A stretch of 64,000 bases of DNA, from positions 18,134 to 82,133 of the forward strand of contig CAYGKO010000001.1 of assembly GCA_964350735.1 (NCBI GenBank), in the 5' to 3' direction. Both the position numbers and the translations under genes were made by a program. The DNA comes from an uncultured Candidatus Saccharibacteria bacterium (GTDB taxonomy: Bacteria > Patescibacteriota > Minisyncoccia > Phycocordibacterales > UBA918). The stretch's first letter is position 1. Each line of letters starts with the position of its first letter. The notes beneath the pieces are model-generated. The model did no database searches. It was given only the letters and a program-made list of their open reading frames with translations, and was not told where the DNA came from. Shown piece by piece: positions 1-64,000 of this stretch.

Positions 1-103
1 TCTTTTGTTGTAGTTTTGTATTTGTTCGCATATAAATCTAACTGTAGCCATGTCCCTTTTTCAGGAACAATATATATAACTATCTATCATCAAAAAAGTT
101 ACA

Positions 104-703
104 TTAATGATCAGAGAGTAACAACTCTGATTCATCATCTTTTGCTTCCTTGCGGAAGGCTGCTTTAGCTCGATGAATCCGGGCTTTAATTGTTCCTACG
201 GTCTCCCCGGTTTCATCAGCTATATCAGCATGACTCCAGCGCTCAAGATAGTGCATACGCAATACCACTACAAAATGTCCTGGCATTCGCTCCAATACTC
301 GCTCAATCGCGTCACGCTTCTCGGCAAATCCGCTATGCTCCGCTTTCTCACCAATCAGCTGCTCAAACTCGGGATCGATGTTCACAAACCGGTGCCCTTC
401 CTTTACTCGTTTTTGATAGCGAGTAAACGCCGTATTCATTAAGATACGATACGCCCAACTCGAAAACTTCGCTCCTTCTTGTACTTCAAAGCGATGCGCA
501 TTCATATAGATCTTAGTAAAAGCATCTTGCACGATTTCTTCTGCATCAAGCTGATTATGAATGATCGTCATTGCTTTACGCATAAATGCATCTTGATAGC
601 GCTCCAGAAGCACCGCAAAGATCCACGGCTGCGCTTGACTGCGCGCCAGGATTTCTTCATCAGACAACTCTTTAGCGTTATCAGTAGTGGTTAAGCCGAG
701 CAT
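104..703 (-). CDS. ECF-type sigma-70 family RNA polymerase sigma factor
   Basis: 199 aa with sigma-70 region 2 and region 4 (HTH) layout. Size is typical of ECF sigma factors. Confidence 0.65.
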   Translation of the reverse strand: MLGLTTTDNAKELSDEEILARSQAQPWIFAVLLERYQDAFMRKAMTIIHNQLDAEEIVQDAFTKIYMNAHRFEVQEGAKFSSWAYRILMNTAFTRYQKRVKEGHRFVNIDPEFEQLIGEKAEHSGFAEKRDAIERVLERMPGHFVVVLRMHYLERWSHADIADETGETVGTIKARIHRAKAAFRKEAKDDESELLLSDH

Positions 704-772
704 AGTTTGGTACCATTGTGCCCGTTATAACCAAGATTTACAACTACAAGTTACCTATGGCAAAAGTTAAAT

Positions 773-806
773 GAAGAAAGGAGCAAAAGCGACTATTCTG
801 AATTTA
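773..806 (+). promoter_or_regulatory. Conserved 34-nt element upstream of efp (copy A)
   Basis: gaagaaaggagcaaaagcgactattctgaattta lies 72 nt before the efp ATG. A near-identical copy in inverse orientation sits 76 nt before rpsR. Confidence 0.3.
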
Positions 807-877
807 CTTCCCAATTCGCCAAGTCCTATGGCGAATTGCTGGAAGACTAAAGGTACCCATTTAGTACAGAAAACACT

Positions 878-1453
878 ATGGCAAAATTAAACTACAACGA
901 AGTCCTCCCCAAACGAACCGTCATTATGGATAATGACCCTTATTTAGTGCTTTCATCCAACATTGCCAAGAAGGATCGACAAAAAGCCAGTAACGCTGTG
1001 AAGATGAAAAACCTCCGCACTGGTGGTGTAGTTGATCGAACCTTTCATCAGTCTGACGTGCTCGAAGCAGCTGATATCGAAAAGCGAGAGGTGAAATTTT
1101 TGTACAGCAACCGTGGTGAGTTCTGGTTCTGTACTCCTGACAGCCCAGGTAATCGCTTTAATTTAAGCGAAGACGTAGTCGGCGCCATGAGCAAATATGT
1201 TACTGAAAACAGTATTGTGGAAGCAATTGTATTCGACGACGTCATCATGAGCGTCATAACGCCAATCAAGGTAGAGCTCAAAGTGACCGAAGCATCCGAA
1301 GCAGTCAAAGGCAACACCTCAAGTGGCGCTACTAAAGAAGTAACCCTCGAAACTGGTCTCCTGATCCAGGTTCCCCAATTCATCAACCAAGGAGACATCA
1401 TAAAAGTAAACACCGAAAGCGGTCTCTATACCGAACGAACTACCAAAGCGTAG
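878..1453 (+). CDS. efp: Elongation factor P
   Basis: 191 aa with EF-P length and domain pattern (KOW-like N-terminus, OB domains). Confidence 0.8.
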   Translation: MAKLNYNEVLPKRTVIMDNDPYLVLSSNIAKKDRQKASNAVKMKNLRTGGVVDRTFHQSDVLEAADIEKREVKFLYSNRGEFWFCTPDSPGNRFNLSEDVVGAMSKYVTENSIVEAIVFDDVIMSVITPIKVELKVTEASEAVKGNTSSGATKEVTLETGLLIQVPQFINQGDIIKVNTESGLYTERTTKA

Positions 1454-1475
1454 GTAGAAACAATCCACCGCATAC

Positions 1476-1506
1476 AAAAACCCGATGCTGATAGCATCGG
1501 GTTTTT
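1476..1506. terminator. Bidirectional intrinsic terminator between efp and rpsR
   Basis: aaaaacccgatgctgatagcatcgggttttt is a perfect 9-bp stem flanked by an A-run and a T-run. Confidence 0.6.
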
Positions 1507-1523
1507 GTCTTCGTCCCTTCTCT

Positions 1524-1721
1524 CTAGTGTGTCACAAACGCCATGAGCGCCATGAATCGAGCTCGTTTGGTTGCTCGAGCGAAGTCTCGCTGCTGCTTAG
1601 CAGTGAAACCAGTTCGCTTTCGGCCGTACATACGAGAGTGTGGGTTCACATGATTACTGAGACGAGTGATGTCTTTGTAATCAACGTGGTTGATTGTTTG
1701 AATTACGTTTTTTTCTTCCAT
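1524..1721 (-). CDS. rpsR: 30S ribosomal protein S18
   Basis: 65 aa with the S18 motif ...DYKDI..L...V...GRI.P.R.TG..AK.QR.LA.AIKRARF.ALMP. Confidence 0.85.
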   Translation of the reverse strand: MEEKNVIQTINHVDYKDITRLSNHVNPHSRMYGRKRTGFTAKQQRDFARATKRARFMALMAFVTH

Positions 1722-1796
1722 ATCTTTTTAATTATACTGAAATTATGTCTTAGGATGTTCCAAGAATTTGCTCTAGGCATTGAGCAAATTCGGAAC

Positions 1797-1830
1797 TAAA
1801 TTCGGAATAGTCGCTTGCGCTCCTTTCCTC
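1797..1830 (-). promoter_or_regulatory. Conserved 34-nt element upstream of rpsR (copy B)
   Basis: The reverse complement gaggaaaggagcgcaagcgactattccgaattta matches copy A at 30 of 34 positions and has the same spacing to the start codon. Confidence 0.3.
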
Positions 1831-2010
1831 ATTCATCTTCTGACATAATTTCAAATTTTGGCTGATAAGTATCTATTTTTTAAGAGTTTTAGCGAATCTG
1901 GGATGACTGAGAAGCGAGGCGCACAAGAAATTTTTTTACGAGTTGTACGTAGGTACGGTGAGTAAAAAATTATCGCCGTGCAACGAAGCTAATCGGTTAT
2001 ATCCAATTCG

Positions 2011-2472
2011 TTAAAATGGGATGTCTTCTGGATTGATTTCCTCTTCAGGGTAATCTGGGGTCTTTGGCGCTGCGCTATCTGCTGCACCAGTGCTGCTAGC
2101 AGCACTGGGGGCATCATTATTAGCCGGCGCTCCTTCACCACTGTTACCGCTCTTAGGTCCAAATTGTACCCGATCAGCAATCACTTCAGTCCGATACTGC
2201 TTGTGACCATCTTTCTCCCATGACCGAGTCTGCAGACGACCTTCAACGTATGTACTGCTTCCCTTGTGTAGATATTTCGACACATTTTCAGCTTGCTTAC
2301 CAAATACCACAATGTTGTGGTAATCAGTTGATTCTTGTCGGTTTCCATCTCGGTCATTGTAGACGCGATTAGTAGCCAAACTGAACGAACAAACTTGCAT
2401 TCCACTCGGGAGGGATTTCATTTCTGGATCTCGAGTTAGATTTCCAAAAATCATCGCTTTGTTGAGGTACAT
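2011..2472 (-). CDS. ssb: Single-stranded DNA-binding protein
   Basis: 153 aa with an OB-fold N-terminus, a Gly/Ser/Ala-rich tail and the C-terminal acidic tip ...EDIPF typical of bacterial SSB. Confidence 0.85.
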   Translation of the reverse strand: MYLNKAMIFGNLTRDPEMKSLPSGMQVCSFSLATNRVYNDRDGNRQESTDYHNIVVFGKQAENVSKYLHKGSSTYVEGRLQTRSWEKDGHKQYRTEVIADRVQFGPKSGNSGEGAPANNDAPSAASSTGAADSAAPKTPDYPEEEINPEDIPF

Positions 2473-2503
2473 ATCGTGAGTTGCTTAAATGATTAGACGT
2501 TAC

Positions 2504-3064
2504 TTATTTTGCTTCTGTCTTGGCTTCAGACTCCTCTTTTGGAGACTCTTCAGCTGCTTCAGATGCTTCAGTCTTTTCATTATCCTCTGATTTTGCTTCT
2601 TCTGCAACTGGTGCAACTACTTCTTTTTCTTCCACGTCAGTTACCATCTTTTCTGAAGCTAACGCTTCGTGGAATCGGAATGGATGAGCTTCTTCTTCTC
2701 GAGAAAGTCGGATCAGTAGGTGTCGCAAAATATCACTTCGCGCTTCCATTTCTTCACCCATTTCTGTTACTGCAGATGATTCGGCTGTAAACCGCACCCA
2801 CCCAAAGTACGCTGATGCAAACTTTCGGTTCTTACCTTCTAAGTGCTTCACGATCTCATACGCAAGATCAAATCGTTCTGGCGCTTCTTCACCAGTGATC
2901 TCACCACCAGCTTTTGACACTAGGGCTTTAATCTCTTCTACTACTTTAGTCACTTCCCCTTCAGCAACTGTTGGAAGTACGTGGAAAGCAAGTTCGTACG
3001 CAAACCGTTCATTTTGGTCTACGCCTGACTCAGCTTCAGCTGCTGGCATTGTTGTTTCTGACAT
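2504..3064 (-). CDS. rpsF: 30S ribosomal protein S6 with acidic C-terminal extension
   Basis: S6-like core (YE.AF...P..) followed by a Glu/Lys-rich tail. Sits in the conserved rpsF-ssb-rpsR order. Confidence 0.75.
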   Translation of the reverse strand: MSETTMPAAEAESGVDQNERFAYELAFHVLPTVAEGEVTKVVEEIKALVSKAGGEITGEEAPERFDLAYEIVKHLEGKNRKFASAYFGWVRFTAESSAVTEMGEEMEARSDILRHLLIRLSREEEAHPFRFHEALASEKMVTDVEEKEVVAPVAEEAKSEDNEKTEASEAAEESPKEESEAKTEAK

Positions 3065-3153
3065 ATTTTTCAGGAACTACTGATAACGGCGCTACGGTAC
3101 CATGAAAAACTCCTTCATACAAGCTGCCGCAAGTGCTACAATAGGGGCCAAAT

Positions 3154-4086
3154 ATGCAGCAAAACCGAACTATTTCCTGGCCATTTTATATCCTCATAGT
3201 ATTCTTTCTGATTGCGCTAGGTGGTAGTGCCTATCTCTATCTTGAGCTGACAGAACGGACTGATGAGCGTGACGCTCTTTTGCTAACTAAAGCCAATTTA
3301 ACCACCAATCTCGATCAAACTACCAAAAAACTCAGCGCCGCGAGTAATACAGTCGCTGCCCTCGTGCAAGAACTTGATATCACCGCCGAAGAGCTCGAGG
3401 ATGCGGAACGAGACTACCGACGAGAAAAAGACAAAAATGATGATCTTGAAGACGAGTACCGCGATACTATCGAAACTGTACGTGTACTCGACAAACTATC
3501 TAAAACCGATGAGGAGCTGCTCCAAAAATACTCTCGGGTTTCGTTCTTGAATGAAAATTACATCCCGTCTGATATCGACGAGATTCACAGTAAATATATC
3601 CTCAGCAGTCGGAGCGACCAGTACTTCCACGCTGATGCGATGTCCTTTCTTGAGGATCTGCTTGATGATGCACGGCGCGACAAGATTGATCTGCAAGTAG
3701 TATCGGCCTATCGATCATTTGATACCCAAGCGCAACTTAAAGGCCAGTATACCCAAACCTACGGCTCGGGCGCCAACACCTTCTCGGCTGACCAAGGTTT
3801 CTCCGAACACCAGCTTGGGACCACCGTCGATTTCACCGACACTGAAGCAAACGCTTTACGGCCAAGCTTTGAAAATACCGACGCCTTTGAGTGGCTCGAA
3901 AAGAACGCCTACAAACACGGCTTTGTGCTGTCCTACCCTAAAGGCAACGACTTCTTTATCTTTGAGCCCTGGCACTGGCGCTTTGTCGGCGAAGAATTGG
4001 CCCGCGACCTTGATCGTGATGACGCCAACTTCTACGACTGGGACCAACGCGATATCGATCCCTACCTCTTAAACATTTTTGATTAA
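3154..4086 (+). CDS. Membrane-anchored D-Ala-D-Ala carboxypeptidase (VanY / peptidase M15 family)
   Basis: N-terminal TM helix and coiled coil. The C-terminal domain has the SxHxxGxAxD-like (SEHQLGTTVD) and EPWHWR motifs of VanY/M15 peptidases. Confidence 0.65.
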   Translation: MQQNRTISWPFYILIVFFLIALGGSAYLYLELTERTDERDALLLTKANLTTNLDQTTKKLSAASNTVAALVQELDITAEELEDAERDYRREKDKNDDLEDEYRDTIETVRVLDKLSKTDEELLQKYSRVSFLNENYIPSDIDEIHSKYILSSRSDQYFHADAMSFLEDLLDDARRDKIDLQVVSAYRSFDTQAQLKGQYTQTYGSGANTFSADQGFSEHQLGTTVDFTDTEANALRPSFENTDAFEWLEKNAYKHGFVLSYPKGNDFFIFEPWHWRFVGEELARDLDRDDANFYDWDQRDIDPYLLNIFD

Positions 4087-4510
4087 CAGTATGGATATCC
4101 CTGAATGTTTTTACAGAGTCAGTGCAAAAGCTCTTGTATTAAATGAAACCAGGGATAAGTTTCTAATTATTCAAGATGAGAATGGTTGGTGGGATCTTCC
4201 TGGAGGTGGTTTAGAATGGGAAACAACTCCTCAGATTGATATCCCTCGTGAGGTAACTGAAGAAATGTCCCTAAAGGTTACGTCTGTAAGTGATAATCCA
4301 TCTTATTTTTACACTGACCGTAAACCAAGTTTAGTAACTAAAGGAGCTATTAATCCCTACGCATACGTGCTGTATGAGACTGTTCTTGAAAACCTAGATT
4401 TTAAAGCGTCTGATGAATGTGTGAGGATCATGTTTGTTAACAAACAATGTCTCCCAGAAGATAACGTCCATCAACAAGTATTAAAGCTGGCAAAAATATT
4501 TAATCAATGA
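4079..4510 (+). CDS. NUDIX hydrolase
   Basis: Nudix box PGGGLEWETTPQIDIPREVTEEMSL (GX5EX7REUXEEXGU). Confidence 0.7.
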   Translation: MINSMDIPECFYRVSAKALVLNETRDKFLIIQDENGWWDLPGGGLEWETTPQIDIPREVTEEMSLKVTSVSDNPSYFYTDRKPSLVTKGAINPYAYVLYETVLENLDFKASDECVRIMFVNKQCLPEDNVHQQVLKLAKIFNQ

Positions 4511-5025
4511 AAATTAGCATCATTGGTCACAACGCGTGTGGTAAAAGTACCTTAGCGACAAAGATTGCTGATGAATTTACTATCCCACGACTAGAGTTAG
4601 ATCGACTATGGTTTACCCATGGTGGCAATGAAACGACTCGTCACCAAGTCGAGCAGCGAAAGCTAATAAGCGATAGTATTCATACAGATGTTTCAAATTT
4701 TTTAGCCCAAAATGAACGCTGGGTTTCAGATGGTTTTTATAGTAAAGAGCAGCCTGCAATTTCTGATCTTGCCGATCAAGTAGTATTCATCGATATACCT
4801 TTATGGCAGCGGCAGTGGAACCATTTGAAAAGGATCTGGAACCGAAGTGAAAGACACCCCGAATTATCAATCTGGGACGAACTATTTTTTACCTACGATA
4901 TGATTCGTCGCACCAAAGAGCGCACGCCACAAATAGCGGCATTTTATAATACCTACAAGAACAAACTCATTCATCTTCGTTCACATCAAGAAGTAGATAC
5001 TTACTTTGAATCACTAGAAAAATAA
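4507..5025 (+). CDS. P-loop NTPase (adenylate-kinase / topology-modulation-like)
   Basis: Walker A motif GHNACGKST at the N-terminus. 172 aa, overlaps the Nudix gene by 4 nt. Confidence 0.5.
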   Translation: MKISIIGHNACGKSTLATKIADEFTIPRLELDRLWFTHGGNETTRHQVEQRKLISDSIHTDVSNFLAQNERWVSDGFYSKEQPAISDLADQVVFIDIPLWQRQWNHLKRIWNRSERHPELSIWDELFFTYDMIRRTKERTPQIAAFYNTYKNKLIHLRSHQEVDTYFESLEK

Positions 5026-5879
5026 AATCGGTGCCAATTTTCTACTAGTTTAAGTCGGACCTCCTCTTCATCCTCTCCCCGAATCTCCGCGATCTTTTTA
5101 TACACTTCCTGCACCATCCAGGGTTCACAGCGTTGACCACGGTATGGCTTTGGAGCTACATATGGACAATCGGTCTCAGCGTGGATCAATTCGAGGGGAG
5201 CATTTTTGACTATCTCTTCATAATCTTTGGCGAAGGTAATCACACCAGTAAACGAGATGGTGCAGCCAAGATCAAAAAACTTCTTCGCTTGTTCCCAATT
5301 CCCCGCGTAGAAATGAATATTAGCTGGCACCTTCGCGTACTGCTTCAAGACATCATAGACATCATCATAAGCACTCCGGCCAGTCGCTGAGGCACTGGCT
5401 TGATTCCCGGCTGCATCGCGGGTGTGGATCATGAGTGGCAGCTGCAGTTCATTAGCAAGCTGAATTTGTGCAATAAATTGCTCTTCTTGAATGGCGTAGG
5501 TATCAGCATCAGCTCGATAGAAATCAAAGCCACATTCGCCAATCCCTACCACCTTCTCGTGTTTTGCCAGCTCACGATAGAAATCAACATCAAACACTTC
5601 CCCCTGGCTTTTAAACGGCGCGCTCCCCTCCCCAATTTCTTCATTAGAATGAAAATCTGGTGTAGTTTGGATCGGATGCAATCCTACTATGGCGTAACAA
5701 TGCTCGTGTTTCGCAGCTATCTCAACCGCCTTCTGGCTGGTACTTTCCTTCGTCCCAATATTAATCACTGCCACACCATCATCAGCACATTTCTTGGCCA
5801 CCGCATCCCGGTCCTCATCAAATGACGAAATGTTGAGGTGCGCATGGGTATCAATGTATTTCCAGTCCATAGTTTCCAA
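5001..5879 (-). CDS. tatD: TatD-family metal-dependent DNase/hydrolase
   Basis: N-terminal IDTHAHL motif with TIM-barrel hydrolase conserved His/Glu/Asp positions. 292 aa. Confidence 0.8.
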   Translation of the reverse strand: METMDWKYIDTHAHLNISSFDEDRDAVAKKCADDGVAVINIGTKESTSQKAVEIAAKHEHCYAIVGLHPIQTTPDFHSNEEIGEGSAPFKSQGEVFDVDFYRELAKHEKVVGIGECGFDFYRADADTYAIQEEQFIAQIQLANELQLPLMIHTRDAAGNQASASATGRSAYDDVYDVLKQYAKVPANIHFYAGNWEQAKKFFDLGCTISFTGVITFAKDYEEIVKNAPLELIHAETDCPYVAPKPYRGQRCEPWMVQEVYKKIAEIRGEDEEEVRLKLVENWHRFYFSSDSK

Positions 5880-5905
5880 TTAATATCGCTATAATACCAC
5901 ACCAA

Positions 5906-5931
5906 AAACCTTTCAATCGATTGAAAGGTTT
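5906..5931. promoter_or_regulatory. 26-bp perfect palindrome aaacctttcaatcgattgaaaggttt (site 1)
   Basis: Lies in the divergent promoter region between tatD and the TrpR-like gene. Its core cctttcaatcgattgaaagg is repeated at 6356-6375. Confidence 0.45.
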
Positions 5932-5946
5932 GTTATCCTGATTCTA

Positions 5947-6354
5947 ATGGCTCGACTCAATAAAAACCCTCTGCCTCCTGAACAATTAACCAAACTATTG
6001 GATCAATTTGATAACACTCTAGGCCGCATCCCCGTCGCAGAAACTGGACCATTCTTTTCTGAACTCTTGGGCCATGAAGAAAGAATTATGTTAGCAAAAA
6101 GACTCGCTATTATTATTCTCTTACTGGAAGAGTATTCCCTCTACAAAATAAGTAATCTCCTTAAAGTCAGTTCTGGCACTGCAGAAAATATCAAACGTCG
6201 ACTCAACAAAGGAGAATACGACCACATCGTTAGAGTACTCGGAAAAGATAAAAATAATTACTTTCAAATATTGGAAGCGATCGATACTGTCTTACACCTT
6301 GGCGGCATGCTTCCACACTACAATGGCATCGAGCGCTATAAATTCTTAAAGTAA
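5947..6354 (+). CDS. TrpR-like (YerC/YecD family) HTH DNA-binding protein
   Basis: EERIMLAKRL...ISNLLKVSSGTAENIKRRLNKG matches the TrpR/YerC signature (ER.....R........gvS..TI.R...L..G). Confidence 0.55.
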   Translation: MARLNKNPLPPEQLTKLLDQFDNTLGRIPVAETGPFFSELLGHEERIMLAKRLAIIILLLEEYSLYKISNLLKVSSGTAENIKRRLNKGEYDHIVRVLGKDKNNYFQILEAIDTVLHLGGMLPHYNGIERYKFLK

Positions 6355-6377
6355 ACCTTTCAATCGATTGAAAGGTT
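6354..6377. promoter_or_regulatory. 24-bp perfect palindrome aacctttcaatcgattgaaaggtt (site 2)
   Basis: Immediately after the stop codon of the TrpR-like gene, between convergent 3' ends. May act as an operator and/or terminator. Confidence 0.45.
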
Positions 6378-7002
6378 ACAAGATGTGTTCTTTTTCTAGA
6401 GATTGTTTCACTCGTTCAAAAATTAAACGATGTCCTTCAGCATTAGGGTGGTCACCGTCATATGTAAGTTCTGCAACTCTTTCACCAAACAGACCTTGCA
6501 TAGGTACAAAATGAACCCCATGTTCTCTTACCAATTCTTGTAGAGCTTTGTCATACAGATCACCATCAGCATCTAATGCGGCATGTCCTTCATACCAAGG
6601 CATTGGGTTTAACTGTGATTCATCTGAATCATACAAGCCTAAAAACACTATCGTCCCAAATGGTTTGGTAATGCCAATCATTCGCTCGCAGTTTTCTTTA
6701 AAGCGATCGATTGGTACCTGGCATTCGTTAGTCTCAAGATTGCGTACACTATCATTACCTCCAGTCTCAAAAATAATCAAATTCTTATCCTCTGCCCGAA
6801 AATACAGTTCATGTTCTAAACGCTTGACGATCCCATCACTCGTATCTCCTGACACACCAAGATTAAATACTGCGTGATAATCATTATGATTTTGCTCAGC
6901 GACCCGTGGGCCATATTCTAGAAATAACCGATTTACCCAACCTCCTTTTTCTGTATCGTCAAAACCCTGCGCGATACTTGTTCCAAAAACAATAATATTC
7001 AT
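6376..7002 (-). CDS. SGNH/GDSL-family hydrolase
   Basis: Block I GTSIAQG, block III GGND and block V DGDHP are characteristic of SGNH hydrolases. Confidence 0.65.
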   Translation of the reverse strand: MNIIVFGTSIAQGFDDTEKGGWVNRLFLEYGPRVAEQNHNDYHAVFNLGVSGDTSDGIVKRLEHELYFRAEDKNLIIFETGGNDSVRNLETNECQVPIDRFKENCERMIGITKPFGTIVFLGLYDSDESQLNPMPWYEGHAALDADGDLYDKALQELVREHGVHFVPMQGLFGERVAELTYDGDHPNAEGHRLIFERVKQSLEKEHIL

Positions 7003-7004
7003 AT

Positions 7005-7658
7005 CTATGATTCAAGTGGTGGGAGATGATTAATAAATTCAAGCTTATCCATCTCACCATTGTATTTGGTTATGGTGCCGACTTCAACTGAGTAGTCTTC
7101 GTGGGATTGGCGATCTTTTCCATCGAGAAGTGGAAGGATCGCTCGTAGGCAGCCGTGGTGTGTCACCACCACTAATTGATCACCTGGTTCAGCTGCTTCG
7201 ACCATCAGAGTGAGAACTCCGAACAAGCGGTCTTCCATCATCTGCCACGACTCGCCTTCTGGCGGTGTAAACGCATATCTTTCAGCAAAAGTCATCTCAC
7301 TGAGTTGTTCTGAAAGTGTTATCCAGGTGTAGTTACTGTACTTACCCCAATCGCGCTCAACCAGACGATCACTCTCGAGCGCCTCCACACCAGTAGCGCC
7401 AATAATTGCGGCAGCAGTCTCATTAGTGCGAGAGCGGAATGAGGTATAGATTGTTTTGATTGGTGAGTGAAGTACAGCGAAGTATTTTCCAATTGCTTTA
7501 GCCTGCTCTTTTCCAAGTGCGGTAAGCGCCGTATCCTGACAAACCAAACAATGCTTCCCCAGCGTATTCCCGTCACTTTGGCCATGACGTACAAAGTAAA
7601 TACTGATATTTTTCTTTTTAGCGAGAGCTGCTTTAAATAAATCGTATCCCATACACAA
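7005..7658 (-). CDS. Histidine phosphatase (phosphoglycerate-mutase-like) family protein
   Basis: The RHGQSDGN motif near the N-terminus is the catalytic RHG signature. 217 aa, encoded directly downstream of metG. Confidence 0.7.
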   Translation of the reverse strand: MCMGYDLFKAALAKKKNISIYFVRHGQSDGNTLGKHCLVCQDTALTALGKEQAKAIGKYFAVLHSPIKTIYTSFRSRTNETAAAIIGATGVEALESDRLVERDWGKYSNYTWITLSEQLSEMTFAERYAFTPPEGESWQMMEDRLFGVLTLMVEAAEPGDQLVVVTHHGCLRAILPLLDGKDRQSHEDYSVEVGTITKYNGEMDKLEFINHLPPLES

Positions 7659-7834
7659 ATAATTATGACGTGCCCCAAATTACAGAAACTGCCGCAGGAG
7701 CGGCAATTTCTGTACGACATGACTGGATAAAATGAGGGGCGTTAAAACCATTGGTTGACCCCCAACCTTCTGTTTCCCCTTTAATTGCTGAATATTTCAG
7801 ACAACACATATTCGGGCCATTATACACAGACCTA

Positions 7835-9277
7835 CTATTCTGGCAATCGACTAAAGAGATTGGCTGGTTTCTGGTTTTTCAGGACTGATTCTTTAATAAT
7901 TACATTAGCTTCGGGCATAATTGGGTAGAGATAGCGACCAATGAGGTACAAATCATGAGCTAATTCTGCAATAATTTTTTGAGCGGCTGGTTTATCCTCT
8001 TTTACGAGCTTAAACGGTTCGGTCTCAGCAATCTTTTCATCGAGGGCCTGCACGAGGCTCCAGACAAAATCACAGGCCCCCTGGAAATCGTAGCGATCAA
8101 GCGCATCGAGGTAGACCTGATCAAACCCGGCTCGGTCTGGCTTTTCAATTGCCGCATCGAGATGCGTCTCGGCCATTTTCATAATACGGGCCGTGAGATT
8201 CCCCAGGCCATTTACTAAGTTGGCGGTGTAGTATTCGTCCATTTTCTCCCAAGTGAGATCTGAATCATCAACTGGATGTACGTGTCGAAGCAAGATATAG
8301 CGCGTCGCGTCAGTGCCATATTTTTCTACCAACTCATACGGAGAAATCACATTCCCAATACTCTTACTCATTTTCTGCCCCCCACTGTTAATGAAGCCAT
8401 GGTAATTCACCTGATCAGTCGCTGCGACGCCGGCGCTCTTCAGCATCGCTTGCCACATAATCGACTGGAAACGCACTTGGTCTTTCCCAGCTAGTTGCAG
8501 CGTGTGGCCCTCGGTCCAGAATTTTTTAAAATCCCCACCTTCCTCTGGCCACCCTAGAGTAGAGATGTAGTTAGTCAGCGCATCAAACCACACGTACATC
8601 ACTTGATCATCATCACCTGGCACTGGCACTCCCCAGTCCATGCGACTTTTCTGGCGAGAGATAGAAAAGTCTTCGAGGCCTCCCTTCACAAACGTAATCG
8701 CTTCTTCGCGACGCCACTCTGGCGTCACTACTTCCGGTTGACTAAGATACTCTTCAAGATATGCCTGATAGTTTGAAAGTTTGAAGAAATAATTCTCTTC
8801 TTCCACCTCCTCTACTGGCTTCTTATGGATCAAACAACACTTGTTCTCATCAAGTTCATCTTCTTTGTAGTACACCTCACACCCAACGCAGTATAGTCCG
8901 GTATAGGACTTCTTATAAATATCTCCAGCCGCATCACAGTGACGCCAAATCTCCTGACAAGCCGCTTTATGATCAGTATCAGTGGTACGAATAAAGTTGT
9001 CATACGAAAGATTTAATGCTTCTTTCAAGCGATTGAACTCACCAGCAAAGTGATCAACGTACGCTTGCCGATCTTTCCCTTCCTCATCGGCTTTCTGAGC
9101 AATCTTTTGGCCGTGTTCATCAGTTCCTGTCGTAAAGAACACTTCATTACCTGACACATGCCGCCAATAGCGAGCCAGCGTATCAGCCTGAACCACTTCT
9201 AAACCAAAGCCAATATGCGGGTCGGCGTTTACGTACGGCAATGTAGTGGTTATATATCGAGCTTGTTTGTCTGTCAT
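7835..9277 (-). CDS. metG: Methionyl-tRNA synthetase (short form)
   Basis: HIGH-type motif PYVNADPHIGF, KMSKS motif and CxxC...C zinc knuckle. 480 aa. Confidence 0.9.
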   Translation of the reverse strand: MTDKQARYITTTLPYVNADPHIGFGLEVVQADTLARYWRHVSGNEVFFTTGTDEHGQKIAQKADEEGKDRQAYVDHFAGEFNRLKEALNLSYDNFIRTTDTDHKAACQEIWRHCDAAGDIYKKSYTGLYCVGCEVYYKEDELDENKCCLIHKKPVEEVEEENYFFKLSNYQAYLEEYLSQPEVVTPEWRREEAITFVKGGLEDFSISRQKSRMDWGVPVPGDDDQVMYVWFDALTNYISTLGWPEEGGDFKKFWTEGHTLQLAGKDQVRFQSIMWQAMLKSAGVAATDQVNYHGFINSGGQKMSKSIGNVISPYELVEKYGTDATRYILLRHVHPVDDSDLTWEKMDEYYTANLVNGLGNLTARIMKMAETHLDAAIEKPDRAGFDQVYLDALDRYDFQGACDFVWSLVQALDEKIAETEPFKLVKEDKPAAQKIIAELAHDLYLIGRYLYPIMPEANVIIKESVLKNQKPANLFSRLPE

Positions 9278-9457
9278 AGTAAAATCTACTCTATCATACA
9301 GCTTAAATAAAAAAAGCGGGCTACCGTGCCATAAGTAGCCCTCCCTTGACCGCTAATCCTAACTGGAAGTAAACGTCCAGCTAGCTACTGCCTCTCCGAG
9401 AGAAACGCTGCCGGCACAAACGAAGCATTTTGCAAACAAGGTTTACTAAAACTACGC

Positions 9458-10855
9458 CTACTTCAGATAATTTACAAGCTCTTCAATAGCGACACGGGTC
9501 TGTTCTCCTGTATCTCGGTCACGGACCGTTACGGTATCTTTATTGGTCGGGTCTTCTTCCCCTAAGGTATCGAAATCGATCACGATGCAGTGCGGCGTAC
9601 CAATTTCGTCTTGGCGGCGATAGCGCTTTCCGACGTTGCCGTTATCATCCCAGGCGACGTTACCAAATTCTTTCTTGAGCGCAGTGAAAACTTCGCGGGC
9701 TTTCTCAACCAGCTGCGGCTTGTTCTTTAAGAGCGGTGAGACGGCCACTCGGTATGGAGCCAAGTCTTTATGGAGCTTGAGCACCGTACGAGTACCGCCA
9801 TCAATCTCTTCTTCATGATAGGCATCAGCAAGTACCGTCAAAAACATCCGCCCCAAGCCAACTGACGTCTCCAGAATCCATGGAATATAGCGTTCGTTGG
9901 TTTCTGGATCTAGGTACGTTAAATCAACACCAGAAAACTCCATATGTTGCTTCAGATCATAATCAGTTCGATCATGAATACCTTCTACCTCGTCCCAGCC
10001 TAGGCTCGGGAAATTGTATTCAATATCCCACGCATCTGAAGCATAGAAAACTAAGTTTTCATGCTGCTTAAAACGCAAGTTCTCTGGTTTTACACCAAGC
10101 GAGATATACCAGTCCATGCGCTCTTGCTTGATCTTCTCAAAGGCTTCTTTATTTTCGTTTGGCTTCACAAACGTCTGCGTATCAGCTTGCTCCAGTTCCC
10201 GCGTCCGGAAGAGGAAATTACGCGGTGAGATTTCGTTACGAAACGCCTTGCCAATCTGCACGAGCCCAAATGGTAGCTTTGGTGACATAGAATCCATCAC
10301 ATTCTTATAGTTGAGATAGATACCCTGACACGCTTCACCAGGTAAGTACACCGGATCGTTATCTTGATCAGTAAAATCGCCCAGGTTTGACTTCACCAGC
10401 AAATTAAAAGCTCGGACTGGAGTAAAGTTCCCTGACAAATTGTTGCGCTTAGCAATCGCGTCTTTATGTTCGTCGAACAAAGCCTGAAGATCTGCAACTG
10501 ACATCTTCTCATCTGCTGTGACTCCAACTGCTTCCAATTCTTTATCTACTCGTAAGCGGGTCTGGGTATCTCGACACTCAACAATCGGGTCGCTGAATCC
10601 AGACGTATGTCCACTCGCATCCCACACTCGGGGATGCTTAAACATTCCTGAATCAAGGCCAAAGTAATTTTCCTTATCGTAAACATTGGTTTTCCACCAC
10701 AATCGCTTTAGATTATTCAGTAGCTCAACTCCGTGAGGACCAAAGTCATACACACCGGCTAGCCCCCCATAAATCTCACTCCCTTGAAAGACAAAACCGC
10801 GTCGCTTGCAGAGCGAGACAATATTTTCCATCTTATTTTCAGTTTTATCAGTCAT
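9458..10855 (-). CDS. glyQS: Glycyl-tRNA synthetase (alpha2 type)
   Basis: 465 aa with the class II GlyRS motifs FRNEISPR and GLGRM. Confidence 0.85.
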   Translation of the reverse strand: MTDKTENKMENIVSLCKRRGFVFQGSEIYGGLAGVYDFGPHGVELLNNLKRLWWKTNVYDKENYFGLDSGMFKHPRVWDASGHTSGFSDPIVECRDTQTRLRVDKELEAVGVTADEKMSVADLQALFDEHKDAIAKRNNLSGNFTPVRAFNLLVKSNLGDFTDQDNDPVYLPGEACQGIYLNYKNVMDSMSPKLPFGLVQIGKAFRNEISPRNFLFRTRELEQADTQTFVKPNENKEAFEKIKQERMDWYISLGVKPENLRFKQHENLVFYASDAWDIEYNFPSLGWDEVEGIHDRTDYDLKQHMEFSGVDLTYLDPETNERYIPWILETSVGLGRMFLTVLADAYHEEEIDGGTRTVLKLHKDLAPYRVAVSPLLKNKPQLVEKAREVFTALKKEFGNVAWDDNGNVGKRYRRQDEIGTPHCIVIDFDTLGEEDPTNKDTVTVRDRDTGEQTRVAIEELVNYLK

Positions 10856-11005
10856 GGTTTTAGTGATTATGTAAATTCTATATTTTGCTAGTCATTCTGG
10901 AAAAATTGGATGAAGTACGAAGTACATGAGAAAAATAATTCGAGACGTACTAAGTGGTACGGTGAGAATTATTTTTTAAAGTGTACTGAAGTAATTCGCC
11001 GATTT

Positions 11006-12982
11006 TTACTGAATGACCCGGCCGTTGCCTTGCTGGTATCCCGCCTCTTGCGGCAACTCTGTCGTAACTGCCGCTCTTGTGGTGCGCACCGTACCACCAG
11101 TAAAGTCATCAGTTCCCCGGAATCGCTGCTCCCCGAGCAGTGTTGGTGTTGTACCAATTTGTGAGACACTTGGCAAGATTTTTACTTGAAATGATGAGAT
11201 GGCAGTATCATTTGCAGCAACGTCCCCCACTTTCCAAGTCATTACTCGAGACGTGCTGTTATACGACACCACTCCATCACCAGTTGGATTATCTTCAAAT
11301 GTTACATACGTTGGAACCGTTGCCGTTACTTCGCCACCAGAAATTTTGTTACTACCATTCTCAACTAAGAGTGAGATGGTGTAGGTTGTGGCTTCACCAG
11401 ACCGTGGTGGAACCGGACCACTACCAACAAAGCTGCCGACGTTAAAGCGTGAATCCGCCAAGAGCTTTGGTTCACTCGACACCTTTGCTACTCCAGTAGC
11501 GGTCCCGAGTAACTCCTCTGGTACACTCCGTTCTGACACTCGACGGGCTTTTACATTCACCAAGAAGTCGATCTGTGGAGTACGTGTAGCATCTGGCGCT
11601 GGTGCCAAACTAAACGTAAAGCGCGCTTTATCACCTGGCAACATTTGCTCTAAGTCTGGGTAGCGCGTCACGTCCCAAATGATCGTGTTGGTATTTGAGT
11701 CATAGAAGCCGTCATTCACATTAATATTAAGGTTTGAAATGGCATTGCCAGATAATTCTGCTGTAACAACACCATCGTAAACTGTATTATTGAGTGAATT
11801 TTCAATATCAATTGCCACAGTAATTGGCTGACCCGTTTCAATAACAGCGTTATTGCCACTGGAATCAATCGACAAATTAACATCAATAAATGGTCGCTCG
11901 ATTTCAAACTGAGTCGTCCCCGTAGTGAAGATAGAAGCGAGTACAAATGGCTCGCGCTCGTTGGGTACACCAACAGAGAAATTAGTTGCAAACTCATCAG
12001 TCTCGGTTCCCGATACAATACCCTTGAGAGAGATCTTAGTTGATTCACCTGGCTCGAGGGCTGAAATACTCCACGTACCGTTACCCGCTACCGGGTCTGG
12101 ATCTGCCGACACAAAATCAAAACCAGACGGATACTCAGCTTTGACGAGAATATCTGTCAGTGTTGTTGGAGCATTTGAAGTCACCGTGATATCCATTGTC
12201 GCTTCTTGACCTGAGGAAATCTTCTTCACGGAATCAACGCGCAATACTACCGGAGAGAAGCTAATCTTGAATCGTAGCGGATCTGCCTCCTTGAAGAAGG
12301 TTGCATTTGAACCCTCAACTCGGTACTCGATCGAAGCATTCACAATCTTCTCAGCATTCTCTTCTCCAAACACAACGGCCTTGAGTGGAATATTTAAAGT
12401 TTCTCCAGACCCAACTGTATCAAGTGGCAGGCGCTCAATATACAGCTCTTTCCCAGCTTCTGCCGCTGATTGTGTACCAAGCGGGTACTCTATGATTAAG
12501 GTAGCGGAATTGATCGAAACAGCATTTGCGTTAGTCACTCCAATTTGCAGCGGCAGCTCTTGCCCTCCCCCAACTGTAAATGGCCCGGTGATACTGATAG
12601 CGATGTTTTCGCCTGAAATACGGTTGTTGCCACCAAGTAAAAATACGCTCGATATAAGCACTGCTAAAACAAATAACCCAATTGCACCTAATACAATTTT
12701 TATTCGGTAGCTGCGCTTTTTCTGTTTACGATTCATAGCTAGTTCAGGCTCAGCTTGGATTTCCGCTACCAATCCTGGTTCCATAATGGTTGGCTCAGGA
12801 TCAGGTTCAATAATTGGCTCTGGCGGTTGTGCCCACGTTTCAGATACCTCAGGCTTTTCCGGTTCAACTGAAGGATGTGACGAAGAAATATCAAACGCTT
12901 TACGCTTTTCCATTTTATCACCTCGGGCATATAAACGACGACGCAAATCATCGATCCGATCTTGATCCTTAAAGTCCGACAT
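11006..12982 (-). CDS. Membrane-anchored cell-surface protein with repeated beta-sandwich-like domains (hypothetical)
   Basis: Cytoplasmic N-terminus, a single TM (IKIVLGAIGLFVLAVLISSVFLL), then about 500 aa of Thr/Ser/Val-rich repeats. Confidence 0.4.
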   Translation of the reverse strand: MSDFKDQDRIDDLRRRLYARGDKMEKRKAFDISSSHPSVEPEKPEVSETWAQPPEPIIEPDPEPTIMEPGLVAEIQAEPELAMNRKQKKRSYRIKIVLGAIGLFVLAVLISSVFLLGGNNRISGENIAISITGPFTVGGGQELPLQIGVTNANAVSINSATLIIEYPLGTQSAAEAGKELYIERLPLDTVGSGETLNIPLKAVVFGEENAEKIVNASIEYRVEGSNATFFKEADPLRFKISFSPVVLRVDSVKKISSGQEATMDITVTSNAPTTLTDILVKAEYPSGFDFVSADPDPVAGNGTWSISALEPGESTKISLKGIVSGTETDEFATNFSVGVPNEREPFVLASIFTTGTTQFEIERPFIDVNLSIDSSGNNAVIETGQPITVAIDIENSLNNTVYDGVVTAELSGNAISNLNINVNDGFYDSNTNTIIWDVTRYPDLEQMLPGDKARFTFSLAPAPDATRTPQIDFLVNVKARRVSERSVPEELLGTATGVAKVSSEPKLLADSRFNVGSFVGSGPVPPRSGEATTYTISLLVENGSNKISGGEVTATVPTYVTFEDNPTGDGVVSYNSTSRVMTWKVGDVAANDTAISSFQVKILPSVSQIGTTPTLLGEQRFRGTDDFTGGTVRTTRAAVTTELPQEAGYQQGNGRVIQ

Positions 12983-13000
12983 ATCGCATCAGTATAGCAC

Positions 13001-13573
13001 TTAGAGATGGCTAGCTTCCAGGCCGTCGCTGATGGCTTTTTGCGCCACAGCTGGTAAGACGACTACTTCTTTAAGCCACTCAGTGTCAGTTATATAGTCG
13101 GCGTATTCTGACCTACTAGCAATATACCCAAGTTCAGCCAAAAGCCGCAGCGTGAAATGATCAACGACGTGCGTAACATCCGCAGGGTCGACACGCGGGA
13201 GGTGCTGCAGCACCTCCCGCGTGTCGACATACACCGCAGTCACCACCTCCTCTCCTTGTACCAATCGCCGCAGCAGCTTAATGACCGAGGCCACCCCAGC
13301 CCGGGCCGGCTGCGTATCAGCAGCCAGAAAGGTATTCTTAATACTTTCCACACTCCCAATCCGCCAGCCAGTCTTGCCTTTCACCAACGAGACCCGAATC
13401 AATGAGAAGTCTTGCAAGGCGAAGCGTTGCTTCGAACGTTCCTCCCGCACACTGCGGGCCGTCGCCCACAACATCCCCGCCTCTTCCGTGAAGAGCAAGT
13501 ACGATCGGTCTGAGGTGTAGCTGTCACGACTCCCACACACGATTGCTTCAGTGGTGTAGGTACGATAGGCCAT
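13001..13573 (-). CDS. recO: RecO-like recombination mediator (short)
   Basis: The N-terminal OB-fold pattern resembles the RecO N-terminal domain, but at 190 aa it is shorter than canonical RecO. Confidence 0.35.
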   Translation of the reverse strand: MAYRTYTTEAIVCGSRDSYTSDRSYLLFTEEAGMLWATARSVREERSKQRFALQDFSLIRVSLVKGKTGWRIGSVESIKNTFLAADTQPARAGVASVIKLLRRLVQGEEVVTAVYVDTREVLQHLPRVDPADVTHVVDHFTLRLLAELGYIASRSEYADYITDTEWLKEVVVLPAVAQKAISDGLEASHL

Positions 13574-13575
13574 AG

Positions 13576-14109
13576 CTAGATTTCTTCAAAAATAAGATTC
13601 TCCGCGTCTTTTCGCACCTTTAGTGGATCAAACAATTTCGCGTGCATACAAATTGCTATCCGTGCTTCGGTAGTATTAAGCAGAATGCCAAGCGCTGCCC
13701 CCAGATTAATCGGCGCATCGCTACCAAGCACGGTCCACGGGAACATCGATCCGGTAATCAGAATTTGACTACCAGCTTTAATATCGTCACTCAGATGATC
13801 AACCAAATACTTGCCTGTTTCTGGCATAGTATACGTCCCGTGTGTCAGGATAAACTTTCGTACTCCAGCAGCATACTGCTTTTCAATATCGCGAACCATA
13901 GCCGCTCGGTCTTCTTCGGCAACATCACGACTATCTTTATGACAGACATTTGTTTCAGTATACTTCGCGTGAACTTTCAAACTTTGGGTAAGAAACTTAT
14001 CCAAGTTAATCATGTCTGGGAACATCTCAGCCAGTAGACCAATTTCGGCATACTCTGGAATACAACCACCAATAGTCCCACCCGTTTTTAAATGATGAAC
14101 AGTTTCCAT
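13576..14109 (-). CDS. Asparaginase/glutaminase N-terminal-domain-like protein
   Basis: HLKTGGTIGG and THGTYTM match the asparaginase family TGGTIAG and HGTDTM signatures. Only the N-terminal domain is present (177 aa). Confidence 0.5.
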   Translation of the reverse strand: METVHHLKTGGTIGGCIPEYAEIGLLAEMFPDMINLDKFLTQSLKVHAKYTETNVCHKDSRDVAEEDRAAMVRDIEKQYAAGVRKFILTHGTYTMPETGKYLVDHLSDDIKAGSQILITGSMFPWTVLGSDAPINLGAALGILLNTTEARIAICMHAKLFDPLKVRKDAENLIFEEI

Positions 14110-14110
14110 A

Positions 14111-17100
14111 TTATTGTTTCTGGAATGAAACGGTTAAAGAATGCTCACCAGCAACCACCTCTTCTCCTTCCGTTCGGTCAAACACGATCTCGTCTGCCCC
14201 GACGGTCTTTTGAATTTCAGCCCTAAAGGTTTCTACCACGGCTTCCCCACCATCGGAAGCTTGGACGGTGAGCACAATCCGGTCACTGGCTTCGAGCCCA
14301 GCTTGCTTGCGCATATTTTGCACGGCTCGGATAAACTCGCGGGCATCACCTTCAGTCTGGAGCTCCGGCGTGATGGTTGTATCGAGTACGACTATCTCGG
14401 CAAGGCCGGTATCAACAACTACATCTTTCACGTTCATTTCGTCAGCAATGATTTGTCGATACACTTCGTCCACTTCAGTTTGAATTGTGAGCAGACGAAG
14501 GGGTTGACGAACCTTCATCCCGGCCTTGGTACGTGCCTCAAGCGCGGCAGTAACGACTTCACGCACGGTTTGCATAGTGGCGATTATCTCAGCCTCCACT
14601 TCTCCTGCCTCTGGCCAGGCACTGAGATGCACACTTTCCGCCTGATCATCAGATCGAATCGCCCGCCAGAGATACTCAGCATAAAACGGCATACTTGGCG
14701 CCATTAGATGAGCCAACGTCTCGAGCGTGTAGCGCAAGGTAGCAATCGCTGCTGTACGATCCTCAACATCCCCTCCCTTGAGCCGATCTCGTGAGCGGCG
14801 CAGATACCACACGGATAAATCATCTACCAGGTCAGTAATTGGCCGCGTCGCTTTATCGAGCTCGTAGTTCTTAAAGCCCGCCGTGATCTCAGTGGTCGCT
14901 TCTGCGACCCGCGCCAGCATCCAACGATCCAACACATGAGTCGAATCTGATGCAGCTACTGTACCGTCGGCAAACATCTGGTACATCGCCAACACATTGT
15001 GCAATCGGCCAATGTTCTTTCGCTGTAGTTCAGTTACTTCTTTCTCAGAGAAGTTCAAATCCTCCCCTTTAATGATTGATGATGACAATAGGTAAAAACG
15101 CATCGCATCTGCTCCCTGTCGTTCAACCAGCTCTACCGGATCAGGATAGTTCTGTAGTGACTTACTCATCTTCTTACCATCTTCTGCTAAGACAAGACCA
15201 TTGGTAATCACATTCTTAAATGGTGACTTCCCAAATAAGGCGACGCCGAGCACGGTCAATGAGTAGAACCAGCCACGGGTTTGGTCCACTGCTTCGGAAA
15301 TAAAGTCAGCGGGGAATCGTACTCCATCTGCCATATTGGCGATATCAAGATTTTCAAATGGGTAGTGAGTTTCCGCATACGGCATCGAGCCACTCTCAAA
15401 CCAACAGTCAAACACATCCGGCACCCGTTCGAGCTGTACGCCGTCCTCTTCAAGGACCACATCATCAATATACGGTCGATGGAAATCGAGCTCGTATTTG
15501 TCGTTGTGCGGCAACGGCGCAAAGTCGAGCTCCCGGACTTCCGCATTCGCAAAACGCTTGCCATCAGCATCATGGTCAAAATCAGTTTCAGCCAACACGC
15601 TGCCGTGCGCGACAGCCGCTAGCATTCGCAGTGGTGAATTATGTGACACGATCAAAATCGTCTCCCCTTCATGAGCGGCTTCAATGTCATACAAGAATGA
15701 CCCCATGCGATCACGAACCGATGCCCATGACTCACCACCAGTTGGTGCACAATCACACCACTGTGCTCCGCTCGCCACAAAGGCTTGGTACTCAGCGTTG
15801 GGCTTACCCTCAAGCTCACCGAGTTGGATTTCTCCAATCCTCTCGTCATACACAAGAGCATCGTCTCCAAGACCCAAACCAGCACGCACCAACTCAGCTG
15901 TCGCCTTGGTGCGCTCAAATGGTGAGGCGATGATCTTCGTCACACCAGCGTCTTTAAGATGTTCGAGGGCTGAGTCAATCTGCTTCTTCCCCTTCTCAGT
16001 CAGTGGGTTAGCTCCAGCGATATCAGTCTGTACCACATCAGCGGCATTACTCTCACTCTCACCGTGGCGCATGGTAAAGAAGGTGTTGCCACGCTTTGGT
16101 ACGTAGACCTGCAGCTCGGCTAAAGAACCGAAGACTTTAAACGCTTTTGTTTCGGAATTTCGCCAGATCGGTAGCGGTGCTCCCCAGTAGCGTTGCCGGC
16201 TCACCGCCCAGTCACGAGCGCCTTCCAGCCACTTACCAAAGCGGTTCGTGCCGACATGCTCTGGCACCCACTTCACTTTATTATTTTCAGCCACCAGCTG
16301 ATCCTTGATCTTCGTCACCTCCACAAACCACGACGTGGTGGCGTAGTTCAAGAGTGGTGTATCACAACGCCAACAGTGCGGGTAGCTGTGCGTGATATTT
16401 TCTTTCTTCAAAAGTCGACCGTTTGCCTTCAGGGCTTTCACAATCTCGATATCAGCATCAAGGTGTGTCACTCCGGCTTCGTCATCATCTTTTGGTTTTA
16501 CGAGCTGTCCCGCGAAGTCAGTGATAAAGTCCTTAAAGTGTCCGGCTTCATCGACGTGGTGCACGATTGGTACGTTGTGCTCTTGCGCCAGACGCATATC
16601 GTCTTCACCAAAGGCTGGCGCTAAGTGCACCGCTCCCGTTCCTTCTTCGCCCAACTCAACGTAGTCAGCATGCAGAATCTGCCAGGCGTTTTCTTTACCA
16701 GCAAAGTCTTCTTCCTTCAGCCACGGGAATGGGGGTTCGTAACGTTGGCCGACTAATTCGGCTCCGGACAGTTCTCCAATCACTTCATACTCTAGGCCAT
16801 CAAGTTGCGACAAGCGCTCTTTCGCCAGGATTACAACTTCACTGTCTGCTTCAGTGGTGACACGCACCTTCGCATAGACATAGTCTTTATGCACAGCAGC
16901 CGCTAAGTTCCCTGGCATTGTCCATGGCGTGGTCGTCCACACCAAAAGTGACGCGTTGTCAGGGTCATCGAGTAGCGGCAGCTTCACTGTAATGGCGATG
17001 TCTTTAATATCTTTGTAGCCTTGGTTGACCTCAAAGTTCGACAACGTCGTCCCACACCGTGGACACAGATGCATCGTTTTGAAGCCTTCGTACACCAAAC

Positions 17101-17650
17101 CTTTCTCATGCAGCTGCTTAAAGACCCACCACACACTTTCGGTGTAGGTACTATCCATCGTCTTGTAGTCATCGTCCATGTCAACGAACCGTCCCATCTG
17201 CGGAATGATCCGACGCCAATCATCAGCGTACTCCATCACCGTGTCCCGGGCCTGTTCGTTGAAGTTCTTAATGCCGTACTCCTCAATGTCGCGCTTCGTC
17301 GCTAGACCAAGCTTCTTCTCGATCAGGTTCTCAAGCGGCAAGCCATGACAATCCCACCCCCACTTCCGCCGGACACGGTAGCCATTCATGGTCCAAAAGC
17401 GTGGCACCGCGTCTTTAATCGTCCCCGCTAAAATATGTCCGTAGTGCGGCAAGCCAGTCGCAAACGGCGGCCCATCATAAAAAACAAAATCCCCGACCGG
17501 CTCATTGCCCGCTGGAGTTTCTAAACTCTTTTTAAATACATCATGCTCCTGCCAAAACGCTAGTATCGTTTCTTCACGCAGCGCTACCTCACTCTTTTCA
17601 GTTGTTTCTATTTTAGTATTCATATTGTCTTTTGTATGCGTATCAGGCAT
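14111..17650 (-). CDS. ileS: Isoleucyl-tRNA synthetase (type 2-like) with inserted histidine phosphatase domain
   Basis: Carries the PPFATGLPHYGH (HIGH) motif, WTTTPWT editing domain, YPHCWRC and KMSKS. The 1179 aa length is explained by an inserted domain of about 190 aa. Confidence 0.9.
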   Translation of the reverse strand: MPDTHTKDNMNTKIETTEKSEVALREETILAFWQEHDVFKKSLETPAGNEPVGDFVFYDGPPFATGLPHYGHILAGTIKDAVPRFWTMNGYRVRRKWGWDCHGLPLENLIEKKLGLATKRDIEEYGIKNFNEQARDTVMEYADDWRRIIPQMGRFVDMDDDYKTMDSTYTESVWWVFKQLHEKGLVYEGFKTMHLCPRCGTTLSNFEVNQGYKDIKDIAITVKLPLLDDPDNASLLVWTTTPWTMPGNLAAAVHKDYVYAKVRVTTEADSEVVILAKERLSQLDGLEYEVIGELSGAELVGQRYEPPFPWLKEEDFAGKENAWQILHADYVELGEEGTGAVHLAPAFGEDDMRLAQEHNVPIVHHVDEAGHFKDFITDFAGQLVKPKDDDEAGVTHLDADIEIVKALKANGRLLKKENITHSYPHCWRCDTPLLNYATTSWFVEVTKIKDQLVAENNKVKWVPEHVGTNRFGKWLEGARDWAVSRQRYWGAPLPIWRNSETKAFKVFGSLAELQVYVPKRGNTFFTMRHGESESNAADVVQTDIAGANPLTEKGKKQIDSALEHLKDAGVTKIIASPFERTKATAELVRAGLGLGDDALVYDERIGEIQLGELEGKPNAEYQAFVASGAQWCDCAPTGGESWASVRDRMGSFLYDIEAAHEGETILIVSHNSPLRMLAAVAHGSVLAETDFDHDADGKRFANAEVRELDFAPLPHNDKYELDFHRPYIDDVVLEEDGVQLERVPDVFDCWFESGSMPYAETHYPFENLDIANMADGVRFPADFISEAVDQTRGWFYSLTVLGVALFGKSPFKNVITNGLVLAEDGKKMSKSLQNYPDPVELVERQGADAMRFYLLSSSIIKGEDLNFSEKEVTELQRKNIGRLHNVLAMYQMFADGTVAASDSTHVLDRWMLARVAEATTEITAGFKNYELDKATRPITDLVDDLSVWYLRRSRDRLKGGDVEDRTAAIATLRYTLETLAHLMAPSMPFYAEYLWRAIRSDDQAESVHLSAWPEAGEVEAEIIATMQTVREVVTAALEARTKAGMKVRQPLRLLTIQTEVDEVYRQIIADEMNVKDVVVDTGLAEIVVLDTTITPELQTEGDAREFIRAVQNMRKQAGLEASDRIVLTVQASDGGEAVVETFRAEIQKTVGADEIVFDRTEGEEVVAGEHSLTVSFQKQ
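15590..16110 (-). other. Phosphoglycerate-mutase-like histidine phosphatase domain inserted within IleRS
   Basis: FFTMRHGESESN ... SHNSPLRMLAAVAHG lies in frame between the WGAPLPIW and LDFHRPYIDD segments of IleRS. Confidence 0.55.
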
Positions 17651-17769
17651 AACGAGTAAAACAGCGTATCAGGCTGTGTATCGATAGTAGCATGAATTTT
17701 ACTTTTGAAAACAAACGACCGCGCTCAGCTAGAGCACGGTCCCAAACGGCAAGCCATCTTGCCATTTTT

Positions 17770-18033
17770 TTATCTATGACGCCAAAGTTGGTAGAAGGTG
17801 GCACCGATTGTCGATGAAAGTAGCACTGCTGCAATTACTGCGACAACCACAGAGAAGCAGATCGGAACAATGCAGTAAAGAAGCAGAAGAACTCCACAAA
17901 AGCTCGGTAACAACAATCCCGTATATGCTGGCTCAAGCAGCAGCTTGTCAAACCACTCAGCCCCAAATTGCAGGGTTGCATTTCCTACGCATACCAACCA
18001 AAAGAACCAGAAAATTATCTCCATAACATTCAT
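17770..18033 (-). CDS. Small hypothetical membrane protein
   Basis: 87 aa with three predicted hydrophobic helices. Confidence 0.3.
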   Translation of the reverse strand: MNVMEIIFWFFWLVCVGNATLQFGAEWFDKLLLEPAYTGLLLPSFCGVLLLLYCIVPICFSVVVAVIAAVLLSSTIGATFYQLWRHR

Positions 18034-18109
18034 CCTTCCGACCCCATGTCGGTTAAGAACGAAAATACGCTAAAAACTCTCTCTCTGCAAGCTTTACTCC
18101 CAAAATAAG

Positions 18110-18192
18110 AAACCCCAGCCAGCTAATTTTTGCAACCCGCAGCGGAATATTCAAAGCGAGGACCTTTTGTAAAAATTAGCTGGCTGGGGTTT
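18110..18192. repeat. 22-bp perfect inverted repeat (aaaccccagccagctaattttt / aaaaattagctggctggggttt) with 39-nt spacer
   Basis: Read directly from the sequence. Lies just downstream of the argS stop codon. Confidence 0.55.
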
Positions 18193-18202
18193 CTGGATAT
18201 AC

Positions 18203-19897
18203 CTACATTGACTCAGGTGACTTCATTCCCAGTACCCACAGCCCATTCTTCAATGTCTGACGAACACTATCTGCCACCGCCGCCTTATACGGTGCAAACT
18301 CGTCGCTTGGATCGGCGATTTTTTCATGCGCGTAAAACGCATTAAAAGCGCTAGCGAGCTCGGTGAGATAGCCGACTACTTTCTGTGGACCGCGCTCTGC
18401 CAAGGCCTCGGCAATGACTTCAGGGAATTGATAGATCAGCTTCTCGATTACATACGGCTCGGTTGGTGCACTGGCTGTACTCATCACTACTCCAGCTGCT
18501 GCCGCTTTTTCGAGCACTGAACAAATCCGAGCATGTGTGTACTGCAAGTACGGACCACTATCCCCTTCAAATGACAACGCGCGTTCTTTATCAAAAATAA
18601 TATTAGATCCAACACCATGACGCAGAATTTCGTATTTCAGCGCAGCGACCGCTACTTCTTCCACCAGCGCACCGACATTGGTATTCCGACTTTCCTCGGC
18701 GCGCGCTTGCGCAGCGGCTTCCATTTCTTCCAGCAGCGATTCGCCCGTGAGCACATTCCCCTGGCGAGATGACATCTTACCGGTTGTCAGCGTCAAGAAA
18801 CCAGTCGGGATATGCTCAAGCGTTCGGTCACCAATCTGGGGGAACAATTCTTTGAGCGCTGCAAACACCACTTTAAAGTATTCCGCCTGTTCGTTTCCAG
18901 TCACAATAATCGAATGCTCCCAATCAGACTCAGCAGCATCTTTGAGTGTGAAATGTCCCACGTCTTTGGCCTCGTACGTTGGTAGTCCCTTAGAATTCAA
19001 AAACACTCGAGTATGCAAACCTACCTTCTCTCCTTCATACACCACCGCGCCATCACTTTCGACAAAGATACTGCCGATATTCGCACGAACTTTCTCAGCC
19101 CCGGGCGCACTCGCCATTGATTCAGTAATTTCGTGATCAAACTTCGTTCCAAGTCGTAGTAATAATTCATTCAGTCGAGCCTTTGAAGTCGCAATCCCTT
19201 GTTCACGAAGGGCTGACAGTTCAGGATCAGTATTTTCGTATAACGCTTTGTTGATCATCTTAATCTCCTCCGCTTCCGCTCCTCCAGCTTCATACGCAGT
19301 GTTACCGGTTCGGTACGCTTCCCCGAGAGCAGTTATATCATTTGGATCGCCCCCGGTCTTCTGCAGTCCCCACACTCCCTTCGCCACCGTGAGACCAATG
19401 TCAGACGGATAGTTGAACCGCTTTACATCTGCCCCGTTCATTTCAAACAGTCGGGTCGTCGCTTCCCCAATAATATTCCCCACTAAGTTCCCGATGTGCA
19501 GTGGTTTGAAAAGATTCGGACTGGTGTATTCCACTACCACCTTCTTACCAGACCAACTATCATTCCTTCCCCACTGCTCTCCCGCAGTGGATACACTAGT
19601 AAGTTGCTCCGTGAAAAACTCTCGCGTCAGGTGAAAGTTAATAAAGCCCGGACCAGCGACAGACAGTCCTGCTACCCCCGGTATATTTTTTAGTACTGTT
19701 AACAGTACTAATTCTTCGGCTAATTCGCGGGGTTTTTTACCGAGGGTTTTTGCAGCCGATAAGGCGACGTTGGTGGCGTAGTCTCCATGACTCAGCTCGG
19801 CCGGGTGTTCCACCACAAAATTCGCCTCGGCTACACCGAGTTCTTGGAGGGCTGCTGCAATCGCTGCTCTAATAGTTGTTTCCATTCCCGCTACCAT
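18203..19897 (-). CDS. argS: Arginyl-tRNA synthetase
   Basis: FINFHL N-terminal motif, class I HIGH-region variant and GKMSSRQG (the KMSKS analog of ArgRS). 564 aa. Confidence 0.9.
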   Translation of the reverse strand: MVAGMETTIRAAIAAALQELGVAEANFVVEHPAELSHGDYATNVALSAAKTLGKKPRELAEELVLLTVLKNIPGVAGLSVAGPGFINFHLTREFFTEQLTSVSTAGEQWGRNDSWSGKKVVVEYTSPNLFKPLHIGNLVGNIIGEATTRLFEMNGADVKRFNYPSDIGLTVAKGVWGLQKTGGDPNDITALGEAYRTGNTAYEAGGAEAEEIKMINKALYENTDPELSALREQGIATSKARLNELLLRLGTKFDHEITESMASAPGAEKVRANIGSIFVESDGAVVYEGEKVGLHTRVFLNSKGLPTYEAKDVGHFTLKDAAESDWEHSIIVTGNEQAEYFKVVFAALKELFPQIGDRTLEHIPTGFLTLTTGKMSSRQGNVLTGESLLEEMEAAAQARAEESRNTNVGALVEEVAVAALKYEILRHGVGSNIIFDKERALSFEGDSGPYLQYTHARICSVLEKAAAAGVVMSTASAPTEPYVIEKLIYQFPEVIAEALAERGPQKVVGYLTELASAFNAFYAHEKIADPSDEFAPYKAAVADSVRQTLKNGLWVLGMKSPESM

Positions 19898-20134
19898 AGC
19901 AAAAAAGCTTCTTGCTGGCGAGACACTTGTTGGTATTTAGTGTATTCTAAAATAAACTGAACCAATTCTCATATACGATGACCAGAGTCTGATATGTGAA
20001 TGGCTGGTTAGTTTTGAAAGCAGTAATAAAAAATCTCTCCAGGAGTTTTCTGCGCACATTTTCTCAGGAGTAAACGTGAAAATGCCCGTCGCTTAAAGGT
20101 GAGCGTATCACCAACTATAAAGAAGTTCTGGCCT

Positions 20135-20161
20135 GACGCTCTTCGGAGCGTCTTATTTTTA
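20135..20161 (+). terminator. Intrinsic terminator-like hairpin 17 nt upstream of the 20177 start codon
   Basis: gacgctcttcggagcgtc followed by ttattttt. Could be an attenuator or the end of an upstream plus-strand RNA. Confidence 0.4.
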
Positions 20162-20176
20162 TGTTAAGGTGCCCTT

Positions 20177-20497
20177 ATGCCCAAACCCCGCGGAAAAGAA
20201 CATACTACCCTGACCGAAACCGCAGCGCAGGTAGTACGTGAATTAGAAAAAATCCCCGGGATCAAAATGATCGCTCCCGGGGAGATTCGTACCAATGCGC
20301 GCAAGCGCGGCGGCGAGCGCTTCGTGACCGCCACCTACACCCCCGCTGGCTTCGAACTCCTCATCTCCGGCCAGTCTGTCCAGAAAGTCGCCGTGCACAC
20401 TACTAAAAGTGCCCCCATCATATTTAAAACCCTTACCAGCGCCAAACGTATGAAAGAAATTCAGTTTAAAGAACGTACAAGAAAGCCTGGAATTTAA
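20177..20497 (+). CDS. Hypothetical protein
   Basis: 106 aa and basic. No recognisable motif. Confidence 0.35.
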   Translation: MPKPRGKEHTTLTETAAQVVRELEKIPGIKMIAPGEIRTNARKRGGERFVTATYTPAGFELLISGQSVQKVAVHTTKSAPIIFKTLTSAKRMKEIQFKERTRKPGI

Positions 20498-20748
20498 TTA
20501 TTATCCCTAGGTAATGCTGCTTGTTGATTAGTTACAAAGAAATCAACATGACTTTCAAGTTCATCATTAACTGAAAACCCAGAATCGTGCAATAACTTTA
20601 CTGCTTGTGCAACAGTAATCTCATTTTTAATGGCCCTATCTAAAAACTGTCTAACGGAAGTTAATGTGTCGTAGGCTTGCCTCAGATCAGTATACGAAAA
20701 AATCTCCATTGGATCTCCTTTCCTTCTAGGTAACTCAAAGGCTTTCAT
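20494..20748 (-). CDS. Hypothetical protein
   Basis: 84 aa, convergent with and overlapping the 20177 ORF by 4 nt. Confidence 0.3.
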   Translation of the reverse strand: MKAFELPRRKGDPMEIFSYTDLRQAYDTLTSVRQFLDRAIKNEITVAQAVKLLHDSGFSVNDELESHVDFFVTNQQAALPRDNN

Positions 20749-20769
20749 AGGATGTAGTATAACGCACCT

Positions 20770-20903
20770 AAAAGAACGGCGCCTGTAGGCGCCGTTCTTT
20801 TGTGTACTCTCCTTCTTTACTAAAACAAATAGATTTGCTCAAGATACGCGGCGGACAAGAAAAAAGACCCGAGTGCTGCACGTGCAGAGTGAGGGTCTTT
20901 TTT
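20770..20903. terminator. Two strong bidirectional hairpins with flanking A/T runs
   Basis: The hairpins are aaaagaacggcgcctgtaggcgccgttctttt and aaaaaagacccgagtgctgcacgtgcagagtgagggtctttttt. Confidence 0.5.
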
Positions 20904-20995
20904 CGTAGTCCAACAAAGTAGGTTGGGTGAATTATTAAGTCTGGGTCAAGTTTCTAATTCGCTTACGCTCATAAGAACTTCCTCCCCGGCCTCGA

Positions 20996-21076
20996 TTGTT
21001 TTTGTGCTGGGAAACGCACAAAAACATATCTCCGGCTATAAACGCTAGAAAACCATCCACAGGGATGGTTTTCTTT
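20996..21076. terminator. Hairpins downstream of rplB (11-bp stem tgtttttgtgc/gcacaaaaaca; aaaaccatccacagggatggtttt + ctttt)
   Basis: Read directly from the sequence. Lies at the end of the truncated S10-type operon. Confidence 0.5.
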
Positions 21077-21083
21077 TACGCGT

Positions 21084-21932
21084 TTAGCGTCGTTTTCCTA
21101 CCTTTCGGCGAGAAACGATAAGCTTGTTGCTGTACTTCTTCGGTGACCTTGTCTTCTGTCCCTTTCCGGTTGGACGACCTTGCTTGGTGCGAGATCGTTT
21201 GTGTCCTCGAGGAGACTTACCTTCACCACCACCATGCGGGTGGTCAACAGCGTTCTTCGCAGTACCACGAGTCTTCGGCCGAAGTCCCATGTGGCGAGCG
21301 CGTCCCGCTTTACCGATGTTCACCAAACGGTGTTCTTCGTTTGACACTTCACCGATTGACGCCCAACAAGATGAAATAATCTTTCGAATTTCAGTCGAAG
21401 GCATCTTCAGCTGGGTGTAGCCACCATCATGGGCTACTACTTCAGCGTAGTTACCCGCTGAGCGAGCCACGCGTCCACCACCTTCCGGCTTCATTTCGAT
21501 GTTGTACACAAAGGTACCAAGTGGTACTTTCGCGAGCGGCATTCGGTTACCAGTTTTGGCTTTCGCTGTTTCTGACACAATGAATGTATCATCTACCTTC
21601 ATCTTTTGTGGTACCAGCACGTAGCGTCGTTCCCCATCTTTATACAGTACCAAAGCGATGAATCCAGAACGATACGGATCATATTCAATTGATTCGATTT
21701 TTGCTTCAATATCTTTCTTGTCGAACTTGAAGTCCACCATTCGATATTTCCGCTTGTTACCGTTTCCACGGTACCAGTTGGTGATACGTCCCTGACTGTT
21801 ACGTCCACCAGTTGATTTCTTACCTTTGGTAAGCGCTTTCGCTGGCTTACTTCGGTTAGTAGTGAGGTACTTCTTGTATTCGATCACGGTCATCCCACGA
21901 CGGCCCGGACTGGTTGGTTTGAGTTTTTTCAT
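21084..21932 (-). CDS. rplB: 50S ribosomal protein L2
   Basis: 282 aa with conserved L2 C-terminal motifs (GGGxxGK..RS). Confidence 0.9.
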   Translation of the reverse strand: MKKLKPTSPGRRGMTVIEYKKYLTTNRSKPAKALTKGKKSTGGRNSQGRITNWYRGNGNKRKYRMVDFKFDKKDIEAKIESIEYDPYRSGFIALVLYKDGERRYVLVPQKMKVDDTFIVSETAKAKTGNRMPLAKVPLGTFVYNIEMKPEGGGRVARSAGNYAEVVAHDGGYTQLKMPSTEIRKIISSCWASIGEVSNEEHRLVNIGKAGRARHMGLRPKTRGTAKNAVDHPHGGGEGKSPRGHKRSRTKQGRPTGKGQKTRSPKKYSNKLIVSRRKVGKRR

Positions 21933-21934
21933 AC

Positions 21935-22312
21935 CTATACAATTGAGATTGAATCACCACTTTTAAGATATACGTAGGCCTTCTTCATGCCTGATTCCGT
22001 AACTTTTCGACCCTTACTACGTGACATAAATTGTCGAGGTGCTTTATTTACGATGTTCACCTTCACCGGCGTCACTGAGAATAGTTGCTGTACAGCGTCA
22101 CGAACGTCGTACTTAGTTGCGTCCTTTCGAACCACAAATGTGTATACGTTTCGTTCACCCATCTTTACCGCTTTTTCGGTAACTCGAGGTTTGATGATGA
22201 CACCTGAGAGATCTCGGTCTGTTGCAAGCGCAGTAGATTTCACTACTGGTTTCACAGCCTTGTCTCCTTCAGCTTTCTGCTCAGTCTTTTTGCTTCGACT
22301 AAAGAGAGCCAT
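21935..22312 (-). CDS. rplW: 50S ribosomal protein L23
   Basis: 125 aa with an L23 core. Position between rplD and rplB is conserved. Confidence 0.8.
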   Translation of the reverse strand: MALFSRSKKTEQKAEGDKAVKPVVKSTALATDRDLSGVIIKPRVTEKAVKMGERNVYTFVVRKDATKYDVRDAVQQLFSVTPVKVNIVNKAPRQFMSRSKGRKVTESGMKKAYVYLKSGDSISIV

Positions 22313-22314
22313 AA

Positions 22315-23010
22315 TTATTTTTCTGAGGCGGTAGATCCAATACGTGACTCAAGAATCTCAAGAGCCTTTGCTGGTTCTGCCATTACTACATATTTGTAAG
22401 TAAGAAGATCAACTGGGTTGATATCCTTCACTTGAGCAACCACCAGGTTGCCGAAGTTGCGGAAGCTCTTCTCAGTTGCTTCGTTGCGTTCTGAAAGTAC
22501 CACGAGGGCAGCATTCTTTCGCTTGGTTGCCATATCATCGTGCTTGCTGCCCGCTGCGATCGCCTTGATCGCTGCTTTTGCTTCAGCTGTCTTTGGTGAT
22601 GCAAAATTGATTTGATCAATAAAAACAACTTCGCCATCAGCATGCTTCTTAGAAAGTGTTGCCGCTAATGCTTTGGCGCGAACTTTCTTATTGATTTTCT
22701 TGGCGTAGTTACGGTCGTTTCGCGGGCCAAAAGTGACACCTCCCCCAGTCCAGATCGGTGAACGACGAGAACCATGTCGCGCGCGACCAGTTCCCTTCTG
22801 TCGCCATGGCTTTCGTCCACCACCGCGTACTTCACTTCGATCTTTCGTGTGAGCTGTATTAGCTCGGGCGTTACTCTGCATAGAGACCACTACTTCGTGC
22901 ACCAAGTCAGCGTTCCACTTTTCACCGAAAACGGCTTCGGGTAGAGTCAACTTTCCTGATTCTTTTCCTTCGATTGTGAATATTGTTGTTTCCATACGTT
23001 TATACGCCAC
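22315..23010 (-). CDS. rplD: 50S ribosomal protein L4
   Basis: 231 aa, L4 family. Adjacent to rplC. Confidence 0.85.
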   Translation of the reverse strand: MAYKRMETTIFTIEGKESGKLTLPEAVFGEKWNADLVHEVVVSMQSNARANTAHTKDRSEVRGGGRKPWRQKGTGRARHGSRRSPIWTGGGVTFGPRNDRNYAKKINKKVRAKALAATLSKKHADGEVVFIDQINFASPKTAEAKAAIKAIAAGSKHDDMATKRKNAALVVLSERNEATEKSFRNFGNLVVAQVKDINPVDLLTYKYVVMAEPAKALEILESRIGSTASEK

Positions 23011-23620
23011 GAACCTCTACTAATGAACCCCGTCGACCCGGAATTGCGCCTTTGATAAGCAACAGATTGTCTGCTGCATTCACCTGCAAGACTTGTAGGT
23101 TCTTGACCGTTACCCGGTCAGCTCCCATTCGTCCAGCCATTTTCTTTCCTTTAAAAACACGAGCTGGCCCAGTCGCACCGATTGAACCGGCTTTACGACT
23201 TGAGTGCTTTCGTCCGTGAGAGGCTTTGTCTCCTTTGAAGTTGTAGCGCTTAACTACACCTTGGAAACCTTTACCTTTTGAAGTAGCTGACACTACTACA
23301 GTATCGCCAGCTTCAAACACAGATGCATCGAGAGTTTGACCTTTCTCGAAGCCTTCGAGAGTTTCGTCAAAACTAGCGCGTGCGCGGAATTCTTGTACGT
23401 GTGCAAATGCACCGCCAAGATGTCCTTTTTCGGCTTTGTTTACCCGGTGCTCCTTTTGTGAACCAGTTGCCACCTGGACCGCTTGGTAGCCGTCAGAATC
23501 GGTGGTTTTTAGCTGTGTTATCATAGTTGGTTCAACCCGGAGTACCGTTGCTGGATGACACACACCATCGGCGTCAAACACCTGTGTCATGCCATCTTTG
23601 GTTCCTAAAATAAATTTCAT
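23000..23620 (-). CDS. rplC: 50S ribosomal protein L3
   Basis: 206 aa with L3 motifs (GTKDGMTQVF ... GxxKGKGFQG). Confidence 0.9.
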   Translation of the reverse strand: MKFILGTKDGMTQVFDADGVCHPATVLRVEPTMITQLKTTDSDGYQAVQVATGSQKEHRVNKAEKGHLGGAFAHVQEFRARASFDETLEGFEKGQTLDASVFEAGDTVVVSATSKGKGFQGVVKRYNFKGDKASHGRKHSSRKAGSIGATGPARVFKGKKMAGRMGADRVTVKNLQVLQVNAADNLLLIKGAIPGRRGSLVEVRGV

Positions 23621-23665
23621 TTATTTTGAACTATCTAATAATGTTGCTTTTATTAGACCACAAAT

Positions 23666-23726
23666 GAGAAATCGCGCAGTTTTGCTAGCGCGGACAGAAG
23701 TCCGCACGCAAAACCGCGCGATTTCT
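23666..23726 (-). promoter_or_regulatory. Long imperfect hairpin in the rplC 5' leader
   Basis: Arms gagaaatcgcgcagttttgc and gcaaaaccgcgcgatttct (1 mismatch) enclose an inner gcggac/gtccgc stem. Not followed by a T-run on the gene strand. Confidence 0.35.
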
Positions 23727-23821
23727 GCCCATTGGTTCTCATGCAGCAAAGCTGCAATCACCGAACATAGGTCTTTTAAAGCTGGGGGTAGTATACCTAC
23801 ATATTTGCCTTTTGCAAGCTG

Positions 23822-24169
23822 ATGTGGTTTTATACAACAAACGTTCAAACATGGAGTGTTCAAATGAACGAATGGCCAGTTCTTACCGCTGCGGTACTCA
23901 ATCTCATCACCGACAGAGTGTGGCGCTCATCCGACGGATCGGCGTTTACGCCTAATGACGATGGGTTTGATGGGGTCATGAGCATATTCTTCGACGAAGA
24001 CGCTGGATGTGTCTATGCAGTCGATCGAGAAGGGAATCTTTACCGAATGCATTCGAAAGATGCTTTTCAAACCCTAAAAGACCGTCGTATCATGATCGTT
24101 CAGGTCTTTTGGATCCAAACATCTCAAACCAAGACTAAACTTGTCGAAATCGCTGAAGACGTGACATAA
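23822..24169 (+). CDS. Hypothetical protein
   Basis: 115 aa ORF. The alternative start MNEWPVL is at 23864. Confidence 0.3.
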   Translation: MWFYTTNVQTWSVQMNEWPVLTAAVLNLITDRVWRSSDGSAFTPNDDGFDGVMSIFFDEDAGCVYAVDREGNLYRMHSKDAFQTLKDRRIMIVQVFWIQTSQTKTKLVEIAEDVT

Positions 24170-24252
24170 AGTACCATCCGCCTCCCTATGAAACGCCCCT
24201 CGCCGCACCCGCGGCGAGGATGAACGACTCACTACGGTGAGCGTTTTTTGTT

Positions 24253-25092
24253 TTAAAACAGCTTTATATCTTTGGGAATAAACGAAAAGATAATATGTAG
24301 TGCCGTCCAAATAAAGAAGTACGTTTCACTAAAAAAATACTCATGTCCGGGTAAGGTAAATCCATACCACGCAACTGTTGCGATAGCTCCGAGTAGCAGA
24401 TTTACTCCCAACACCCGCTTCGCATACGTCGTACGTGCCGGCCCCTTCCCCCACAGCTTTTGTAAATACTCCACGTACCACAAAAAGTAATGGAACAAAA
24501 TAATACAACCGAGAACCAACATCACCGGCACGACGTCGACAACTAAAATCAGTATCATTGATAGCGTTGCAAGCAAGATACTATACAAAGCAAAATAGTT
24601 GCCCTGACTGCGATGGATACGCAGCCCCGCCAAGGTGATTATAAATGACACTCCAGCCAACACCTGCAGCTTTGTCTCTCCGTACACAAAGCCAGTAGCC
24701 AGCGACGATAACTCCAGAGTAAATAACAGTAGTACGCCATTGAAAATAACCAAGATACTGAACCAGTCTATATACCCCGAAATGAGGGTGACGTCGTCGA
24801 TACAGTTGTGCAGCACAAACAGTGCCCCAGCAAATACAATCCAAAACGTCGGCGAAAACACCTCGAATAAACCTAGCAACATGAAGACAACGACTGCGCT
24901 AAACCAAAGTCTAAAAAAATCAGACCGCCACCACTTCCCCAGCCGTTCAAACGTATACCAGTAGGCCAAGATAAAATGAGCCTGACCGAGAAAGATAATC
25001 AGGACCAGTACGAGTGCGGGTGAAAAAAAACTAACCAAACTAAATGCCAATCCCAGAGAAAACACTCTCGCAAAGAAAGAACCTAGAACCAT
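24253..25092 (-). CDS. Polytopic membrane protein (hypothetical)
   Basis: 279 aa with about 8 hydrophobic helices. Overlaps the upstream UbiA-like gene by 10 nt, so an operon is likely. Confidence 0.4.
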   Translation of the reverse strand: MVLGSFFARVFSLGLAFSLVSFFSPALVLVLIIFLGQAHFILAYWYTFERLGKWWRSDFFRLWFSAVVVFMLLGLFEVFSPTFWIVFAGALFVLHNCIDDVTLISGYIDWFSILVIFNGVLLLFTLELSSLATGFVYGETKLQVLAGVSFIITLAGLRIHRSQGNYFALYSILLATLSMILILVVDVVPVMLVLGCIILFHYFLWYVEYLQKLWGKGPARTTYAKRVLGVNLLLGAIATVAWYGFTLPGHEYFFSETYFFIWTALHIIFSFIPKDIKLF

Positions 25093-25997
25093 GCCCCCAA
25101 AAAGATTATCCCACTCAAGACATAGAGCATCAGATGAAAATGGATCCTCGCACTAGCAGGTTGGAGGAAATATAGATACCCAGCCAATACTCCCGCTACC
25201 GCATAATTTGCCACATGATAGTCGTACGACATCGCTAGCCCGATTGCTACAAATACCAAGCCAATGATCTTGGCTACGGGCACCCCTAGTACGACTGGAA
25301 TAGTATTTACCTTGGATACTCGGTCGCCTGCAACATCACGAATATCCCAAAGTACTTCCCCCGCCAGGTAGAAGAACGCGAAACTCACGAGTGCACCAGC
25401 GAATAAAACAGTGTTTTCGTTTGGGAAGTAAATATACACGCCGAACCAAATCGGTAAGAACATATCAATGTACGCCCAGAAGTTTTTTAAGAAAAATATG
25501 TTCTTCACGCGGTAGTGCTTGTAGACAGGATATGAATACAAGCAGCCAATCCCAATATAAATTAGATACGGAAGCACCGGCATATCTATCACATATAAAA
25601 TCGTGGCTGGGATCACAATCAAAAGTGGTAATAACCGCTTGGCCCATTGGTGCGATGATTCACTCATCATTTCTTGCGGCTGCGAAACAGCGTCTTCTAC
25701 GCGATCAGTGGTTTTGTTATATAAATAAATCCACACCAGCCCGCACATGAAACAAAACCCCACAGTCAGACGGTCATCAATCCCACCCGTTTTCTGACTG
25801 GGCAGGTATTGCCACAAGCTAAATGTCAGAGCGGCGAAGAATACATAGACATCAATCCGATATGACTGCAGCCAGTTTAGATATTTCATTACGAGCAGTA
25901 TACCGGTACCAGGAAAAATAAAAATCTTTACAAACATTGGTTTAGTAACCTGGTACGACCAGTCTATTAGTAAGTAATTTCTTGTCCGCGGCAACAC
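25083..25997 (-). CDS. UbiA-family prenyltransferase
   Basis: Multi-TM protein. The second Asp-rich motif WDIRDVAGDRVSKVNTIPVVLG matches the UbiA DxxDxxxD...TxPV pattern. Confidence 0.55.
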   Translation of the reverse strand: MLPRTRNYLLIDWSYQVTKPMFVKIFIFPGTGILLVMKYLNWLQSYRIDVYVFFAALTFSLWQYLPSQKTGGIDDRLTVGFCFMCGLVWIYLYNKTTDRVEDAVSQPQEMMSESSHQWAKRLLPLLIVIPATILYVIDMPVLPYLIYIGIGCLYSYPVYKHYRVKNIFFLKNFWAYIDMFLPIWFGVYIYFPNENTVLFAGALVSFAFFYLAGEVLWDIRDVAGDRVSKVNTIPVVLGVPVAKIIGLVFVAIGLAMSYDYHVANYAVAGVLAGYLYFLQPASARIHFHLMLYVLSGIIFLGAWF

Positions 25998-26123
25998 AAA
26001 AGACCGACCCCTTTCGGAGTCGGTCTTTTGCTATGGCAAACTTCTACGAGCGCTCTATCACTTAGTTTTACTACCGAGCGACATGAGCGAAGGTAGAAAG
26101 AAGTTGAAGTATGCTTCAGCTCC

Positions 26124-26480
26124 TTACATCATCTTCACGTCGATGTTCACACCAGACGGAAGTGAGAGATTGGTTAAGGCTTCAATGACCTTACCGCTTG
26201 GGTTCATAATGTCGATGACACGCTTATGCATGCGCATTTCGAATTGTTCTCGCGCGTCTTTGTGGACGAACGTTGAACGGTTTACGGTGTACTTCTTGAT
26301 TTCAGTTGGCAACGGGATTGGTCCTACTACGTCGGCATCAAACCGAGCAGCAGTATCAATGATTTGCTTCACTGACTGGTCAAGAATTTTGTGCTCGTAC
26401 GCTCGCACCCGAATGCGGAGCTTCTGGATTTCTCCAGTTGGAGCAACGTCTTTTTTTGATGTAGTTTTTGTTGTAGCCAT
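26124..26480 (-). CDS. rpsJ: 30S ribosomal protein S10
   Basis: Core IRIRLRAYEH..LDQS...I...A....A.V.GPIPLPT matches S10. 118 aa with an N-terminal extension. Confidence 0.9.
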   Translation of the reverse strand: MATTKTTSKKDVAPTGEIQKLRIRVRAYEHKILDQSVKQIIDTAARFDADVVGPIPLPTEIKKYTVNRSTFVHKDAREQFEMRMHKRVIDIMNPSGKVIEALTNLSLPSGVNIDVKMM

Positions 26481-26499
26481 AGTGTGAATGAATTAGTGC

Positions 26500-27693
26500 T
26501 TACGCGACAATTTTAGTGATCACACCAGCACCTACTGTCTTACCTCCTTCACGAATCGCGAAGTTAGTTTGTTCTTCCATAGCAACTGGAGCTACCAACT
26601 TCACTTTGAACGTTGCAGTATCTCCTGGCATTACCATTTCAGTTCCTTCAGCTAGGGTTACGTCTCCAGTTACGTCCGTGGTTCGGATGTAGAACTGTGG
26701 CTTGTACCCTGAGAAGAATGGAGTATGACGTCCACCTTCTTCTTTACCAAGTACGTATACTTCAGCTTCGAACTCAGTGTGTGGAGTTACAGAACCCTTG
26801 GCAGCGAGTACTTGACCTCGGTGTACGTCTTCCTTCTTAGTCCCTCGCAGGAGAATACCAGCGTTGTCTCCAGCTTGCGCTGAGTCGAGCTGCTTGTTGA
26901 ACATTTCAACTCCAGTTACTGTAGTTGTAACGGTATCCTTGATTCCAACGATTTCAATTTCTTCACCTACCTTTACTGACCCTCGTTCTACCCGACCAGT
27001 TACTACTGTACCGCGTCCTTCAATTGAGAAAATGTCCTCAACTGGCATTAGGAATGGCTTATCGAGTTCACGTACTGGCATTGGGAAGTACTCATCCATG
27101 GCTGTAGCTAGTTCGAGGATCTTCTTACCCCAGTCTCCCGCTGGCTCTTCGAGTGCCTTCAACGCTGAACCTTGGATGATTGGAGCATTCTCTCCATCAA
27201 AACCAGCCTTGGTAAGGTCTTCTCGTAGTTCTTCTTCTACCAACATGATCATTTCTTCGTCATCTACCATGTCACATTTGTTGAGGAATACGAGCATTTT
27301 TGGTACTCCTACTTGCTTTGCAAGCAAGATGTGTTCCTTGGTCTGTGGCATCGCACCATCAGTCGCAGCCACCACAAGGATAGCCCCGTCCATTTGGGCA
27401 GCACCAGTAATCATGTTCTTAATGTAGTCGGCGTGACCAGGCGCATCGATGTGCGCGTAGTGTCGGTTGGGAGTCTCGTACTCAGAGTGAGAAAGAGAAA
27501 TTGTAATACCACGCGCCTTTTCTTCTGGCGCCTTATCAATGTCTTCTACTGCTTTAAGGTTTGCAGTGTATCCTTCGCCAGCTTGCGCTAGTACGTTTAG
27601 GATCGCAGCCGTAAGTGTAGTCTTACCGTGGTCAACGTGACCAATAGTACCTACGTTAATGTGCGGCTTTGATCGATCGAATGAATCGGCCAT
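26500..27693 (-). CDS. tuf: Elongation factor Tu
   Basis: Carries [21 protein letters not shown] and NKCD motifs. 397 aa. Confidence 0.95.
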
Positions 27694-27978
27694 AATCGTA
27701 ATGTAATTACTAAGTATTTATAAGTTACCGCACACGGCTGCTTTTTATATAAAAAAAGCGATACACGAATACAGAGGAGTAACGCCACGAGAACCAGTTT
27801 CGTTACTACTTCGCACACGCGAGTGTGAAAGAGCGATATGAATTGCCCTACCCCAACCATAGGCCGGTGCAGTGGCGAAATAGTACCAGAGCACCCAATT
27901 TTTGCAAGCAAAAGTTAGATACCTGCCCATCCCTCCCCCAGAAACAATCAAACCGCACAATCTCCTTTCGCGTTGCGA

Positions 27979-28665
27979 TTAGATTGCGCGGTGTTTAGGT
28001 AAACCTTCTAGCTTACCCATAGTTCTTGTAGTAAGGCCTGACCACAAAGCGCCGTCAACGAAATGGGAAATTTGCTGCCACTTTGAAATGCTATCAAGTA
28101 AAAAAGGAGTGATCTCTCCCGGAATCAAATCTCCATCACTATCAATCAACAAGTGTACAGACCTTGTCATACAAGGAGCCCAAAGATCTTCGTGCGGTTC
28201 AGCTGTGAGCTTTATTTCTTCAGGCCCAAAAAATTCAGCGATGCTCAATACCGTGCGCAAGTAATCAAAGTCAGATATTCTTAGAATTTCTTTTTCAGGA
28301 TCAACCCACACAAACTCAAGATCAATTTTCATTCCTTCAAATGAAACTTGATCTACACTTATCCATCCGAATCCAAAAACACCTTCTCCTGCGTCTACTC
28401 TCAATGTGATACTTCCTCCCTCTATTTCCATAGTGGGATATACTTCCTGAAGCTCGTCAAGAACGAGACCAAGTGGTGTAATTTTATTCATCTTAGTCTC
28501 CCTTACTAAATTTTGACTCTCTAATCTTGCAGGATACGAGAAAAAAATAAAAAGTAAAGCTACTCCACTCGTGTCACCAATTCCTCTGGCTCGCTGTTTG
28601 TCTCGATATGGAACACTTCGCGCCCCAACACCTGGCCTCGTCCAGTTTCTACTGAACAGCGCCAC
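27979..28665 (-). CDS. Hypothetical protein (probable true start MNKITPLG near 28491)
   Basis: The ORF's upstream part overlaps the preceding gene. No recognisable motif. Confidence 0.3.
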   Translation of the reverse strand: MALFSRNWTRPGVGARSVPYRDKQRARGIGDTSGVALLFIFFSYPARLESQNLVRETKMNKITPLGLVLDELQEVYPTMEIEGGSITLRVDAGEGVFGFGWISVDQVSFEGMKIDLEFVWVDPEKEILRISDFDYLRTVLSIAEFFGPEEIKLTAEPHEDLWAPCMTRSVHLLIDSDGDLIPGEITPFLLDSISKWQQISHFVDGALWSGLTTRTMGKLEGLPKHRAI

Positions 28666-29669
28666 TTCCCCGCTTGGTAGTTTTTGATAAAGGTATAGCC
28701 TCGGAAACCACCGTCGCGGCCGCCACTGATGGGGTATGAAATCCGGCTATGAGTCTTCCATTCGTCAGCTGATTCATCAAAGCGTTCCCAGTGGTGATAA
28801 ATATCAATCTGAATTTTGGTTGGGGCGAAGACCTGGGCAAAACAAAACACATTATCACCGCCGCGCGCATGAAACGTATCATTAGAATCTTTAAAATACT
28901 GCCACCAACTCCCTGCCTCGTACTTCAGTTGGTAATCACCATTTTCAAACCGAACCACCGAATGATAAATTCCCACGTCTTTCAGTGATAATGGAATTGG
29001 CGGAATGATATTAGTGAAGTAGAGAAAGTTAAACCCAACGAAGATCGCCCCAATCGAGAACACCACCGCCCGCATCTGCAGCTGCAAGAAATTGGGAATG
29101 ATTTTGTAGAGCTGCTGGATAAAGACGTACATTAAGAAGAGCGCAATCAATCCACTGCCGACAAACACCCACGGTCCCATAAAACCGGTAAAGACAGGAA
29201 TCACTAAAACCACGTATGAAAAAAGAGCGATGAAAAATACCGCTAAGTTAAATACCAAGCGCGCTGAGCGATCTTTGATGGTTTCATTACCATAGATCAC
29301 CGCTACAATCACTAAGAGAAACGGCCAACTCTCCGTCCAAGCGCCCGAGCGGCCATAGAAGATAAGCATCCCTGAGAGGAGCCCACCAAAGGCATATTGC
29401 ACCGCCAGCGGCGCGTACTTCCGCGCCCGCGGGATCCACTTCTCCGGCAACTTCCCGGCTGCGCCAGCATAGAGGAAGAAAATACTAGCCGTGGCAATCA
29501 CGACGTAAGAAAAGAGAATAACGTTGTCAAAGAGTTGATCAACGCGGTTGAGCGTCAGATTGTCGACAATGAATCCCAGTATGAAAGCCAGCGTTAACCA
29601 GTGCCGTCGGATCAGGCTGGCTTGTTTTTGGGGAACTTTAGGAAGTGAAGCTGCGGTCGGCATTTGCAT
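28560..29669 (-). CDS. Membrane protein with C-terminal soluble domain (hypothetical)
   Basis: Start chosen at MQMPTAASL. About 8 TM helices, then a roughly 130-aa beta-rich C-terminal domain. Confidence 0.4.
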   Translation of the reverse strand: MQMPTAASLPKVPQKQASLIRRHWLTLAFILGFIVDNLTLNRVDQLFDNVILFSYVVIATASIFFLYAGAAGKLPEKWIPRARKYAPLAVQYAFGGLLSGMLIFYGRSGAWTESWPFLLVIVAVIYGNETIKDRSARLVFNLAVFFIALFSYVVLVIPVFTGFMGPWVFVGSGLIALFLMYVFIQQLYKIIPNFLQLQMRAVVFSIGAIFVGFNFLYFTNIIPPIPLSLKDVGIYHSVVRFENGDYQLKYEAGSWWQYFKDSNDTFHARGGDNVFCFAQVFAPTKIQIDIYHHWERFDESADEWKTHSRISYPISGGRDGGFRGYTFIKNYQAGKWRCSVETGRGQVLGREVFHIETNSEPEELVTRVE

Positions 29670-30159
29670 ACCGGTATTGTACCTTGATTTTGATTGAGTA
29701 TAAAAAAAGCGCCGATTCATTGGAATCGGGCGCATCAGCTGCCAAAGGAGTCGGGCAGCTAATGCGCCCCTCACTCCGTTCAGCCCCACATCGCGCTTCT
29801 GTGCCCCACACGAGAAGCCGCGTGACGAAAGCAAGACAACCACATTACGCAACTTACAAGCAGCAGAATTGATTGTTGCAGGACAATACCATAAGAAAAT
29901 AAATTTGCAAGAAAAAAGCGCCCAATATGTTTGGACGCATCCTGGTGCCTACGAGACACAGGATGCGTCCATCGGCAGGCCCCGGGCAGGGGTCGAATTA
30001 AAAAAGGGTGGCTTCCATACAGCTCGAACAACTTCTCGCTACTTATATGTATGGGAGCCACCCAAACTATCGCTCATCAACACTCCTTCCCAGCAGGAGG
30101 GAACCGTGGCGTGCGGTTGAGTGGATATACGACAGTATTAGGACTTTACTACAATTTTG

Positions 30160-30204
30160 AAAAAAGAAAAGGCCGTGAGCGAAGCTCACGGCCTTTTCTT
30201 TTTC
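30160..30204. terminator. Bidirectional terminator downstream of glyA
   Basis: ggccgtgagcgaagctcacggcc (10-bp stem) with aaaagaaaa upstream and ttttctttttc downstream. Confidence 0.6.
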
Positions 30205-30252
30205 TATCTCCCTCTACTCTCAAGTCTTGGTATCATTAATGATACCAAGACT

Positions 30253-31518
30253 CTACATCATTACCTCCGGCACCGGGAACGCTTCACACATCGCTTGTAC
30301 TTCTACTTGCAACTCAGCTTTCTTCGCGGCGTCGTCTTTGTGCCGCATTGTTTCAATCATAATTTCAGCTAAGCGCGTTGCCTCTCCTTCTTTCATGCCA
30401 CGTGTCGTCATTGCTGGTGTCCCGAAGCGAATCCCAGATGGGTCCATTGGTTTTCGAGGATCGTCAGCAATCATATTTTTGTTAAGAGTAATTCCTACCT
30501 CATCAATAACAGTTTCCGCTTCTTTACCAGTTAAATTAAGTGGTGTGACATCTACCAACAACAAATGGTTGTCAGTCCCTCCACAAATTATTCGGGCTCC
30601 AGCCTCTTTAAATACTACCTCCATAGCTTTGGCATTTTTAAGAATCTGCGCAGCATAGTCTTTAAAGCTTGGTTGCAGCGCTTCACCAAAGGCGACTGCC
30701 TTCGCTGCAATCTGATGCATATGTGGACCACCCTGCATCCCTGGGAAGACCGCCTTATTAATCTTTTTGGCAATCTCAGCGTCTTCCCGCACCACGATCA
30801 TTCCCCCGCGTGGACCACGCAGTGACTTATGGGTTGTCATCGTCATCACATCAAAGCCGTAGTCAAAAGGGTTCTTCACGACACCCGCAGCAATCAATCC
30901 GGTGATGTGGGCGACGTCAGCGACCGTGTACGCACCCACCTCATCCGCAATCTCTTTAAACTTCGCGTAGTCGAGTTCGCGACTGTAGGCAGAGAAGCCA
31001 GCCAAGATAATTTTTGGCTTATGCTCCAGTGCCACTTCACGCAACGCTTCGTAGTCGATCTCACCCGTGTCGACGTCTTTCATCTTGTAGCGCACGAAGT
31101 TGAAAACTTTGTTGATGGCAGTGGTTGGGTGTCCGTGGGTGAGGTGCCCACCGTGACTCAGATCCATCCCAAGTACGGTGTCGCCTGGTTCCATCAGCGC
31201 AAAGTACATCGCTACGTTTGCCGCTGCTCCCCCGAGGGGTTGCACGTTGGCATACTTGGCTTTAAATAACTGACACGCCCTATCAATCGCAATCTGTTCC
31301 ATCTGGTCGGTAAATTCTTGCCCGCCATAATAGCGTCGGCCCGGGTAGCCTTCGGAGTATTTATTGGTAAACACTGATCCAGCGGCTTCTCGGACTGCCA
31401 TGGAGACGTAGTTCTCGCTGGGGATCAACTCCACCCCCTTTCGCTCCCGCTCTTCTTCTCCCACTAACGTGGCGTACAACTCTGGATCCTGTTCTTTAAT
31501 GAATTGGTATTCGTTCAT
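30253..31518 (-). CDS. glyA: Serine hydroxymethyltransferase
   Basis: 421 aa with SHMT PLP-site motifs (TTHKSLRGPRGG). Confidence 0.9.
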   Translation of the reverse strand: MNEYQFIKEQDPELYATLVGEEERERKGVELIPSENYVSMAVREAAGSVFTNKYSEGYPGRRYYGGQEFTDQMEQIAIDRACQLFKAKYANVQPLGGAAANVAMYFALMEPGDTVLGMDLSHGGHLTHGHPTTAINKVFNFVRYKMKDVDTGEIDYEALREVALEHKPKIILAGFSAYSRELDYAKFKEIADEVGAYTVADVAHITGLIAAGVVKNPFDYGFDVMTMTTHKSLRGPRGGMIVVREDAEIAKKINKAVFPGMQGGPHMHQIAAKAVAFGEALQPSFKDYAAQILKNAKAMEVVFKEAGARIICGGTDNHLLLVDVTPLNLTGKEAETVIDEVGITLNKNMIADDPRKPMDPSGIRFGTPAMTTRGMKEGEATRLAEIMIETMRHKDDAAKKAELQVEVQAMCEAFPVPEVMM

Positions 31519-31612
31519 GTTTTATAGTCTTAAAATACAGTAATAAAAGCCCTGATGGCTTGGCTCTACAGATACGTGAACGACATTCATTAGATCATAG
31601 GCGAATTCTTAC

Positions 31613-31954
31613 TTAGCGATTATCTCCATTTCCGGTTATTTTACCACGCTCTAACCGAGAGGTCAGCTTCTCTATGTTCTGCTCAGCGATGTCACCCAGC
31701 TTCAGACCACACTCGGTACTGAGTTGCGTCAGATACCACAACACATCTCCCAACTCCTTAGCGATTTCTCCCCGCTGTTCGTCTGTCAGCTGCGATGGCT
31801 TATATACTCCATGATCACGAATCAACTTCTTAAACTTCTCTGCCACCTCTCCTGCTTCACCAGCAAGCCCCAGGGTAATGTACACAAAATCATCATCTTT
31901 GTTTGGGTAGACCGCAGTCTTCCTTGAAGTGGTTTGGTAGTCGTTGAAATCCAT
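31613..31954 (-). CDS. MazG-like nucleotide pyrophosphohydrolase
   Basis: EAGEVAEKF...ELGDVLWYL is the MazG-family EExxE/DxxW core. Start set at MDFNDYQ, abutting the tmk stop. Confidence 0.55.
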   Translation of the reverse strand: MDFNDYQTTSRKTAVYPNKDDDFVYITLGLAGEAGEVAEKFKKLIRDHGVYKPSQLTDEQRGEIAKELGDVLWYLTQLSTECGLKLGDIAEQNIEKLTSRLERGKITGNGDNR

Positions 31955-31955
31955 A

Positions 31956-32642
31956 TTATGTAAATAATTTATTAGCGATTTCGTATACCTCTTCATGAAT
32001 AGCTTCTCGCGTCCGCAGCTCCCCATCTTCAGTACAACAATTTACTCGATGCCAATTGTTAAGCAGCGCCACAATCTGTCGGGCCCGCTCCTCGGTATCA
32101 ATCTGATGCTGTTCGTCTTTCTCCGCCACATCTTCTTTTACTTCTTTGCCATGCTTCCCTTCTGCCACTGCTTGCTGCTTTAACTTCTGGCGAATCTCGT
32201 GCGGGATATCGAAGTAGAAAATTTGATCCGGTCGCGGGATCCCGAAGATCTCGTGCTCGATATGATCAAGCCATTTGAGAAAACCTTTGAGGGTGGCTTC
32301 GTCTTTAATCTTCGCTCCTTGGTGCATCATGTTGGCACTCACATATCGGTCGAGCACCACCACCTTGCCTTCGCTTAGCCACGCTTCTAACTTTGGTTTA
32401 CTCTCAAACCGGTCAGCCGCGTAAATAGTCGAGACGATCCGCGGATCGGTATTCATAAAATCATTACAATATCCATCAAGACACGTCCGCAACAACTGGC
32501 CAAAAGTATTCTGCGTATATTGGGGAAAATCTAACGTTTCGATTTGATGACCATCAGCTTGCAGGCGCTCAATCAGTAACTTAGCCTGAGTAGCCTTGCC
32601 TGCTCCATCTCCTCCATCGATCACAATTAGTTTTCCAGACAT
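31956..32642 (-). CDS. tmk: Thymidylate kinase
   Basis: P-loop IVIDGGDGAGKATQ with DRY and lid region. 228 aa. Confidence 0.85.
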   Translation of the reverse strand: MSGKLIVIDGGDGAGKATQAKLLIERLQADGHQIETLDFPQYTQNTFGQLLRTCLDGYCNDFMNTDPRIVSTIYAADRFESKPKLEAWLSEGKVVVLDRYVSANMMHQGAKIKDEATLKGFLKWLDHIEHEIFGIPRPDQIFYFDIPHEIRQKLKQQAVAEGKHGKEVKEDVAEKDEQHQIDTEERARQIVALLNNWHRVNCCTEDGELRTREAIHEEVYEIANKLFT

Positions 32643-32776
32643 TACATATATAGTATCACTGGAAACTTAAGCTATTCAAATATTTCCATAATCAGAAACA
32701 GGGTTGCGTGGGCGTCAAGGCTGTGGCCCGGGTGTCAAATGCTAAAATAAACGTATTAATTCCTAAGCCCCTACCT

Positions 32777-34135
32777 ATGAGCACTATCGCTGCTATCACC
32801 CACACTCGCCAAAGTCTTAAAAACGGCGGCCAAGTTGTTGTCCTCAACACTGACGCTACTATCAACGCTGAATCTGAAGCCATGCTCCAGGCGCTGCACT
32901 CCCGCTCCACTGAAGGGATTGATGGGCACCTCGAGATCTTAGCTGAGAAAGGATCAGAGAAATTCATGTCGACCTTCTATGTCGGCTACGGCCACAAATC
33001 AATTGGTGACTGTGGGAGCGCTACCCTCTTCATTGAAGGTGTGTCGATGTTGGCGGCTAAAGCGATCCAAGACTGGAAGCTCTACTCGGGCCAAGAATCA
33101 TCAACCCGCTACATCGACTTTGCCGAACAAGCCTTCATGAATCCAGCTGGTTCGACCGAGGGTGAAACGATCGTAGAAACGTGGAGAACGTTCTACCTCA
33201 AAGCAGTGAACGAAATGAAAGACGTCCTCAAAGAACGGTACCCAATACAAGATGGAGAAAAGGAAGGCGTATACAACAAAGCGATCGCGGCCCGGGCTTT
33301 TGATACCACGAGAGGCTTCCTCCCCGCTGGCGCCACCACCAACCTCGCCTGGCACGGCAACCTGCGACAGTTCGCCGACAAAGTTGCCCAGCTCCGTCAT
33401 CACCCCCTCGCTGAAGTACGCGAAATTGCTGAAGCCACTGAGCAAGCCCTTCTCATTGCCTTCCCCAACTCCTTCACCGACAAGCGCTACGAAACATCAG
33501 AGGAATACACCAAGCTGGTGATGAACACCCACTACTACCATCACGATGTCGACTGCCCGAAGCTGAAGCTGGTGCGTAACGGGATTGATACCGACCGATT
33601 GGCCACTCACCGAGAAGTACTCGAGCAGCGCCCACAATACGCCGAACTACCAAAGTCATTAGGAACGCTCGGTGAAGTAGAGTTTGACTACCTGCTCGAC
33701 TTTGGATCATTCCGAGACATTCAACGACACCGCGCCATCACGCAGCGCATGCCGCTTCTGACCTCAGACATTGGCTTCAACGCTTGGTACCTTGACGAAC
33801 TTTCTGACAGTCTCAAAACTGAAGCGACGGCCCTCATTGCTGACCTCAAAGCTAAGACCGACGCTCTCGATATCTCTCCTGAAGCCAAGCAGTACTACGT
33901 CCCGATGGGTTACAACGTCTCGTGTAACTTCTCCGGTGACCTACCAGCGGTGGTATACATGGTAGAGCTACGCGCCACTCGCTTCGTCCACCCAACCCTT
34001 CGCTACCAAGCGGCTGACATGGCCAACATCCTCAGCGACACCTTCGACAGCGCCGGCCTCCAGATCCACCTCGATGCTGACATCGACCGCTTCGATGTGA
34101 AACGCGGCGAGCACGATATTACTGCTAAAGAATAA
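32777..34135 (+). CDS. thyX: Flavin-dependent thymidylate synthase ThyX, fused pseudo-dimer
   Basis: Second half has the catalytic RHR motif (FRDIQRHRAITQRMP). First half has the ThyX fold pattern (ATLFIEGVS...SGQESSTRY) but RHR is degenerate. About 450 aa from MSTIAAI. Confidence 0.7.
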   Translation: MSTIAAITHTRQSLKNGGQVVVLNTDATINAESEAMLQALHSRSTEGIDGHLEILAEKGSEKFMSTFYVGYGHKSIGDCGSATLFIEGVSMLAAKAIQDWKLYSGQESSTRYIDFAEQAFMNPAGSTEGETIVETWRTFYLKAVNEMKDVLKERYPIQDGEKEGVYNKAIAARAFDTTRGFLPAGATTNLAWHGNLRQFADKVAQLRHHPLAEVREIAEATEQALLIAFPNSFTDKRYETSEEYTKLVMNTHYYHHDVDCPKLKLVRNGIDTDRLATHREVLEQRPQYAELPKSLGTLGEVEFDYLLDFGSFRDIQRHRAITQRMPLLTSDIGFNAWYLDELSDSLKTEATALIADLKAKTDALDISPEAKQYYVPMGYNVSCNFSGDLPAVVYMVELRATRFVHPTLRYQAADMANILSDTFDSAGLQIHLDADIDRFDVKRGEHDITAKE

Positions 34136-34140
34136 GTGCT

Positions 34141-34653
34141 ATGAAAGTACTCAATGAAATTACTGAGAAAAGTCTTGGCCTTGGTGAGACTGAGCTTTTG
34201 GGTGAAAAATACGAACTTCGAAAAAGTGCCCGCGCTATTTTGTTAAATGACTCTGGAGAAATGGCTACCCAATATCTCAACACTTACACTTATCACAAAC
34301 TTCCTGGTGGTGGTATAGAAATCGGTGAATCTGTCGAAGCAGCATTAAAACGAGAAATTCTTGAAGAAGTTGGCTGTGACTGCGATCCAATCTGCCCAAT
34401 CGGAATGACGATAGAATACCGCAATGAGTGGATGTGGCTCCATATTTCAAAGTGCTTTGTGGTAAAAGTAGTTGGTGACATTGGACCTACCAATCTCGAA
34501 CCAGGCGAGATTGAAGAAGGTCAAGAAACCCTCTGGCTACCTCCAGAGCAGGTGCTTGAGAATATGAAAACTGACACTCCAAAACACTATGAAGGCCACT
34601 TCATCCTCGCTCGGGAAATAAGCTTCTTAGAGGAATACCTCAACACAATTTAA
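34141..34653 (+). CDS. NUDIX hydrolase
   Basis: Nudix box LPGGGIEIGESVEAALKREILEEVG. Confidence 0.65.
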   Translation: MKVLNEITEKSLGLGETELLGEKYELRKSARAILLNDSGEMATQYLNTYTYHKLPGGGIEIGESVEAALKREILEEVGCDCDPICPIGMTIEYRNEWMWLHISKCFVVKVVGDIGPTNLEPGEIEEGQETLWLPPEQVLENMKTDTPKHYEGHFILAREISFLEEYLNTI

Positions 34654-34655
34654 AT

Positions 34656-34687
34656 AAAAAACCGCACCTGATCAGGTGCAGTTTTTT
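34656..34687. terminator. Bidirectional terminator (ccgcacctgatcaggtgcgg-like stem, A/T flanks)
   Basis: aaaaaaccgcacctgatcaggtgcagtttttt lies between convergent genes. Confidence 0.6.
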
Positions 34688-35789
34688 ATTTAAATTGCTT
34701 CCCTAACTTTGGGCCGCTTTGCTTCAGATAGTTTGATTCCTTAGTGTCGTAATGAATCATGGGTTCTTCGGTCATAGTTTCAAACTTGATCTTGGCAATT
34801 GGCTGGCCGGCCCGAACGACCACGTCTTCAAATGGTCGGACCTCAAGGGTAAATGGTCGTCCCTTCCCGGCACCATCTTCCCCCCAGCCCCACCCCGGGT
34901 CTAAAAAGCCGGCGTAGTGTGAGCGGAAGTCACCACTGCGTTCATCCATTGGGGCCATCTCACTCGCGAGGGTCGGTGGGATACGCACCCGCTCAGCGCC
35001 GGAGAGAATATAAAATTTGTTTCGCTCTAATTTCAATACGCCGTCTTTTGCATACACTGGGGCGAAGAAATCACTTCCTGTATACCCGGCCACATGCGCG
35101 ACATCAACCACCTGGGTTTTATCCGCGGTACAGACATAGCCGCAGACATCGTCGCCAATCATCGCAGTGAGAATAAGAGCGCCATCTTTATCGTGCGTCA
35201 CGAGCTCATCGTACTGGAGTGGTCGATCTTCTGTTTCGTGATACACCAGTTCGTGTTGCTTCAGGGCAATCTCTAAGTCGAGCTCCCCCAGACGCGTATC
35301 ACCGGTAAAGAGGCGGAGTTGCGTCAGCGGTGTCCCCTCGTGGATCTGAATCGCAAATGATTTGGGGTGTACGGCGGCCCAGAGTTCACCGACATACCCG
35401 CGGGGTGTCACCGAGTCATAGCGTGGTACGCCATCAGCGAGAACACGCACGTGCATATCAAGGCGACCGGTTGACGACTTTGGATTACAGAAGCCATAGA
35501 CTTCTTTTGGTAACTCCAGCGTTTCATTGAGTCGCACCAAATACATTCGATCGCACTGTAGGGGTGTGGCGATATCATGATCAGTCGCCCCCATGAGACC
35601 GAGTAAGTCACGGATTTTCTCACCTCGTTTCGGCAGCAAGAGTCCGGTGATTTCATAGAGTTCACTCGACACGGACAAATCAAGAGACGCGGGAGAAATG
35701 TTGGCTGGGTTTGCTCCCACTACAAAACCGGCTTCAATTAGATCAGATAGCTTCTGACTTGGTAAGGCGCCTTTTCGTTCCGGATTCAT
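34686..35789 (-). CDS. dcd: dCTP deaminase, long DCD-type (dUTPase superfamily)
   Basis: 367 aa. Resemblance to the long 2'-deoxycytidine 5'-triphosphate deaminase family, which is larger than the classic 190-aa Dcd. Sits in a thymidylate gene neighbourhood. Confidence 0.45.
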   Translation of the reverse strand: MNPERKGALPSQKLSDLIEAGFVVGANPANISPASLDLSVSSELYEITGLLLPKRGEKIRDLLGLMGATDHDIATPLQCDRMYLVRLNETLELPKEVYGFCNPKSSTGRLDMHVRVLADGVPRYDSVTPRGYVGELWAAVHPKSFAIQIHEGTPLTQLRLFTGDTRLGELDLEIALKQHELVYHETEDRPLQYDELVTHDKDGALILTAMIGDDVCGYVCTADKTQVVDVAHVAGYTGSDFFAPVYAKDGVLKLERNKFYILSGAERVRIPPTLASEMAPMDERSGDFRSHYAGFLDPGWGWGEDGAGKGRPFTLEVRPFEDVVVRAGQPIAKIKFETMTEEPMIHYDTKESNYLKQSGPKLGKQFK

Positions 35790-35821
35790 AATTGCTCAAA
35801 TATACCACGCCAGTTGACTCC

Positions 35822-36229
35822 CTACAGCTTGGCAAGCTCTAATTTTACTACTTCAATAATGTCAGCGACAGTATCAAAGTGATGATACGGGATGTTTTCT
35901 TTCTGCGTAAATCCTGTCACCATCCGCGATACATATTCATCTTTGTGTGCAAATAATACCAAAGGCTTCCCAGTATGGTAGCGAAACACTAATTCCATAC
36001 CTAAACCTAATGAAGAATAATCACAAATAGCCACCATCAAATCACATGACTCAGTACAAGCACGATCATACTCGTAGACATCTACCTCACTACCATTCTC
36101 TAGTCCCACAAAATCAAGCACCTCTATTTCTGGCAATGATCGTAGCTGATTTTTTAATTCAGTTTGGAAACGATTACGAAATTCTTTTGGAGCATCTGTC
36201 AGCGCCATGCCGACATAGATAGTTTTCAT
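35822..36229 (-). CDS. Nucleoside 2-deoxyribosyltransferase / dNMP N-glycosidase (DNPH1/Rcl)-like protein
   Basis: IYVGMAL...DLMVAICDYSSLGLGMELVFRYHTGKPLVLF parallels the DNPH1 ADVVVAEVTQPSLGVGYELGRAVALNKRILCLF core. Confidence 0.5.
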   Translation of the reverse strand: MKTIYVGMALTDAPKEFRNRFQTELKNQLRSLPEIEVLDFVGLENGSEVDVYEYDRACTESCDLMVAICDYSSLGLGMELVFRYHTGKPLVLFAHKDEYVSRMVTGFTQKENIPYHHFDTVADIIEVVKLELAKL

Positions 36230-36247
36230 AAATATATCCTAGCATTT

Positions 36248-36991
36248 TTAATCTATTGACGGTGGCAAGAATCGTTCGTACAACACTCGAAATGTATCCT
36301 CAGCGAACGGTACGATGAGCTTGGCTTTTTGGTTTTCGGTTGTAAAGGTCACCCCCGGCACATTACGGATTATAGCGACTGGTTGACACTCAGCTGTTTC
36401 GCCCATCACTACATTAGCAGCGGCTGCCAAACCGTCAGCTAAGTTACTCACCTCAATCTTCATCTCACGACCAAACAAATCTTCTTCTCCCACATGATTG
36501 ATCACCGGTTCAAACCCCCAGAATCCAATCGACACCCCCGCGGCTCCGCGACGCAACGGATGGGAGTGACTATCAGTCACCAATACCCCAACATTCTGTA
36601 AACTAAATCGTCGACATAAGTATCCATGAATAGCTTCCGCACTTTTAAAAGGCTCCTTAGGCAACATAACGAAATACCCATTTGCGTTACTTTCATCGAT
36701 GCCGGCTGTACCAATAAAAGCACCGTGCTTCACGGTGAGATCCGAACCCCAATAGTCACGCGGAATGGCTAAATCAGCTTCTGCTTGGACCAAAGCAGCT
36801 TTGTCGGTTTCTGCTACTAAGCGACAATTTCCTTCGTGGATAGCTACTACCTTAGAAGAGACAGCTACAATGTCTCCCTCCATCACTAAATCAAGTGATT
36901 CATCGAGCACTGCAAATAAATCATCTTTTGGTGGAGTCAGGATTCTGGTTTTAATTGGAATTATTTCCATAAGCTGCGCAGAGTATAACAA
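36248..36991 (-). CDS. CofE-like gamma-glutamyl ligase family protein (F420-0:glutamyl ligase fold)
   Basis: GDIVAVSSKVVAIHEG, GTAGIDESNANG and TDSHSHPLRRGAAGVSIGFWGF match conserved CofE/FbiB N-domain blocks. Confidence 0.5.
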   Translation of the reverse strand: MLYSAQLMEIIPIKTRILTPPKDDLFAVLDESLDLVMEGDIVAVSSKVVAIHEGNCRLVAETDKAALVQAEADLAIPRDYWGSDLTVKHGAFIGTAGIDESNANGYFVMLPKEPFKSAEAIHGYLCRRFSLQNVGVLVTDSHSHPLRRGAAGVSIGFWGFEPVINHVGEEDLFGREMKIEVSNLADGLAAAANVVMGETAECQPVAIIRNVPGVTFTTENQKAKLIVPFAEDTFRVLYERFLPPSID

Positions 36992-37130
36992 AACTGACGT
37001 GCTGGCCCTAGGGCCAGCACGTCAGTTTTATGTTGTGATTAGAAGCTAATCTTTAACATGTACTTCTTAACAGAAGCTGTACCAGTTTCAGTATTTTCTG
37101 GAGAAAATACTAGACAGCCTCGGTACACAA

Positions 37131-37556
37131 TTAGTCCTTAACGTGTACTCCCATTGATTTACAGGTTCCTTCGATAATTTTCATTGCTGCATCGATATCG
37201 TTTGCAGAAATATCTACCATCTTAGCTTCAGCAATTTCTTTAATCTGCGCTCGCGTAATGTCGCCAACTTTAGAAACTAGGTTCTTTCCAGATCCCTTAT
37301 CTTTTCCAATTGCCTTAAGGATCATTCGTGATGCAGGAGCAGTCTTGCAAACAAAGTCGAACGACCGGTCATCGTATACGTTGATGATTGTTGGCACAAT
37401 CTCCCCCATTCGGTCTCGCGTCTGTTCGTTGAATTGGTTTACGAATTCACCAATGTTAATACCCGCTTGTCCCAGTACTGGCCCAAGTGGTGGCGCTGGT
37501 GTTGCTTTTCCTCCGATCGCCTGTACCTTTACCTGCTTAATTAATTGCTTTGCCAT
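37131..37556 (-). CDS. rplK: 50S ribosomal protein L11
   Basis: 141 aa with the L11 N-terminal PPLGPVLGQAGINI motif. Confidence 0.9.
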   Translation of the reverse strand: MAKQLIKQVKVQAIGGKATPAPPLGPVLGQAGINIGEFVNQFNEQTRDRMGEIVPTIINVYDDRSFDFVCKTAPASRMILKAIGKDKGSGKNLVSKVGDITRAQIKEIAEAKMVDISANDIDAAMKIIEGTCKSMGVHVKD

Positions 37557-37656
37557 AAAATAATTTTAGTTGTTGATAAAAGGATGATTGGTCCAAACAA
37601 TCATTCCCTTTAGAAGCGCCGCTAGAATAACCTATATATGTAGGAAAATCAATCAC

Positions 37657-38283
37657 TTAACGATCTGTAAACGCAACCTTAATGCCAAGAGCGACTAGTG
37701 CCCCACCAAGGAATTTGTTAAACACGCTCTGAAATCGATTGAGTTGGTGTTGTACTCGTTCTTGGGTAAAGGCCAAGGCAACAATCGTAAACCAGAGAGT
37801 AGTATTAGTGATCATAATTAGACTCATGACCATGAGAATGATACCGGGAGTTGCTGGATCGATTACGAGCGTAAAGAGACTTAAGAAAAAGAGGGTCACC
37901 TTTGGATTAAGAGCATTAGTCAGAAAACCAATCCGCACCGCTTGCCAGCGCGAAATCTCAGCCTTACTTTCTTCAGCTGTTACGGAGACTGCTTGAGACT
38001 TACTCAGGATGGCAGTAATTCCTAGATACACTAAATACGCCGCGCCCAAGAATTTAATAATTGTAAACAACAAAATCGACTGTGATATTAGTAAAGCTAA
38101 ACCAAGGACGCAGTACAACATATGAACACTGATACCAGCCCCCATGCCAACAGCAGTCCAAATACCCGTCCGTCGAGAATAAGTTAGAGAGTTTTTAACG
38201 ACTACAATAAAATCAGGACCAGGACTAATAACCCCCAACAGATGGATGAGTGTCACCGTACCAATAAGTGCTAGATATTCCAT
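37657..38283 (-). CDS. LysE/RhtB-family amino-acid exporter
   Basis: 6-TM layout with the LysE-type N-terminal signature (ISPGPDF) starting from MEYLALIG. Confidence 0.65.
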   Translation of the reverse strand: MEYLALIGTVTLIHLLGVISPGPDFIVVVKNSLTYSRRTGIWTAVGMGAGISVHMLYCVLGLALLISQSILLFTIIKFLGAAYLVYLGITAILSKSQAVSVTAEESKAEISRWQAVRIGFLTNALNPKVTLFFLSLFTLVIDPATPGIILMVMSLIMITNTTLWFTIVALAFTQERVQHQLNRFQSVFNKFLGGALVALGIKVAFTDR

Positions 38284-38304
38284 AGAAATACATAGTAGCA
38301 AAAA

Positions 38305-38826
38305 TTAGGCGAGGTGTAACTTCTGATAATTAAATGTATCTAGATCAGATTTCAAATTATCCATACTATTCCCTGCCAACACCCCACCAGCAATAAACTT
38401 TTCTTGCGTAATATCTGCCAGACAAAAGTCTGACATCATAAAGTTATCTTTTTCTGTCTCTGTTTGGAATTCAAAATCAACTACTACTAAGCCAGCAAGA
38501 TCTCCAGTAAATACATCGAACTCAGCCGTTCTTCCTTCATGTTCGTAAAAATAGCGTAGTTTAGAAACTCGACGGCACCGAATTGATTTAAAACTGTTAA
38601 ATTCTTCTTCCATTAAAGGAATCGTGGTCTCTTCTTGTTTTGACGCATCTCCTTCGGAGGTCGGTACCTTACGAGTCAATTCGTACCTGTCCCCATTTTT
38701 ACGAATCCGTAAGTCAGCGTGATCGGTGCCATTTTCAACATATAAATCTATAATCTCTTTAGCGTCACAGGAGGATAACCCAACAGGGAGTGACTTCGCT
38801 AAGTACGTTAGTTCTAGTTCAATCAT
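38305..38826 (-). CDS. CYTH-domain protein (triphosphate tunnel metalloenzyme / class IV adenylate-cyclase-like)
   Basis: N-terminal IELELTYLA (the ExExK-type CYTH signature). Alternating charged beta-strands such as VVVDFEF. Confidence 0.5.
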   Translation of the reverse strand: MIELELTYLAKSLPVGLSSCDAKEIIDLYVENGTDHADLRIRKNGDRYELTRKVPTSEGDASKQEETTIPLMEEEFNSFKSIRCRRVSKLRYFYEHEGRTAEFDVFTGDLAGLVVVDFEFQTETEKDNFMMSDFCLADITQEKFIAGGVLAGNSMDNLKSDLDTFNYQKLHLA

Positions 38827-38830
38827 ACAT

Positions 38831-39910
38831 TTAATTTGGATCTAAATATCTCTTGAATTCTGTTAAATTTACACTTACAGATTGTTCACTACGATTAACA
38901 ACTAGTTCCCCGTCACTTGTTACATGTGCGTCAAAACCTTCAATATAATCAATTGGACTCGTAAGAGTCGTAGTATCATTTTGATCCCAATTAGAGTCCT
39001 GCAGAGCCGCATACGATCCTAACTGAAACAAAAATGAACGCATCGTCTCCTCATGAGTAAAATCAAGCTCGATATATTTTGCGCCTTCCTCTACTTCTGT
39101 TCCAGCACTTTCTAGGTGAGATACAAAACGCTGCGCTAACTCTCGACCATTTGAACAGTGTGCTTCTTCTAAAGCGGTTATAAAGGGTTCTGGTAACGTG
39201 TCAGTAACAAAAGCATGCCAAAACTCAGCAGTCTTGCCTCCATATTGCTCTTTTACTAATCCTTCAAATGTATCAAGGGCAGCTAGTCGTCGCTCTAATT
39301 CAGCTGGGATAGTATCTGGATCTAACTCAGCAAAGTCCGCATCAAGAGACTCACCATAATCACCCAAAAACGGTCGCTTAGCGCGATTGTATGGCAATAC
39401 TTGATTTTCACGTGGACCACCAGTAGTGTCTCTCAGGCGTTCACTCTCTAATTCAGCTTTTTGTGGCGCCTGCTCTTTCACCACTAAACCAGATTGATAC
39501 GCGAGTGCTTTTTCAAAAATTGCCCCGGTAATTGAAGTTCGTGCCACTGCCCGCATATTCTTTTTTTTCTTCTCACCTTCAGTGGGTGCTGGCGTATTAA
39601 CTTCAGATCTTGAGATGATGGCTGTTGGACTTTCTCCAATCACAATCATCTGATCTGTTTCACCAAAAAGAGCGGCAGCCCCTTTGGCCCAAGCAATTGC
39701 ATCATGTTTTGCTTGTCTAACCCCTTCTTCTGTCAAACTACCTGGGACCCCATTTTTGGTGTTAGGCTTATGCCATTCTGCATGACGACGAAATGAAAAA
39801 GTTTGCACTGAGGTGTTCTGCCAACGTTCTGGATCAAGAAACAATTCTGACTCAATTTGTTGTTCAACACCATGTTTCATGCCTGTTGCTTCATTAAATC
39901 TTTCGCTCAT
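38831..39910 (-). CDS. Hypothetical protein (possible degenerate histidine-phosphatase-like N-terminus)
   Basis: 359 aa. FRRHAEW...LTEEGVRQA loosely resembles the RHG..LT..G..QA signature, but Gly is replaced by Ala. Rest is acidic with no motif. Confidence 0.3.
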   Translation of the reverse strand: MSERFNEATGMKHGVEQQIESELFLDPERWQNTSVQTFSFRRHAEWHKPNTKNGVPGSLTEEGVRQAKHDAIAWAKGAAALFGETDQMIVIGESPTAIISRSEVNTPAPTEGEKKKKNMRAVARTSITGAIFEKALAYQSGLVVKEQAPQKAELESERLRDTTGGPRENQVLPYNRAKRPFLGDYGESLDADFAELDPDTIPAELERRLAALDTFEGLVKEQYGGKTAEFWHAFVTDTLPEPFITALEEAHCSNGRELAQRFVSHLESAGTEVEEGAKYIELDFTHEETMRSFLFQLGSYAALQDSNWDQNDTTTLTSPIDYIEGFDAHVTSDGELVVNRSEQSVSVNLTEFKRYLDPN

Positions 39911-39919
39911 ATCAAATAA

Positions 39920-41938
39920 TTATAGCTTTCTAATAACACCTGTGTTGGCATTAACTTCAATCTTATCCCCCGTTTTAATTTTACTCGTTGCTCCTTCTAC
40001 TCCAACCACGCACGGGATCTGTAACTCTCGAGCAACAATGGCCGCATGGGATAACATACCTCCTTGGTTTGTTATTATAGCAGCAGCTTTTCCACACGCA
40101 GCTATAATTTCAGGCACAGTTGAATCAACCACCAATACTTCACCTGCCCGTATCTCTTGCACAAGTTGACTCATTTCTTCAAAATTTGAGGCAGATACGT
40201 GAGCCACTCGTGCAATAGCTTGTACAACCCCCGGGAAGGCTGTTAGCCCAACCAAATCATCAGTGTCAGACTCATAGATGATATGCTCAACTTTTTCACC
40301 AGCGTGTTCGTGCAAGAGAACAAGTTCATCAAAATACATAACATAGCCTTTCCGTCGCTCGGCCAGTAACTCAGGGGTGATTCGTTGCGTAGGATTGTCA
40401 AATAGGTTGACTACCTCAGGCATTTTATACCACTGTAAATCCGACAGAGGAATAGAAAATATTTCTGATACCCACTGCAATAACTGCTTCATTAAGGCAT
40501 CATCTGTGTATCCAATCTGGTTGACCATTTTTCTCCCCCCTAATTTAAACTTTTCAAAATCACGAATAAAGTTTAGGTCCTCAGCTTTAGCTTCGTAAAT
40601 ACCATCAGTATAGAAAAATTCAGTAAAGCGGTATTGGGCCGATAATTCATCGACGGCATCCAAGTACGGCAACAGATTCGCTTTTGTGCACTCCATTTTT
40701 AAAGTCTGAAACGTATCCTGAACACTCTCATAAGACTGAAAAACATCTGATTTTAATTGCTGGTATGCAACTGCATCTAGATAGATTGATTTAGCTTTAG
40801 TTTTAGTTGCTTCTAATGCCCCTTTTAATATATAGCTTTTAAAAACACCGTTACTGTACGTCACCAACCCACCCAAGTCAGCAATATGAAACAGAAATCC
40901 GAAGGCAAAAAAATAACTAGTGGCGTCATCTATCTGAGTAAACTTTTGATACTCATCAAGATTAATGGCCCGTATCTCAGTTTGCGAATGCTTAATAGTT
41001 TGATTAAAAGTTGTAATTGGACGACTCTGTGTAACATATAAAATATCGTCAGCAAATACCCACTCAACATCACATGGCTCGTTAGTACTTACTTCGATTG
41101 ATCGCATCACTTTCGCAACTTCGCTAATTTCCATATCTGTTAAAACTCTTGATGTGGCTTCTTGATCTGACAAATCTCTCCACTCATTCCCGGTATCAGT
41201 TGAAAACAATCCTTTGGTTTTTGTGGCTATTTTTTCATCAATAATACTATTCGCGCCTTTCGCTACAACATAATTATCTGGTGTAATAACACCTGACACT
41301 ATTGCCTCGCCTAAACCGAAAGCTGCTTCAATGACCATTTCATCATAATTATTATTAACTGGATTTATAGAAAATCCTACACCCGATTTTTCACCTAAGA
41401 TCATCACTTGAACAACAACCGCCATTTTTAGAGACGTATTTAAAATATCATGCTGTGAACGATACATGAGCGCTTCAGCTGAGTACAGCGAGGACCAACA
41501 TTTTTTAACAGCTTCTAACAGATCATCTGACTGCACGTTCATATAACTTGAAAATTGCCCAGCCCAAGCAGCAGAACTACTATCCTCAACCGTAGCTGAA
41601 GATCGAACTGCAACAGCCACACTTCCTAGTGAATTATATGAATCAAAAATTTCTGTAATCAATTGTTTAGGAATAGCGCACCCTTGTATTACTTTCTGGA
41701 TATAGACCGCCTCTGCTCGTATTTGTTCAATCTGTGAGGGACTAGTAATTGAAAGAATGTGGTTAATTTCATTCTGAATATCCCTCGTAACCAACTCAAA
41801 TGCGTCTGTTTCTATTACAAAACCAGGTGGTACATTCACCCCCAAAGAAATAAGTTTTCCAAGCGAGTGGGCTTTTCCTCCGATTTCATTAATATCAGCA
41901 TTAGCTAATTCTGCGAGAGATCGCATATACATAGACAT
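39920..41938 (-). CDS. PEP-utilising-enzyme family kinase, rifampin-phosphotransferase-like architecture (ATP-grasp N-domain, unknown middle domain, swivel phospho-His domain)
   Basis: N-terminal PPDK_N/ATP-grasp (GGKAHSLGKL...GFVI). C-terminal mobile domain ITNQGGMLSHAAIVARELQIPCVVGV with the catalytic His. No C-terminal PEP/pyruvate TIM barrel. Confidence 0.6.
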   Translation of the reverse strand: MSMYMRSLAELANADINEIGGKAHSLGKLISLGVNVPPGFVIETDAFELVTRDIQNEINHILSITSPSQIEQIRAEAVYIQKVIQGCAIPKQLITEIFDSYNSLGSVAVAVRSSATVEDSSSAAWAGQFSSYMNVQSDDLLEAVKKCWSSLYSAEALMYRSQHDILNTSLKMAVVVQVMILGEKSGVGFSINPVNNNYDEMVIEAAFGLGEAIVSGVITPDNYVVAKGANSIIDEKIATKTKGLFSTDTGNEWRDLSDQEATSRVLTDMEISEVAKVMRSIEVSTNEPCDVEWVFADDILYVTQSRPITTFNQTIKHSQTEIRAINLDEYQKFTQIDDATSYFFAFGFLFHIADLGGLVTYSNGVFKSYILKGALEATKTKAKSIYLDAVAYQQLKSDVFQSYESVQDTFQTLKMECTKANLLPYLDAVDELSAQYRFTEFFYTDGIYEAKAEDLNFIRDFEKFKLGGRKMVNQIGYTDDALMKQLLQWVSEIFSIPLSDLQWYKMPEVVNLFDNPTQRITPELLAERRKGYVMYFDELVLLHEHAGEKVEHIIYESDTDDLVGLTAFPGVVQAIARVAHVSASNFEEMSQLVQEIRAGEVLVVDSTVPEIIAACGKAAAIITNQGGMLSHAAIVARELQIPCVVGVEGATSKIKTGDKIEVNANTGVIRKL

Positions 41939-41954
41939 TACTCATCATCATACC

Positions 41955-41985
41955 AAAAAGCCGAACACTATGTGCTCGGCTTTTG
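41955..41985 (-). terminator. Intrinsic terminator-like hairpin about 20 nt upstream of the kinase start codon
   Basis: aaaaagccgaacactatgtgctcggctttt. On the minus strand the stem is followed by UUUUUGG. Confidence 0.5.
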
Positions 41986-41989
41986 ATTT

Positions 41990-42233
41990 TACTTTGTATT
42001 CTTGCAAAAATGTAGAAATTGAATGAGTCACCAACTAAAACTGACAGAATCAGATGAAATACAAGGAGCCTAAAGAAAAATGACCCGAGTGGGGCAGGTG
42101 CCCAGCGAGGATCATTTTTGTTGTAGCGACGCAGTAGTGCGCTGATTCTGTCAGTTTTAAACTTTTTTGGTCTAGCGATTTGCCCAAGGACAACCCAAAT
42201 CGGGACATAAAAGGTTTATAGTCGCTACGCTCG
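41990..42233 (-). promoter_or_regulatory. Structured leader between nusG and the kinase operon, containing an 18-bp perfect inverted repeat (42036-42053 / 42142-42159)
   Basis: Arms taaaactgacagaatcag / ctgattctgtcagtttta enclose about 88 nt with internal gggca/tgccc and aaaaatga/gatcattttt pairings. A 57-codon uORF is also present. Confidence 0.3.
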
Positions 42234-42779
42234 TTAAACCTTTTTAACTTGGAGGAAGTCGAGTTCTACCGGAGTTTCGCGGCCGAACATTGAAACGAGT
42301 ACTTTCACCTTCCCTCGTTCCTCATCAATCTCTCCTACCTTCCCTTCTAGTTCCTTGAATGGGCCATCATTGATGATGATCATGTCATCAATCGAGAGGT
42401 CTACTTGGTGCTTCGGAGTATCTGCTTCCATTCGGCCCATTAGCGCCTTGTACTCTTCTTCAGAGAGCGGTACTGGCTGTGTTCCACTACCAACGAATCC
42501 GGTTACTCGGGGGGTGTTTCGTACGACGTACCATGATTCGTCATCTACGATCATCTCTACCAAGACGTACCCTGGATATACTCGCTCTTCTTCAGTGACA
42601 CGCTTACCACCTTTCACTCGAATCTTTTTTTCCGTTGGGACCACTACATCAAAAATCTTATCGTTCATGTTGAGCGAATCCATTCGTTGCTTGAGGTTAC
42701 GGGCGACAGCGTTTTCATACCCAGAGTAGGTATGAATCGCGTACCAGTTTCGTTCACCAGTGCTGTGTTGCTTAGCCAT
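42234..42779 (-). CDS. nusG: Transcription termination/antitermination factor NusG
   Basis: N-terminal WYAIHTYSGYEN (NGN domain) and C-terminal KOW. 181 aa. Confidence 0.9.
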   Translation of the reverse strand: MAKQHSTGERNWYAIHTYSGYENAVARNLKQRMDSLNMNDKIFDVVVPTEKKIRVKGGKRVTEEERVYPGYVLVEMIVDDESWYVVRNTPRVTGFVGSGTQPVPLSEEEYKALMGRMEADTPKHQVDLSIDDMIIINDGPFKELEGKVGEIDEERGKVKVLVSMFGRETPVELDFLQVKKV

Positions 42780-42784
42780 ATAAA

Positions 42785-42964
42785 TTAAATAACGCTGTTA
42801 AGAACCTGAGTAAAGACGTAGTCAAACGCTCCTACAAACAAGGCTACGAAGATAGAGACACCAATAACTAACGCACTATAAATGATAGTTTGCGTCTGAG
42901 TTGGCCAAGATACGTGCTTCATTTCAGCTACGGTATCTTTGAAATATTTGCTAATTCGATTCAT
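42785..42964 (-). CDS. secE: Preprotein translocase subunit SecE
   Basis: 59 aa from MNRISKYFKD with a single C-terminal TM. Conserved position upstream of nusG. Confidence 0.7.
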   Translation of the reverse strand: MNRISKYFKDTVAEMKHVSWPTQTQTIIYSALVIGVSIFVALFVGAFDYVFTQVLNSVI

Positions 42965-43094
42965 GATGTGTGAAAAATAATGTGGTTCTAAAAAACCCCT
43001 CGCGGGGTGAATTAGATATATAATACGCTTTGTTTGAGAAAAGTAAAGAGCGACCAATTTACGGTCGCTCTTTACTTTTTCTACACGCTTTCGA

Positions 43095-43865
43095 TTACTT
43101 TACCTCGTAAGTAATATTCACCACTCGGCGAATCATGTTTTCACCGGTTGGTAGCTCGGGAGAAAATTTTGCTTCATCCATTGCCATTTCGAGGTTCATG
43201 GTTCGACTTTCCGCAAAGTACATCTCGCCTCCAAAACCACCATTCTCCTCATAGAAGCCCGCAATCTTCACCAACTTCACATCGAGATCTTTAGCCAATA
43301 GCTTAGCTTTTGTTTTAGCGTCAGCGATCGCTTTTGCCCGTGCTTCAGCCTCCAACGTTGATTCGTCATCGATAGTGAACTGTAAGCTACTGATATTAGT
43401 AGCGCCGCGCTCTCCAACACCTGAGATCAGGTCTCCCGCAGCATCAAGATCGCGTACCTTTACGGTGACGCTCTGATTTACTTCATAGCCATCAATCACT
43501 CGCTCCCCCGGTGGACAAAAACTGCCTGAAACACACACCCGCTCTTCATACCGATACTTCGGGTTAAGGTTGTAGTTCTGGGTTTTAACATCTTTCTCCT
43601 CCACTCCTTCGGAGTCTAGAAACGCTAAGATAGCATTAGTGTCTTCAGCTGAAGCTTCTTGGGCTGCTGCCGCGTCTACACCTTCAGCGCGCACTGAGAA
43701 TGAGAACGTGCCGATGTCAGGCTTAGCCAACACCTCTCCCTCGCCTTGAACCGAGATAGTCGTCGGACCATACTGCCCCTGACCAACAAGATCCCAGGTG
43801 GCCTGAGCATATGCAGCCAAAGCCAATACTGCCATTACTAGCACTGCTGCAGCCAGCCAACGCAT
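43095..43865 (-). CDS. SIMPL-domain (DUF541/BP26-like) exported protein
   Basis: Signal/TM helix then ISVQGEGEV...KPD...F...V and the downstream QNY..NP.Y pattern typical of SIMPL. Confidence 0.55.
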   Translation of the reverse strand: MRWLAAAVLVMAVLALAAYAQATWDLVGQGQYGPTTISVQGEGEVLAKPDIGTFSFSVRAEGVDAAAAQEASAEDTNAILAFLDSEGVEEKDVKTQNYNLNPKYRYEERVCVSGSFCPPGERVIDGYEVNQSVTVKVRDLDAAGDLISGVGERGATNISSLQFTIDDESTLEAEARAKAIADAKTKAKLLAKDLDVKLVKIAGFYEENGGFGGEMYFAESRTMNLEMAMDEAKFSPELPTGENMIRRVVNITYEVK

Positions 43866-43939
43866 GTACCCGTAACTAAAAAGTGATTGTGATTCCATAT
43901 AAAGAAATTTAGAAATAATACTAAGTATATACCTCCCTA

Positions 43940-44890
43940 CTACTGCAGTCGACTGATCAGCTCCTGCAATGCAGTTATCAGTTGCAGACGCATCTTGGCT
44001 CCTGTACTCAGACCACAAATAGCCCCAAATGCTTCTAAGTCAGCTGCTGTTGGTGCATAACCTGACTGCGCACCCAGTAAGAAGTGCATTGTCGCTGACT
44101 CACTCTCGACGTGATCGATCGACAACGCATGACCGAGTTCGTGCACCAGAACTAAACGCAACTCTTCAGCATCTTTGAACGTATAAATATTAATCGCATC
44201 ACCGACATAATCACCCTGAGTAAATTCTCGACCTGAACCGAAGGTGTCATTAAAGGTTTCTACTCCTCGGTTGTAGGTTTCAATCAACTGATTCCCTTGA
44301 TTGCCCATAGCATTTATTTCTGCCACCTGGTCATTAAGTGATTCAATCTGACTATTCAACGCTCGTTGCTTGCGGTCGAGCGTACTCTTTTCTGCTTCAA
44401 GCTCATCAAACACTTCGGGTGGCGCTCCCCCCTCTTCGTTATATGAAGCCACCGTCGCATTGTACTGGCTCAGCTCTTTTTCATATGACGCTACATCTGT
44501 CTCGTAGGCAGCGACCGCAGCTTCGTACGCCGCTACTAAGCGATTGTATTTTTCTTGCACCGTTTCACTTAGCTCTTCGGCATTATCGAGTCGATCTAAA
44601 AACGCCCCTTCTGCATCAATAAATATCTGACGTTCGTCAAAAATAAAGTTAATAGAGAAATCAGCTGTCTCGCTATAGGTAAAAAGATTTCGCTCAGTCG
44701 CATCTTCCCACGCTGCTTCAGCGTCAGTGATCGCCAAGCGCGCTTCGTCAAAAGAAAGATCAAACCGATCATCTAAAACCCCGATCCGATACTCGAGCGG
44801 GATCGCACAAATTGCACTGGCACTTTGATAAAAGTATCCACCAGCAAACAGGATAGTAACTATGAGCGTGACGATGTAGATTGATCGCAT
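43940..44890 (-). CDS. Membrane-anchored zinc metalloprotease (metzincin/matrixin-like)
   Basis: HELGHALSIDH matches HExxHxxGxxH. N-terminal TM and a central coiled coil. Confidence 0.55.
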   Translation of the reverse strand: MRSIYIVTLIVTILFAGGYFYQSASAICAIPLEYRIGVLDDRFDLSFDEARLAITDAEAAWEDATERNLFTYSETADFSINFIFDERQIFIDAEGAFLDRLDNAEELSETVQEKYNRLVAAYEAAVAAYETDVASYEKELSQYNATVASYNEEGGAPPEVFDELEAEKSTLDRKQRALNSQIESLNDQVAEINAMGNQGNQLIETYNRGVETFNDTFGSGREFTQGDYVGDAINIYTFKDAEELRLVLVHELGHALSIDHVESESATMHFLLGAQSGYAPTAADLEAFGAICGLSTGAKMRLQLITALQELISRLQ

Positions 44891-45001
44891 AGAGATATGA
44901 TAGCAAATACTTTCTAATATCAGAATTGCATACTTTCCTTGACTACTCATGTGTGTGTAGTATGGTTTTATCAAATTTCAACCAGGTCAAGGAGGACCAT
45001 C

Positions 45002-45616
45002 ATGGAACGTACTTTGAAAGAAACGATCGAAATCGCGATCGCTGTTCATGTAGATTCGCTCTCACGAGCAGCAGCAATCTGCGCGGTGGTCGACAAAAAA
45101 GACGACTACGATGAAGTGATTCGCCTACTGTTTGAGGATTTTTCTGATCCTACACCACCTAGGGCAACCTTCTCACCGCTCAAGCTGTTCGAGCGCCTCA
45201 TACCTGAACTCACCCTCGACCAGATCATGGTGATGGTGGGCTACGACATCAGCGTGCCAAAAACTGAAGACGGGGCTCAACTCGATGGAATTTTTGACCT
45301 CATCGAACATTGGACGATTGAGCACCTAGATGTAATGACTCGCGCTGAGCGTCAGTTATTCTTCGAACAGATCATGACCGCTCATTACAATAAAAGAACT
45401 CTTAGACAAGGGGTTCACTGTATGATCGATCTTCTGGCACCAACCAAATTCTCTACACATCCACTTTGGGGATTAATAAAATTAGCTGAAGATGCAGCCC
45501 GTCAAAATGACGGGAGTCCAGGCTACGAAGATGCCTACCAGCATGTCTTCAACGGTATCCGGTCCTTGTTCTACCAACAAGGTATTGCTGCAGAAGATTG
45601 GGAAATGTCAGAATAA
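45002..45616 (+). CDS. Hypothetical protein
   Basis: About 204 aa from MERTLKETI. No recognisable motif. A terminator hairpin with T-run follows at 45642-45685. Confidence 0.35.
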   Translation: MERTLKETIEIAIAVHVDSLSRAAAICAVVDKKDDYDEVIRLLFEDFSDPTPPRATFSPLKLFERLIPELTLDQIMVMVGYDISVPKTEDGAQLDGIFDLIEHWTIEHLDVMTRAERQLFFEQIMTAHYNKRTLRQGVHCMIDLLAPTKFSTHPLWGLIKLAEDAARQNDGSPGYEDAYQHVFNGIRSLFYQQGIAAEDWEMSE

Positions 45617-45698
45617 GCACCAAGACGATCGATGTAACGGGCGCCACCTGGCGCCCGTCCGCCCCTGGCATTAGCCACGGGCTTTTTCTTTATCTCCA

Positions 45699-45791
45699 GA
45701 ACCAACTGGCTGATTGCTCGCGTTCGCGGGGATCAAGCGCTCACAAAACATGACAAACATCCAAGTGTGCGAGCAATCAGCCAGTTGGTTC
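45699..45791. repeat. 22-bp perfect inverted repeat (gaaccaactggctgattgctcg / cgagcaatcagccagttggttc) with 49-nt spacer
   Basis: Read directly from the sequence. Lies between convergent 3' ends. Confidence 0.55.
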
Positions 45792-45801
45792 GGTACTACC
45801 A

Positions 45802-45847
45802 CAGCAGCAAAAAACCTTTCGATATATCGAAAGGTTTTTTGCTGCTG
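45802..45847. terminator. 46-bp perfect palindrome cagcagcaaaaaacctttcgatatatcgaaaggttttttgctgctg (site 3; bidirectional terminator-like)
   Basis: Perfect dyad symmetry with A6/T6 flanks around the stem. Shares aaacctttc/gaaaggttt half-sites with the palindromes at 5906 and 6354. Confidence 0.55.
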
Positions 45848-45858
45848 TGCCTTTGCTA

Positions 45859-47565
45859 TTAGTTCCCTGCTTCGGCATTCTCTTCTGAGCGGGCCAGCTT
45901 CTGTCGCGTGAGCTCTTGGGCGGCATTCATACTGTGCTGGTAGTAGAGTGTTTTTACACCACTCTTCCAGGCCTGTACGTACAGCGCATTGGTTTCCTTT
46001 GGAGTTACACTTGGCGGCACCATGATGTTAAGTGACTGACCTTGGTCGATATGTGGCTGTCGCTCCGCTGCACGGGCAATCACGACTGACTGGTCGACTT
46101 CAGCAAAAGTACGGAAGACGGCTTTTTCATTATCGTCGAGGAAGTCGAGGTGTTGGACTGATCCATCATTGTCCCGAATATCATTCCACACTTCTTTATC
46201 ATTTTTTCCTTTTTCTTCAAGAATCTCTTCGAGGAATGGGTTCTTGATCGTCACCTTTAGCTTCGCTACGTCTTTCACGTAACAGTTGCTCCAGACCGGC
46301 TCAATCCCTTGTGATACTTGTCCAAGGATAAATGCACTAGAAGTAGTTGGCGCAATCGCCATAGTAGTCGTGTGTCGGCGGCCATAGCCTTTAAGGATTT
46401 CGGGCTCACCAAACTCTTTAGCCATTTCAGCAGAAGCGGCGTGTGAACGTTCATGCATCAACTTAAAGACTTCTTCGTTGATCGCCTTCGCTTCATCACT
46501 ACCAAACGAGACACGCTTACTTTGCATCAATGAGTGATACCCAAGGACTCCGAGTCCAAGCGCGCGATTGGCTTTAGCAAAGTTGTATGGTCGTTCCATA
46601 AACTTAAACGCGAGTTGCTTGTCTTGCTCTTCACTATCACGCATCGCTTCTAGCTTATTGATGAAGTCAGTCATCACCGCTTCAAGGAAGTACGTCATGG
46701 TTTCTACCAAGTCACTGTCCTTCCAGTCATCATAGTGCAGCAGGTTGATTGAGGATAGACAACAGACAAACGACCACTCCTTACTGCTCGGCAACATAAT
46801 CTCACTACACACATTACTCGCGTAGATTGGAAGATTGTTGTCTTTATAGACATCGGGTCGCTGATCATTGGCGTTATCAATAAACATGATGTACGGGTAT
46901 CCAATTTCACCACGACGTTGAATAACCTTCGCCCAAATCGCTCGCTTAGCTTCATCACCCGCAATCATCGACTCCATCCATTCGTTGGTTACCGTCACGG
47001 CGTGATTGATCTTTTGGATCGGATTTCCTTCGGTACCAATATCGAGGAATTCTGAAATATCTGGGTGCTCAACTGGCAAGTAGGCTGCGAACACACCGCG
47101 GCGAGTAGCTCCTTGACTCACCACGTCAAGAATCTTCTCAAACAGCTGCATGAAGTGCACCGGACCAGACGAAGTACCGTTTTGGGTAATTGACTCACCC
47201 CGAGCACGCAGATCACCAAAGTAGGCAGAACAGCCGCCTCCATACTTACTCATCATTCCTACTTCTGCTTCAGTATGCAGAATGTTGGCCATATCGTCCG
47301 CCACGTACGAACCAAAACAACTGATCGGCAGTCCCCGCTTCAGCCCGAAGTTTGCCCATACTGGTGTGGCTAGAGAAATCCAGCCCTTACTCATGTAGTC
47401 TTCAAATTTTTCAGCAAACCCGTCTTTACCGAGTGTCTCCTCTGCAAATTCTGCAATGGCACGCACTCGCTCTTCAGTGGTTTGGCCATCCACTAAATAT
47501 CCTCGGGCCATAAAAGCTCGAGTGTTCTCGTTTACCCAATACCATGGTTCGCTTCGATTTGTCAT
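45859..47565 (-). CDS. nrdA: Ribonucleoside-diphosphate reductase alpha subunit, short form without ATP-cone
   Basis: Active-site SNVCSEIMLP (NxCxE) plus C-terminal Tyr/Cys region. At 568 aa it lacks the N-terminal ATP-cone. Confidence 0.85.
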   Translation of the reverse strand: MTNRSEPWYWVNENTRAFMARGYLVDGQTTEERVRAIAEFAEETLGKDGFAEKFEDYMSKGWISLATPVWANFGLKRGLPISCFGSYVADDMANILHTEAEVGMMSKYGGGCSAYFGDLRARGESITQNGTSSGPVHFMQLFEKILDVVSQGATRRGVFAAYLPVEHPDISEFLDIGTEGNPIQKINHAVTVTNEWMESMIAGDEAKRAIWAKVIQRRGEIGYPYIMFIDNANDQRPDVYKDNNLPIYASNVCSEIMLPSSKEWSFVCCLSSINLLHYDDWKDSDLVETMTYFLEAVMTDFINKLEAMRDSEEQDKQLAFKFMERPYNFAKANRALGLGVLGYHSLMQSKRVSFGSDEAKAINEEVFKLMHERSHAASAEMAKEFGEPEILKGYGRRHTTTMAIAPTTSSAFILGQVSQGIEPVWSNCYVKDVAKLKVTIKNPFLEEILEEKGKNDKEVWNDIRDNDGSVQHLDFLDDNEKAVFRTFAEVDQSVVIARAAERQPHIDQGQSLNIMVPPSVTPKETNALYVQAWKSGVKTLYYQHSMNAAQELTRQKLARSEENAEAGN

Positions 47566-47610
47566 ACAGTCAATGTAAGTGAGTAATATATAGCGGTTAT
47601 TGTACCAAGC

Positions 47611-48924
47611 TTAGAATAAGTCGGCACTAGTGACACTTTGCTGTCGTTTGTTGTAATTGATTGATCGCTTGTCGAAGAAGTCAACGTGCTTGGTTGCAAT
47701 CACCTCATCATCAAACCATTCAGTATTCTCAAGTAGAGCGTCGTCTACACCAAAGACGGCGTCCATACCAATTCCTTTCAGAGATTTGTTGAGACGATGT
47801 TTGATAAACTCTTTTACTTCAGCGGCTGGCATGAAGTCGAGCTCCCCTGCTTCAAAGATCCAGTCGACAATCGCACTTTCAGCTTGATAGGCTTCGATAC
47901 ACATAGTACGCACCATTTCTCGATGTGAATCATCAAACCATTCAGGATGCTCACTCTTAATGATATTGATCAAGTCAGTCCCGAACAAACCGTGGATCTG
48001 CTCTTCTTTACTCGTTGCTTCTACTGCGTTACTCATTCCTTTAAATAGGTTCTTGTGCTTGTTAAAGCTCATCATGATAAGGAACTGTGAGAATAGCGAT
48101 ACGTGCTCAATAAAGAGTGAGAACAGTAGTACTGACTGTGTATACTCGCGATTTTCATTCGTCTTGCCGAGAGTAAGCACCTTGTCGAGGTACGCGATTC
48201 GCTTTTGGATCACTGGCACTTCGTGCAGTGTCTTAAAATCATCATTGAGACCAAGAATCTCGAGCAAGTGTGCGTACGCATCCATGTGCCGTACTTCTGA
48301 TTCGGCAAAGGTGAATCCTACCGCGCCAATTTCTGGCTTCGGCATCTTTTGATACAAACTACCCCAGAAGGTCTTCACCGATACTTCGATCTGTGCAATC
48401 GCGAGCATGGTGCGCTTGATGGCATTACGCTCTGATTCAGTCACGTTCACTTTGAAGTCACCAATATCACCAGTGAAGTTGAATTCCGTGTGGATCCAGT
48501 ATGAGTGCCGGACAGCATCGACATATGATGCGAGTTCTGGGTACTCGTATGGCTTGAGATTCGTTCGTTTATGGAAGATGTCACGTTCCCGCATCTGCTT
48601 CCGCTGCGCTCGGTAGATGATGTACGACTTGGCAGTCTCGAAGTAGTCGAGCTCCATCAAAGCCGCCTCAACGAGGTCTTGGACTTCTTCAACGGTTGGA
48701 TAGCCGTCTTTACACATCTTAGCTTTGACGTCGTCAGCTGGCGCGGTGCCAGCTTGCACGCACATTGCGACGGCTTTCTCATGCACGCAGTCGGCTACTT
48801 TTTGAGCATCTGCATCAGTACCTTCTTTGGTTTCCGAAAAAGCTTTGGCGACAGCTTTGGCGATCTTGGCAGCCGTGAACGGCACCATTGATCCATCTCG
48901 TTTACGAATTTGGCTAATTTCCAT
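47611..48924 (-). CDS. nrdB: Ribonucleotide reductase beta subunit with N-terminal ATP-cone
   Basis: Start at MEISQIRKRDGSMVPFTAAKIAKAV (ATP-cone signature). This is followed by a ferritin-like di-iron domain (ESEVRHMDAY ... EEQIHG). Confidence 0.8.
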   Translation of the reverse strand: MEISQIRKRDGSMVPFTAAKIAKAVAKAFSETKEGTDADAQKVADCVHEKAVAMCVQAGTAPADDVKAKMCKDGYPTVEEVQDLVEAALMELDYFETAKSYIIYRAQRKQMRERDIFHKRTNLKPYEYPELASYVDAVRHSYWIHTEFNFTGDIGDFKVNVTESERNAIKRTMLAIAQIEVSVKTFWGSLYQKMPKPEIGAVGFTFAESEVRHMDAYAHLLEILGLNDDFKTLHEVPVIQKRIAYLDKVLTLGKTNENREYTQSVLLFSLFIEHVSLFSQFLIMMSFNKHKNLFKGMSNAVEATSKEEQIHGLFGTDLINIIKSEHPEWFDDSHREMVRTMCIEAYQAESAIVDWIFEAGELDFMPAAEVKEFIKHRLNKSLKGIGMDAVFGVDDALLENTEWFDDEVIATKHVDFFDKRSINYNKRQQSVTSADLF

Positions 48925-49582
48925 AGGGTTATTAAGAACGTGACAAGGTTTATAAATAAGTAATCTATTCTTCGCATTCAGTATCTGAACGCTTGTCTGG
49001 TGTAGTACCCGGTACAGACCGTTGTGTCGCGATCCACAACAATCTGTACCGGGAACCAAACCGGTCATCAAGGACATCCTCCCCTTCAGCTGAGGGCAGT
49101 AAAGAGACACGAGGGCAGACTATGCCGACGTGAACAGGATGTTCATAGATAATCTCTCACAAAAGTGATTGGTGGTGTGGAGTACATACGGTTGTATGGC
49201 CGTATGCGCATGCAGAAGCTAGTCGTTGTACAAGCTCTGAACAATCATTTTTAAGAAAGATCGTTACATTCATTGCATTCAATAGTGAGATAAAGGCAAC
49301 AGCATGTGCGATACATGACTCCAAAATGTAGAGCGCGTGCCTTATCTCCGACACACACGTAGGAGTAACTCAACGTGTGATATTTAGATAGTAGCGCTGC
49401 TGCGCGGATTTGTAAAATAGGGCTAAGGTTGGTCCTTTTGGGGAAAAATACTGCACATAAATGCAAAATAGCCTGAAGAATGGGGCTGAATTTTCTGCCT
49501 CAACATCTAGCCCTATTCTATAACCTGTGGATAGCCACGCACTCTTTGCTTGCGCAAGTATTTAAGGGTGTGGTGTGGTGCA

Positions 49583-49620
49583 AAAATCGACTGGATTCAC
49601 AGATGAATCCAGTCGATTTT
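49583..49620. terminator. Terminator downstream of mscL (14-bp perfect stem aaaatcgactggattca / tgaatccagtcgatttt)
   Basis: Hairpin with T-run on the minus strand immediately after the mscL stop. Confidence 0.55.
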
Positions 49621-49637
49621 CTTTTACAAACTTGAGA

Positions 49638-50030
49638 TTATCGTCGCAATCCGTCTCGAATCTCACGTAGTAGCTTCACCTCTTCTGAAGGCTCGACTGG
49701 CTTTTCTTCAGTCACTTCTTCTGGCTCAGAAGCTACTGATTTCGCTTTGTTGATCATCTTTACCATCATAAAGATGGCAAGAGCAACAATCACGAAGTCG
49801 AGCACTGACTGGATGAACATACCATAGCTCACCACCGCTTCTCCAACTGTAACTGACAAGCTAGCAAAACTCACACCACCGAGTAGTACCCCTACCAGCG
49901 GCATCACGATGTTATCAACCAGTGATGATACAATCTTCCCAAAGGCGGCACCGATCACTACCGCTACCGCCAGGTCAATGACATTGCCTTTAACCGCAAA
50001 CGCTTTGAACTCTTCAATAAATCCTTTCAT
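49638..50030 (-). CDS. mscL: Large-conductance mechanosensitive channel
   Basis: [34 protein letters not shown] is the MscL N-terminal signature. 130 aa with two TM helices. Confidence 0.85.
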
Positions 50031-50075
50031 ATATAATAATCTTACGTTTAATTAAATTTCGATCATTATAGCGGC

Positions 50076-51188
50076 TTAGTGATGGTGATGTCCGTGAGAC
50101 GATGAAACATGCCGCTCGTCAACTCCGTGGGTACCAAACCACCACGCCGCTAGAATGGTGGTACATGGCACTGCCAGCACCAGCCCAATACTCCCCACCA
50201 TAATCCGCACCAACTCAGCCGCCACCACTTCTTGATTTAGAATATGTGTGATCGGCGCTTCACTCCCCGAGAGGAAGAGTACGAGCGGTAATGAAATACC
50301 AACGTACGCCAAGGCAAGTGTATTTACGAGCGATCCCACATGGTCACGTCCCACCCGGATAGCCCGAGTATACAGCTCACTGATTGAAAAAGACTCATTA
50401 GCGGCTTTCAACTCCTGCACTACTGATGCTTGGGTGATTGACACATCATCAAGAATCCCCAAGATTCCAATAATGATCGAACCGAGCAATAAACCAGCAA
50501 AATCAAGTCGCCCGTCCGTGGCGAAGTTGAGATACACCGACGCATCAGACCCAAAGCCCGTCAGCCGCATTGAGAACACCCACCACCACGCTACCAAGCC
50601 AGTAAACAACACGGCTGCCATCGTCCCACCATACGCCAAGATCACGTGAGGGCGTACACCATGGGTCCCAAAGAGCACTACCGCTAAGATAACCGCTGCG
50701 ATCCCAATGCTGGTAAGAATCGGATTGTACCCAGCTAGCAGAAGCGGCACCAGAATAAACAAAATCGCTCCCACACTCACTCCCAGTGACAACAGCGCCC
50801 GCACTCCTTGTCTCCCCGCGAACCACACCAACAGCCCGATGAACAACAGTGCCAGCGACAGTAGCTCAGTCCGGCGGTCAATATCCTTTAATATGAATAG
50901 CTCATCACCATTGATCGTGACCTGACGATTGAGAAAGATCCGTTCGCCCGGCTGCAGTGGGATCAAATCATTCTCAAACTCCACTACATCCCCCGCGCGT
51001 GTCCCGTCAAAAATCTCTACTGTAATAGTTTGAGTTACCGCCTCAGCATTAGTGCCGGCAATCTCCCGTACCTCTTCACTCAGTATTTCTTTTACCTCAG
51101 CTCGCACTGTCTCAATGTCAGCATCTAAAATCTGAGCTGAAGCGCTAAACGGCAACAGTGCTAGCGCAACTAAAAAGAGCCATCGCAT
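50076..51188 (-). CDS. YibE/F-like polytopic membrane protein with His-rich C-terminus
   Basis: Signal peptide, then a periplasmic domain, 6-7 TM helices, and a C-terminal HGHHHH. Confidence 0.35.
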   Translation of the reverse strand: MRWLFLVALALLPFSASAQILDADIETVRAEVKEILSEEVREIAGTNAEAVTQTITVEIFDGTRAGDVVEFENDLIPLQPGERIFLNRQVTINGDELFILKDIDRRTELLSLALLFIGLLVWFAGRQGVRALLSLGVSVGAILFILVPLLLAGYNPILTSIGIAAVILAVVLFGTHGVRPHVILAYGGTMAAVLFTGLVAWWWVFSMRLTGFGSDASVYLNFATDGRLDFAGLLLGSIIIGILGILDDVSITQASVVQELKAANESFSISELYTRAIRVGRDHVGSLVNTLALAYVGISLPLVLFLSGSEAPITHILNQEVVAAELVRIMVGSIGLVLAVPCTTILAAWWFGTHGVDERHVSSSHGHHHH

Positions 51189-51282
51189 ACTAAAAAATAA
51201 ACCGCGCTAAATAAAAGCCCACTCCAGCAAAAAAGAGGAAGGTGAAAAACATCGTGACTTTTCGTGATTCGTCATCCATAGG

Positions 51283-51624
51283 CTATCGCAGTAAGTAAAT
51301 ACCGATAATGATAAAAAGTAAACCGACGATCTTTATTAGAGTCACCTGTGCACCCAAAAACGCTACTGAAAACACAAAAGAAGTAAGTACCCCGACCGAA
51401 ATCGCGATTGGGATTGCCAACTGTGTAGTCAGAAAACCGAAGTACAGCGCTCCCCCAAGGAGAGCATTAGCAACCAAAACTACTCCAAGTGGTAGCGGTT
51501 TAAAGGTGCTGATCAAGGCATTTGTGAAAGAAGTGCTTTCAGGACCAACTAATCTACCAAAGATAGAAATGCCAATATACCCGATAATCGACAAGCCGAT
51601 AAAATAAATCCAAGTCATATTCAT
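51283..51624 (-). CDS. Small 4-TM membrane protein (hypothetical)
   Basis: About 113 aa from MNMTWIYF. Highly hydrophobic. Confidence 0.3.
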   Translation of the reverse strand: MNMTWIYFIGLSIIGYIGISIFGRLVGPESTSFTNALISTFKPLPLGVVLVANALLGGALYFGFLTTQLAIPIAISVGVLTSFVFSVAFLGAQVTLIKIVGLLFIIIGIYLLR

Positions 51625-51737
51625 AAGTATACGTGAGCAGTGGCAGACAAAGAAGCGGCTGACATTTACTTTTGTGCAGAAAATAGGTATAGTTTTGCCC
51701 ACTGATGTTGATGGGCGATGCTGATCAACCAGGAAAT

Positions 51738-51813
51738 GGCGACTATAGTATAACGGTTAGTGCACCGGTTTGTGGTACCGGCAGTTCGGGTTCGATTCCC
51801 GGTAGTCGCCCCA
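51738..51813 (+). tRNA. tRNA-His (anticodon GTG) with encoded G-1 and 3' CCA
   Basis: Manual fold: G-1:C73 extra pair, 7-bp acceptor gcgacta/tagtcgc, D-arm gtat/gtgc, anticodon stem ccggt/accgg with loop ttGTGgt, T-arm cgggt-ttcgatt-cccgg (hand-derived loop boundaries, not cross-checked), CCA encoded. Confidence 0.85.
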
Positions 51814-53418
51814 AGTGAGAATAAGTTGAGCAAAACGTGCATTTCGTGTTGCTATATCTAGGTTTTCTTCCAGTTCGAGCCGCTTATATTCGGCTTCTAA
51901 TTCTGGGTACGCTTTTTCGATTGGAACGAACCAATCACTAGGAGAAATAAGGACTTTTTGGTCCTTTAGAGTAAAGTTCTGACCAAGTGCAGAAAAAATC
52001 TCTCGCTTCTCCTGGATACTCCCAAACATGAAGCTTGCTCGTGCGTGCCGTGCGAAGTTAAATGTACGCTCGCTGAGGTCTAGCCAGGTCTTTGCTCGAT
52101 TCTCTGTTGAGTTCAACTGCAACTTCAATTTGCCTAGCTGCAACTTCAATCCCTTCTTTTCTTTAATGAAGGTCTCATCGTCAATCAAGCTCCGGTAGCG
52201 CATCTGTGTCAGAGTGTCTAGCTCTGTCTGAGTCTTGTTGTACGCTTTTTGTTGTGACTCGTAGATTTTGGTGCGTTCTTGAATCTCGGTGTCATTCTTT
52301 TCATTGATGATTTCAAGTGCCCACTCCTGAAAGACTGGCAAGATAGTGTACCGCTCAAGTTCTACATCCACCTGACGCTCAAATTCATCCAAGGTGACTG
52401 GTTTTTGCTTACAGGTACACTTTCCATTCTCCCCTTTCTTTTTCTTGGTGCAGTGATAATAAGAATAGGTCTTAAGCTCATTCGTCTTCAAGACAATTTT
52501 TTGCTTAGCAGAATACGTACACGCTCCACCACATTCACCACAAACAACCATCCCTGTGAAGGATGATTCGTGTACTTGATTACGAGGCTTCCCTTTCCGC
52601 CCGAGGATTACCTGGGCTTTATCGTATTCATCAATGGTAATCATTGGCTTGTGGTTACCGTTTTCATACACTGTGCCCGACCAAGCAAACATCCCGGTAT
52701 AGAAGATGTTATTAAAGATTCGGTACAGTGAACTTTCAGCAATAGGACCATCACCTGACCGCTTGAACTTTGGCGTCCGGAAACCCCATTCTTCATTAGC
52801 AATCTTACGAATCTGCGGCACAGTATAGTTTCCAGACAGCAACATATCCCACATTTTGCGAACCATGTCGAAGCGTTCTTTGTCAGGGTAAATCTCATTC
52901 ACAATCTTTTCATTGAAGTAACCAAGTGGTGCCCGTGACGGCAGCCACCCTTTATCTGCCTTGCTCTCCATACCTCGACGACTATCCTTTGCTAAATCTC
53001 GAACGAACTGGTTTGCCATGGCTCCTTCTACGTTGAATAGCAATACATTGTCCTCAGGTAGATACACCTTGTCACGAGTAATAATCGTTTTAAGGACACC
53101 TGTCTGAAGCATCCAAGCTACCCGACCTTGGTCTACTGGATTCCGAAACAACCGATTCAAGTGCCAACAAATGATTCCATCAGCCTCACCTGCATCAATC
53201 CGGTCTAACATCTCATAAAATGTCTTTCTCACGTAGGGCTGCTTAGCTGACTTTGATTCAGGCATGATGTCTACTAACTTATGCTTCATCTCAGCAGACC
53301 TTGTCTTAATGAAATCAGTTTGGTCACCAATAGATTGCAGCTGATTGTCCGAAGACTCATCAGAAGATTTACGGGGGTATCCGAGTAATTTTAGTTTTAG
53401 TTCTTGCATTTTATTCAT
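51757..53418 (-). CDS. Large serine recombinase (phage-type integrase)
   Basis: N-terminal resolvase catalytic domain (YPRKSSDESSDNQLQSIGDQ with the catalytic Ser, LNRLFRN), then a recombinase domain and Cys-rich zinc ribbon (CGECGGAC...C.C). The 3' end overlaps tRNA-His by 57 nt. Confidence 0.8.
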   Translation of the reverse strand: MNKMQELKLKLLGYPRKSSDESSDNQLQSIGDQTDFIKTRSAEMKHKLVDIMPESKSAKQPYVRKTFYEMLDRIDAGEADGIICWHLNRLFRNPVDQGRVAWMLQTGVLKTIITRDKVYLPEDNVLLFNVEGAMANQFVRDLAKDSRRGMESKADKGWLPSRAPLGYFNEKIVNEIYPDKERFDMVRKMWDMLLSGNYTVPQIRKIANEEWGFRTPKFKRSGDGPIAESSLYRIFNNIFYTGMFAWSGTVYENGNHKPMITIDEYDKAQVILGRKGKPRNQVHESSFTGMVVCGECGGACTYSAKQKIVLKTNELKTYSYYHCTKKKKGENGKCTCKQKPVTLDEFERQVDVELERYTILPVFQEWALEIINEKNDTEIQERTKIYESQQKAYNKTQTELDTLTQMRYRSLIDDETFIKEKKGLKLQLGKLKLQLNSTENRAKTWLDLSERTFNFARHARASFMFGSIQEKREIFSALGQNFTLKDQKVLISPSDWFVPIEKAYPELEAEYKRLELEENLDIATRNARFAQLILTWGDYRESNPNCRYHKPVH

Positions 53419-53429
53419 TTTACATTATT

Positions 53430-53651
53430 TTAATTCTCTTCGCCTAAGCGCTTTTCTAGGTCTGTTTGAGTTGCTAGTCGATGCAAATCAATTTCAGCCT
53501 CCTGCTCAGAGGTCATCGGCTTGTAGACCACAGACAGCAAATTAACCAGCTTGAGACCTTGCTCAGCTGCTTCTGCTTTTGTTATATCGGTCCCAAACTG
53601 TGCTTTATGGATAGCTTGGAATTGTGCAATATTTTTGTCTGTTAGAGTCAC
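53430..53651 (-). CDS. Hypothetical small protein
   Basis: 73 aa, immediately upstream of the recombinase gene. Could be a regulator or RDF-like protein, but no motif supports this. Confidence 0.3.
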   Translation of the reverse strand: MTLTDKNIAQFQAIHKAQFGTDITKAEAAEQGLKLVNLLSVVYKPMTSEQEAEIDLHRLATQTDLEKRLGEEN

Positions 53652-53754
53652 GCTTTAGGAGAAAATTACTGGTAACAGGGATTCGACTACTTCCCTATAC
53701 CTTAATTGTCTCTCGCTACCTGTGACCGATTGTCAGGTAAAGTGACCCACCGAT

Positions 53755-54525
53755 TTAGTATCTGCGTAACACCCTATGTTGAATTGAAGTGTCAAAAAAG
53801 TCCTCAGCTGTAACCAAGCTATCCTTAAATACCTCATTAACGGCTCTGCACGCATCTTTAATTGCCCTTCCAGTTGGCTCCCTTAGGCCAGTGCTTTCTG
53901 CATCAATCCAAGTGGCTATTTGTGCTACATCAACCTGCTCATTCTTAGTCTTTTGGGTAACCATGTACTGAGTAACCAGGTCCATTAGTGATTCACTTTC
54001 TAAAGCAATTCGCACTGTATCTATTATTAAATTATGGTTCTCATAGGCAATCACAGCTGAGGACAAATCCACTGTAGCCTGATGCGACCCTGACCGACTT
54101 CTCTGGGTTCTTTTTGCTATCATTTGCCTCCCTGTATTAACGGCCTCCATGACCTCTGAAGGCACAGGAGTCCCATATCCTTTCTTGGCAATATTATATG
54201 GCTTCAGGTCTCCCCGGGCATTTTGTATCTGATTCCATGCTTCCTCGGTAGTTTGCGACAAGGTTCTAGTTGGCAGCAGGCGTTCGAGAGTCAGAGGATG
54301 CACGTTACTCCCTGCCTCTTCGGGGTCCAGTGAGGCCAATTCGTAGTATTTGTGTAATAGCTCTTTCAGGCCTCCCGGACGCAAATAAAAAATGTCTAGC
54401 TGTTCGGGTGACTCATCGGACTTCAGGACGTGGGCTGCCATATCACCATACAGATAATACAAATCAGTTAAAGCATTAAGAGCTTCTTTGTTTACTGCAT
54501 TATTGGTGGGGCGTCCGGGAGGCAT
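53755..54525 (-). CDS. Hypothetical protein
   Basis: 256 aa. No recognisable motif. Confidence 0.35.
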   Translation of the reverse strand: MPPGRPTNNAVNKEALNALTDLYYLYGDMAAHVLKSDESPEQLDIFYLRPGGLKELLHKYYELASLDPEEAGSNVHPLTLERLLPTRTLSQTTEEAWNQIQNARGDLKPYNIAKKGYGTPVPSEVMEAVNTGRQMIAKRTQRSRSGSHQATVDLSSAVIAYENHNLIIDTVRIALESESLMDLVTQYMVTQKTKNEQVDVAQIATWIDAESTGLREPTGRAIKDACRAVNEVFKDSLVTAEDFFDTSIQHRVLRRY

Positions 54526-55679
54526 AAAAAAATACTACCCAATAAAGTAGTAATTGACCAGACACAAATATCGCTAATTTACACACCCGGTTACCTCCCC
54601 TGTATCCCAACCCTGCTACCCTTGGTGAAGTATGTATACGTGGTGCATCCCTTTCTGCATTCCCTGCTACCCGGGTAAGCCATTTTCGCTATCGCATTCC
54701 TTTGTTTTATTTGTTATACGAGTGTTACCAAACCTGACTACCCGACTTGGTATATGTTTGTAGGGTAACAATTGATTCAATCCCCGACTTCTAGGACAAG
54801 AGAGGGCTAAAGCGGTCTGGGGATTGCCATGTACCACTTGTACCTATATGCCTGATTCCGTTTTCTCTCGGGACACACTTACTTCACCACTGTCAGCATC
54901 ACACTCTCTGTGTTTCTTTTCGCCAGCATCTCCTTATATCCATTACTTCCATAACAAGGGGTAGTCTCCTGACGTGCCGCGTGCATACATCGCCAATGAA
55001 GTTTAGGTAAACGATGTAGAGGCTTCTAAAGTCATCTGTCTTACGTCCTAGTGTGTCAGCTAACGAATAAATCACGAGCTAACTCCCAGGAGCCGGAATG
55101 CTGTCCGAGCCGCATCAGAGCATAGAATTCGAAGGTTTCACCGCAGCCAGGGAGCAGGCCTTCGATTCGCGTCCTACACCTCCCCAGTATTAGCTAGCAT
55201 CACTGCTACAGCAAACCGAGGCTTTATTAGCACTTCGGTCACTGCCCCATTGTCCGAAAACAAGGAGACTCTCTGCGTATTCAATTGGGATTTGGATATA
55301 GGATTTCGTCTAGGAGAGCTATCTACCTACTACTGTACTTGAGTACCACACGGTTCAGCAAGTATTTGAAATTACGCCACACAAATATAATTGCTCTAGT
55401 GACGCCATACTACAGTGACGTCTACTACCTTACTTATTAAAAATTACTGCCGGAAATTTTGACCCCCTACGACTATTTATACCAACTTCAATACCAAACA
55501 AAACTGTGAGCGCACCCGGTTTATAACAGTTTCCTTACTCCTGACACCCATATTGGAAACAGCTCCCCCTACTTCATTCCCGCAGAGGTTCTTGTAACTG
55601 GATTAGTGAAGAGCATTAATCATTCAGGCAACCACTCTTCGTGTTGTGATGCATACCAGCACTGCCACAAAAAAAAACT
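54526..55679. other. 1.15-kb ORF-free segment with strong C>G skew on the plus strand; candidate large structured ncRNA, likely minus-strand
   Basis: No ORF of 60 aa or more in any frame. Plus-strand C about 30% vs G about 13% in sampled stretches. Local hairpins include aaactgt...acagttt around gagcgcaccc. Confidence 0.3.
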
Positions 55680-55991
55680 ATGAGAACACCAGCAGACGTA
55701 TTAAATAACCGACCACGGAGTAACTACCAAGGTTCTGAAGCAACTAAAGCTATGGTTGCCGACCAGATTAGAGAACGATGGGGTGAGAAAGAAGCAAGTT
55801 CATTTGACCCGTATCACGATTGCATGACGGCAACCGCTTGGTTTGCAGCTGGGTTCAAAATCAAGAAGGGTGAAAAGGCATTACGGTCCATTACATTTCT
55901 TGAGAGTGAAGACAATGAGGGTAATATACACCGCAAAATTCGTAGAGGAGTTTCTTTATTCCACAAACGACAAGTGACTCCAACATCATAA
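55680..55991 (+). CDS. Hypothetical protein (weak ArdC-N/ssDNA-binding-like pattern)
   Basis: 103 aa. TATAWFAAGFKIKKGEKAL resembles the W..GY.V.KGEK motif of ArdC-N. Low confidence. Confidence 0.25.
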   Translation: MRTPADVLNNRPRSNYQGSEATKAMVADQIRERWGEKEASSFDPYHDCMTATAWFAAGFKIKKGEKALRSITFLESEDNEGNIHRKIRRGVSLFHKRQVTPTS

Positions 55992-55996
55992 TTACC

Positions 55997-56527
55997 ATGA
56001 ATACATTTATCCCAACCCAGGCCCCGCACCTCCAAATGCCAGATGTACGTGACAGCAGACACCCAGCTAGGGCAGAAATCCAGCGCTGCTTAGGTGAATA
56101 TGATTTGAAAGCAATCGTGGAAGAAGATTTGCAGACGTCAGCTTTAATGAAGCATTTACCAGGCTTAATATCTTTTGTCTGCACACTGAAGCTGAAGGAC
56201 CGAGTAATATCGCAGGGCTATGGCAGCAGTATCCTGAATCAAAACAATCGTTACGTGAATCGGGCGGTCCACTCTGCCATGAATTCAGCGGTTGCCGACA
56301 GTGTTATACGGGCCACAAAAGTACTTGGAACGCTACAAGATGAAGTAGAGGCTATGATTGGTTCTGCGATGCCTCCTGAGCCCATTACAGAGCCCCAGAA
56401 GAAGTATTTGCGAGAGCTAGCCATGCAACAGATGAACGATGAGGACGAGCGTGAACAATTCCTCTCTGAGCTACCTGAACTAACTAAACAGGAGGCTTCA
56501 ATGAAGATTCAACAGCTGAAGAGCTAG
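55997..56527 (+). CDS. Hypothetical protein
   Basis: 176 aa with an acidic C-terminus. No motif. Confidence 0.3.
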   Translation: MNTFIPTQAPHLQMPDVRDSRHPARAEIQRCLGEYDLKAIVEEDLQTSALMKHLPGLISFVCTLKLKDRVISQGYGSSILNQNNRYVNRAVHSAMNSAVADSVIRATKVLGTLQDEVEAMIGSAMPPEPITEPQKKYLRELAMQQMNDEDEREQFLSELPELTKQEASMKIQQLKS

Positions 56528-56690
56528 CCATAAAGCCAGGTATCCAATGCGGTCCCTGGCTTTTGTTGTGTTATTTCCTCTAGAAAATCTGTTCACATGA
56601 GGTTATCCACACAACGATTCCTAAATCGCGGCTGTACTAAGCCGCGATTTGAATAGAGCCATATTATTAGCATCTAACACTTAGTATTTT

Positions 56691-57749
56691 ATGTATAATG
56701 TACCCATGCAAACTGCCACAAAACGACAAACTGCCACCAAAAAAGCATCTGTTCGGAAGGATAAATCCAAGCAAACCGACAAGCCACGAGTTGTATCACT
56801 ATTTTCAGGGTCTGGAGGAATGGACCTTGGTTTCAAAGCATCTGGATTCAATATCCTATGGGCAAATGACGTTGACCATTGGGCATGTCAGACTTTCAAA
56901 AAAAACTTCGGGGACCACATAGTTGAAGGTAGTATTTGTGACATCAAAAACGAAGAAGTACCAGACTGCGACATTATTTTAGGAGGATTCCCCTGCCAAG
57001 ATTTTTCAATGATTTGGAAGCGTGCTGGTATTAAATCTGAGCGAGGAAATTTGTACAGGCACTTCGTGAGAATTGTGACTGACAAACGACCAAAGGTATT
57101 CATTGCTGAAAACGTGAAGGGTCTAATTAGCGCAAATGGTGGCAAGGCAGTAGAACAAATAGTAGCAGACTTCGCTAATGCTGGATATAAAGTATCAGTA
57201 AACAAGATTAATTTTGCTCACTATGGTGCACCCCAGTTACGCGAACGAGTGCTTATTATAGGAACGCGAAATGACTTACCAAAAGAATTTGAATTTCCAA
57301 AACCAACACATACTCCTGCTAATTTTGTTACTGCAAAAGTGGCTCTTGAAGGGGCTGAAAAGGCACTCTACAACAACGAACACCAAAATATTATGCCCTC
57401 AACTGTTGCAAAACTTCGCATTATTCCGCCAGGTGGCAACTTCACTGACATACCAAAAGATTCTCCTCACTATGTAAAGGGAATGATTTCACATGTGTAT
57501 CGTCGCTTGCATCCTGACAAACCATCCACTACTATCATTGCTGGGGGTGGAGGAGGTACTTGGGGCTATCACTATGCAGAACCACGACCACTTACAAATC
57601 GTGAACGCGCCCGTTTATTTGGATATCCTGATAACTTCCAATTTGAAGGCTCTATTGCTGAAGTGCGTAGACAGATTGGTAACTCGGTCCCCCCTGCTGG
57701 TATAAAGCCTATTGCTCGAGCAATAAGGCGATATCTACGAGAAGTATAA
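56691..57749 (+). CDS. DNA (cytosine-5)-methyltransferase
   Basis: Motif I FSGSGGMDLGF, motif IV GFPCQDFS (catalytic Cys) and motif VI ENV (FIAENVKGL). 352 aa. Confidence 0.85.
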   Translation: MYNVPMQTATKRQTATKKASVRKDKSKQTDKPRVVSLFSGSGGMDLGFKASGFNILWANDVDHWACQTFKKNFGDHIVEGSICDIKNEEVPDCDIILGGFPCQDFSMIWKRAGIKSERGNLYRHFVRIVTDKRPKVFIAENVKGLISANGGKAVEQIVADFANAGYKVSVNKINFAHYGAPQLRERVLIIGTRNDLPKEFEFPKPTHTPANFVTAKVALEGAEKALYNNEHQNIMPSTVAKLRIIPPGGNFTDIPKDSPHYVKGMISHVYRRLHPDKPSTTIIAGGGGGTWGYHYAEPRPLTNRERARLFGYPDNFQFEGSIAEVRRQIGNSVPPAGIKPIARAIRRYLREV

Positions 57750-57769
57750 AATTAAATTGTAATAAACGT

Positions 57770-58816
57770 ATGGAACTATTATTTTCTAATGTTAAACCAT
57801 GCGAGTACAACAACTCCTCATTCAGTGAGGCTTTTGAACTAGGGGTAGTAAATTCCGATGAAGTAAATATTGCTACAGGCTATGTTTCTGAAGAATCACT
57901 ACTAGAACTAAAGTCTATTCTTTCGTTTTATGCTGAAAATAATAAAGCAAAAAAGTGTAGCCTGGTAATCGGAATGCACGGAAGAGAAGGTTTTACTCGC
58001 CCTCAATATGAAGCAGCTGTAGAGCTTGGTAAATTTTTAGCCGATAATTCACTTGGGGGTGTATTTGTTTGCACAGCATTCCGTTTTCATGGAAAGACTT
58101 ACGTGTTTTACAAAAAAACTAGCCCTGTGTCAGCAATACTAGGCTCTTCTAATTTGAGTAATATTGTAGGCAACCGACAGTGGGAGGTTGATACAAAAAT
58201 TACCGAGAAAGAACCATTGAAGCAGCTGACTAGCTTACATACTGACCTGGCTAACAAAGCCTCTCGTAACATCCTGGAGATAGAAACACCCTCTTCTTTC
58301 ACTGAAACAAACGATTTACTTCAAGATAGAATTGGTGTCGACAAGGCTGATTCTGACTTATACGCACAAGCTGAGGACTCACTAACTGGTGTTGTGTTTG
58401 ACCTACCTCTTAAAGCAACTGAAAAAAGTAATTTGAACGTCTACTTTGGAAAAGGGCGTTTAGCAACAAAAACTGGAGCTATCCGACCGCGACACTGGTA
58501 CGAAGTAGAATTAATTGTACCTATTGATATCACCTCCTCTACGCTGTATCCTAAAAAAGGTTCGACCATTCACGTCTACACAGACGATGGCTGGTCCTTC
58601 AAGTGCAAAGCAGAAGGCCAAAACAGCAAGAACTTCCGTTCAGAAAATGACTTAAGAACACTTGGAAGATGGATTAAAGGACGCCTCGAACGAGCTGGAT
58701 GCTTACAGGTCGGCAAGCCAGTCACTGAAGAGGTGCTCGAATCTTACGGACGAAAAACTATTTCACTTAAACAAACAAAAGACCCGGAGCTTTGGCTGCT
58801 AGACTTTTCACGATAA
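57770..58816 (+). CDS. PLD-family nuclease (NgoFVII/BfiI-like putative restriction endonuclease) with C-terminal extra domain
   Basis: Single HKD-type motif FRFHGKTYVFYKK..ILGSSNLS in the N-terminal half. Immediately follows the C5-MTase. Confidence 0.55.
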   Translation: MELLFSNVKPCEYNNSSFSEAFELGVVNSDEVNIATGYVSEESLLELKSILSFYAENNKAKKCSLVIGMHGREGFTRPQYEAAVELGKFLADNSLGGVFVCTAFRFHGKTYVFYKKTSPVSAILGSSNLSNIVGNRQWEVDTKITEKEPLKQLTSLHTDLANKASRNILEIETPSSFTETNDLLQDRIGVDKADSDLYAQAEDSLTGVVFDLPLKATEKSNLNVYFGKGRLATKTGAIRPRHWYEVELIVPIDITSSTLYPKKGSTIHVYTDDGWSFKCKAEGQNSKNFRSENDLRTLGRWIKGRLERAGCLQVGKPVTEEVLESYGRKTISLKQTKDPELWLLDFSR

Positions 58817-58821
58817 ATAAT

Positions 58822-60696
58822 ATGGATTATCTAAATAACTACTTAAAGAGGGTTGAGAAAGACAAGCCAGGGTTAGCCCCGGCATTAAGACATAGTGCTG
58901 AACACTTTACAAAAGAACACATCGAAACTTTTGACTTCAATAGTCACAAATCTGGGCTTCTTTTTGGTCATGTACAAAGTGGTAAAACCGGGCAAATGCT
59001 TGCCATAGCGGCAGCGGCAGCTGACCATGGTTTCAAGTTTTTTATTTTAGTTACAACAGACAACGTTATCCTGCAAAAACAAACGCTGGAGCGGGCAAAG
59101 TCTGCTCTTGGGGGTTTTATGGCCGGCTTTAATGTGTTGGGAGAAATGGATGAGCAAGCTTTCTTGACACGTGGATTACAAATGCCGACTCTTCTGGTAC
59201 TGAAGAAGAACTCGAGTGTATTAAAAACTTGGGCAAACAACATTAGTGCAAACCCTACGTACAGGGATGAACCCCTTTTGATTCTCGATGATGAAGCAGA
59301 TGCATCTAGCCTTAACACAAAGGTCAATAAGGAGGAGCAGAGCACTATTAATATGCTTCTCGAGAAAATCAACAAGCAGGCTCCATCTAGTATGTACCTG
59401 CATATTACTGCCACTCCTCAGTCGCTAGTTCTACAAGTTGCTCAATCTGGATGGAAACCTCAATTCTCTTTCTACCTGCCCCCAGGTAAAGGATACCTCG
59501 GAGGAGACTTTTTCTATGGTGAAGATTCTCACTGCTTAGTTGAGACAGAAGATGGAGAGAGGGATGATTTAATTAACGCTGAACACGTTCCCCATGGCCT
59601 CCGTAAAGCAGCTCTGCATTTTTTAATTGCTGCTTCTGAGAGATTTTTAACCAAGAGCAGCGATGTGTGCACCATGCTTATTCATCCAGGCCTACGCATT
59701 AGTGAACATACCGTGGTCAGTAGTAAGATTGAAAGATTTCTGGAGGGAGTAAAAACTGATTTAATCGCAGGCTCTAAGACCCTAGAGTTTGATTTACGGG
59801 ATGCATGGGAAGAACTCTCTAAAACAAAAACCGACATTACCCCGTTTAATGACATCATGTCTTTTCTGGCGAGTGATATGCCCCCAGCAAACATCGTTGT
59901 ATTAAATTCGAAAGCACCGGATGGAACATCCTATGAAAAAGGGTTGAATATTGTCATTGGTGGCAACACACTAGGTCGTGGCGTTACTTTCCCTGGCTTA
60001 CACGTAGTATATTACTGTCGCAGTTCGAAGAAGCCACAAGCCGATACATATTGGCAGCACGCTCGAATATTCGGTTATGACAGAGACCAAGGTTTGTGCC
60101 GTATCTTCAGCCCTAGGCCACTACTCAAGCTCTTTAGGGAGCTAAATGACGCCAATAATGCCCTCTTCGAAACATTGGAACAGAAAGGACCTGGTGCAGT
60201 AAGCATACTAAGTCCCGCTGGAACACGTCCGACACGACCAAGCGTGGTTAAGAAGGATGATTTATTAGTAATTGCAGGTAACGTAAACTACTTCCCTACA
60301 TTCCCTACTGACTCAAATACTGCAAAAATTGATGCTGTTTTGGGTGCAAAAGATGACGAACGTGAAATATCACTCAATGAAGCAATTAAGATACTGGAGC
60401 TTGTTAAGGTCGAAAAAGGAGACCTGTGGCACCGTCATTCATTTCCAGACTGCATCGAGACACTGAAAAAAAGAACAAAGTTACCTTGTAAATTAATCGT
60501 TCGGACTGAGCGAAACATCGGTAAAGGAACCGGCACCCTACTCTCGCCAGTTGACCGAAAAATCGGCGCCGACCACAAAAATCAACTAGTGCTAACTATG
60601 TATCGACTTACTGGTGAGAAATGGGATGGTAAACCACTTTGGGTACCTAACATCAAATTCCCTGAAGAAACTTACTTTTACTTTCAGATGAAATAG
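58822..60696 (+). CDS. Z1-domain-like P-loop ATPase
   Basis: Walker A GHVQSGKTG and Walker B LLILDDEADASS. About 625 aa from MDYLNNYLK. This architecture is typical of restriction-associated Z1 proteins. Confidence 0.45.
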   Translation: MDYLNNYLKRVEKDKPGLAPALRHSAEHFTKEHIETFDFNSHKSGLLFGHVQSGKTGQMLAIAAAAADHGFKFFILVTTDNVILQKQTLERAKSALGGFMAGFNVLGEMDEQAFLTRGLQMPTLLVLKKNSSVLKTWANNISANPTYRDEPLLILDDEADASSLNTKVNKEEQSTINMLLEKINKQAPSSMYLHITATPQSLVLQVAQSGWKPQFSFYLPPGKGYLGGDFFYGEDSHCLVETEDGERDDLINAEHVPHGLRKAALHFLIAASERFLTKSSDVCTMLIHPGLRISEHTVVSSKIERFLEGVKTDLIAGSKTLEFDLRDAWEELSKTKTDITPFNDIMSFLASDMPPANIVVLNSKAPDGTSYEKGLNIVIGGNTLGRGVTFPGLHVVYYCRSSKKPQADTYWQHARIFGYDRDQGLCRIFSPRPLLKLFRELNDANNALFETLEQKGPGAVSILSPAGTRPTRPSVVKKDDLLVIAGNVNYFPTFPTDSNTAKIDAVLGAKDDEREISLNEAIKILELVKVEKGDLWHRHSFPDCIETLKKRTKLPCKLIVRTERNIGKGTGTLLSPVDRKIGADHKNQLVLTMYRLTGEKWDGKPLWVPNIKFPEETYFYFQMK

Positions 60697-60697
60697 G

Positions 60698-61114
60698 ATG
60701 TCTACTTGCGAAGAGGTAATCAGTGATGTAAGTATAAAAGACAACGTTCTCGGGTGGATGGCAGTAGAAATGCACTCTTCAGCTACACAAGAAATGTATT
60801 ACCCAGCAATAGCCACACTTTTTACTCTAATGGAGCAGACACTCAAGTGGGCAACAAATAGCGAGTCGGAGGATAAGTTGTTTGCAGTTATTAATTTAGC
60901 TAATAAGATGGAGCTAATTACAAACGAAGAACGTTTGTTTCTTCACGAACTTAGAATGAGTCGTAATAAATACGTGCACGCAAATTTTCATTCAGAGGCA
61001 TTCGAGTGGAGTGGTCTACTGCATCCTGTAAATGACTCATCTACAGCTGAAGCGTTGTACGACCATTATTCATTACCAACTCTTCAAATAATGTTGAAAT
61101 TATTAAGCTATTGA
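60698..61114 (+). CDS. Small helical protein with HEPN-like Rx4-6H motif
   Basis: 138 aa containing RMSRNKYVHAN (Rx4H). Translationally coupled to the Z1 gene, with a 1-nt gap. Confidence 0.3.
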   Translation: MSTCEEVISDVSIKDNVLGWMAVEMHSSATQEMYYPAIATLFTLMEQTLKWATNSESEDKLFAVINLANKMELITNEERLFLHELRMSRNKYVHANFHSEAFEWSGLLHPVNDSSTAEALYDHYSLPTLQIMLKLLSY

Positions 61115-61251
61115 GGTTTGAATGTAAATTGTAGTGTCGTTTGTCCGTTCGAAAATAGTTAGAACTTCCTCTACTAACTGGCCCAGCATTTTTGAGCAAG
61201 CTTTATAAGGTTTTTTGGATACCCCAGTAGGAAGTTCGAACTAAATGGCAT

Positions 61252-62487
61252 CTACTCGTACCGCAACGCTTCAATCGGACTCTTCTTAGACGCTTGGTTG
61301 GCTGGATAGATACCAAAAATGAGACCCACGGTAGCAGACACTCCTACACCCAATAATGCGCCTGTCACCGGGAAACTAAATGCCCACCCTTCTGCAACCG
61401 TTTGAGCCAATACAACCGATACCCCCAATGAAATGAGTGCCCCGATAATGGTCCCAATGATTCCACCAATACTCGTGAGGATGATTGCTTCGGTTAAAAA
61501 CTGCGTCAGAATATCTTTGCTACGTGCGCCTAAAGCTTTCCTTAATCCAATCTCCTTGGTTCGCTCTGACACCGACACCAACATGATATTCATAATTCCA
61601 ATACCGCCTACCACCAAAGAAATAGACACTACTGCAATCAGAAACGCTGTGAAGACATTTACAATTGTCTCGATTTGCTCAATGACGTCCTCTTGCGTAT
61701 TCACCTGAAAATCATCATCTTCACCAAAACCGATATCATGAGTGTCCCGCAGAGTGAGTGTAATGTCATACGCCATTTTTTCAACGTTGGCAGCATCGTC
61801 CGCCACTAGATACACTTCATTGAAAAAGCTATTTCCAGTGATATACGTCTGTGCGCTCGTTTGAGGCAACATCACCAAGGTATCAATATTCAAGCCAGCA
61901 ATACTACCAGCTTCAGCAAACACCCCGACCACCTTAAATTTTCTATCACCTATCTGAATCTGTTCACCAACTGCACGACCGTTCCCAAAAATATCATTCT
62001 TGACGTCATGTCCAATCATTGCCACCCGAGCAACCTGGTCAATATCATCTTGGGTGTAAAACTGTCCATCACGTACTTCAAAACCAATCAACTCAGATAA
62101 GAACTCAACCGAAGCCCCAAGAATAGTCGGTCTGAATTGCTCGCCTCGGTATTCAATTGATTCTGAGACCACCACCAATGGTGCGTATTCAACCAAGTTG
62201 GGTACGTTTTGTTTGCGACCAAGCGCATCAAGGTCAGTTTGAGTGATTGATTGTGCAAATAGTGCAGCTGTAATATCTGTTGTATTACCGCCTGGGCTAA
62301 GTACTACCGTTTCTGGACCAAGACCACTCACTTGGTCCAAGATAAGATTCTGCGCCCCTTGCCCGAGCGACATAACAATAATAATCGCCGCTACACCAAT
62401 GACGATGCCGAGAATAGTCAGAGCTGAACGAGTGAGGTGTGTGCGTAACCCCCTGAATGCTGTAATAAGGACGTGTTTGAAAGGCAT
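61252..62487 (-). CDS. ABC transporter permease, MacB/FtsX-like
   Basis: N-terminal TM, large periplasmic domain, then three C-terminal TM helices (FtsX domain). 411 aa. Confidence 0.8.
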   Translation of the reverse strand: MPFKHVLITAFRGLRTHLTRSALTILGIVIGVAAIIIVMSLGQGAQNLILDQVSGLGPETVVLSPGGNTTDITAALFAQSITQTDLDALGRKQNVPNLVEYAPLVVVSESIEYRGEQFRPTILGASVEFLSELIGFEVRDGQFYTQDDIDQVARVAMIGHDVKNDIFGNGRAVGEQIQIGDRKFKVVGVFAEAGSIAGLNIDTLVMLPQTSAQTYITGNSFFNEVYLVADDAANVEKMAYDITLTLRDTHDIGFGEDDDFQVNTQEDVIEQIETIVNVFTAFLIAVVSISLVVGGIGIMNIMLVSVSERTKEIGLRKALGARSKDILTQFLTEAIILTSIGGIIGTIIGALISLGVSVVLAQTVAEGWAFSFPVTGALLGVGVSATVGLIFGIYPANQASKKSPIEALRYE

Positions 62488-62490
62488 AGA

Positions 62491-63210
62491 TTATTTGCTG
62501 AATTCAGCCTTGGCATTACGACGGTTTTTAATTGGTTCGTCTCGCTCGACCAAACCATCTACTATATAAATCATACGGTCAGCGTGTTCAGCGGTAAAAG
62601 TTTCGTGGGTAATCAAAATAACCGTGTGTCCCAGCTCATCATGCAATCGTTGCAATGTTTGCATAACAGCTTGTCCCGTTTTGGAATCGAGGTTTCCAGT
62701 TGGTTCGTCGGCAAAAATAACACTAGGACCATTTACCAATGCTCTGGCGATAGCCACTCGCTGCTTTTCTCCCCCTGAAAGCTTGTAGGTTTCGTAATCA
62801 AGACGGTGAGAAAGACCGACAATTTCTACCACCTCTTCGACTCGCTCTTTCCATTCTGATTCTGGACGACCGGAATACATCAGCGGCAACTGCACATTTT
62901 CAAAGACGGTTTGTCGTGGCAACAGATTAAACGACTGGAACACAAACCCCATATCAGTGTTACGGATTCGAGCAATCTCATCGTCCGTGTGCTCACTATA
63001 ACTACGACCCTTGAACTTATAGTCTCCAGCCGTGTGGTCAGCCAGAAACCCCAGGATATGAAGCAGCGTCGACTTCCCCGAACCAGACGGTCCCATGATG
63101 GATACGAACTCACCAGCCTCAATGGCAAAATCAAGACCCTTGAGAACCTTGGTATCGGTAATTTCACCAAAGTACGTTTTCTCTAATTTTTCTACCGCAA
63201 AGAGACTCAT
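62491..63210 (-). CDS. ABC transporter ATP-binding protein (MacB/LolD-like)
   Basis: Walker [10 protein letters not shown], signature [15 protein letters not shown] and Walker [12 protein letters not shown]. Confidence 0.85.
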
Positions 63211-63212
63211 AG

Positions 63213-64000
63213 TTAGTTTTCAATTCGAGCTATATCGTCTTCACTGGCAAAGGTAATGATTTTTTCTCCACCAGTAAGGCCAGAAATAACTTCTGTTTTC
63301 CCGTCTGAGCCTCGCAAACCAGTTTCAATCCTCACCTCTTCTATGGTCTCTTCTGGCGTAACAAGACGGACAAATTTTCCATCAGCGTCTTCATAAATAG
63401 AGCGGGTGGTAATCGCCACAACATCTGTTCGTTTAGCAGTTGTAATGTCGATGTCAGCTGACAAGCCATCACGTATCTTGTCGTTAATTTCATCAAACAC
63501 TAAAGTGACTTCAAACACCCGTACCCCATCTACCAATGTAGCGTTTGGAGATATTCGCTCTACGTGTGCTAAAAAGAAGTCGTCATCGTAGGCATCAAAA
63601 TGTACTCTTGCTTCATCATCTTGGGTGATTTCTGCAATATCTACTTCCGATATAGAAACGATTAACTCATATTGCCCTTTTGAAATGAGCGACACAGCTG
63701 GAGCAGTAGCAGACACAATCTGACCAACTTCTGTATACGTATTTGTAACCACACCAGAGAATGGTGCGATAAGTGTCATGTTATCGAATTGTACTTGAGC
63801 AGATTGAACTGACGCCTGCATTTGTCGCACCAATGCTCGCTGCGCTGCTACTCGTTCGTCTCTAGCTGACCCAGACACCTGTGTGAGTTGTGTCTGTCCT
63901 TGATTCAGAGCAGACTCAGCTGCTCTCACTGCACTTTCAGCACTCGCAATCGCCAAATCACGGTTTTCTACTATTGAATTATAGGCATTGAGGTTTGCCA
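63213..64000 (-). CDS. Periplasmic adaptor (HlyD/MacA-like membrane fusion protein), 5'-partial at window edge
   Basis: Coiled-coil, lipoyl and beta-barrel pattern upstream of the ABC genes. The ORF runs to the window end. Confidence 0.6.
   Translation of the reverse strand, partial: ANLNAYNSIVENRDLAIASAESAVRAAESALNQGQTQLTQVSGSARDERVAAQRALVRQMQASVQSAQVQFDNMTLIAPFSGVVTNTYTEVGQIVSATAPAVSLISKGQYELIVSISEVDIAEITQDDEARVHFDAYDDDFFLAHVERISPNATLVDGVRVFEVTLVFDEINDKIRDGLSADIDITTAKRTDVVAITTRSIYEDADGKFVRLVTPEETIEEVRIETGLRGSDGKTEVISGLTGGEKIITFASEDDIARIEN

What the first reader, a model, noticed from the sequence alone, without database searches (positions are those of the whole stretch)
15590..16110. Histidine phosphatase (PGM-like) domain inserted into isoleucyl-tRNA synthetase, with a stand-alone paralog next to metG
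IleRS (1179 aa) contains an in-frame insertion of about 190 aa beginning FFTMRHGESESN (the catalytic RHG signature). It lies between the WGAPLPIW segment and the LDFHRPYIDD/DVFDCWFESG segment of the synthetase. A separate 217-aa RHG-family phosphatase (7005-7658) is encoded directly downstream of MetRS. This recurrent pairing of a histidine-phosphatase fold with aminoacyl-tRNA synthetases suggests a tRNA-linked or nucleotide-linked phosphatase activity. One candidate is removal of a 2',3'-cyclic or 3'-phosphate from tRNA ends. This is not a described IleRS feature that I know of.
Basis: partly seen in the sequence, partly recalled or inferred. Interest (0 to 1): 0.7.

Follow-up and report, generated by a model that had tools for sequence, protein, structure and literature searches.

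The report
Phosphatase domain built into isoleucyl-tRNA synthetase
The enzyme that loads isoleucine onto tRNA in this ultra-small (Patescibacteria/CPR) bacterium carries a complete, apparently active phosphatase domain spliced into one of its surface loops; the same arrangement is conserved in hundreds of related bacteria and recurs in valyl-tRNA synthetase, and I found no paper describing it.

Summary
The 1179-aa type-2 IleRS (14111-17650, minus strand) carries a ~205-aa insert (aa 515-720; 15491-16108) that matches Pfam His_Phos_1 at E=3e-32. The insert replaces a ~10-residue loop in the CP3 subdomain. It is not a chimera: the 120 closest full-length homologs (65-100% identity) all carry it. 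At least 25 Patescibacteria species genomes have it. The catalytic Arg-His, Arg and His are kept in 280 of 280 IleRS-borne copies.

The "paralog next to metG" is only 25% identical to the insert. It is kept near metG only in the closest relative, so that pairing is incidental.

Related phosphatase domains sit at four or more sites in IleRS and two in ValRS, in one to four copies. In one lineage the phosphatase is a separate gene overlapping the start of an insert-less ileS. In one protein it is fused to TsaC.

Best reading: a bifunctional synthetase whose active PhoE-like phosphomonoesterase is functionally coupled to class Ia aminoacylation. The substrate is unknown. A phosphorylated tRNA acceptor end is my leading but unproven candidate. 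No paper found describes this. Both parts are known families; the combination is a new variant.

The parts
14111..17650 (-). ileS: type-2 (eukaryote-like) isoleucyl-tRNA synthetase, 1179 aa, HYGH at aa 69-72 and KMSKS at aa 827-831
   Evidence: ORF. Pfam and NCBIfam TIGR00392 at 881 bits against a cutoff of 621. AF2 model pLDDT 87.8. Best PDB matches are yeast IleRS 8WND, P. megaterium IleRS2 8C8V and T. thermophilus 1ILE.
15491..16108 (-). Inserted histidine-phosphatase module (aa 515-720) including its two linkers
   Evidence: Delimited against insert-less IleRS P0023 and against yeast and Candida IleRS, whose flanks align to Sc 433-491 and 498-613. pLDDT is 93-98 in the full-length model.
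15587..16072 (-). Pfam His_Phos_1 (PF00300) match, aa 527-688
   Evidence: E=3.2e-32, 112 bits. The domain-only model has pLDDT 92. Foldseek TM is about 0.75 to GpgP 4QIH, PspA 4IJ5, TIGAR and PhoE 1H2E.
16064..16069 (-). Codons for Arg528-His529 (RHG motif; His529 is the predicted phospho-acceptor nucleophile)
   Evidence: Invariant in 280/280 IleRS-borne copies and 80/80 ValRS-borne copies.
15911..15913 (-). Codon for Arg580 (phosphate pocket)
   Evidence: Kept in 280/280 IleRS-borne copies.
15830..15832 (-). Codon for Glu607 (predicted general acid/base)
   Evidence: Kept in 274/280 IleRS-borne copies.
15641..15643 (-). Codon for His670 (second catalytic His)
   Evidence: Kept in 280/280 IleRS-borne copies. 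Replaced by Asn in 10/80 ValRS-borne copies.
16109..16201 (-). N-terminal half of the host CP3 subdomain (aa 484-514), preceded by the CP2-CP3 linker ARDWAVSRQRYWG (aa 478-490)
   Evidence: Aligns to yeast IleRS 433-491. CP3 is Sc 459-526, and the linker lines the tRNA-CCA/reveromycin pocket (PMC7955072).
15419..15490 (-). C-terminal half of CP3 (aa 721-744: LDFHRPYIDD...), leading into DVFDCWFESG
   Evidence: Aligns to yeast IleRS from residue 498 onward. Many fused homologs keep the CxxC...CxC zinc knuckle here; the window protein has lost the Cys residues.
15500..15511 (-). Conserved exit linker P-H-N-D (aa 714-717), specific to site-1 insertions
   Evidence: P714 in 36/43, H715 in 22/43 and N716 in 32/43 sequences. 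Absent from insert-less IleRS and from copies at other sites.
7005..7658 (-). Stand-alone histidine phosphatase, 217 aa. It is a distant relative of the insert and not part of the IleRS feature.
   Evidence: Pfam His_Phos_1 E=3.6e-34. 25% identity to the insert. Near metG only in L084.
7835..9277 (-). metG (MetRS, 480 aa), without any phosphatase insertion
   Evidence: Pfam tRNA-synt_1g E=2.5e-96.

Best explanation
The gene encodes a bifunctional enzyme. It is a complete type-2 isoleucyl-tRNA synthetase. A small PhoE/GpgP/PspA-like branch-1 histidine phosphatase of about 190 aa has been inserted at the tip of the peripheral CP3 subdomain, together with two short linkers that appear to be rigid.

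Shown:
- The insertion is old, widespread in Patescibacteria and under purifying selection.
- The whole phospho-histidine catalytic set (Arg528, His529, Asn535, Arg580, Glu607, His670) is conserved.
- The synthetase motifs are intact.

Inferred:
- The module is a working phosphomonoesterase. His529 attacks a terminal phosphate, Glu607 protonates the leaving group, and water releases phosphate.
- The phosphatase is functionally coupled to class Ia aminoacylation rather than being a passenger. The same phosphatase subfamily has been placed repeatedly in IleRS and ValRS. It also occurs as a gene overlapping the start of ileS.

Most speculative step: the substrate is a phosphorylated ligand met during the charging cycle. 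My leading candidate is a tRNA acceptor end blocked by a 3'-phosphate or 3'-pyrophosphate. The base of CP3 adjoins the pocket where the CCA end enters, and the phosphatase would clear such an end before charging.

My probabilities:
- real conserved insertion: 0.97
- catalytically active: 0.85
- functionally coupled to the synthetase: 0.6
- substrate is a tRNA end: 0.2-0.25

The confidence value given for this explanation (0.55) refers to the statement up to and including functional coupling, not to the tRNA-end substrate.
For: - Domain identity and intact residues.
- Not an artefact: all 120 best full-length homologs (65-100% identity, 1158-1234 aa, from NCBI, ENA, JGI and Logan) carry PF00300. 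25 GTDB species genomes have it. Of the 145 best 50%-identity cluster representatives matching the insert, 101 are fused to a synthetase: 97 to IleRS and 4 to ValRS.
- Position: the flanks align to yeast IleRS 433-491 and 498-613, inside CP3 (Sc 459-526). The CP2-CP3 linker lines the tRNA-CCA pocket (PMC7955072; PMC7191050).
- Model: pLDDT 87.8, pTM 0.82, with confident linkers.
- Coupling, other sites in IleRS: phosphatase copies occur at positions 514/721, about 731/739, about 761/779 and 894/907.
- Coupling, ValRS: two insertion sites. 73 of the 120 ValRS closest to P0351 carry one to three copies, mostly at the CP3-equivalent site. The partial ValRS P0242 has four.
- Coupling, split form: in L087 the order is ArgRS, then a 188-aa phosphatase gene overlapping by 7 nt the start of an insert-less ileS, then RecO.
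- The specificity 'cap' (aa 608-640) is poorly conserved while the phosphate pocket is invariant. This fits recognition of the phosphate rather than of the leaving group.
- tRNA 3'-end pyrophosphorylation with isoacceptor specificity is a known process (bioRxiv 10.1101/2021.04.30.441581; PMC11559606).
Against: - No activity was measured.
- No coordinates were available, so the distance from His529 to the CCA path is unknown.
- To my knowledge, no histidine phosphatase is known to act on RNA ends.
- The insert is acidic (pI 4.7, net charge -15) and shows no conserved basic patch.
- Up to four copies, and a version that works as a separate protein (L087), do not require a precise geometry.
- Only IleRS and ValRS carry the domain, whereas toxins that block tRNA ends hit other tRNAs.
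- One protein fuses the same phosphatase to TsaC/YrdC. TsaC makes an adenylate and releases pyrophosphate, but it does not handle the CCA end. That points towards a small shared ligand instead.
- CP3 is a structurally variable and probably permissive site (PMC7191050).
- The insert evolves faster than the catalytic core (48% against 81% identity).
- Some ValRS copies have lost His670 or Glu607.
Confidence: 0.55

Rival explanations
1. Product or by-product removal. The phosphatase hydrolyses a small phosphate compound common to adenylate-forming enzymes, such as pyrophosphate, AMP or another nucleotide phosphate. It does so close to where the compound is made, which pulls amino-acid activation forward.
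For: - IleRS, ValRS and TsaC/YrdC (P0338) all use an amino acid plus ATP to make an adenylate plus pyrophosphate.
- The variable cap with an invariant phosphate pocket fits a very small substrate.
- Copy-number increase to 2-4 fits a dosage effect.
- The nearest solved relative by sequence is PhoE. From my own knowledge it is a broad-specificity phosphatase.
Against: - To my knowledge, histidine phosphatases are not known pyrophosphatases.
- Peribacteria, which have the fusions, are reported to encode an inorganic pyrophosphatase (PMC4736985).
- The other aminoacyl-tRNA synthetases seen here (MetRS, ArgRS and a class II enzyme in the window) have no such domain.
- The TsaC fusion is a single cluster and was not found again.
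- Dephosphorylating AMP would waste energy.
Confidence: 0.2
2. Passenger enzyme. An ordinary metabolic phosphatase has lodged in a permissive surface loop of an essential, constitutively expressed gene and works independently of the synthetase. The later copies arose by duplication within the gene.
For: - CP3 differs in fold among T. thermophilus, S. aureus and Candida IleRS (PMC7191050), so it tolerates change.
- The structural neighbours are all small-metabolite phosphatases.
- The insert evolves faster than the core.
- There are no extra conserved residues beyond the generic family set.
Against: - The same subfamily entered two different synthetases and at least six positions.
- It also occurs as a gene overlapping ileS.
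- 101 of the 145 nearest cluster representatives are fused to a synthetase, and only one is fused to a different host, TsaC.
- No phosphatase gene lies within 10 kb of 55 insert-less ileS loci, so neighbourhood by chance is rare.
Confidence: 0.2
3. Regulatory or protective module. The domain binds or removes a phosphate on a protein. For example, it could reverse an inhibitory phosphorylation of the synthetase by a HipA-like kinase toxin. Alternatively it senses a phospho-metabolite and modulates charging.
For: - From my own knowledge, the superfamily includes protein phosphatases (SixA, Sts-1, PGAM5), and HipA and HipT kinases inactivate class I synthetases (GltX, TrpS).
- Some ValRS copies keep the Arg-His-Arg pocket but lack His670 or Glu607. 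That pattern is expected for a binding module.
Against: - Catalytic residues are invariant in all 280 IleRS copies.
- There is no kinase partner in the conserved neighbourhood.
- There is no match to defence-system models.
Confidence: 0.1
4. Non-catalytic structural replacement of CP3, for example for folding, dimerisation or docking.
For: The insertion replaces the loop, and in many lineages the zinc knuckle, of CP3. The linkers are predicted to be rigid.
Against: The full catalytic set is conserved down to about 30% identity. A scaffold does not need this.
Confidence: 0.04
5. Artefact: an assembly chimera or a wrong reading frame.
For: None found.
Against: - One uninterrupted 3540-nt ORF.
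- The same composition as the host gene.
- An identical protein is in NCBI (P0121).
- More than 120 independent homologs from four data sources share the same architecture.
Confidence: 0.01

Closest known systems
Type-2 (eukaryote/archaea-like) IleRS, e.g. Priestia megaterium IleRS2 (8C8V), yeast IleRS (8WND, 7D5C), T. thermophilus IleRS (1ILE)
   Same: The same domain order: Rossmann fold, CP core, CP1 editing domain, CP2, CP3, anticodon-binding domain and a DUF5915-type C-terminus. HIGH and KMSKS are present. Foldseek TM normalised to the target is 0.77-0.87. CP3 sits in the same place, and many fused homologs keep the T. thermophilus-type zinc knuckle.
   Different: CP3 carries an extra enzyme domain of about 205 aa between the residues equivalent to yeast 491 and 498. 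None of the solved IleRS chains matched has anything there.
Small branch-1 histidine phosphatases: PhoE/YhfR (1EBB, 1H2E), GpgP Rv2419c (4QIH), PspA (4IJ5), TIGAR (3DCY), CobC (6NRU)
   Same: The same fold (TM about 0.75) and the same catalytic Arg-His...Arg...Glu...His set. The size is about 190-210 aa, and the long dPGM-specific insertion is absent.
   Different: Those are free-standing enzymes with known small substrates. This one is embedded in a synthetase, scores below every NCBIfam equivalog cutoff, and has an unconserved cap region.
Bifunctional RNase H / acid phosphatase (NCBIfam NF005567, PRK07238; Rv2228c type)
   Same: A CobC/PhoE-like histidine phosphatase fused to an enzyme that acts on nucleic acid. 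The insert matches the phosphatase part at E=1e-21.
   Different: That is an end-to-end fusion, not an insertion, and the partner is different. The score is 77.7 bits against a cutoff of 326.
IleRS with an N-acetyltransferase domain (NCBIfam NF040702, ileS_w_GNAT)
   Same: A precedent for an IleRS that carries an extra catalytic domain. It is known only from the model's name.
   Different: The extra domain is different (GNAT). The window protein scores 317 bits against a cutoff of 1999, so it is not a member.
CP1 editing domain of class Ia synthetases
   Same: A second hydrolytic active site inserted in the connective-polypeptide region of the same enzyme. The tRNA 3' end moves to it.
   Different: CP1 is universal in IleRS, ValRS and LeuRS and hydrolyses aminoacyl esters. 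The phosphatase is lineage-specific, sits in CP3 and would hydrolyse phosphate monoesters.

Membership tests
Isoleucyl-tRNA synthetase, type 2 | Scores above the curated ileS model cutoff | tested here: met
   TIGR00392 scores 881 bits against a cutoff of 621.
Isoleucyl-tRNA synthetase, type 2 | Class I signature motifs HIGH and KMSKS | tested here: met
   HYGH at aa 69-72 and KMSKS at aa 827-831.
Isoleucyl-tRNA synthetase, type 2 | Type-2 C-terminal region and overall fold | tested here: met
   DUF5915 E=3.7e-22. The best structural matches are type-2 and eukaryotic IleRS; type-1 enzymes rank lower.
Isoleucyl-tRNA synthetase, type 2 | Isoleucine-specific aminoacylation activity | not testable with these tools
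   Needs an enzyme assay.
Histidine phosphatase superfamily, branch 1 (PF00300) | Scores above the Pfam gathering threshold | tested here: met
   112 bits against a cutoff of 21.7, E=3.2e-32.
Histidine phosphatase superfamily, branch 1 (PF00300) | Catalytic core: RHG His nucleophile, two Arg, second His, acidic proton donor | tested here: met
   R528, H529, R580, E607 and H670 are present and conserved across 280 IleRS-borne copies.
Histidine phosphatase superfamily, branch 1 (PF00300) | Alpha/beta fold of the family | tested here: met
   Domain model pLDDT 92; TM about 0.75 to 4QIH, 4IJ5 and 1H2E.
Histidine phosphatase superfamily, branch 1 (PF00300) | Phosphatase activity through a phospho-histidine intermediate | not testable with these tools
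   Needs biochemistry with wild type and H529A.
Cofactor-dependent phosphoglycerate mutase (dPGM) | Scores above the dPGM equivalog cutoffs | tested here: not met
   NF038349 scores 80.5 bits against a cutoff of 225. The insert did not reach E<=0.01 for the bacterial dPGM models (TIGR01258 pgm_1 and the PRK01295/PRK14115 type) that the stand-alone 217-aa gene hits weakly; only GpmB (NF002901) matched, at 49.8 bits against 261.
Alpha-ribazole phosphatase CobC | Scores above the TIGR03162 cutoff | tested here: not met
   The insert scores 75 bits and the stand-alone gene 91 bits, against a cutoff of 163.
RNA 3'-end healing phosphatases (T4 Pnk HAD type, Pnkp calcineurin type, 2H phosphoesterases) | Membership of one of those folds | tested here: not met
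   The domain is a histidine phosphatase by Pfam and by fold. If it works on RNA ends, it would do so as a new enzyme type for that job.
RNA 3'-end healing phosphatases (T4 Pnk HAD type, Pnkp calcineurin type, 2H phosphoesterases) | Activity on 3'-phosphate or 2',3'-cyclic phosphate RNA ends | not testable with these tools
   Needs assays with defined tRNA ends.
Mupirocin-resistance IleRS MupA/MupB; IleRS with GNAT | Scores above the exception-model cutoffs | tested here: not met
   Scores are 685, 667 and 317 bits against cutoffs of 1900, 1900 and 1999.

The most novel reading that the evidence does not exclude
The phosphatase is a third catalytic site of a class Ia synthetase. It takes the tRNA acceptor end and removes a blocking 3'-phosphate or 3'-pyrophosphate, left for example by toxSAS-type toxins or by nucleases, so that the same enzyme can then charge the tRNA. 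That would be tRNA end repair built into the charging enzyme, by a phosphatase fold not known to act on RNA.
Probability: 0.18. Interest if true: 0.9.

Novelty: new variant of a known kind. Interest (0 to 1): 0.66.

Why it matters
Aminoacyl-tRNA synthetases are among the most conserved enzymes known, and new catalytic domains inside their cores are rare. Here an apparently active phosphatase is embedded in IleRS across much of the Patescibacteria. Relatives of it are embedded in ValRS of Gracilibacteria and Peregrinibacteria.

If the two activities are coupled, this points to an unrecognised step in tRNA charging or tRNA-end maintenance in these reduced, host-dependent bacteria. That step is directly testable with one recombinant protein and an H529A mutant.

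There is also a practical consequence. NCBI names at least three of these IleRS proteins only "class I tRNA ligase family protein". The Pfam phosphatase hit may also be read as a phosphoglycerate mutase. Automated metabolic reconstructions of CPR genomes could therefore miss IleRS or ValRS, or wrongly credit a glycolytic step.

Tried and rejected
- Assembly chimera or frame error: rejected.
- The stand-alone gene as a close paralog, or as the donor of the insert: rejected. Identity is 25%. The insert's nearest relatives are other synthetase-borne copies.
- Conserved metG-phosphatase pairing: rejected.
- dPGM, CobC or PspA equivalog: all below cutoff.
- Defence-system component: no PADLOC match.
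- Pyrophosphatase substitute because CPR lack Ppa: weakened, since Peribacteria are reported to have one.
- Geometry of the phosphatase pocket relative to the CCA path: could not be done. Structure prediction returns no coordinates, and none are written to /data.
- AFDB fold search: library unavailable.
- Looking up the window's own contig through P0121: not on record.
- Finding more TsaC-phosphatase fusions: the metagenome scan returned only IleRS-borne or free phosphatases.
- Literature: seven full-text searches combining synthetase, histidine phosphatase or phosphoglycerate mutase, and CPR terms found nothing relevant.
- The neighbour-joining tree of IleRS is too poorly resolved to count gains and losses. 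It only shows that insert-bearing and insert-less enzymes are interleaved.
Full report
**1. What is in the window**

The ORF 14111..17650 (minus strand) encodes a 1179-aa protein.
- Pfam finds a class I synthetase catalytic domain split in two (tRNA-synt_1, E=9e-136).
- Between the halves lies a His_Phos_1 domain at aa 527-688 (E=3.2e-32). Anticodon_1 and DUF5915 follow.
- NCBIfam's ileS model scores 881 bits against a cutoff of 621.
- HYGH (aa 69-72) and KMSKS (aa 827-831) are intact.

A second His_Phos_1 protein of 217 aa (7005..7658, minus strand; E=3.6e-34) lies 176 nt downstream of MetRS (7835..9277).

**2. Limits and position of the insert**

An insert-less relative (P0023) reads ...FGSIAEIEKASGKKVADLHRPYIDD.... 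The window protein has about 205 residues (aa 515-720; window 15491-16108) where that relative has about ten.

Against solved structures, the flanks align to yeast IleRS residues 433-491 and 498-613, and to Candida IleRS 440-496 and 505-620. Published domain limits place these points inside the CP3 subdomain: yeast 459-526 (PMC7955072) and Candida 473-534 (PMC7191050).

The same papers add two relevant points.
- CP3 differs in fold among IleRS enzymes. It binds zinc in T. thermophilus.
- The CP2-CP3 linker (yeast 453-ARDWNVSRNRYWG-465; window 478-ARDWAVSRQRYWG-490) lines the pocket that receives the tRNA CCA end.

Many fused homologs keep the CxxC...CxC knuckle on either side of the insert. 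The window protein has lost those cysteines.

**3. Not an artefact, and not rare**

- The 120 best full-length homologs (65-100% identity, 1158-1234 aa) all carry PF00300. They come from NCBI, ENA, JGI and Logan, and one is identical to the window protein.
- An exhaustive profile-free search with the insert alone found 9352 cluster representatives at E<=1e-3 and 30 at E<=1e-30.
- Of the 145 best representatives, 101 have synthetase flanks: 97 IleRS and 4 ValRS.
They are labelled Paceibacteria, Nomurabacteria, Yanofskybacteria, Spechtbacterales, Peregrinibacteria/Peribacteria, and 'Saccharibacteria' or 'Gammaproteobacteria'. The last two are automated MAG labels, and some are probably wrong.
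- Insert-less CPR IleRS also exist, for example in Saccharimonadia and some Peribacteria.
- GC and GC3 of the insert equal those of the host gene.

**4. Is the phosphatase intact?**

In 43 diverse fused IleRS, R528, H529, R580, E607, E640 and H670 are invariant, and N535 is kept in 37. Over 280 IleRS-borne copies the counts are:
- R528, H529, R580 and H670: 280/280
- E607: 274/280

The insert is 48% identical on average to its homologs among the close relatives. The catalytic core is 81% identical and the C-terminal domains 51%. The segment that usually shapes specificity (aa 608-640) is not conserved.

Structure predictions:
- The full-length AF2 model has mean pLDDT 87.8 and pTM 0.82. The insert scores 93-98 and both linkers about 93.
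- The domain alone gives pLDDT 92.

Nearest solved relatives:
- By structure: GpgP Rv2419c, TIGAR, PspA, PhoE and Rv3214, at TM about 0.75.
- By sequence: PhoE, E=1.7e-13.

The insert is below the cutoff of every NCBIfam equivalog (dPGM, CobC, PspA, GpmB). It is therefore a generic small branch-1 histidine phosphatase and not a mutase.

**5. The stand-alone gene next to metG**

It is only 25% identical to the insert.

The gene order ArgRS-IleRS-RecO-DUF11 protein-class II synthetase-MetRS is conserved in many relatives. The phosphatase near MetRS, however, is seen only in the closest relative. That relative is L084 (IleRS 84% identical), where the order is MetRS, a 401-aa gene, then a 215-aa phosphatase. 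In L085 and L086 (72% identical), and in L008 and L010, MetRS is followed by TatD.

This pairing is a local feature of one lineage and is not evidence for a rule.

**6. The recurrent pairing is real, but lies elsewhere**

Phosphatase copies of the same subfamily (30-40% identical to each other) occur at several other positions. In window numbering, the IleRS positions are:
- about 731/739, inside the second half of CP3 (P0303, P0311, P0371, P0380);
- about 761/779, just after DCWFESGSMPYA (P0301, P0303);
- 894/907, between the KMSKS/stem-contact region and the anticodon-binding domain. P0301, P0354 and P0384 have it there as a second copy. L028 has its only copy there.

Tandem copies also occur.

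ValRS of Gracilibacteria and Peregrinibacteria carries the domain too. Of the 120 proteins closest to P0351, 73 have one to three copies. Most sit at the CP3-equivalent site between SRQxWWG and DTWFSS. Some sit after the QWF strand. The partial ValRS P0242 has four copies. In ValRS, 10 of 80 copies have Asn for His670 and about 23 lack Glu607.

Two further arrangements were found.
- In L087 the conserved ArgRS-IleRS-RecO context holds a separate 188-aa phosphatase gene. Its stop overlaps by 7 nt the start of an insert-less, zinc-knuckle-bearing ileS.
- P0338 is a TsaC/YrdC protein with the phosphatase at its C-terminus. That fusion was not found again.

None of 55 insert-less ileS loci has a phosphatase gene within 10 kb.

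**7. How it most likely works**

Shown: a complete synthetase and a complete histidine-phosphatase catalytic set in one polypeptide, conserved over deep divergence.

Inferred from the established mechanism of the family: His529 takes the phosphoryl group from a phosphomonoester, or from a terminal phosphate. Glu607 protonates the leaving group, and water regenerates the enzyme.

Inferred from the repeated, independent placements in two paralogous synthetases, and from the overlapping-gene version: the phosphatase is functionally tied to class Ia aminoacylation (my estimate 0.6).

What it acts on is open.
- I rank a blocked tRNA acceptor end first (about 0.2). Most insertion points lie in the connective-polypeptide region that frames the CCA entry. 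Phosphate-only recognition fits the variable cap. Isoacceptor-specific 3'-pyrophosphorylation of tRNA by toxSAS toxins is known.
- A small ligand shared by adenylate-forming enzymes, such as pyrophosphate or AMP, is about as likely (0.2). It is favoured by the TsaC fusion and by copy amplification. It is weakened by the reported Ppa in Peribacteria.
- A passenger enzyme in a permissive loop (0.2), a regulatory or protein-phosphatase role (0.1) and a purely structural role (0.04) remain possible.
- The acidic character of the insert (pI 4.7), and the absence of any known RNA-end histidine phosphatase, count against the tRNA idea.
It would need another enzyme first.

**8. Novelty**

Seven full-text searches found no description of a histidine phosphatase in any aminoacyl-tRNA synthetase. 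The library lacks most subscription journals, so this is not proof of absence.

The sequences are public but unremarked. NCBI names at least three of the 120 closest IleRS homologs only "class I tRNA ligase family protein".

Both parts belong to well-known families and pass their membership tests. The combination and its recurrence are new, so I rate it a new variant of a known kind, with interest 0.66.

**9. Limits**

- No coordinates were available, so the key geometric question could not be answered.
- The neighbour-joining tree is only indicative.
- Taxon labels of MAGs are as deposited.

Noticed in passing
L002:4537-7974 (GCA_027024305.1, JALVSO010000054.1) and L003: This phosphatase-bearing ileS is a single reading frame with ten in-frame TGA codons. 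Nine of them align with invariant Trp in 12 homologs. UGA therefore seems to encode Trp (code 4-like) in this CPR MAG, not Gly (code 25). Gene callers split the gene into five ORFs.
   Followed up: partly
L087:5995-6561 and 6555-9344 (JGI Ga0224495_10002294): A free 188-aa histidine phosphatase of the insert's subfamily lies between argS and an insert-less ileS. It overlaps the ileS start by 7 nt. This is a split version of the fusion.
   Followed up: yes
P0351, P0386-P0503 (ValRS of Gracilibacteria/Peregrinibacteria): 73 of the 120 ValRS closest to P0351 carry one to three histidine-phosphatase domains, mostly at the CP3-equivalent site. The partial ValRS P0242 has four. Some copies have Asn for the second catalytic His or lack the Glu.
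   Followed up: partly
P0338 (387 aa): A TsaC/YrdC (threonylcarbamoyl-AMP synthase family) protein has the same phosphatase subfamily fused at its C-terminus. It is a single cluster and was not recovered in the metagenome scan.
   Followed up: partly
L001:4337-7857 (ENA ERZ25039480 contig_65275, 733 kb): The syntenic phosphatase-bearing ileS is broken across three frames and called as four ORFs. This is either long-read frameshift errors or a pseudogene.
   Followed up: no
window 47611-49110 (-) and 45859-47565 (-): The ribonucleotide reductase small subunit carries an N-terminal ATP-cone (Pfam ATP-cone plus Ribonuc_red_sm). For the adjacent 568-aa large subunit, Pfam reported no ATP-cone match.
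   Followed up: no
window 39920-41938 (-): A 672-aa protein has a PPDK_N ATP-binding domain and a PEP-utilizers mobile domain. Pfam reported no C-terminal PEP/pyruvate-binding domain.
   Followed up: no
window 51757-53418 (-) and 58792-60696 (+): A large serine recombinase and a Z1-domain protein lie a few kb apart. This suggests an integrated mobile or defence island in the 50-61 kb region.
   Followed up: no
window 13576-14109 (-): A 177-aa protein with only the asparaginase N-terminal domain starts 2 nt after the ileS stop. It is not at this position in the close relatives L084-L086.
   Followed up: no
window 6376-7002 (-): A GDSL-family hydrolase follows the stand-alone phosphatase with a 2-nt gap. 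Together they separate metG from tatD, which are adjacent in relatives. A GDSL homolog lies downstream of ileS in L016.
   Followed up: no
window 32708-34135 (+): This ThyX-like protein has 475 aa, but the Thy1 domain covers only aa 68-253. The rest is unassigned.
   Followed up: no

What the first reader, a model, noticed from the sequence alone, without database searches (positions are those of the whole stretch)
37657..42233. Four-gene operon inserted between nusG and rplK: RPH-like PEP-utilising kinase, hypothetical, CYTH, LysE exporter, preceded by an attenuator-like leader
secE-nusG and rplK are almost universally adjacent. Here 4.6 kb intervenes, encoding a 672-aa protein with an ATP-grasp PPDK_N domain, a 250-aa unknown middle domain and a C-terminal swivel phospho-His domain. 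This domain order matches rifampin phosphotransferase and lacks the PEP/pyruvate TIM barrel. Downstream are a 359-aa hypothetical, a CYTH triphosphate-tunnel protein and a LysE-family exporter. This looks like a small-molecule phosphorylation, modification and export module, possibly antibiotic or metabolite inactivation. About 20 nt before the kinase ATG is an intrinsic-terminator hairpin. The 240-nt leader upstream has an 18-bp perfect inverted repeat enclosing about 88 nt and a 57-codon uORF. This is an attenuator or riboswitch-like layout.
Basis: partly seen in the sequence, partly recalled or inferred. Interest (0 to 1): 0.6.

Follow-up and report, generated by a model that had tools for sequence, protein, structure and literature searches.

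The report
Dikinase–phosphatase gene pair inserted at nusG–rplK
In one candidate-phyla-radiation (Patescibacteria) bacterium, four genes have landed in a variable spot between nusG and rplK; two of them (an ATP-driven dikinase and a histidine-phosphatase-like protein) form an uncharacterised pair that recurs in these tiny-genome bacteria and in related archaea, and the supposed regulatory leader is a copy of a dispersed structured repeat followed by an old terminator.

Summary
On the minus strand lie nusG, a 295-nt spacer, a 672-aa ATP-grasp/central/swivel-His protein, a 359-aa ORF, CYTH, a LysE/RhtB exporter and rplK.

- **Insertion:** 66 related contigs (NusG 70-88% identical) show nusG followed by rplK, 17-1614 nt apart. 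None carries these genes there. The site holds different small cargo in different relatives.
- **Kinase:** it belongs to the RPH/PpsAB/HpeHI small-molecule dikinase superfamily. It fails the RPH equivalog models, and its ~240-aa central domain matches nothing known.
- **The "hypothetical":** it is a divergent histidine-phosphatase-fold protein. Relatives of it sit next to swivel-His proteins in 7 of 8 contexts examined. A homologous set starts 8-30 nt after a dikinase in 13 of 74 loci. This two-gene module is the real unit.
- **CYTH and LysE:** conserved linkage is not supported. CYTH relatives (64-74% identical) sit elsewhere in all six contexts examined (five look-ups); LysE was checked only by tblastn.
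- **The "attenuator":** it is one of four copies in this window of a clade-specific structured repeat with strong covariation. A terminator follows it that also precedes the rplK promoter in at least three relatives.

The substrate is unknown.

The parts
42234..42779 (-). nusG, the upstream boundary of the insertion (secE lies at 42785-43057)
   Evidence: TIGR00922 scores 200 bits against a cut-off of 135.7. Pfam NusG and KOW are hit.
42036..42159 (-). One copy of a clade-specific structured intergenic repeat. The outer helix is the 18-bp perfect inverted repeat (42036-42053 with 42142-42159). The covariance-model core is 42052-42137. The apical, terminator-like hairpin is 42073-42122.
   Evidence: Inverted repeats I1 and I2. 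The fold has z = -5.3. Covariance model R1 scores 87.6 bits here and finds three further copies in the window. Covariation is strong: 90% of cells paired and a score of 0.805, against 0.13-0.18 for slid controls. The other copies have outer helices of different sequence.
42050..42208 (-).
   Evidence: It lies across the structured repeat. Related copies keep the base pairs through changes on both sides. No conservation of this reading frame was examined.
41951..41984 (-). Intrinsic-terminator hairpin (GCCGAGCAC-ATA-GUGUUCGGC) followed by a U-run; ancestral to the locus
   Evidence: Inverted repeat I3 and the sequence itself. It aligns with the hairpins that lie between the repeat and the rplK promoter in L091, L100 and L102.
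41947..41955 (-). Possible extended -10 promoter (TGgTATGAT), 8 nt before the kinase ATG. If it is used, the transcript would have a very short leader or none. This is an inference only.
   Evidence: Read directly from the sequence. The consensus scan, which needs a -35 hexamer, did not list it.
39920..41938 (-). Small-molecule dikinase-like protein, 672 aa. ATP-grasp at residues 17-322, family-specific central domain at about 323-560, swivel phospho-His domain at 597-667 with T623-x-x-G-G-x-x-x-H631.
   Evidence: Pfam and NCBIfam. There are 6473 homologues at E<=1e-10. The AF2 model has pLDDT 81. Foldseek's top full-length match is RPH 5hv1, E 2e-33. The central domain has no PDB or Pfam match.
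38831..39910 (-). Divergent histidine-phosphatase-superfamily protein, 359 aa, partner of the dikinase. Invariant R42, H43, S94, P95, R124, D184, H286.
   Evidence: Word-index search finds only itself. Exhaustive HMMER finds 30 relatives. Alignment A2. The profile hits the PGAM-like chain 3eoz at E 6e-4. The AF2 model has pTM 0.83. Every named Foldseek match belongs to a histidine acid phosphatase, phytase/MINPP or PGAM-type family.
38305..38826 (-). CYTH-domain protein, 173 aa; probably a native gene with no conserved link to the kinase
   Evidence: PF01928 scores 26.8 bits against a cut-off of 23.2. There are 493 homologues, up to 74% identical, in candidate-phyla-radiation (CPR) bacteria and in DPANN archaea. 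All six contexts examined (five look-ups) lack a dikinase, a histidine-phosphatase-like gene or LysE.
37657..38301 (-). LysE/RhtB-family exporter, 214 aa (208 aa from the ATG at 38283)
   Evidence: PF01810 at E 8.9e-35. TIGR00949 scores 169 bits against a cut-off of 183.95.
37557..37656 (-). Retained rplK promoter-like sequence and leader (…TATTCTAGCGGCGCTTCTAAAG…)
   Evidence: It aligns with the TTGCAA-N17-TAcgAT promoter and GCTTCTAA leader upstream of rplK in relatives.
37131..37556 (-). rplK (L11), the downstream boundary of the insertion
   Evidence: TIGR01632 scores 169.6 bits against a cut-off of 141.85.

Best explanation
The 4.6-kb segment is a genome-specific insertion into a variable intergenic spot between nusG and rplK of a Patescibacteria genome.

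Its functional core is a two-gene module. The first gene encodes a swivel-histidine dikinase of the RPH / phenylphosphate-synthase / HpeHI type. By analogy with those enzymes, the ATP-grasp domain loads a phosphoryl group from ATP onto H631 of the C-terminal swivel domain. That domain then carries it to the family-specific central domain, where an unknown acceptor X is phosphorylated (ATP + X + H2O -> AMP + Pi + X-P).

The second gene encodes a divergent histidine-phosphatase-fold enzyme that keeps the full catalytic set of residues. It acts on the same phosphoryl flux. Either it hydrolyses or rearranges X-P, or it takes the phosphate directly from the swivel phospho-histidine.

CYTH and the LysE/RhtB exporter are probably co-transcribed neighbours rather than parts of the mechanism.

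The structured spacer is not a dedicated sensor. It is one copy of a clade-specific repeat found in gene 3' regions, followed by the terminator that in relatives sits just before the rplK promoter. The cassette is then expressed either by read-through or from a minimal extended -10 promoter next to the ATG.

Shown: the anatomy, the family memberships, the synteny, the gene-pair conservation and the repeat. Inferred: the chemistry, the direction of phosphate flow, the substrate and the promoter.
For: **Insertion**
- In 66 related contigs (NusG 70-88% identical) nusG is followed by rplK, 17-1614 nt apart. None has these four genes there.
- The larger gaps hold unrelated small ORFs, for example what looks like a HicA/HicB-type pair in L105.
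- GC3 of the four genes is 0.28-0.39, against a window mean of 0.44.

**Kinase**
- PPDK_N plus PEP-utilizers, with no TIM barrel.
- The swivel motif TxxGGxxxH is present (motif taken from PMC12167813).
- RPH is the best full-length structural match.
- The family is very large in CPR bacteria and DPANN archaea.

**Partner protein**
- R42-H43, R124 and H286 are invariant.
- The profile hits a PGAM-like PDB chain.
- Every named Foldseek match is a histidine-phosphatase-type enzyme.

**Pairing**
- Relatives of the 359-aa protein lie next to a swivel-domain protein in L023, L085, L167, L166, L082 and L168.
- A homologous set (hhalign probability 97.4%, E 1.5e-11) starts 8-30 nt after a dikinase swivel domain in 13 of 74 loci.

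**Spacer**
- The covariance model finds four copies in the window, lying after nusG, rplB, ssb and a DUF11 gene.
- It finds 23 copies in close relatives and none in 1.28 Mb of other CPR/DPANN DNA.
- Covariation is strong.
- The terminator and the rplK promoter are positionally conserved.
Against: - No substrate is identified. The central domain has no detectable relative of known function.
- Tight spacing (3-9 nt) and uniformly low GC3 fit all four genes having arrived or being expressed together, so a genome-specific functional link to CYTH and LysE cannot be excluded.
- Only six CYTH contexts were examined (five look-ups), and LysE linkage was tested only by tblastn.
- The histidine-phosphatase-like partner follows only about 18% of dikinase genes sampled, so most family members work without it.
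- The window's 359-aa protein itself does not reach any Pfam threshold.
- No close orthologue of the kinase exists in the database (best 41% identity over the full length), so when and how it arrived is unknown.
- No target-site duplication or mobility gene marks the cassette.
Confidence: 0.62

Rival explanations
1. All four genes form one operon that phosphorylates, modifies and exports a small molecule (antibiotic or metabolite inactivation, RPH-like). A riboswitch or attenuator in the leader switches it on.
For: The genes are co-oriented with 3-9 nt gaps. All four have low GC3. The domain order is RPH-like and RPH is the top structural match. An exporter lies at the end of the cluster. A stable structure and a terminator lie upstream.
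Against: The RPH equivalog HMMs fall far below their cut-offs. The central domain is about half the size of the RIF-binding domain and has no match (sizes from PMC4844700). CYTH relatives lie elsewhere in all six contexts examined. No LysE is found near 80 other kinases. The leader structure is a dispersed repeat found after four unrelated genes. The terminator predates the cassette. There is no Rfam match. In these tiny genomes most genes are tightly packed on one strand anyway: 45 of 64 ORFs in the window are on the minus strand.
Confidence: 0.12
2. A protein-level phosphorelay. The histidine-phosphatase-like protein acts on the swivel phospho-histidine itself. It would work either as a SixA-like phosphohistidine phosphatase that resets the kinase, or as the acceptor whose own catalytic His43 is primed by the swivel domain and then passes the phosphate on.
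For: The partner family travels with the swivel domain whatever the ATP-binding module. That module is a fused ATP-grasp (window, L085, L167), a split ATP-grasp (L166), or a HATPase_c-plus-swivel fusion of 422-424 aa that has no room for a 240-aa central domain (L082, L168). Histidine-phosphatase-fold enzymes work through a phospho-histidine intermediate, and SixA is a member that dephosphorylates phospho-His proteins (established knowledge, not tested here). LMW-phosphatase-like genes also recur next to these kinases.
Against: There is no direct evidence of interaction. The conserved polar motifs in the kinase's central domain (KTEFFYTD, KLxGRxYLN) argue that this domain binds an acceptor of its own. 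Most dikinases of the family lack the partner.
Confidence: 0.22
3. The kinase gene is a truncated or decayed PEP synthase or PPDK, that is, a pseudogene remnant.
For: The best NCBIfam hits by E-value are PEP synthase models, and public annotations call relatives 'phosphoenolpyruvate synthase'.
Against: Those hits cover only the ATP-grasp and swivel parts and score 342 against a cut-off of 598. The swivel domain is C-terminal, not central. Many full-length relatives (35-41% identical over 97-100% of the query) share the same length and central domain, and others carry a duplicated central-plus-swivel module. The reading frame is intact and the AF2 model is confident.
Confidence: 0.01

Closest known systems
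Rifampin phosphotransferase (RPH; PDB 5HV1/5FBS)
   Same: Three-part order: N-terminal ATP-grasp, a central acceptor-binding region, and a C-terminal swivel phospho-His domain with TxxGGxxxH. It is the best full-length structural match. Stogios et al. place RPH in a wide family of small-molecule dikinases whose central region diverges (PMC4844700).
   Different: The central domain is about 240 aa against about 430 aa. It has no detectable sequence similarity to the RIF-binding domain. The RPH equivalog HMMs are far below cut-off. Nothing here points to rifamycins.
Two-component phenol-type dikinases (phenylphosphate synthase PpsAB, CreHI, HpeHI; PDB 9GOJ for HpeI)
   Same: Same ATP-grasp and swivel-His chemistry. 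HpeI is a strong structural match to the N-terminal domain. Split versions of the present family exist next to the histidine-phosphatase-like partner (L166).
   Different: The window's protein is fused. Its central domain is unrelated by sequence. There is no aromatic-catabolism context, and the host is a reduced-genome Patescibacteria bacterium.
PEP synthase / pyruvate phosphate dikinase
   Same: Homologous ATP-grasp and swivel domains.
   Different: There is no PEP/pyruvate TIM barrel. The swivel domain is at the C-terminus. The regulatory Thr of GGxTxH is replaced (GGMLSH, with the comparison made from established knowledge).
Histidine phosphatase superfamily (PGAM-like branch 1 and acid-phosphatase branch 2; SixA as a phospho-His protein phosphatase)
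   Same: The RH motif, the second Arg and the second His are invariant. The predicted fold matches.
   Different: The window protein does not reach the Pfam threshold. It has large insertions and a C-terminal beta extension with an N-x-G-F-D motif shared only within this family. It is genomically tied to swivel-His proteins, which is not a known feature of the superfamily.
REP/BIME-type intergenic palindromic repeats
   Same: Multiple copies lie in gene 3' regions, co-oriented with transcription. They form stable hairpins, some of them flanked by A- and U-runs like terminators.
   Different: It is longer, about 125 nt with four stacked helices. The internal-loop sequence is conserved. The element is restricted to one Patescibacteria clade. 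It is not in Rfam. Its function is untested.

Membership tests
Rifampin phosphotransferase (RPH) | N-terminal ATP-grasp domain and C-terminal swivel phospho-His domain | tested here: met
   PPDK_N at 17-322 and PEP-utilizers at 597-667. T623xxGGxxxH631 is present.
Rifampin phosphotransferase (RPH) | Whole-protein match to the curated equivalog models, which include the RIF-binding domain | tested here: not met
   NF041857 scores 305 bits against a cut-off of 999. NF000283 scores 209 against 1700. Matches cover only residues 4-313 and the swivel domain.
Rifampin phosphotransferase (RPH) | Central RIF-binding domain of three subdomains (about 430 aa) | tested here: inconclusive
   The central region is about 240 aa. 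Its profile finds no PDB chain, RPH included, and no Pfam family. The Foldseek alignment to RPH runs end to end, but its score can be explained by the two flanking domains. A domain-only structural comparison could not be run.
Rifampin phosphotransferase (RPH) | Phosphorylates rifamycins | not testable with these tools
   Needs an enzyme assay.
PEP synthase / PPDK | C-terminal PEP/pyruvate-binding TIM barrel, with the swivel domain in the middle | tested here: not met
   No TIM-barrel family is hit. The protein ends with the swivel domain. PEPS models score 342 and 337 against cut-offs of 598 and 740.
Small-molecule dikinase superfamily (Stogios et al. 2016) | ATP-grasp, a variable central domain and a swivel His domain, conserved as a full-length family | tested here: met
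   The family is defined in PMC4844700.
Histidine phosphatase superfamily (359-aa protein) | RHG-type motif with the nucleophilic His, plus the second Arg and second His of the catalytic core | tested here: met
   R42, H43, R124 and H286 are invariant in 29 sequences. The RH and HG-type motifs align to the PGAM-like chain 3eoz.
Histidine phosphatase superfamily (359-aa protein) | Characteristic alpha/beta fold | tested here: met
   The AF2 model has pTM 0.83. Every named Foldseek PDB match is a histidine acid phosphatase, phytase/MINPP or PGAM-type enzyme, with best E 3e-6.
Histidine phosphatase superfamily (359-aa protein) | Pfam His_Phos_1 or His_Phos_2 at the gathering threshold | tested here: not met
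   The window protein has no Pfam hit. Only 4 of 29 relatives give weak His_Phos_1 hits, best E 0.0019.
CYTH (triphosphate tunnel) family | Pfam CYTH domain above the gathering score | tested here: met
   PF01928 scores 26.8 bits against a cut-off of 23.2. The catalytic motif and the substrate were not analysed.
LysE/RhtB exporter family | LysE-type translocator domain over the full length | tested here: met
   PF01810 scores 120 bits against a cut-off of 25.6. The RhtB subfamily model TIGR00949 scores 169 against 183.95, just below its cut-off.
Riboswitch or transcription attenuator controlling the kinase | Match to a known cis-regulatory RNA family | tested here: not met
   There is no Rfam hit at the gathering score in the window other than a tRNA. 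The best permissive hit is 25 bits against a required 72.6.
Riboswitch or transcription attenuator controlling the kinase | The structure is specifically associated with the regulated gene | tested here: not met
   The same element follows nusG, rplB, ssb and a DUF11 gene in this window. It follows nusG in relatives that lack the kinase.
Riboswitch or transcription attenuator controlling the kinase | An alternative antiterminator pairing that competes with the terminator | tested here: inconclusive
   Only weak candidates are seen (15 nt, 73% complementary). The terminator forms in both the MFE and the centroid folds. No dedicated search was made.

The most novel reading that the evidence does not exclude
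The dikinase and its histidine-phosphatase-fold partner form a previously undescribed ATP-driven His-to-His phosphotransfer system. It would be widespread in CPR bacteria and DPANN archaea. The swivel phospho-histidine would charge the catalytic histidine of the PGAM-like protein, which then phosphorylates or isomerises a metabolite. This would act as an Enzyme-I-like relay that runs on ATP instead of PEP.
Probability: 0.12. Interest if true: 0.75.

Novelty: new variant of a known kind. Interest (0 to 1): 0.45.

Why it matters
CPR bacteria and DPANN archaea have very small genomes, yet they keep thousands of copies of this dikinase family. Some copies are duplicated or arranged in tandem. Their substrate is unknown, and they are often mislabelled as PEP synthase or counted as rifampin-resistance genes in resistome surveys (PMC8651080).

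The family has its own central domain and a recurrent histidine-phosphatase-fold partner. This gives a concrete two-protein system to test biochemically. It also cautions against reading these genes as antibiotic resistance.

Separately, the clade-specific structured repeat, and the finding that nusG-rplK and the end of rplB are break or insertion points, are useful for annotation and for understanding genome plasticity in these organisms.

Tried and rejected
- **Truncated PEP synthase:** rejected on architecture and family size.
- **Fusion of the 359-aa protein into the long (1000-1170 aa) kinase forms:** rejected. The extra part is a second central-plus-swivel module.
- **Epimerase_2 and AcnX labels on long forms as substrate hints:** rejected. 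The Epimerase_2 hits lie below its cut-off and overlap or adjoin a swivel domain, and the AcnX label was not reproduced.
- **Sequence link of the central domain to RPH or anything else:** none found.
- **Word-index search for the 359-aa protein:** found only itself. Exhaustive HMMER was needed.
- **CYTH linkage:** five look-ups (six places), none with a kinase, histidine-phosphatase-like gene or LysE.
- **Known RNA family for the spacer:** none.
- **Mobile-element signature:** no direct repeats at the cassette ends, and no integrase or transposase among the four genes.
- **Organism name:** the cluster look-up gave no names.
- **Literature:** no paper in the library joins Patescibacteria, PEP synthase and histidine phosphatase.
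Full report
**1. What is there**

Every gene of interest lies on the minus strand. The order is as follows:
- secE, 42785-43057.
- nusG, 42234-42779.
- A 295-nt spacer.
- A 672-aa protein, 39920-41938.
- A 359-aa ORF, 38831-39910.
- A 173-aa CYTH protein, 38305-38826.
- A LysE/RhtB-family exporter, 37657-38301.
- A 100-nt spacer.
- rplK, 37131-37556.

The four inserted genes are separated by 9, 4 and 3 nt. The spacer holds a perfect 18-nt inverted repeat with 88 nt between its arms. It also holds a terminator hairpin with a T-run that ends 17 nt before the ATG. The repeat is far beyond chance. The whole spacer folds far better than shuffled versions, with z = -5.3. The small corrections are that the spacer is 295 nt and the upstream ORF is 52 codons. 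The homologues found identify the host as a Patescibacteria (candidate phyla radiation, CPR) bacterium.

**2. Is it an insertion?**

I fetched 80 metagenome contigs that encode NusG 70-88% identical to this one. The local gene order is conserved: M10 peptidase, SIMPL, secE, nusG, rplK, then a CofE-like gene, a 135-aa ORF and/or dCTP deaminase.

In 66 contigs both nusG and rplK are present, 17-1614 nt apart. In 59 of these the gap is 364 nt or less. None carries a kinase, the 359-aa protein, CYTH or LysE at that position.

The larger gaps hold different things. L105 has what looks like a HicA/HicB-type pair. L106 has a 230-aa ORF with an N-terminal hydrophobic segment. L113 and L096 have small hydrophobic ORFs. 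One contig, L101, is rearranged after nusG.

So the site is a variable spot in this clade, and the 4.6-kb cassette is specific to this genome. All four genes have GC3 below the window mean: 0.28-0.39 against 0.44 with sd 0.08. No direct repeats or mobility genes mark the ends.

**3. The kinase**

It has a PPDK_N ATP-grasp domain (E 1.5e-82) and a C-terminal PEP-utilizers swivel domain (E 3e-24). There is no PEP/pyruvate barrel. The swivel motif T-x-x-G-G-x-x-x-H described for this enzyme class (PMC12167813) is present as T623...H631.

Every curated NCBIfam model is missed by a wide margin:
- PEP synthase scores 342 against a cut-off of 598.
- RPH scores 305 against 999, and 209 against 1700.
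- PigC scores 280 against 1300.

The protein belongs to a very large set: 6473 proteins at E<=1e-10 among the candidates scored. Its closest full-length relatives (31-41% identical) come from CPR bacteria, and genome hits include DPANN archaea. Short forms of about 670-690 aa share the window protein's architecture end to end. Long forms of 1000-1170 aa carry a second central-plus-swivel module. It is therefore not a decayed PEP synthase.

The AF2 model is good, with pLDDT 81. Its best full-length PDB match is RPH (5hv1, E 2e-33). The ATP-grasp component HpeI of a two-component phenol kinase also ranks high.

The central domain, about residues 323-560, is a beta-alpha-beta unit followed by a long helical bundle. 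It has conserved polar motifs (KTEFFYTD, KLxGRxYLN, R528). A profile of this domain alone finds no PDB chain and no Pfam family. It is about half the size of the RIF-binding domain, which spans residues 327-754 of RPH (PMC4844700).

My conclusion is that this is a member of the small-molecule dikinase superfamily defined by Stogios et al. It is not an RPH, and its acceptor is unknown.

**4. The "hypothetical"**

A word-index search finds only the protein itself. An exhaustive HMMER scan finds 30 distant relatives. Their alignment has invariant R42-H43, S94-P95, R124, D184 and H286. This is the RH...SP...R(A)..T(A)...H(G)E pattern of the histidine phosphatase superfamily.

The profile hits a PGAM-like PDB chain at E 6e-4, and weakly hits two other enzymes of that superfamily. 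An AF2 model built on this alignment is confident, with pTM 0.83. Every named Foldseek PDB match is a histidine acid phosphatase, phytase/MINPP or PGAM-type enzyme. The protein is thus a divergent histidine-phosphatase-fold enzyme that probably keeps its catalytic residues. It does not reach a Pfam threshold.

**5. What travels with what**

Relatives of the 359-aa protein lie next to a swivel-His protein in most contexts examined:
- L085 and L167: directly after a fused PPDK_N-plus-swivel kinase.
- L023: directly before a kinase.
- L166: before a split pair, a 523-aa swivel protein and a 277-aa PPDK_N protein.
- L082 and L168: before a 422-424-aa HATPase_c-plus-swivel fusion.
- L169: no such neighbour is visible; the upstream gene is cut by the contig end and unannotated.

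Counting the window itself, that is 7 of 8 contexts.

Independently, I examined 80 genome loci recovered with the kinase. In 13 of the 74 loci that have enough downstream sequence, a histidine-phosphatase-like ORF starts 8-30 nt after the swivel domain. This set is homologous to the 359-aa family: hhalign probability 97.4%, E 1.5e-11. LMW-phosphatase-like genes also recur beside these kinases.

CYTH behaves differently. It has homologues at 55-74% identity across CPR bacteria and DPANN archaea. In the six contexts examined (five look-ups) its neighbours are an HTH protein and dCMP deaminase, or HU, RNase Y, ClpP, a trypsin-like protease and MscS. A dikinase, a histidine-phosphatase-like gene or LysE is never among them. 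No LysE homologue lies near any of the 80 other kinases, by tblastn.

The best non-self hits are only 41% identical over the full length for the kinase (up to 45% over about half of it) and 38% for its partner. CYTH reaches 74%, close to what the clade's L11 shows. So the conserved unit is the kinase-phosphatase pair. CYTH looks like a native gene, and a functional role for CYTH and LysE in the module is not supported.

**6. The "attenuator"**

The inner part of the spacer resembles sequence found right after nusG in several relatives. It also resembles a second place in the window, after rplB.

A ten-sequence alignment gave a four-helix consensus in which 16 of 21 pairs show compensatory changes. 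A covariance model built from it finds four strong copies in the window, all on the minus strand:
- 42052-42137, after nusG.
- 20837-20921, after rplB.
- 10908-10994, starting 12 nt after a DUF11 gene.
- 1905-1991, starting 20 nt after ssb.

The model finds 23 copies in the close relatives. It finds none in 1.28 Mb of other CPR/DPANN loci. Across those 23 copies, 90% of cells are paired and the covariation score is 0.805, against 0.13-0.18 for slid controls. Note that this alignment was fitted to the model, which favours the structure.

At least two of the other three window copies are also enclosed by an outer helix, but of different sequence. The 18-bp perfect repeat is therefore simply this copy's outer helix. 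There is no Rfam match.

Aligning the intergenic regions shows that relatives have this order: nusG, repeat, terminator hairpin, rplK promoter (TTGCAA-N17-TAcgAT), leader (GCTTCTAA...), rplK. The window's terminator aligns with their terminators. The 100 nt before rplK retain the promoter-like and leader sequence.

The cassette therefore sits between an ancestral terminator and the rplK promoter. The structure upstream of the kinase predates it and is not specific to it. The 52-codon ORF lies across the structured repeat and is probably not coding. A TGgTATGAT sequence directly after the terminator, 8 nt before the ATG, could serve as an extended -10 promoter. This is my reading of the sequence and is untested.

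**7. How it most likely works**

By homology with RPH, PpsAB and HpeHI, the ATP-grasp domain phosphorylates H631. The swivel domain then carries the phosphate to the central domain, where an unknown acceptor is phosphorylated, giving AMP and Pi. The histidine-phosphatase-fold partner then acts on that phosphate. It either hydrolyses or rearranges the product, or it acts directly on the phospho-histidine.

The partner follows the swivel domain even where the ATP module is a HATPase_c domain and no central domain is present. That makes the direct, protein-level alternative worth testing. I give it about 0.2, and 0.12 for a true His-to-His relay.

The chemistry, the substrate and the promoter are inferences. 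The anatomy, the family assignments, the synteny, the gene pairing and the repeat are shown.

**8. Novelty and score**

The dikinase is a new variant within a known superfamily. Its recurrent pairing with a histidine-phosphatase-fold protein, and the structured repeat, do not appear in the literature I could search, though that library is incomplete.

The interruption of nusG-rplK is explained as cargo in a variable site. The riboswitch idea is not supported. Interest is 0.45.

Noticed in passing
window 42052-42137, 20837-20921, 10908-10994, 1905-1991 (all minus strand); relatives L088, L091, L092, L094-L096, L099, L100, L102, L103, L105, L106 (five copies), L108, L109: A clade-specific interspersed structured element lies in gene 3' regions. 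The core is about 85 nt, or about 125 nt with the outer helix. It has four stacked helices, conserved internal-loop sequence (CUCGC / ACUCG) and strong covariation. It has no Rfam match and is absent from 1.28 Mb of other CPR/DPANN DNA. Its function is unknown; it could act as a terminator or stabiliser, or as a recombination hotspot.
   Followed up: partly
window 14111-17650 (minus strand): A 1179-aa class-I aminoacyl-tRNA synthetase (tRNA-synt_1, Anticodon_1) carries a confident His_Phos_1 domain at residues 527-688 (E 3e-32), inserted within the synthetase. This is an unusual fusion.
   Followed up: no
window 20500-23620 (minus strand): The S10-type ribosomal cluster runs L3-L4-L23-L2 and then stops. 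No rpsS follows rplB. Instead come hairpins, a copy of the repeat, a terminator, an 84-aa ORF with no family, DUF2103 on the other strand, and ArgRS. This may be a second break point of a normally contiguous ribosomal operon, marked by the same repeat.
   Followed up: partly
window 36248-36991 (minus strand), and relatives L089, L096, L100, L102: rplK is followed by a CofE-like (F420-0:gamma-glutamyl ligase family) gene rather than rplA. This holds both here and in relatives.
   Followed up: no
L082 9045-10319 and L168 3667-4935: Proteins of 422-424 aa combine a GHKL-type HATPase_c domain with a PEP-utilizers swivel domain. They lie directly after relatives of the 359-aa protein, and a 367-407-aa unknown protein follows. 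L168 also has a separate PPDK_N gene and an LMW-phosphatase-like gene. This looks like a different ATP module wired to the same swivel-partner system.
   Followed up: no
L105 1219-1781; L106 10847-11539; L113 10551-11033: The nusG-rplK gap of close relatives holds unrelated small cargo: what looks like a HicA/HicB-type pair, a 230-aa ORF with an N-terminal hydrophobic segment, and a 160-aa hydrophobic ORF (the labels are my reading of the translations, not family searches).
   Followed up: partly
P0002, P0006 and other long forms; L058: Many CPR dikinases of this family carry a duplicated central-plus-swivel module (1000-1170 aa). In some loci kinase-like matches extend over several kilobases, which suggests tandem copies.
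   Followed up: partly
L173 4200-4826 and 5001-5525: Two CYTH genes lie side by side in one CPR contig. One is a 208-aa paralogue and the other is the 174-aa relative of the window's CYTH.
   Followed up: no

What the first reader, a model, noticed from the sequence alone, without database searches (positions are those of the whole stretch)
54526..55679. 1.15-kb ORF-free, C-skewed segment inside the tRNA-His-associated island: candidate large structured ncRNA
Intergenic regions elsewhere in this dense genome are mostly under 300 bp. Here 1154 bp has no ORF of 60 aa or more in any frame and shows a pronounced C>G bias on the plus strand. A transcript from the minus strand would therefore be G-rich, as large structured RNAs and ribozymes often are. 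The segment sits between a serine-recombinase/cargo block and a defence cassette, next to a tRNA. This is the genomic context in which large ornate ncRNAs such as GOLLD, ROOL and HEARO-like RNAs are typically found. I looked for RNase P P4-like sequences, group II intron domain V, a tmRNA tRNA-like end and the B12 box, and found no convincing match, so the class is unknown.
Basis: partly seen in the sequence, partly recalled or inferred. Interest (0 to 1): 0.65.

Follow-up and report, generated by a model that had tools for sequence, protein, structure and literature searches.

The report
New large structured RNA, mobile element
The 1.15-kb "empty" stretch encodes a previously undescribed, roughly 550-800-nucleotide, intricately folded RNA carried by small integrating mobile elements of Parcubacteria-like bacteria, and it sits exactly where sister elements carry a DNA primase-helicase gene.

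Summary
The ORF-free gap is real and is the longest in the window. Its C-skew is ordinary. It is neither a pseudogene nor coding in any frame or genetic code. Its central ~540 nt (window 55324-54783, minus strand) is present in about 22 related loci and is better conserved than synonymous sites of the adjacent gene. It folds into about 25 helices plus at least one pseudoknot. Of 136 predicted pairs, 48 show compensatory changes (shuffles 26.7±3, 0/500; slid controls 3-10), and 97.7% of cells are paired. G·U outnumbers A·C 297:15, which fixes the strand. A homologue not used to build the model pairs at 94.8%. No Rfam family matches (4,227 models, E≤10) and no paper was found. The RNA lies between a shared divergent-promoter "head" and a 256-aa winged-helix protein plus recombinase operon. 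It occurs with serine or tyrosine recombinases and varied cargo. Three sister loci show a primase-helicase gene in the same slot, and a fourth, fragmentary locus matches only that gene; none has both. A less conserved 3' tail carries a one-orientation GGUAR repeat array and ends in a hairpin+U7 abutting the next ATG. Function is unknown. My leading guess, at low confidence, is that the RNA serves the element's replication or maintenance.

The parts
54783..55324 (-). Structured RNA core (~542 nt): about 25 helices, including long-range closing helices H10 (55119-55114 with 54788-54783) and H12 (55089-55084 with 54796-54791)
   Evidence: RNAalifold on 14 homologues. 136 pairs, 48 with compensatory change, 97.7% paired, 0/500 shuffles reach the observed values. 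nhmmer hit 55350-54775, E=6e-189. Out-of-sample L036 is 94.8% paired. Core identity 0.71-0.98 against 0.38-0.74 at 4-fold sites of the neighbouring gene.
54986..55018 (-). Hairpin (55018-55012 with 54992-54986) whose loop supplies the 5' strand of helix H15 (55002-54992 with 54890-54881), forming a pseudoknot
   Evidence: Covariation scan. 91.8% paired with 3 covarying pairs. H15 has 5 covarying pairs. Coordinates.
55147..55187 (-). 8-bp helix (55187-55180 with 55154-55147) that competes with helices H3/H9 and crosses H8. It is either a second pseudoknot or an alternative conformer.
   Evidence: 100% paired in 14/14 with 3 covarying positions. H3 has one covarying pair of its own, 422-530. Unresolved.
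55332..55337 (-). -10-like hexamer TACAGT. T, A and T at hexamer positions 1, 2 and 6 are invariant in 14/14 homologues. A variable 7-8 nt follows, then the invariant AGAUAGYUCU begins at ~55324. Putative promoter and 5' end.
   Evidence: Invariant columns T343, A344, T348. Alignment slice. This is an inference from sequence. No consensus sigma-70 promoter was detected.
54526..54782 (-). 3' tail, specific to RNA-type loci and less conserved in sequence. It is G-clustered and carries a one-orientation GGUAR repeat array, including GGGTAGCAGG at 54663-54672 and 54612-54621 and GGGTAGTCAGG at 54733-54743 (given as plus-strand coordinates of the reverse complement). UGUUACCC at 54770-54763 is complementary to the repeats.
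   Evidence: Tail HMM hits only RNA-type loci. GGTA[AG] occurs 4.7 times on the RNA strand against 0.65 in shuffles and 1.5 on the opposite strand. 5.5 GGG runs against 1.6 CCC runs. Repeats.
54526..54552 (-). Terminal hairpin (UACUACUU-UAUU-GGGUAGUA) plus U7, abutting the ATG of the 256-aa gene. It is either a weak intrinsic terminator at the RNA 3' end, or the -10 (TAGTAT) of a promoter for a leaderless 256-aa mRNA, or both.
   Evidence: Hairpin plus a U5-U8 run in 14/14 homologues, dG -4 to -7 kcal/mol. The terminator scan missed it, which I attribute to its AU/GU-rich stem. The genome has few Shine-Dalgarno sites, 3/52.
55351..55479 (.). Variable spacer with direct repeats AGTGACGCCATACTAC x2 (55398-55428). 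Poorly conserved.
   Evidence: TRF. Alignment A3 columns ~200-360.
55480..55679 (.). Shared 'head': the upstream region of the divergent 103-aa gene. It is also conserved in primase-type loci, so it is not part of the RNA cassette.
   Evidence: Head HMM hits L017 (E=1e-23) and L029 (E=6e-10), which lack the RNA.
53755..54525 (-). 256-aa protein immediately downstream of the RNA. No Pfam, PHROG, NCBIfam or PADLOC family. N-terminal helical domain plus a C-terminal winged-helix-like domain.
   Evidence: AF2 pLDDT 85. CadC and GlnR DNA-binding domains, TM 0.60-0.65, E-values not significant. Mosaic domain pattern.
51757..53418 (-). Large serine recombinase. Its 3' end overlaps tRNA-His (51739-51813, + strand).
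   Evidence: Pfam Resolvase, Recombinase and Zn_ribbon_recom. tRNA.
55680..56527 (+). Conserved divergent genes of 103 aa (55680-55991) and 176 aa (55997-56527). Function unknown. Only weak hits: ArdC-N at E=0.08 and DUF3072 at E=3e-4.
   Evidence: Syntenic in all loci.
56691..61114 (+). [not shown]
   Evidence: Pfam. PADLOC MTase_II 3e-115, REase_II 5e-99, Helicase_II 1e-178.

Best explanation
SHOWN: the gap contains a gene for a large, pseudoknotted, structured RNA. The core is window 55324-54783 on the minus strand, and the RNA would be ~800 nt if it runs to the hairpin+U7 at 54526. It belongs to a family with no match in Rfam. It is carried by ~9-10-kb site-specific integrative elements of Parcubacteria-like (CPR) bacteria. 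INFERRED from sequence: it is transcribed rightward from a -10-like element at 55337-55332, as the first unit of the arm that continues with the 256-aa winged-helix protein and the recombinase. SHOWN: the cassette [RNA core + GGUAR-repeat tail] occupies the same slot, between the shared 'head' and the 256-aa gene, where sister elements encode a primase-helicase. No locus has both. INFERRED and speculative (my probability ~0.3): the RNA is the element's replication or maintenance module. It would be a non-orthologous replacement of the protein initiator, in which a folded ~0.55-kb transcript continues into a G-clustered tail next to A/T-rich tracts and provides or licenses a primer in cis after excision. 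This is analogous in logic to the ~550-nt RNA II preprimer of ColE1 plasmids. The confidence given below is for the whole statement. For 'it is a new structured RNA gene on the minus strand' alone I would give ~0.95.
For: RNA gene:
- 159 predicted pairs, 50 with compensatory changes.
- Core of 136 pairs: 97.7% paired, 48 pairs and 144 cells with changes on both sides, against shuffles of 26.7±3.0 and 43.9±5.9 (0/500) and slid controls of 3-10 pairs and 35-42% paired.
- Two further helices, one making a pseudoknot.
- Held-out L036 is 94.8% paired against 37-39% for slid controls.
- G·U to A·C ratio of 297:15.
- Core identity exceeds 4-fold-site identity of the neighbouring gene in 11/11 comparisons.
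- Not coding.

Family and novelty:
- Rfam gives nothing in the gap at E≤10, nothing at gathering threshold over the window, and nothing at the RNA position at E≤1 in six homologous loci.
- No match in phage or plasmid collections or in viral contigs.
- No paper found.

Cassette swap:
- The core HMM hits 22 distinct loci and gives no hit in L029, L016, L017 or L024.
- L029, L016 and L017 carry a primase-helicase gene directly upstream of the 256-aa homologue (PHROG DNA primase E=2e-54; tblastn). L024 is a fragment with only a weak match.
- The head is shared by both types, while the core and tail are RNA-type only.

Other points:
- Independent of recombinase type: the module occurs with Ser or Tyr recombinases.
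- Tail composition and repeats.
Against: - No transcription data were available.
- The 5' and 3' ends are inferred. No consensus sigma-70 promoter or canonical terminator was found.
- The MFE z-score is not significant on either strand (+0.8).

Against the replication idea specifically:
- The swap separates two protein clades (256-aa identity 41-49% against 51% or more), so it may be a single evolutionary event.
- All loci were found through the 256-aa gene, so ascertainment is biased.
- Many integrative islands do not replicate at all.
- Long stretches of the core are invariant, such as the 30-mer CCGCUUUAGCCCUCUCUUGUCCUAGAAGUC. From my own knowledge, that is unlike antisense-controlled primer RNAs, whose loops diversify, and more like ribozymes, RNP scaffolds or self-assembling RNAs.
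- No origin features such as DnaA boxes or regularly phased iterons were identified.
Confidence: 0.4

Rival explanations
1. A trans-acting 'ornate' RNA of the GOLLD/ROOL/OLE type. It would be a compact or self-assembling RNA (or an RNP scaffold) carried by the element as a payload, for example in phage-host or element-host conflict, with no role in replication. The slot shared with the primase-helicase would then be just a mosaic hot spot.
For: Size and complexity: about 25 helices, a pseudoknot and long invariant stretches. It lives on a mobile element next to a tRNA with defence cargo, which is the context reported for GOLLD and ROOL (PMC5737381, PMC12286853). It has its own putative promoter and terminal hairpin. 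The GGUAR repeat array could be a protein-binding, sponge-like region.
Against: There is no sequence or structure match to GOLLD, ROOL, OLE, HEARO or raiA models. This reading does not explain the strict position upstream of the 256-aa gene in 22/22 loci, although ascertainment bias applies. Oligomerisation cannot be tested here.
Confidence: 0.3
2. A giant cis-regulatory leader. The RNA would be the 5' untranslated region of the 256-aa/recombinase operon, and alternative pairings would decide whether the hairpin+U7 terminates transcription, so controlling excision or integration.
For: It is on the same strand as, and directly upstream of, the 256-aa gene in all loci. A hairpin+U run abuts the ATG in 14/14 homologues. 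There are mutually exclusive, covarying pairings. UGUUACCC is complementary to several GGGUARCA repeats, and a GGGUAG motif recurs inside the terminal hairpin.
Against: A core of ~540 nt and ~25 helices is far beyond known leaders. The conserved TAGTAT-N7-ATG fits an own promoter for a leaderless mRNA in a genome where only 3/52 genes have a Shine-Dalgarno site, although the TAnnnT enrichment near starts is weak (19 against 14.5±3.1). In primase-type loci the same operon functions without this RNA.
Confidence: 0.15
3. A DNA-level element rather than an RNA: a replication origin, a single-strand origin or oriT, or a recombination site whose folded single-stranded DNA is the functional form.
For: Direct repeats and A/T-rich tracts in the tail. 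The neighbouring protein has a winged-helix-like domain. The 103-aa neighbour has a sub-threshold ArdC-N (ssDNA-binding) hit.
Against: The constraint is on one strand, with 15.7% G·U pairs. The fold has ~25 nested helices, long-range closures over ~330 nt and a pseudoknot. From my own knowledge, that is unprecedented for ssDNA origins or attC-like sites, which are 60-300 nt. The GGUAR repeats persist where the winged-helix domain is swapped.
Confidence: 0.04
4. A decayed or recoded protein gene: a pseudogene, or an ORF read with a reassigned stop codon.
For: In L029, L016 and L017 a 685-aa primase-helicase gene fills the same slot.
Against: TAA, TAG and TGA all occur in all six frames of every homologue. 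Substitutions show no 3-periodicity. 156 of 178 indels are not multiples of 3. tblastn of the primase-helicase finds nothing in any gap. Conservation exceeds synonymous sites, which neutral decay cannot produce.
Confidence: 0.01

Closest known systems
GOLLD and ROOL RNAs (large ornate bacterial ncRNAs; Rfam; PMC5737381, PMC12286853)
   Same: An RNA of more than 500 nt with many helices supported by covariation. It is borne on mobile elements, often near tRNA genes. Function unknown. Found by comparative genomics in uncultivated or metagenomic sequence.
   Different: No detectable sequence or structure homology (Rfam covariance models). The host is a CPR/Parcubacteria-like lineage, and the carrier is a small integrative element rather than a prophage (no hits in viral or phage collections). 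It has a fixed syntenic slot upstream of a 256-aa gene and a GGUAR-repeat tail. Oligomeric assembly was not tested.
ColE1 RNA II replication preprimer (my own knowledge; background in PMC11012335)
   Same: A structured transcript of ~550 nt encoded on a mobile replicon that takes the place of a protein initiator. Here the RNA cassette sits where sister elements have a primase-helicase, and it is followed by a G-clustered tail and A/T-rich tracts.
   Different: No homology. No antisense RNA I-like partner was identified. The long invariant stretches and pseudoknots are unlike RNA II. The carrier is an integrated element, not a plasmid. Priming and R-loop formation are untested.
HEARO/IscB omega-RNA and IS110 bridge RNAs (structured RNAs encoded just upstream of the mobile-element protein they work with; my own knowledge)
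   Same: A structured RNA immediately 5' of, and co-oriented with, a conserved element protein. It is co-inherited with that protein's N-terminal domain (L028: core 98%, N-domain 81%).
   Different: Two to three times larger. No IscB, TnpB or DEDD recombinase is present. It occurs with either serine or tyrosine recombinases, so it is not a recombinase-specific guide. Primase-type loci have the protein without the RNA.
Tycheposons, VEIMEs and PICI/P4-like satellites (element level; bioRxiv 10.1101/2020.12.28.424599, PMC9618062)
   Same: Small tRNA-targeting integrative elements with a tyrosine or large serine recombinase, a primase/helicase replication module and variable (often defence) cargo. 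The primase-type sister loci fit this plan.
   Different: The host lineage differs. In the RNA-type elements the primase-helicase is replaced by a structured RNA. Neither paper mentions any ncRNA. No capsid or packaging genes were seen.
LOOT RNA (Rfam RF03000)
   Same: It occurs on the same element family, downstream of the 176-182-aa gene in L003, L021, L026 (just below the gathering score), L032 and L029. Part of this element family had therefore been sampled before.
   Different: It is a separate ~120-nt motif at a different position and on the other strand. It is present in both RNA-type and primase-type loci and absent from this window.

Membership tests
GOLLD / ROOL / OLE / HEARO / raiA (known large bacterial ncRNAs in Rfam) | Match to the family covariance model (conserved sequence plus secondary structure) | tested here: not met
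   cmscan of 54300-55900 on both strands against all 4,227 Rfam 15 families at E≤10 gave only two chance hits at the 103-aa gene start (PreQ1 E=2.1, snoTBR6 E=7.6). Six homologous loci at E≤1 gave nothing at the RNA position.
Group I / group II introns, RNase P RNA, tmRNA, rRNA fragments | Match to the Rfam models (for example group II domain V, RNase P P4, the tRNA-like end of tmRNA) | tested here: not met
   No hit at the gathering threshold or at E≤10. ARAGORN finds no tmRNA. No interrupted host gene flanks the RNA.
Structured non-coding RNA (generic) | Base pairs maintained by compensatory substitutions beyond phylogenetic background | tested here: met
   48/136 pairs and 144 cells changed on both sides, against 26.7±3.0 and 43.9±5.9 in 500 shuffles (0/500) and 3-10 pairs in slid controls. 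Held-out L036 is 94.8% paired.
Structured non-coding RNA (generic) | Strand-specific constraint (G·U tolerated, A·C not) | tested here: met
   297 G·U cells against 15 A·C cells. 97.7% canonical against 82.8% when mirrored onto the other strand.
Structured non-coding RNA (generic) | Not protein-coding | tested here: met
   All stop types occur in all frames of every homologue, there is no 3-periodicity, and 156/178 indels are not multiples of 3.
Structured non-coding RNA (generic) | Transcribed as a discrete RNA with defined ends | not testable with these tools
   No RNA-seq was available. There are only sequence inferences: an invariant TAnnnT 7-8 nt before the conserved core and a terminal hairpin+U7.
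ColE1-type RNA-primed origin | A preprimer RNA that forms a persistent RNA:DNA hybrid at the origin and is processed to a primer, under antisense RNA copy control | not testable with these tools
   Only circumstantial evidence: the cassette swap with the primase-helicase and the G-clustered tail. I did not search systematically for an antisense partner. No consensus promoter was found on either strand of the gap.
Riboswitch or leader-type cis-regulator | Mutually exclusive terminator and antiterminator pairings directly upstream of the regulated ORF | tested here: inconclusive
   A hairpin+U run abuts the ATG in 14/14 homologues and there are competing covarying helices. However, no covariation links the core to the terminator hairpin, and the same sequence also reads as a -10 for a leaderless mRNA.

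The most novel reading that the evidence does not exclude
A new class of large structured RNA that functionally replaces a protein primase-helicase as the replication-initiation module of an integrative mobile element. That would be an RNA-based replicon function in CPR bacteria, outside the ColE1 plasmid paradigm. It may work together with the N-terminal domain of the adjacent 256-aa protein and the GGUAR repeat array.
Probability: 0.25. Interest if true: 0.9.

Novelty: new member of a known kind. Interest (0 to 1): 0.8.

Why it matters
Bacterial structured RNAs longer than 500 nt, outside rRNA and the classical ribozymes, form a very short list: OLE, GOLLD, ROOL, HEARO and a few others. Each has opened new biology, including RNA-guided nucleases and RNA-only nanocages. 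This is a well-supported new family with about 54 covarying pairs, a pseudoknot and out-of-sample validation. It comes from the poorly understood CPR/Parcubacteria lineage, and it arrives with an unusually informative natural experiment. The same element backbone carries either this RNA or a primase-helicase, and it swaps recombinase type and cargo around it. That gives a concrete, testable functional hypothesis, which most 'ornate' RNAs lacked when they were discovered. It also gives a compact target (~540 nt) for chemical probing and cryo-EM.

Tried and rejected
1. **Pseudogene or recoded ORF.** Rejected by stop-codon census, periodicity and indel lengths, and by tblastn with the primase-helicase.
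2. **Known RNA family.** Rfam at gathering and permissive thresholds on the window and on six homologous loci found only tRNA and LOOT, both elsewhere.
3. **Phage or plasmid origin.** blastn against the phage and plasmid collections found no match. The viral-contig protein scan and the invariant 25-mer scan both found nothing.
4. **Thermodynamic stability test.** The MFE z-score is +0.8 on both strands, which is uninformative. The single-sequence MFE shares only 31 of 135 consensus pairs.
5. **Consensus sigma-70 promoter and intrinsic terminator scans.** Nothing in the gap. No promoter is conserved at a common column at 8/12 or better.
6. **"Leaderless genome" generalisation.** TAnnnT near starts is only weakly enriched (19 against 14.5±3.1), so I treat it as tentative.
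7. **att repeats flanking the island.** Only 7-8-nt chance matches. I expected this for a serine recombinase.
9. **GGGTAGCAGG repeats as binding sites of the winged-helix domain.** Disfavoured, because the repeats persist in loci where that domain is replaced.
10. **Literature.** No paper describes this RNA. The supplement of the LOOT paper is not held.
Full report
**Observation.** Window 54526-55679 has no ORF of 60 aa or more; the longest is 58 aa and the longest stop-to-stop stretch is 92 aa. It is the longest ORF-free stretch in the window, 1154 nt against 335 nt for the next, with a median of ~46 nt. The plus-strand C>G bias is real (GC skew -0.18) but ordinary for this window: about 8% of equal-sized windows are at least as skewed, and the median is -0.11. 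It comes mostly from the flanks of the gap and not from the part that turns out to be structured. The gap lies between two divergently oriented genes, a 256-aa ORF on the minus strand (53755-54525) and a 103-aa ORF on the plus strand (55680-55991). Both sit inside a ~9.4-kb island. The island consists of tRNA-His (51739-51813), a large serine recombinase whose 3' end overlaps the tRNA (51757-53418), the 73-aa and 256-aa ORFs, the gap, the 103-aa and 176-aa ORFs, and a type II restriction-modification cassette.

**Not a known RNA and not coding.** Rfam 15 (4,227 models) finds nothing in the gap at the gathering thresholds. At E≤10 on both strands there are only two chance hits at the start of the 103-aa gene. 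There is no tmRNA. The phage and plasmid collections hold no similar DNA.

**Homologues.** The 256-aa protein has 24 homologues at 41-100% identity. Fetching their loci showed that the whole gap is conserved at 64-91% DNA identity, even where the adjacent protein is only ~45-60% identical. In every homologue all three stop codons occur in all six frames. Substitutions show no 3-periodicity, and 156 of 178 indels are not multiples of three. This excludes a gene, a recoded gene and a recent pseudogene. Identity of the central core to the window copy is 0.71-0.98. It exceeds identity at four-fold degenerate sites of the neighbouring gene (0.38-0.74) in all 11 comparisons, so the core is under purifying selection.

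**Structure.** RNAalifold on 14 non-redundant homologues (alignment A3, oriented as the window's minus strand) predicts 159 pairs, 50 of them with compensatory double changes.
- The core (A3 columns 387-1000, window 55324-54783) has 136 pairs in 25 helices and 97.7% of cells are paired.
- 48 pairs and 144 cells are changed on both sides. Column shuffles give 26.7±3.0 pairs and 43.9±5.9 cells (0 of 500 reach the observed values). Slid-partner controls give 3-10 pairs and 35-42% pairing.
- A covariation scan and a targeted count add two helices. One is a hairpin (55018-55012 with 54992-54986) whose loop forms helix H15 with 54890-54881, which makes a pseudoknot. The other is an 8-bp helix (55187-55180 with 55154-55147; 100% paired, three covarying positions). 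It crosses H8 and competes with H3/H9, so it is either a second pseudoknot or an alternative conformer.
- L036 is a homologue 75% identical in the core that was not used to derive the model. It pairs at 94.8% of 135 positions (slid controls 37-39%), and 15 of its pairs are changed on both sides relative to the window.
- The strand is fixed by 297 G·U cells against 15 A·C cells, and by 97.7% canonical pairing against 82.8% when the structure is mirrored.
- The single-sequence MFE is not unusually stable (z = +0.8 on either strand). The evidence is therefore comparative, not thermodynamic.

**Ends.** Upstream of the core, all 14 sequences keep T, A and T at positions 1, 2 and 6 of a hexamer (TACAGT in the window, 55337-55332). 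A variable 7-8 nt follows, and then the invariant AGAUAGYUCU begins at ~55324. I read this as a -10 element and a transcription start. No consensus sigma-70 promoter was detected, so this is an inference.

Downstream of the core lies a ~255-nt tail (54782-54526) that is much less conserved (0.47-0.90). It is consistently G-clustered on the RNA strand, with 5.5 GGG runs against 1.6 CCC runs. It carries a one-orientation array of GGUAR motifs: 4.7 copies against 0.65 in shuffles and 1.5 on the other strand, recurring at fixed distances from the ATG. UGUUACCC, just 3' of the core, is complementary to them.

The tail ends in a weak hairpin plus U5-U8 that abuts the ATG of the 256-aa gene in 14 of 14 homologues. 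This could be the RNA's terminator. Alternatively, because only 3 of 52 long ORFs in the window have a Shine-Dalgarno motif, its 3' half (TAGTAT-N7-ATG) could be the -10 of a promoter for a leaderless mRNA. The genome-wide enrichment of such hexamers is weak. Both readings remain open.

**Context and the cassette swap.** A profile of the core finds exactly one copy in each of 22 distinct loci. It finds none (E≤10) in L029, L016, L017, L024 or L018. Directly upstream of the 256-aa homologue, L029, L016 and L017 carry a primase-helicase gene instead (PF22763 plus AAA_25; PHROG DNA primase E=2e-54; tblastn). L024 is a fragment with only a weak primase-helicase match, and L018 has too little upstream sequence to classify. 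That protein has no translated similarity to any gap.

A profile of the ~200-260 nt next to the 103-aa gene (the "head") hits both types (L017 E=1e-23, L029 E=6e-10). The core and tail are found only in RNA-type loci. The exchangeable unit is therefore [RNA core + tail] against [primase-helicase gene], between a shared divergent-promoter head and the 256-aa gene.

The RNA-type backbone occurs with large serine recombinases (the window, L003, L005, L008, L025, L036 and others) or with tyrosine integrases (L026, L028, L032, L034). It carries varied cargo: restriction-modification genes, an OLD-like ATPase, NUDIX/NADAR genes, methyltransferases and others.

The 256-aa protein is itself mosaic. 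Its N-terminal helical domain is retained everywhere. Its C-terminal domain is winged-helix-like (AF2 pLDDT 85; CadC and GlnR DNA-binding domains at TM 0.60-0.65 with non-significant E-values). That domain is replaced by an unrelated one in four of the five tyrosine-integrase loci. In L028 the RNA core (98%) and the N-domain (81%) travel together while the C-domain (15%) and the recombinase are swapped. The GGUAR array persists across that swap, so it is unlikely to be the winged-helix domain's binding site.

One homologous locus comes from a Candidatus Parcubacteria MAG. Others come from ocean (TARA) and other metagenomes.

**What it most likely is and does.** It is shown that this is a gene for a large, pseudoknotted, strand-specific structured RNA of a family absent from Rfam 15 and from the literature I could search. 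Its function is not shown. The only functional evidence is positional. The RNA is the first unit of the rightward arm, and it occupies the slot of the replication initiator of sister elements, which otherwise resemble tycheposon, VEIME or PICI-type integrative elements (bioRxiv 10.1101/2020.12.28.424599; PMC9618062). Non-orthologous replacement at a fixed slot in mosaic elements often preserves function. I therefore rank a replication or maintenance role first: a folded transcript running into a G-clustered tail that provides or licenses a primer, with logic like ColE1 RNA II. I give this a probability of only ~0.3.

Several points count against it. The swap may be a single event between two clades. 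The loci were all found through the 256-aa gene. Many islands do not replicate. The long invariant stretches of the core resemble ribozymes, RNP scaffolds or self-assembling RNAs more than primer RNAs.

The rivals are:
- a GOLLD/ROOL-like trans-acting "ornate" RNA (~0.3);
- a giant cis-regulatory leader of the 256-aa/recombinase operon (~0.15);
- a DNA-level element (~0.04);
- a coding remnant (~0.01, effectively refuted).

**Comparison and novelty.** In kind it belongs with the large ornate bacterial ncRNAs carried on mobile elements. It is a member of none of the known families, because the covariance-model tests were not met. I rate it a new member (a new family) of a known kind. It would be upgraded if the primase-replacement reading proves true.

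**Limits.** There are no transcription data, the ends are inferred, the alignment has ~9 independent lineages, and the metagenome and genome scans were single-shot and protein-baited.

Noticed in passing
L003:2408-2514, L021:3093-3218, L026:2844-2970, L032:2893-3007, L029:868-996 (all on the locus minus strand): The known Rfam motif LOOT RNA (RF03000, ~120 nt) lies just downstream of the 176-182-aa gene in five related elements, of both RNA type and primase type. The L026 copy scores just below the gathering threshold. The motif is absent from this window. LOOT therefore appears to be a component of this family of integrative elements.
   Followed up: partly
window 51739-51813 (+) and 51757-53418 (-): The last ~19 codons of the large serine recombinase ORF are encoded antisense to the 3' part of tRNA-His. 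The integration junction therefore seems to lie inside the tRNA gene. The same tRNA overlap recurs in L003, L005/L007, L025, L029 and L030. No long att direct repeat was found.
   Followed up: partly
window 53755-54525 (-) and homologues: The 256-aa protein is a two-domain mosaic. The N-terminal helical domain is conserved in all loci. The C-terminal winged-helix-like domain is replaced by an unrelated sequence (11-17% identity) in four of five loci with a tyrosine integrase. The recombination breakpoint therefore lies inside the gene.
   Followed up: partly
whole window (52 ORFs of 150 aa or more): Only 3 of 52 long ORFs have a GGAG/GAGG/AGGA motif upstream. Several have TATAAT-like hexamers 6-12 nt before the ATG, which suggests initiation that is largely without Shine-Dalgarno sites and possibly leaderless. 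The enrichment is weak (19 genes against 14.5±3.1 in shuffles).
   Followed up: partly
window 55398-55428: A tandem direct repeat AGTGACGCCATACTAC x2, containing GACGTCAC-like cores, lies in the variable spacer between the shared head and the RNA promoter. A TGACGTCACTG motif is conserved at this place in about half of the homologues. It may be a regulator binding site.
   Followed up: no
window 55590-55679: A conserved hairpin (GAAGAG...CUCUUC) and an A9 run lie immediately upstream of the 103-aa ATG. The weak PreQ1 and snoTBR6 Rfam hits here (E=2-8) are chance matches to the A-run.
   Followed up: partly
L029:2353-2902: In the primase-type locus about 550 nt between the shared head and the primase-helicase start is also ORF-poor. 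It contains short direct repeats (ATGAAATGCAAAATGTAAA x2 at 2811-2853) and could be that element's origin or regulatory region.
   Followed up: no
L030 compared with window 49638-53418: L030 comes from a different sample. It carries a related element (256-aa protein 59% identical) inserted at the same host site: tRNA, then the YibE_F and MscL genes. This indicates a conserved integration site across related hosts.
   Followed up: no
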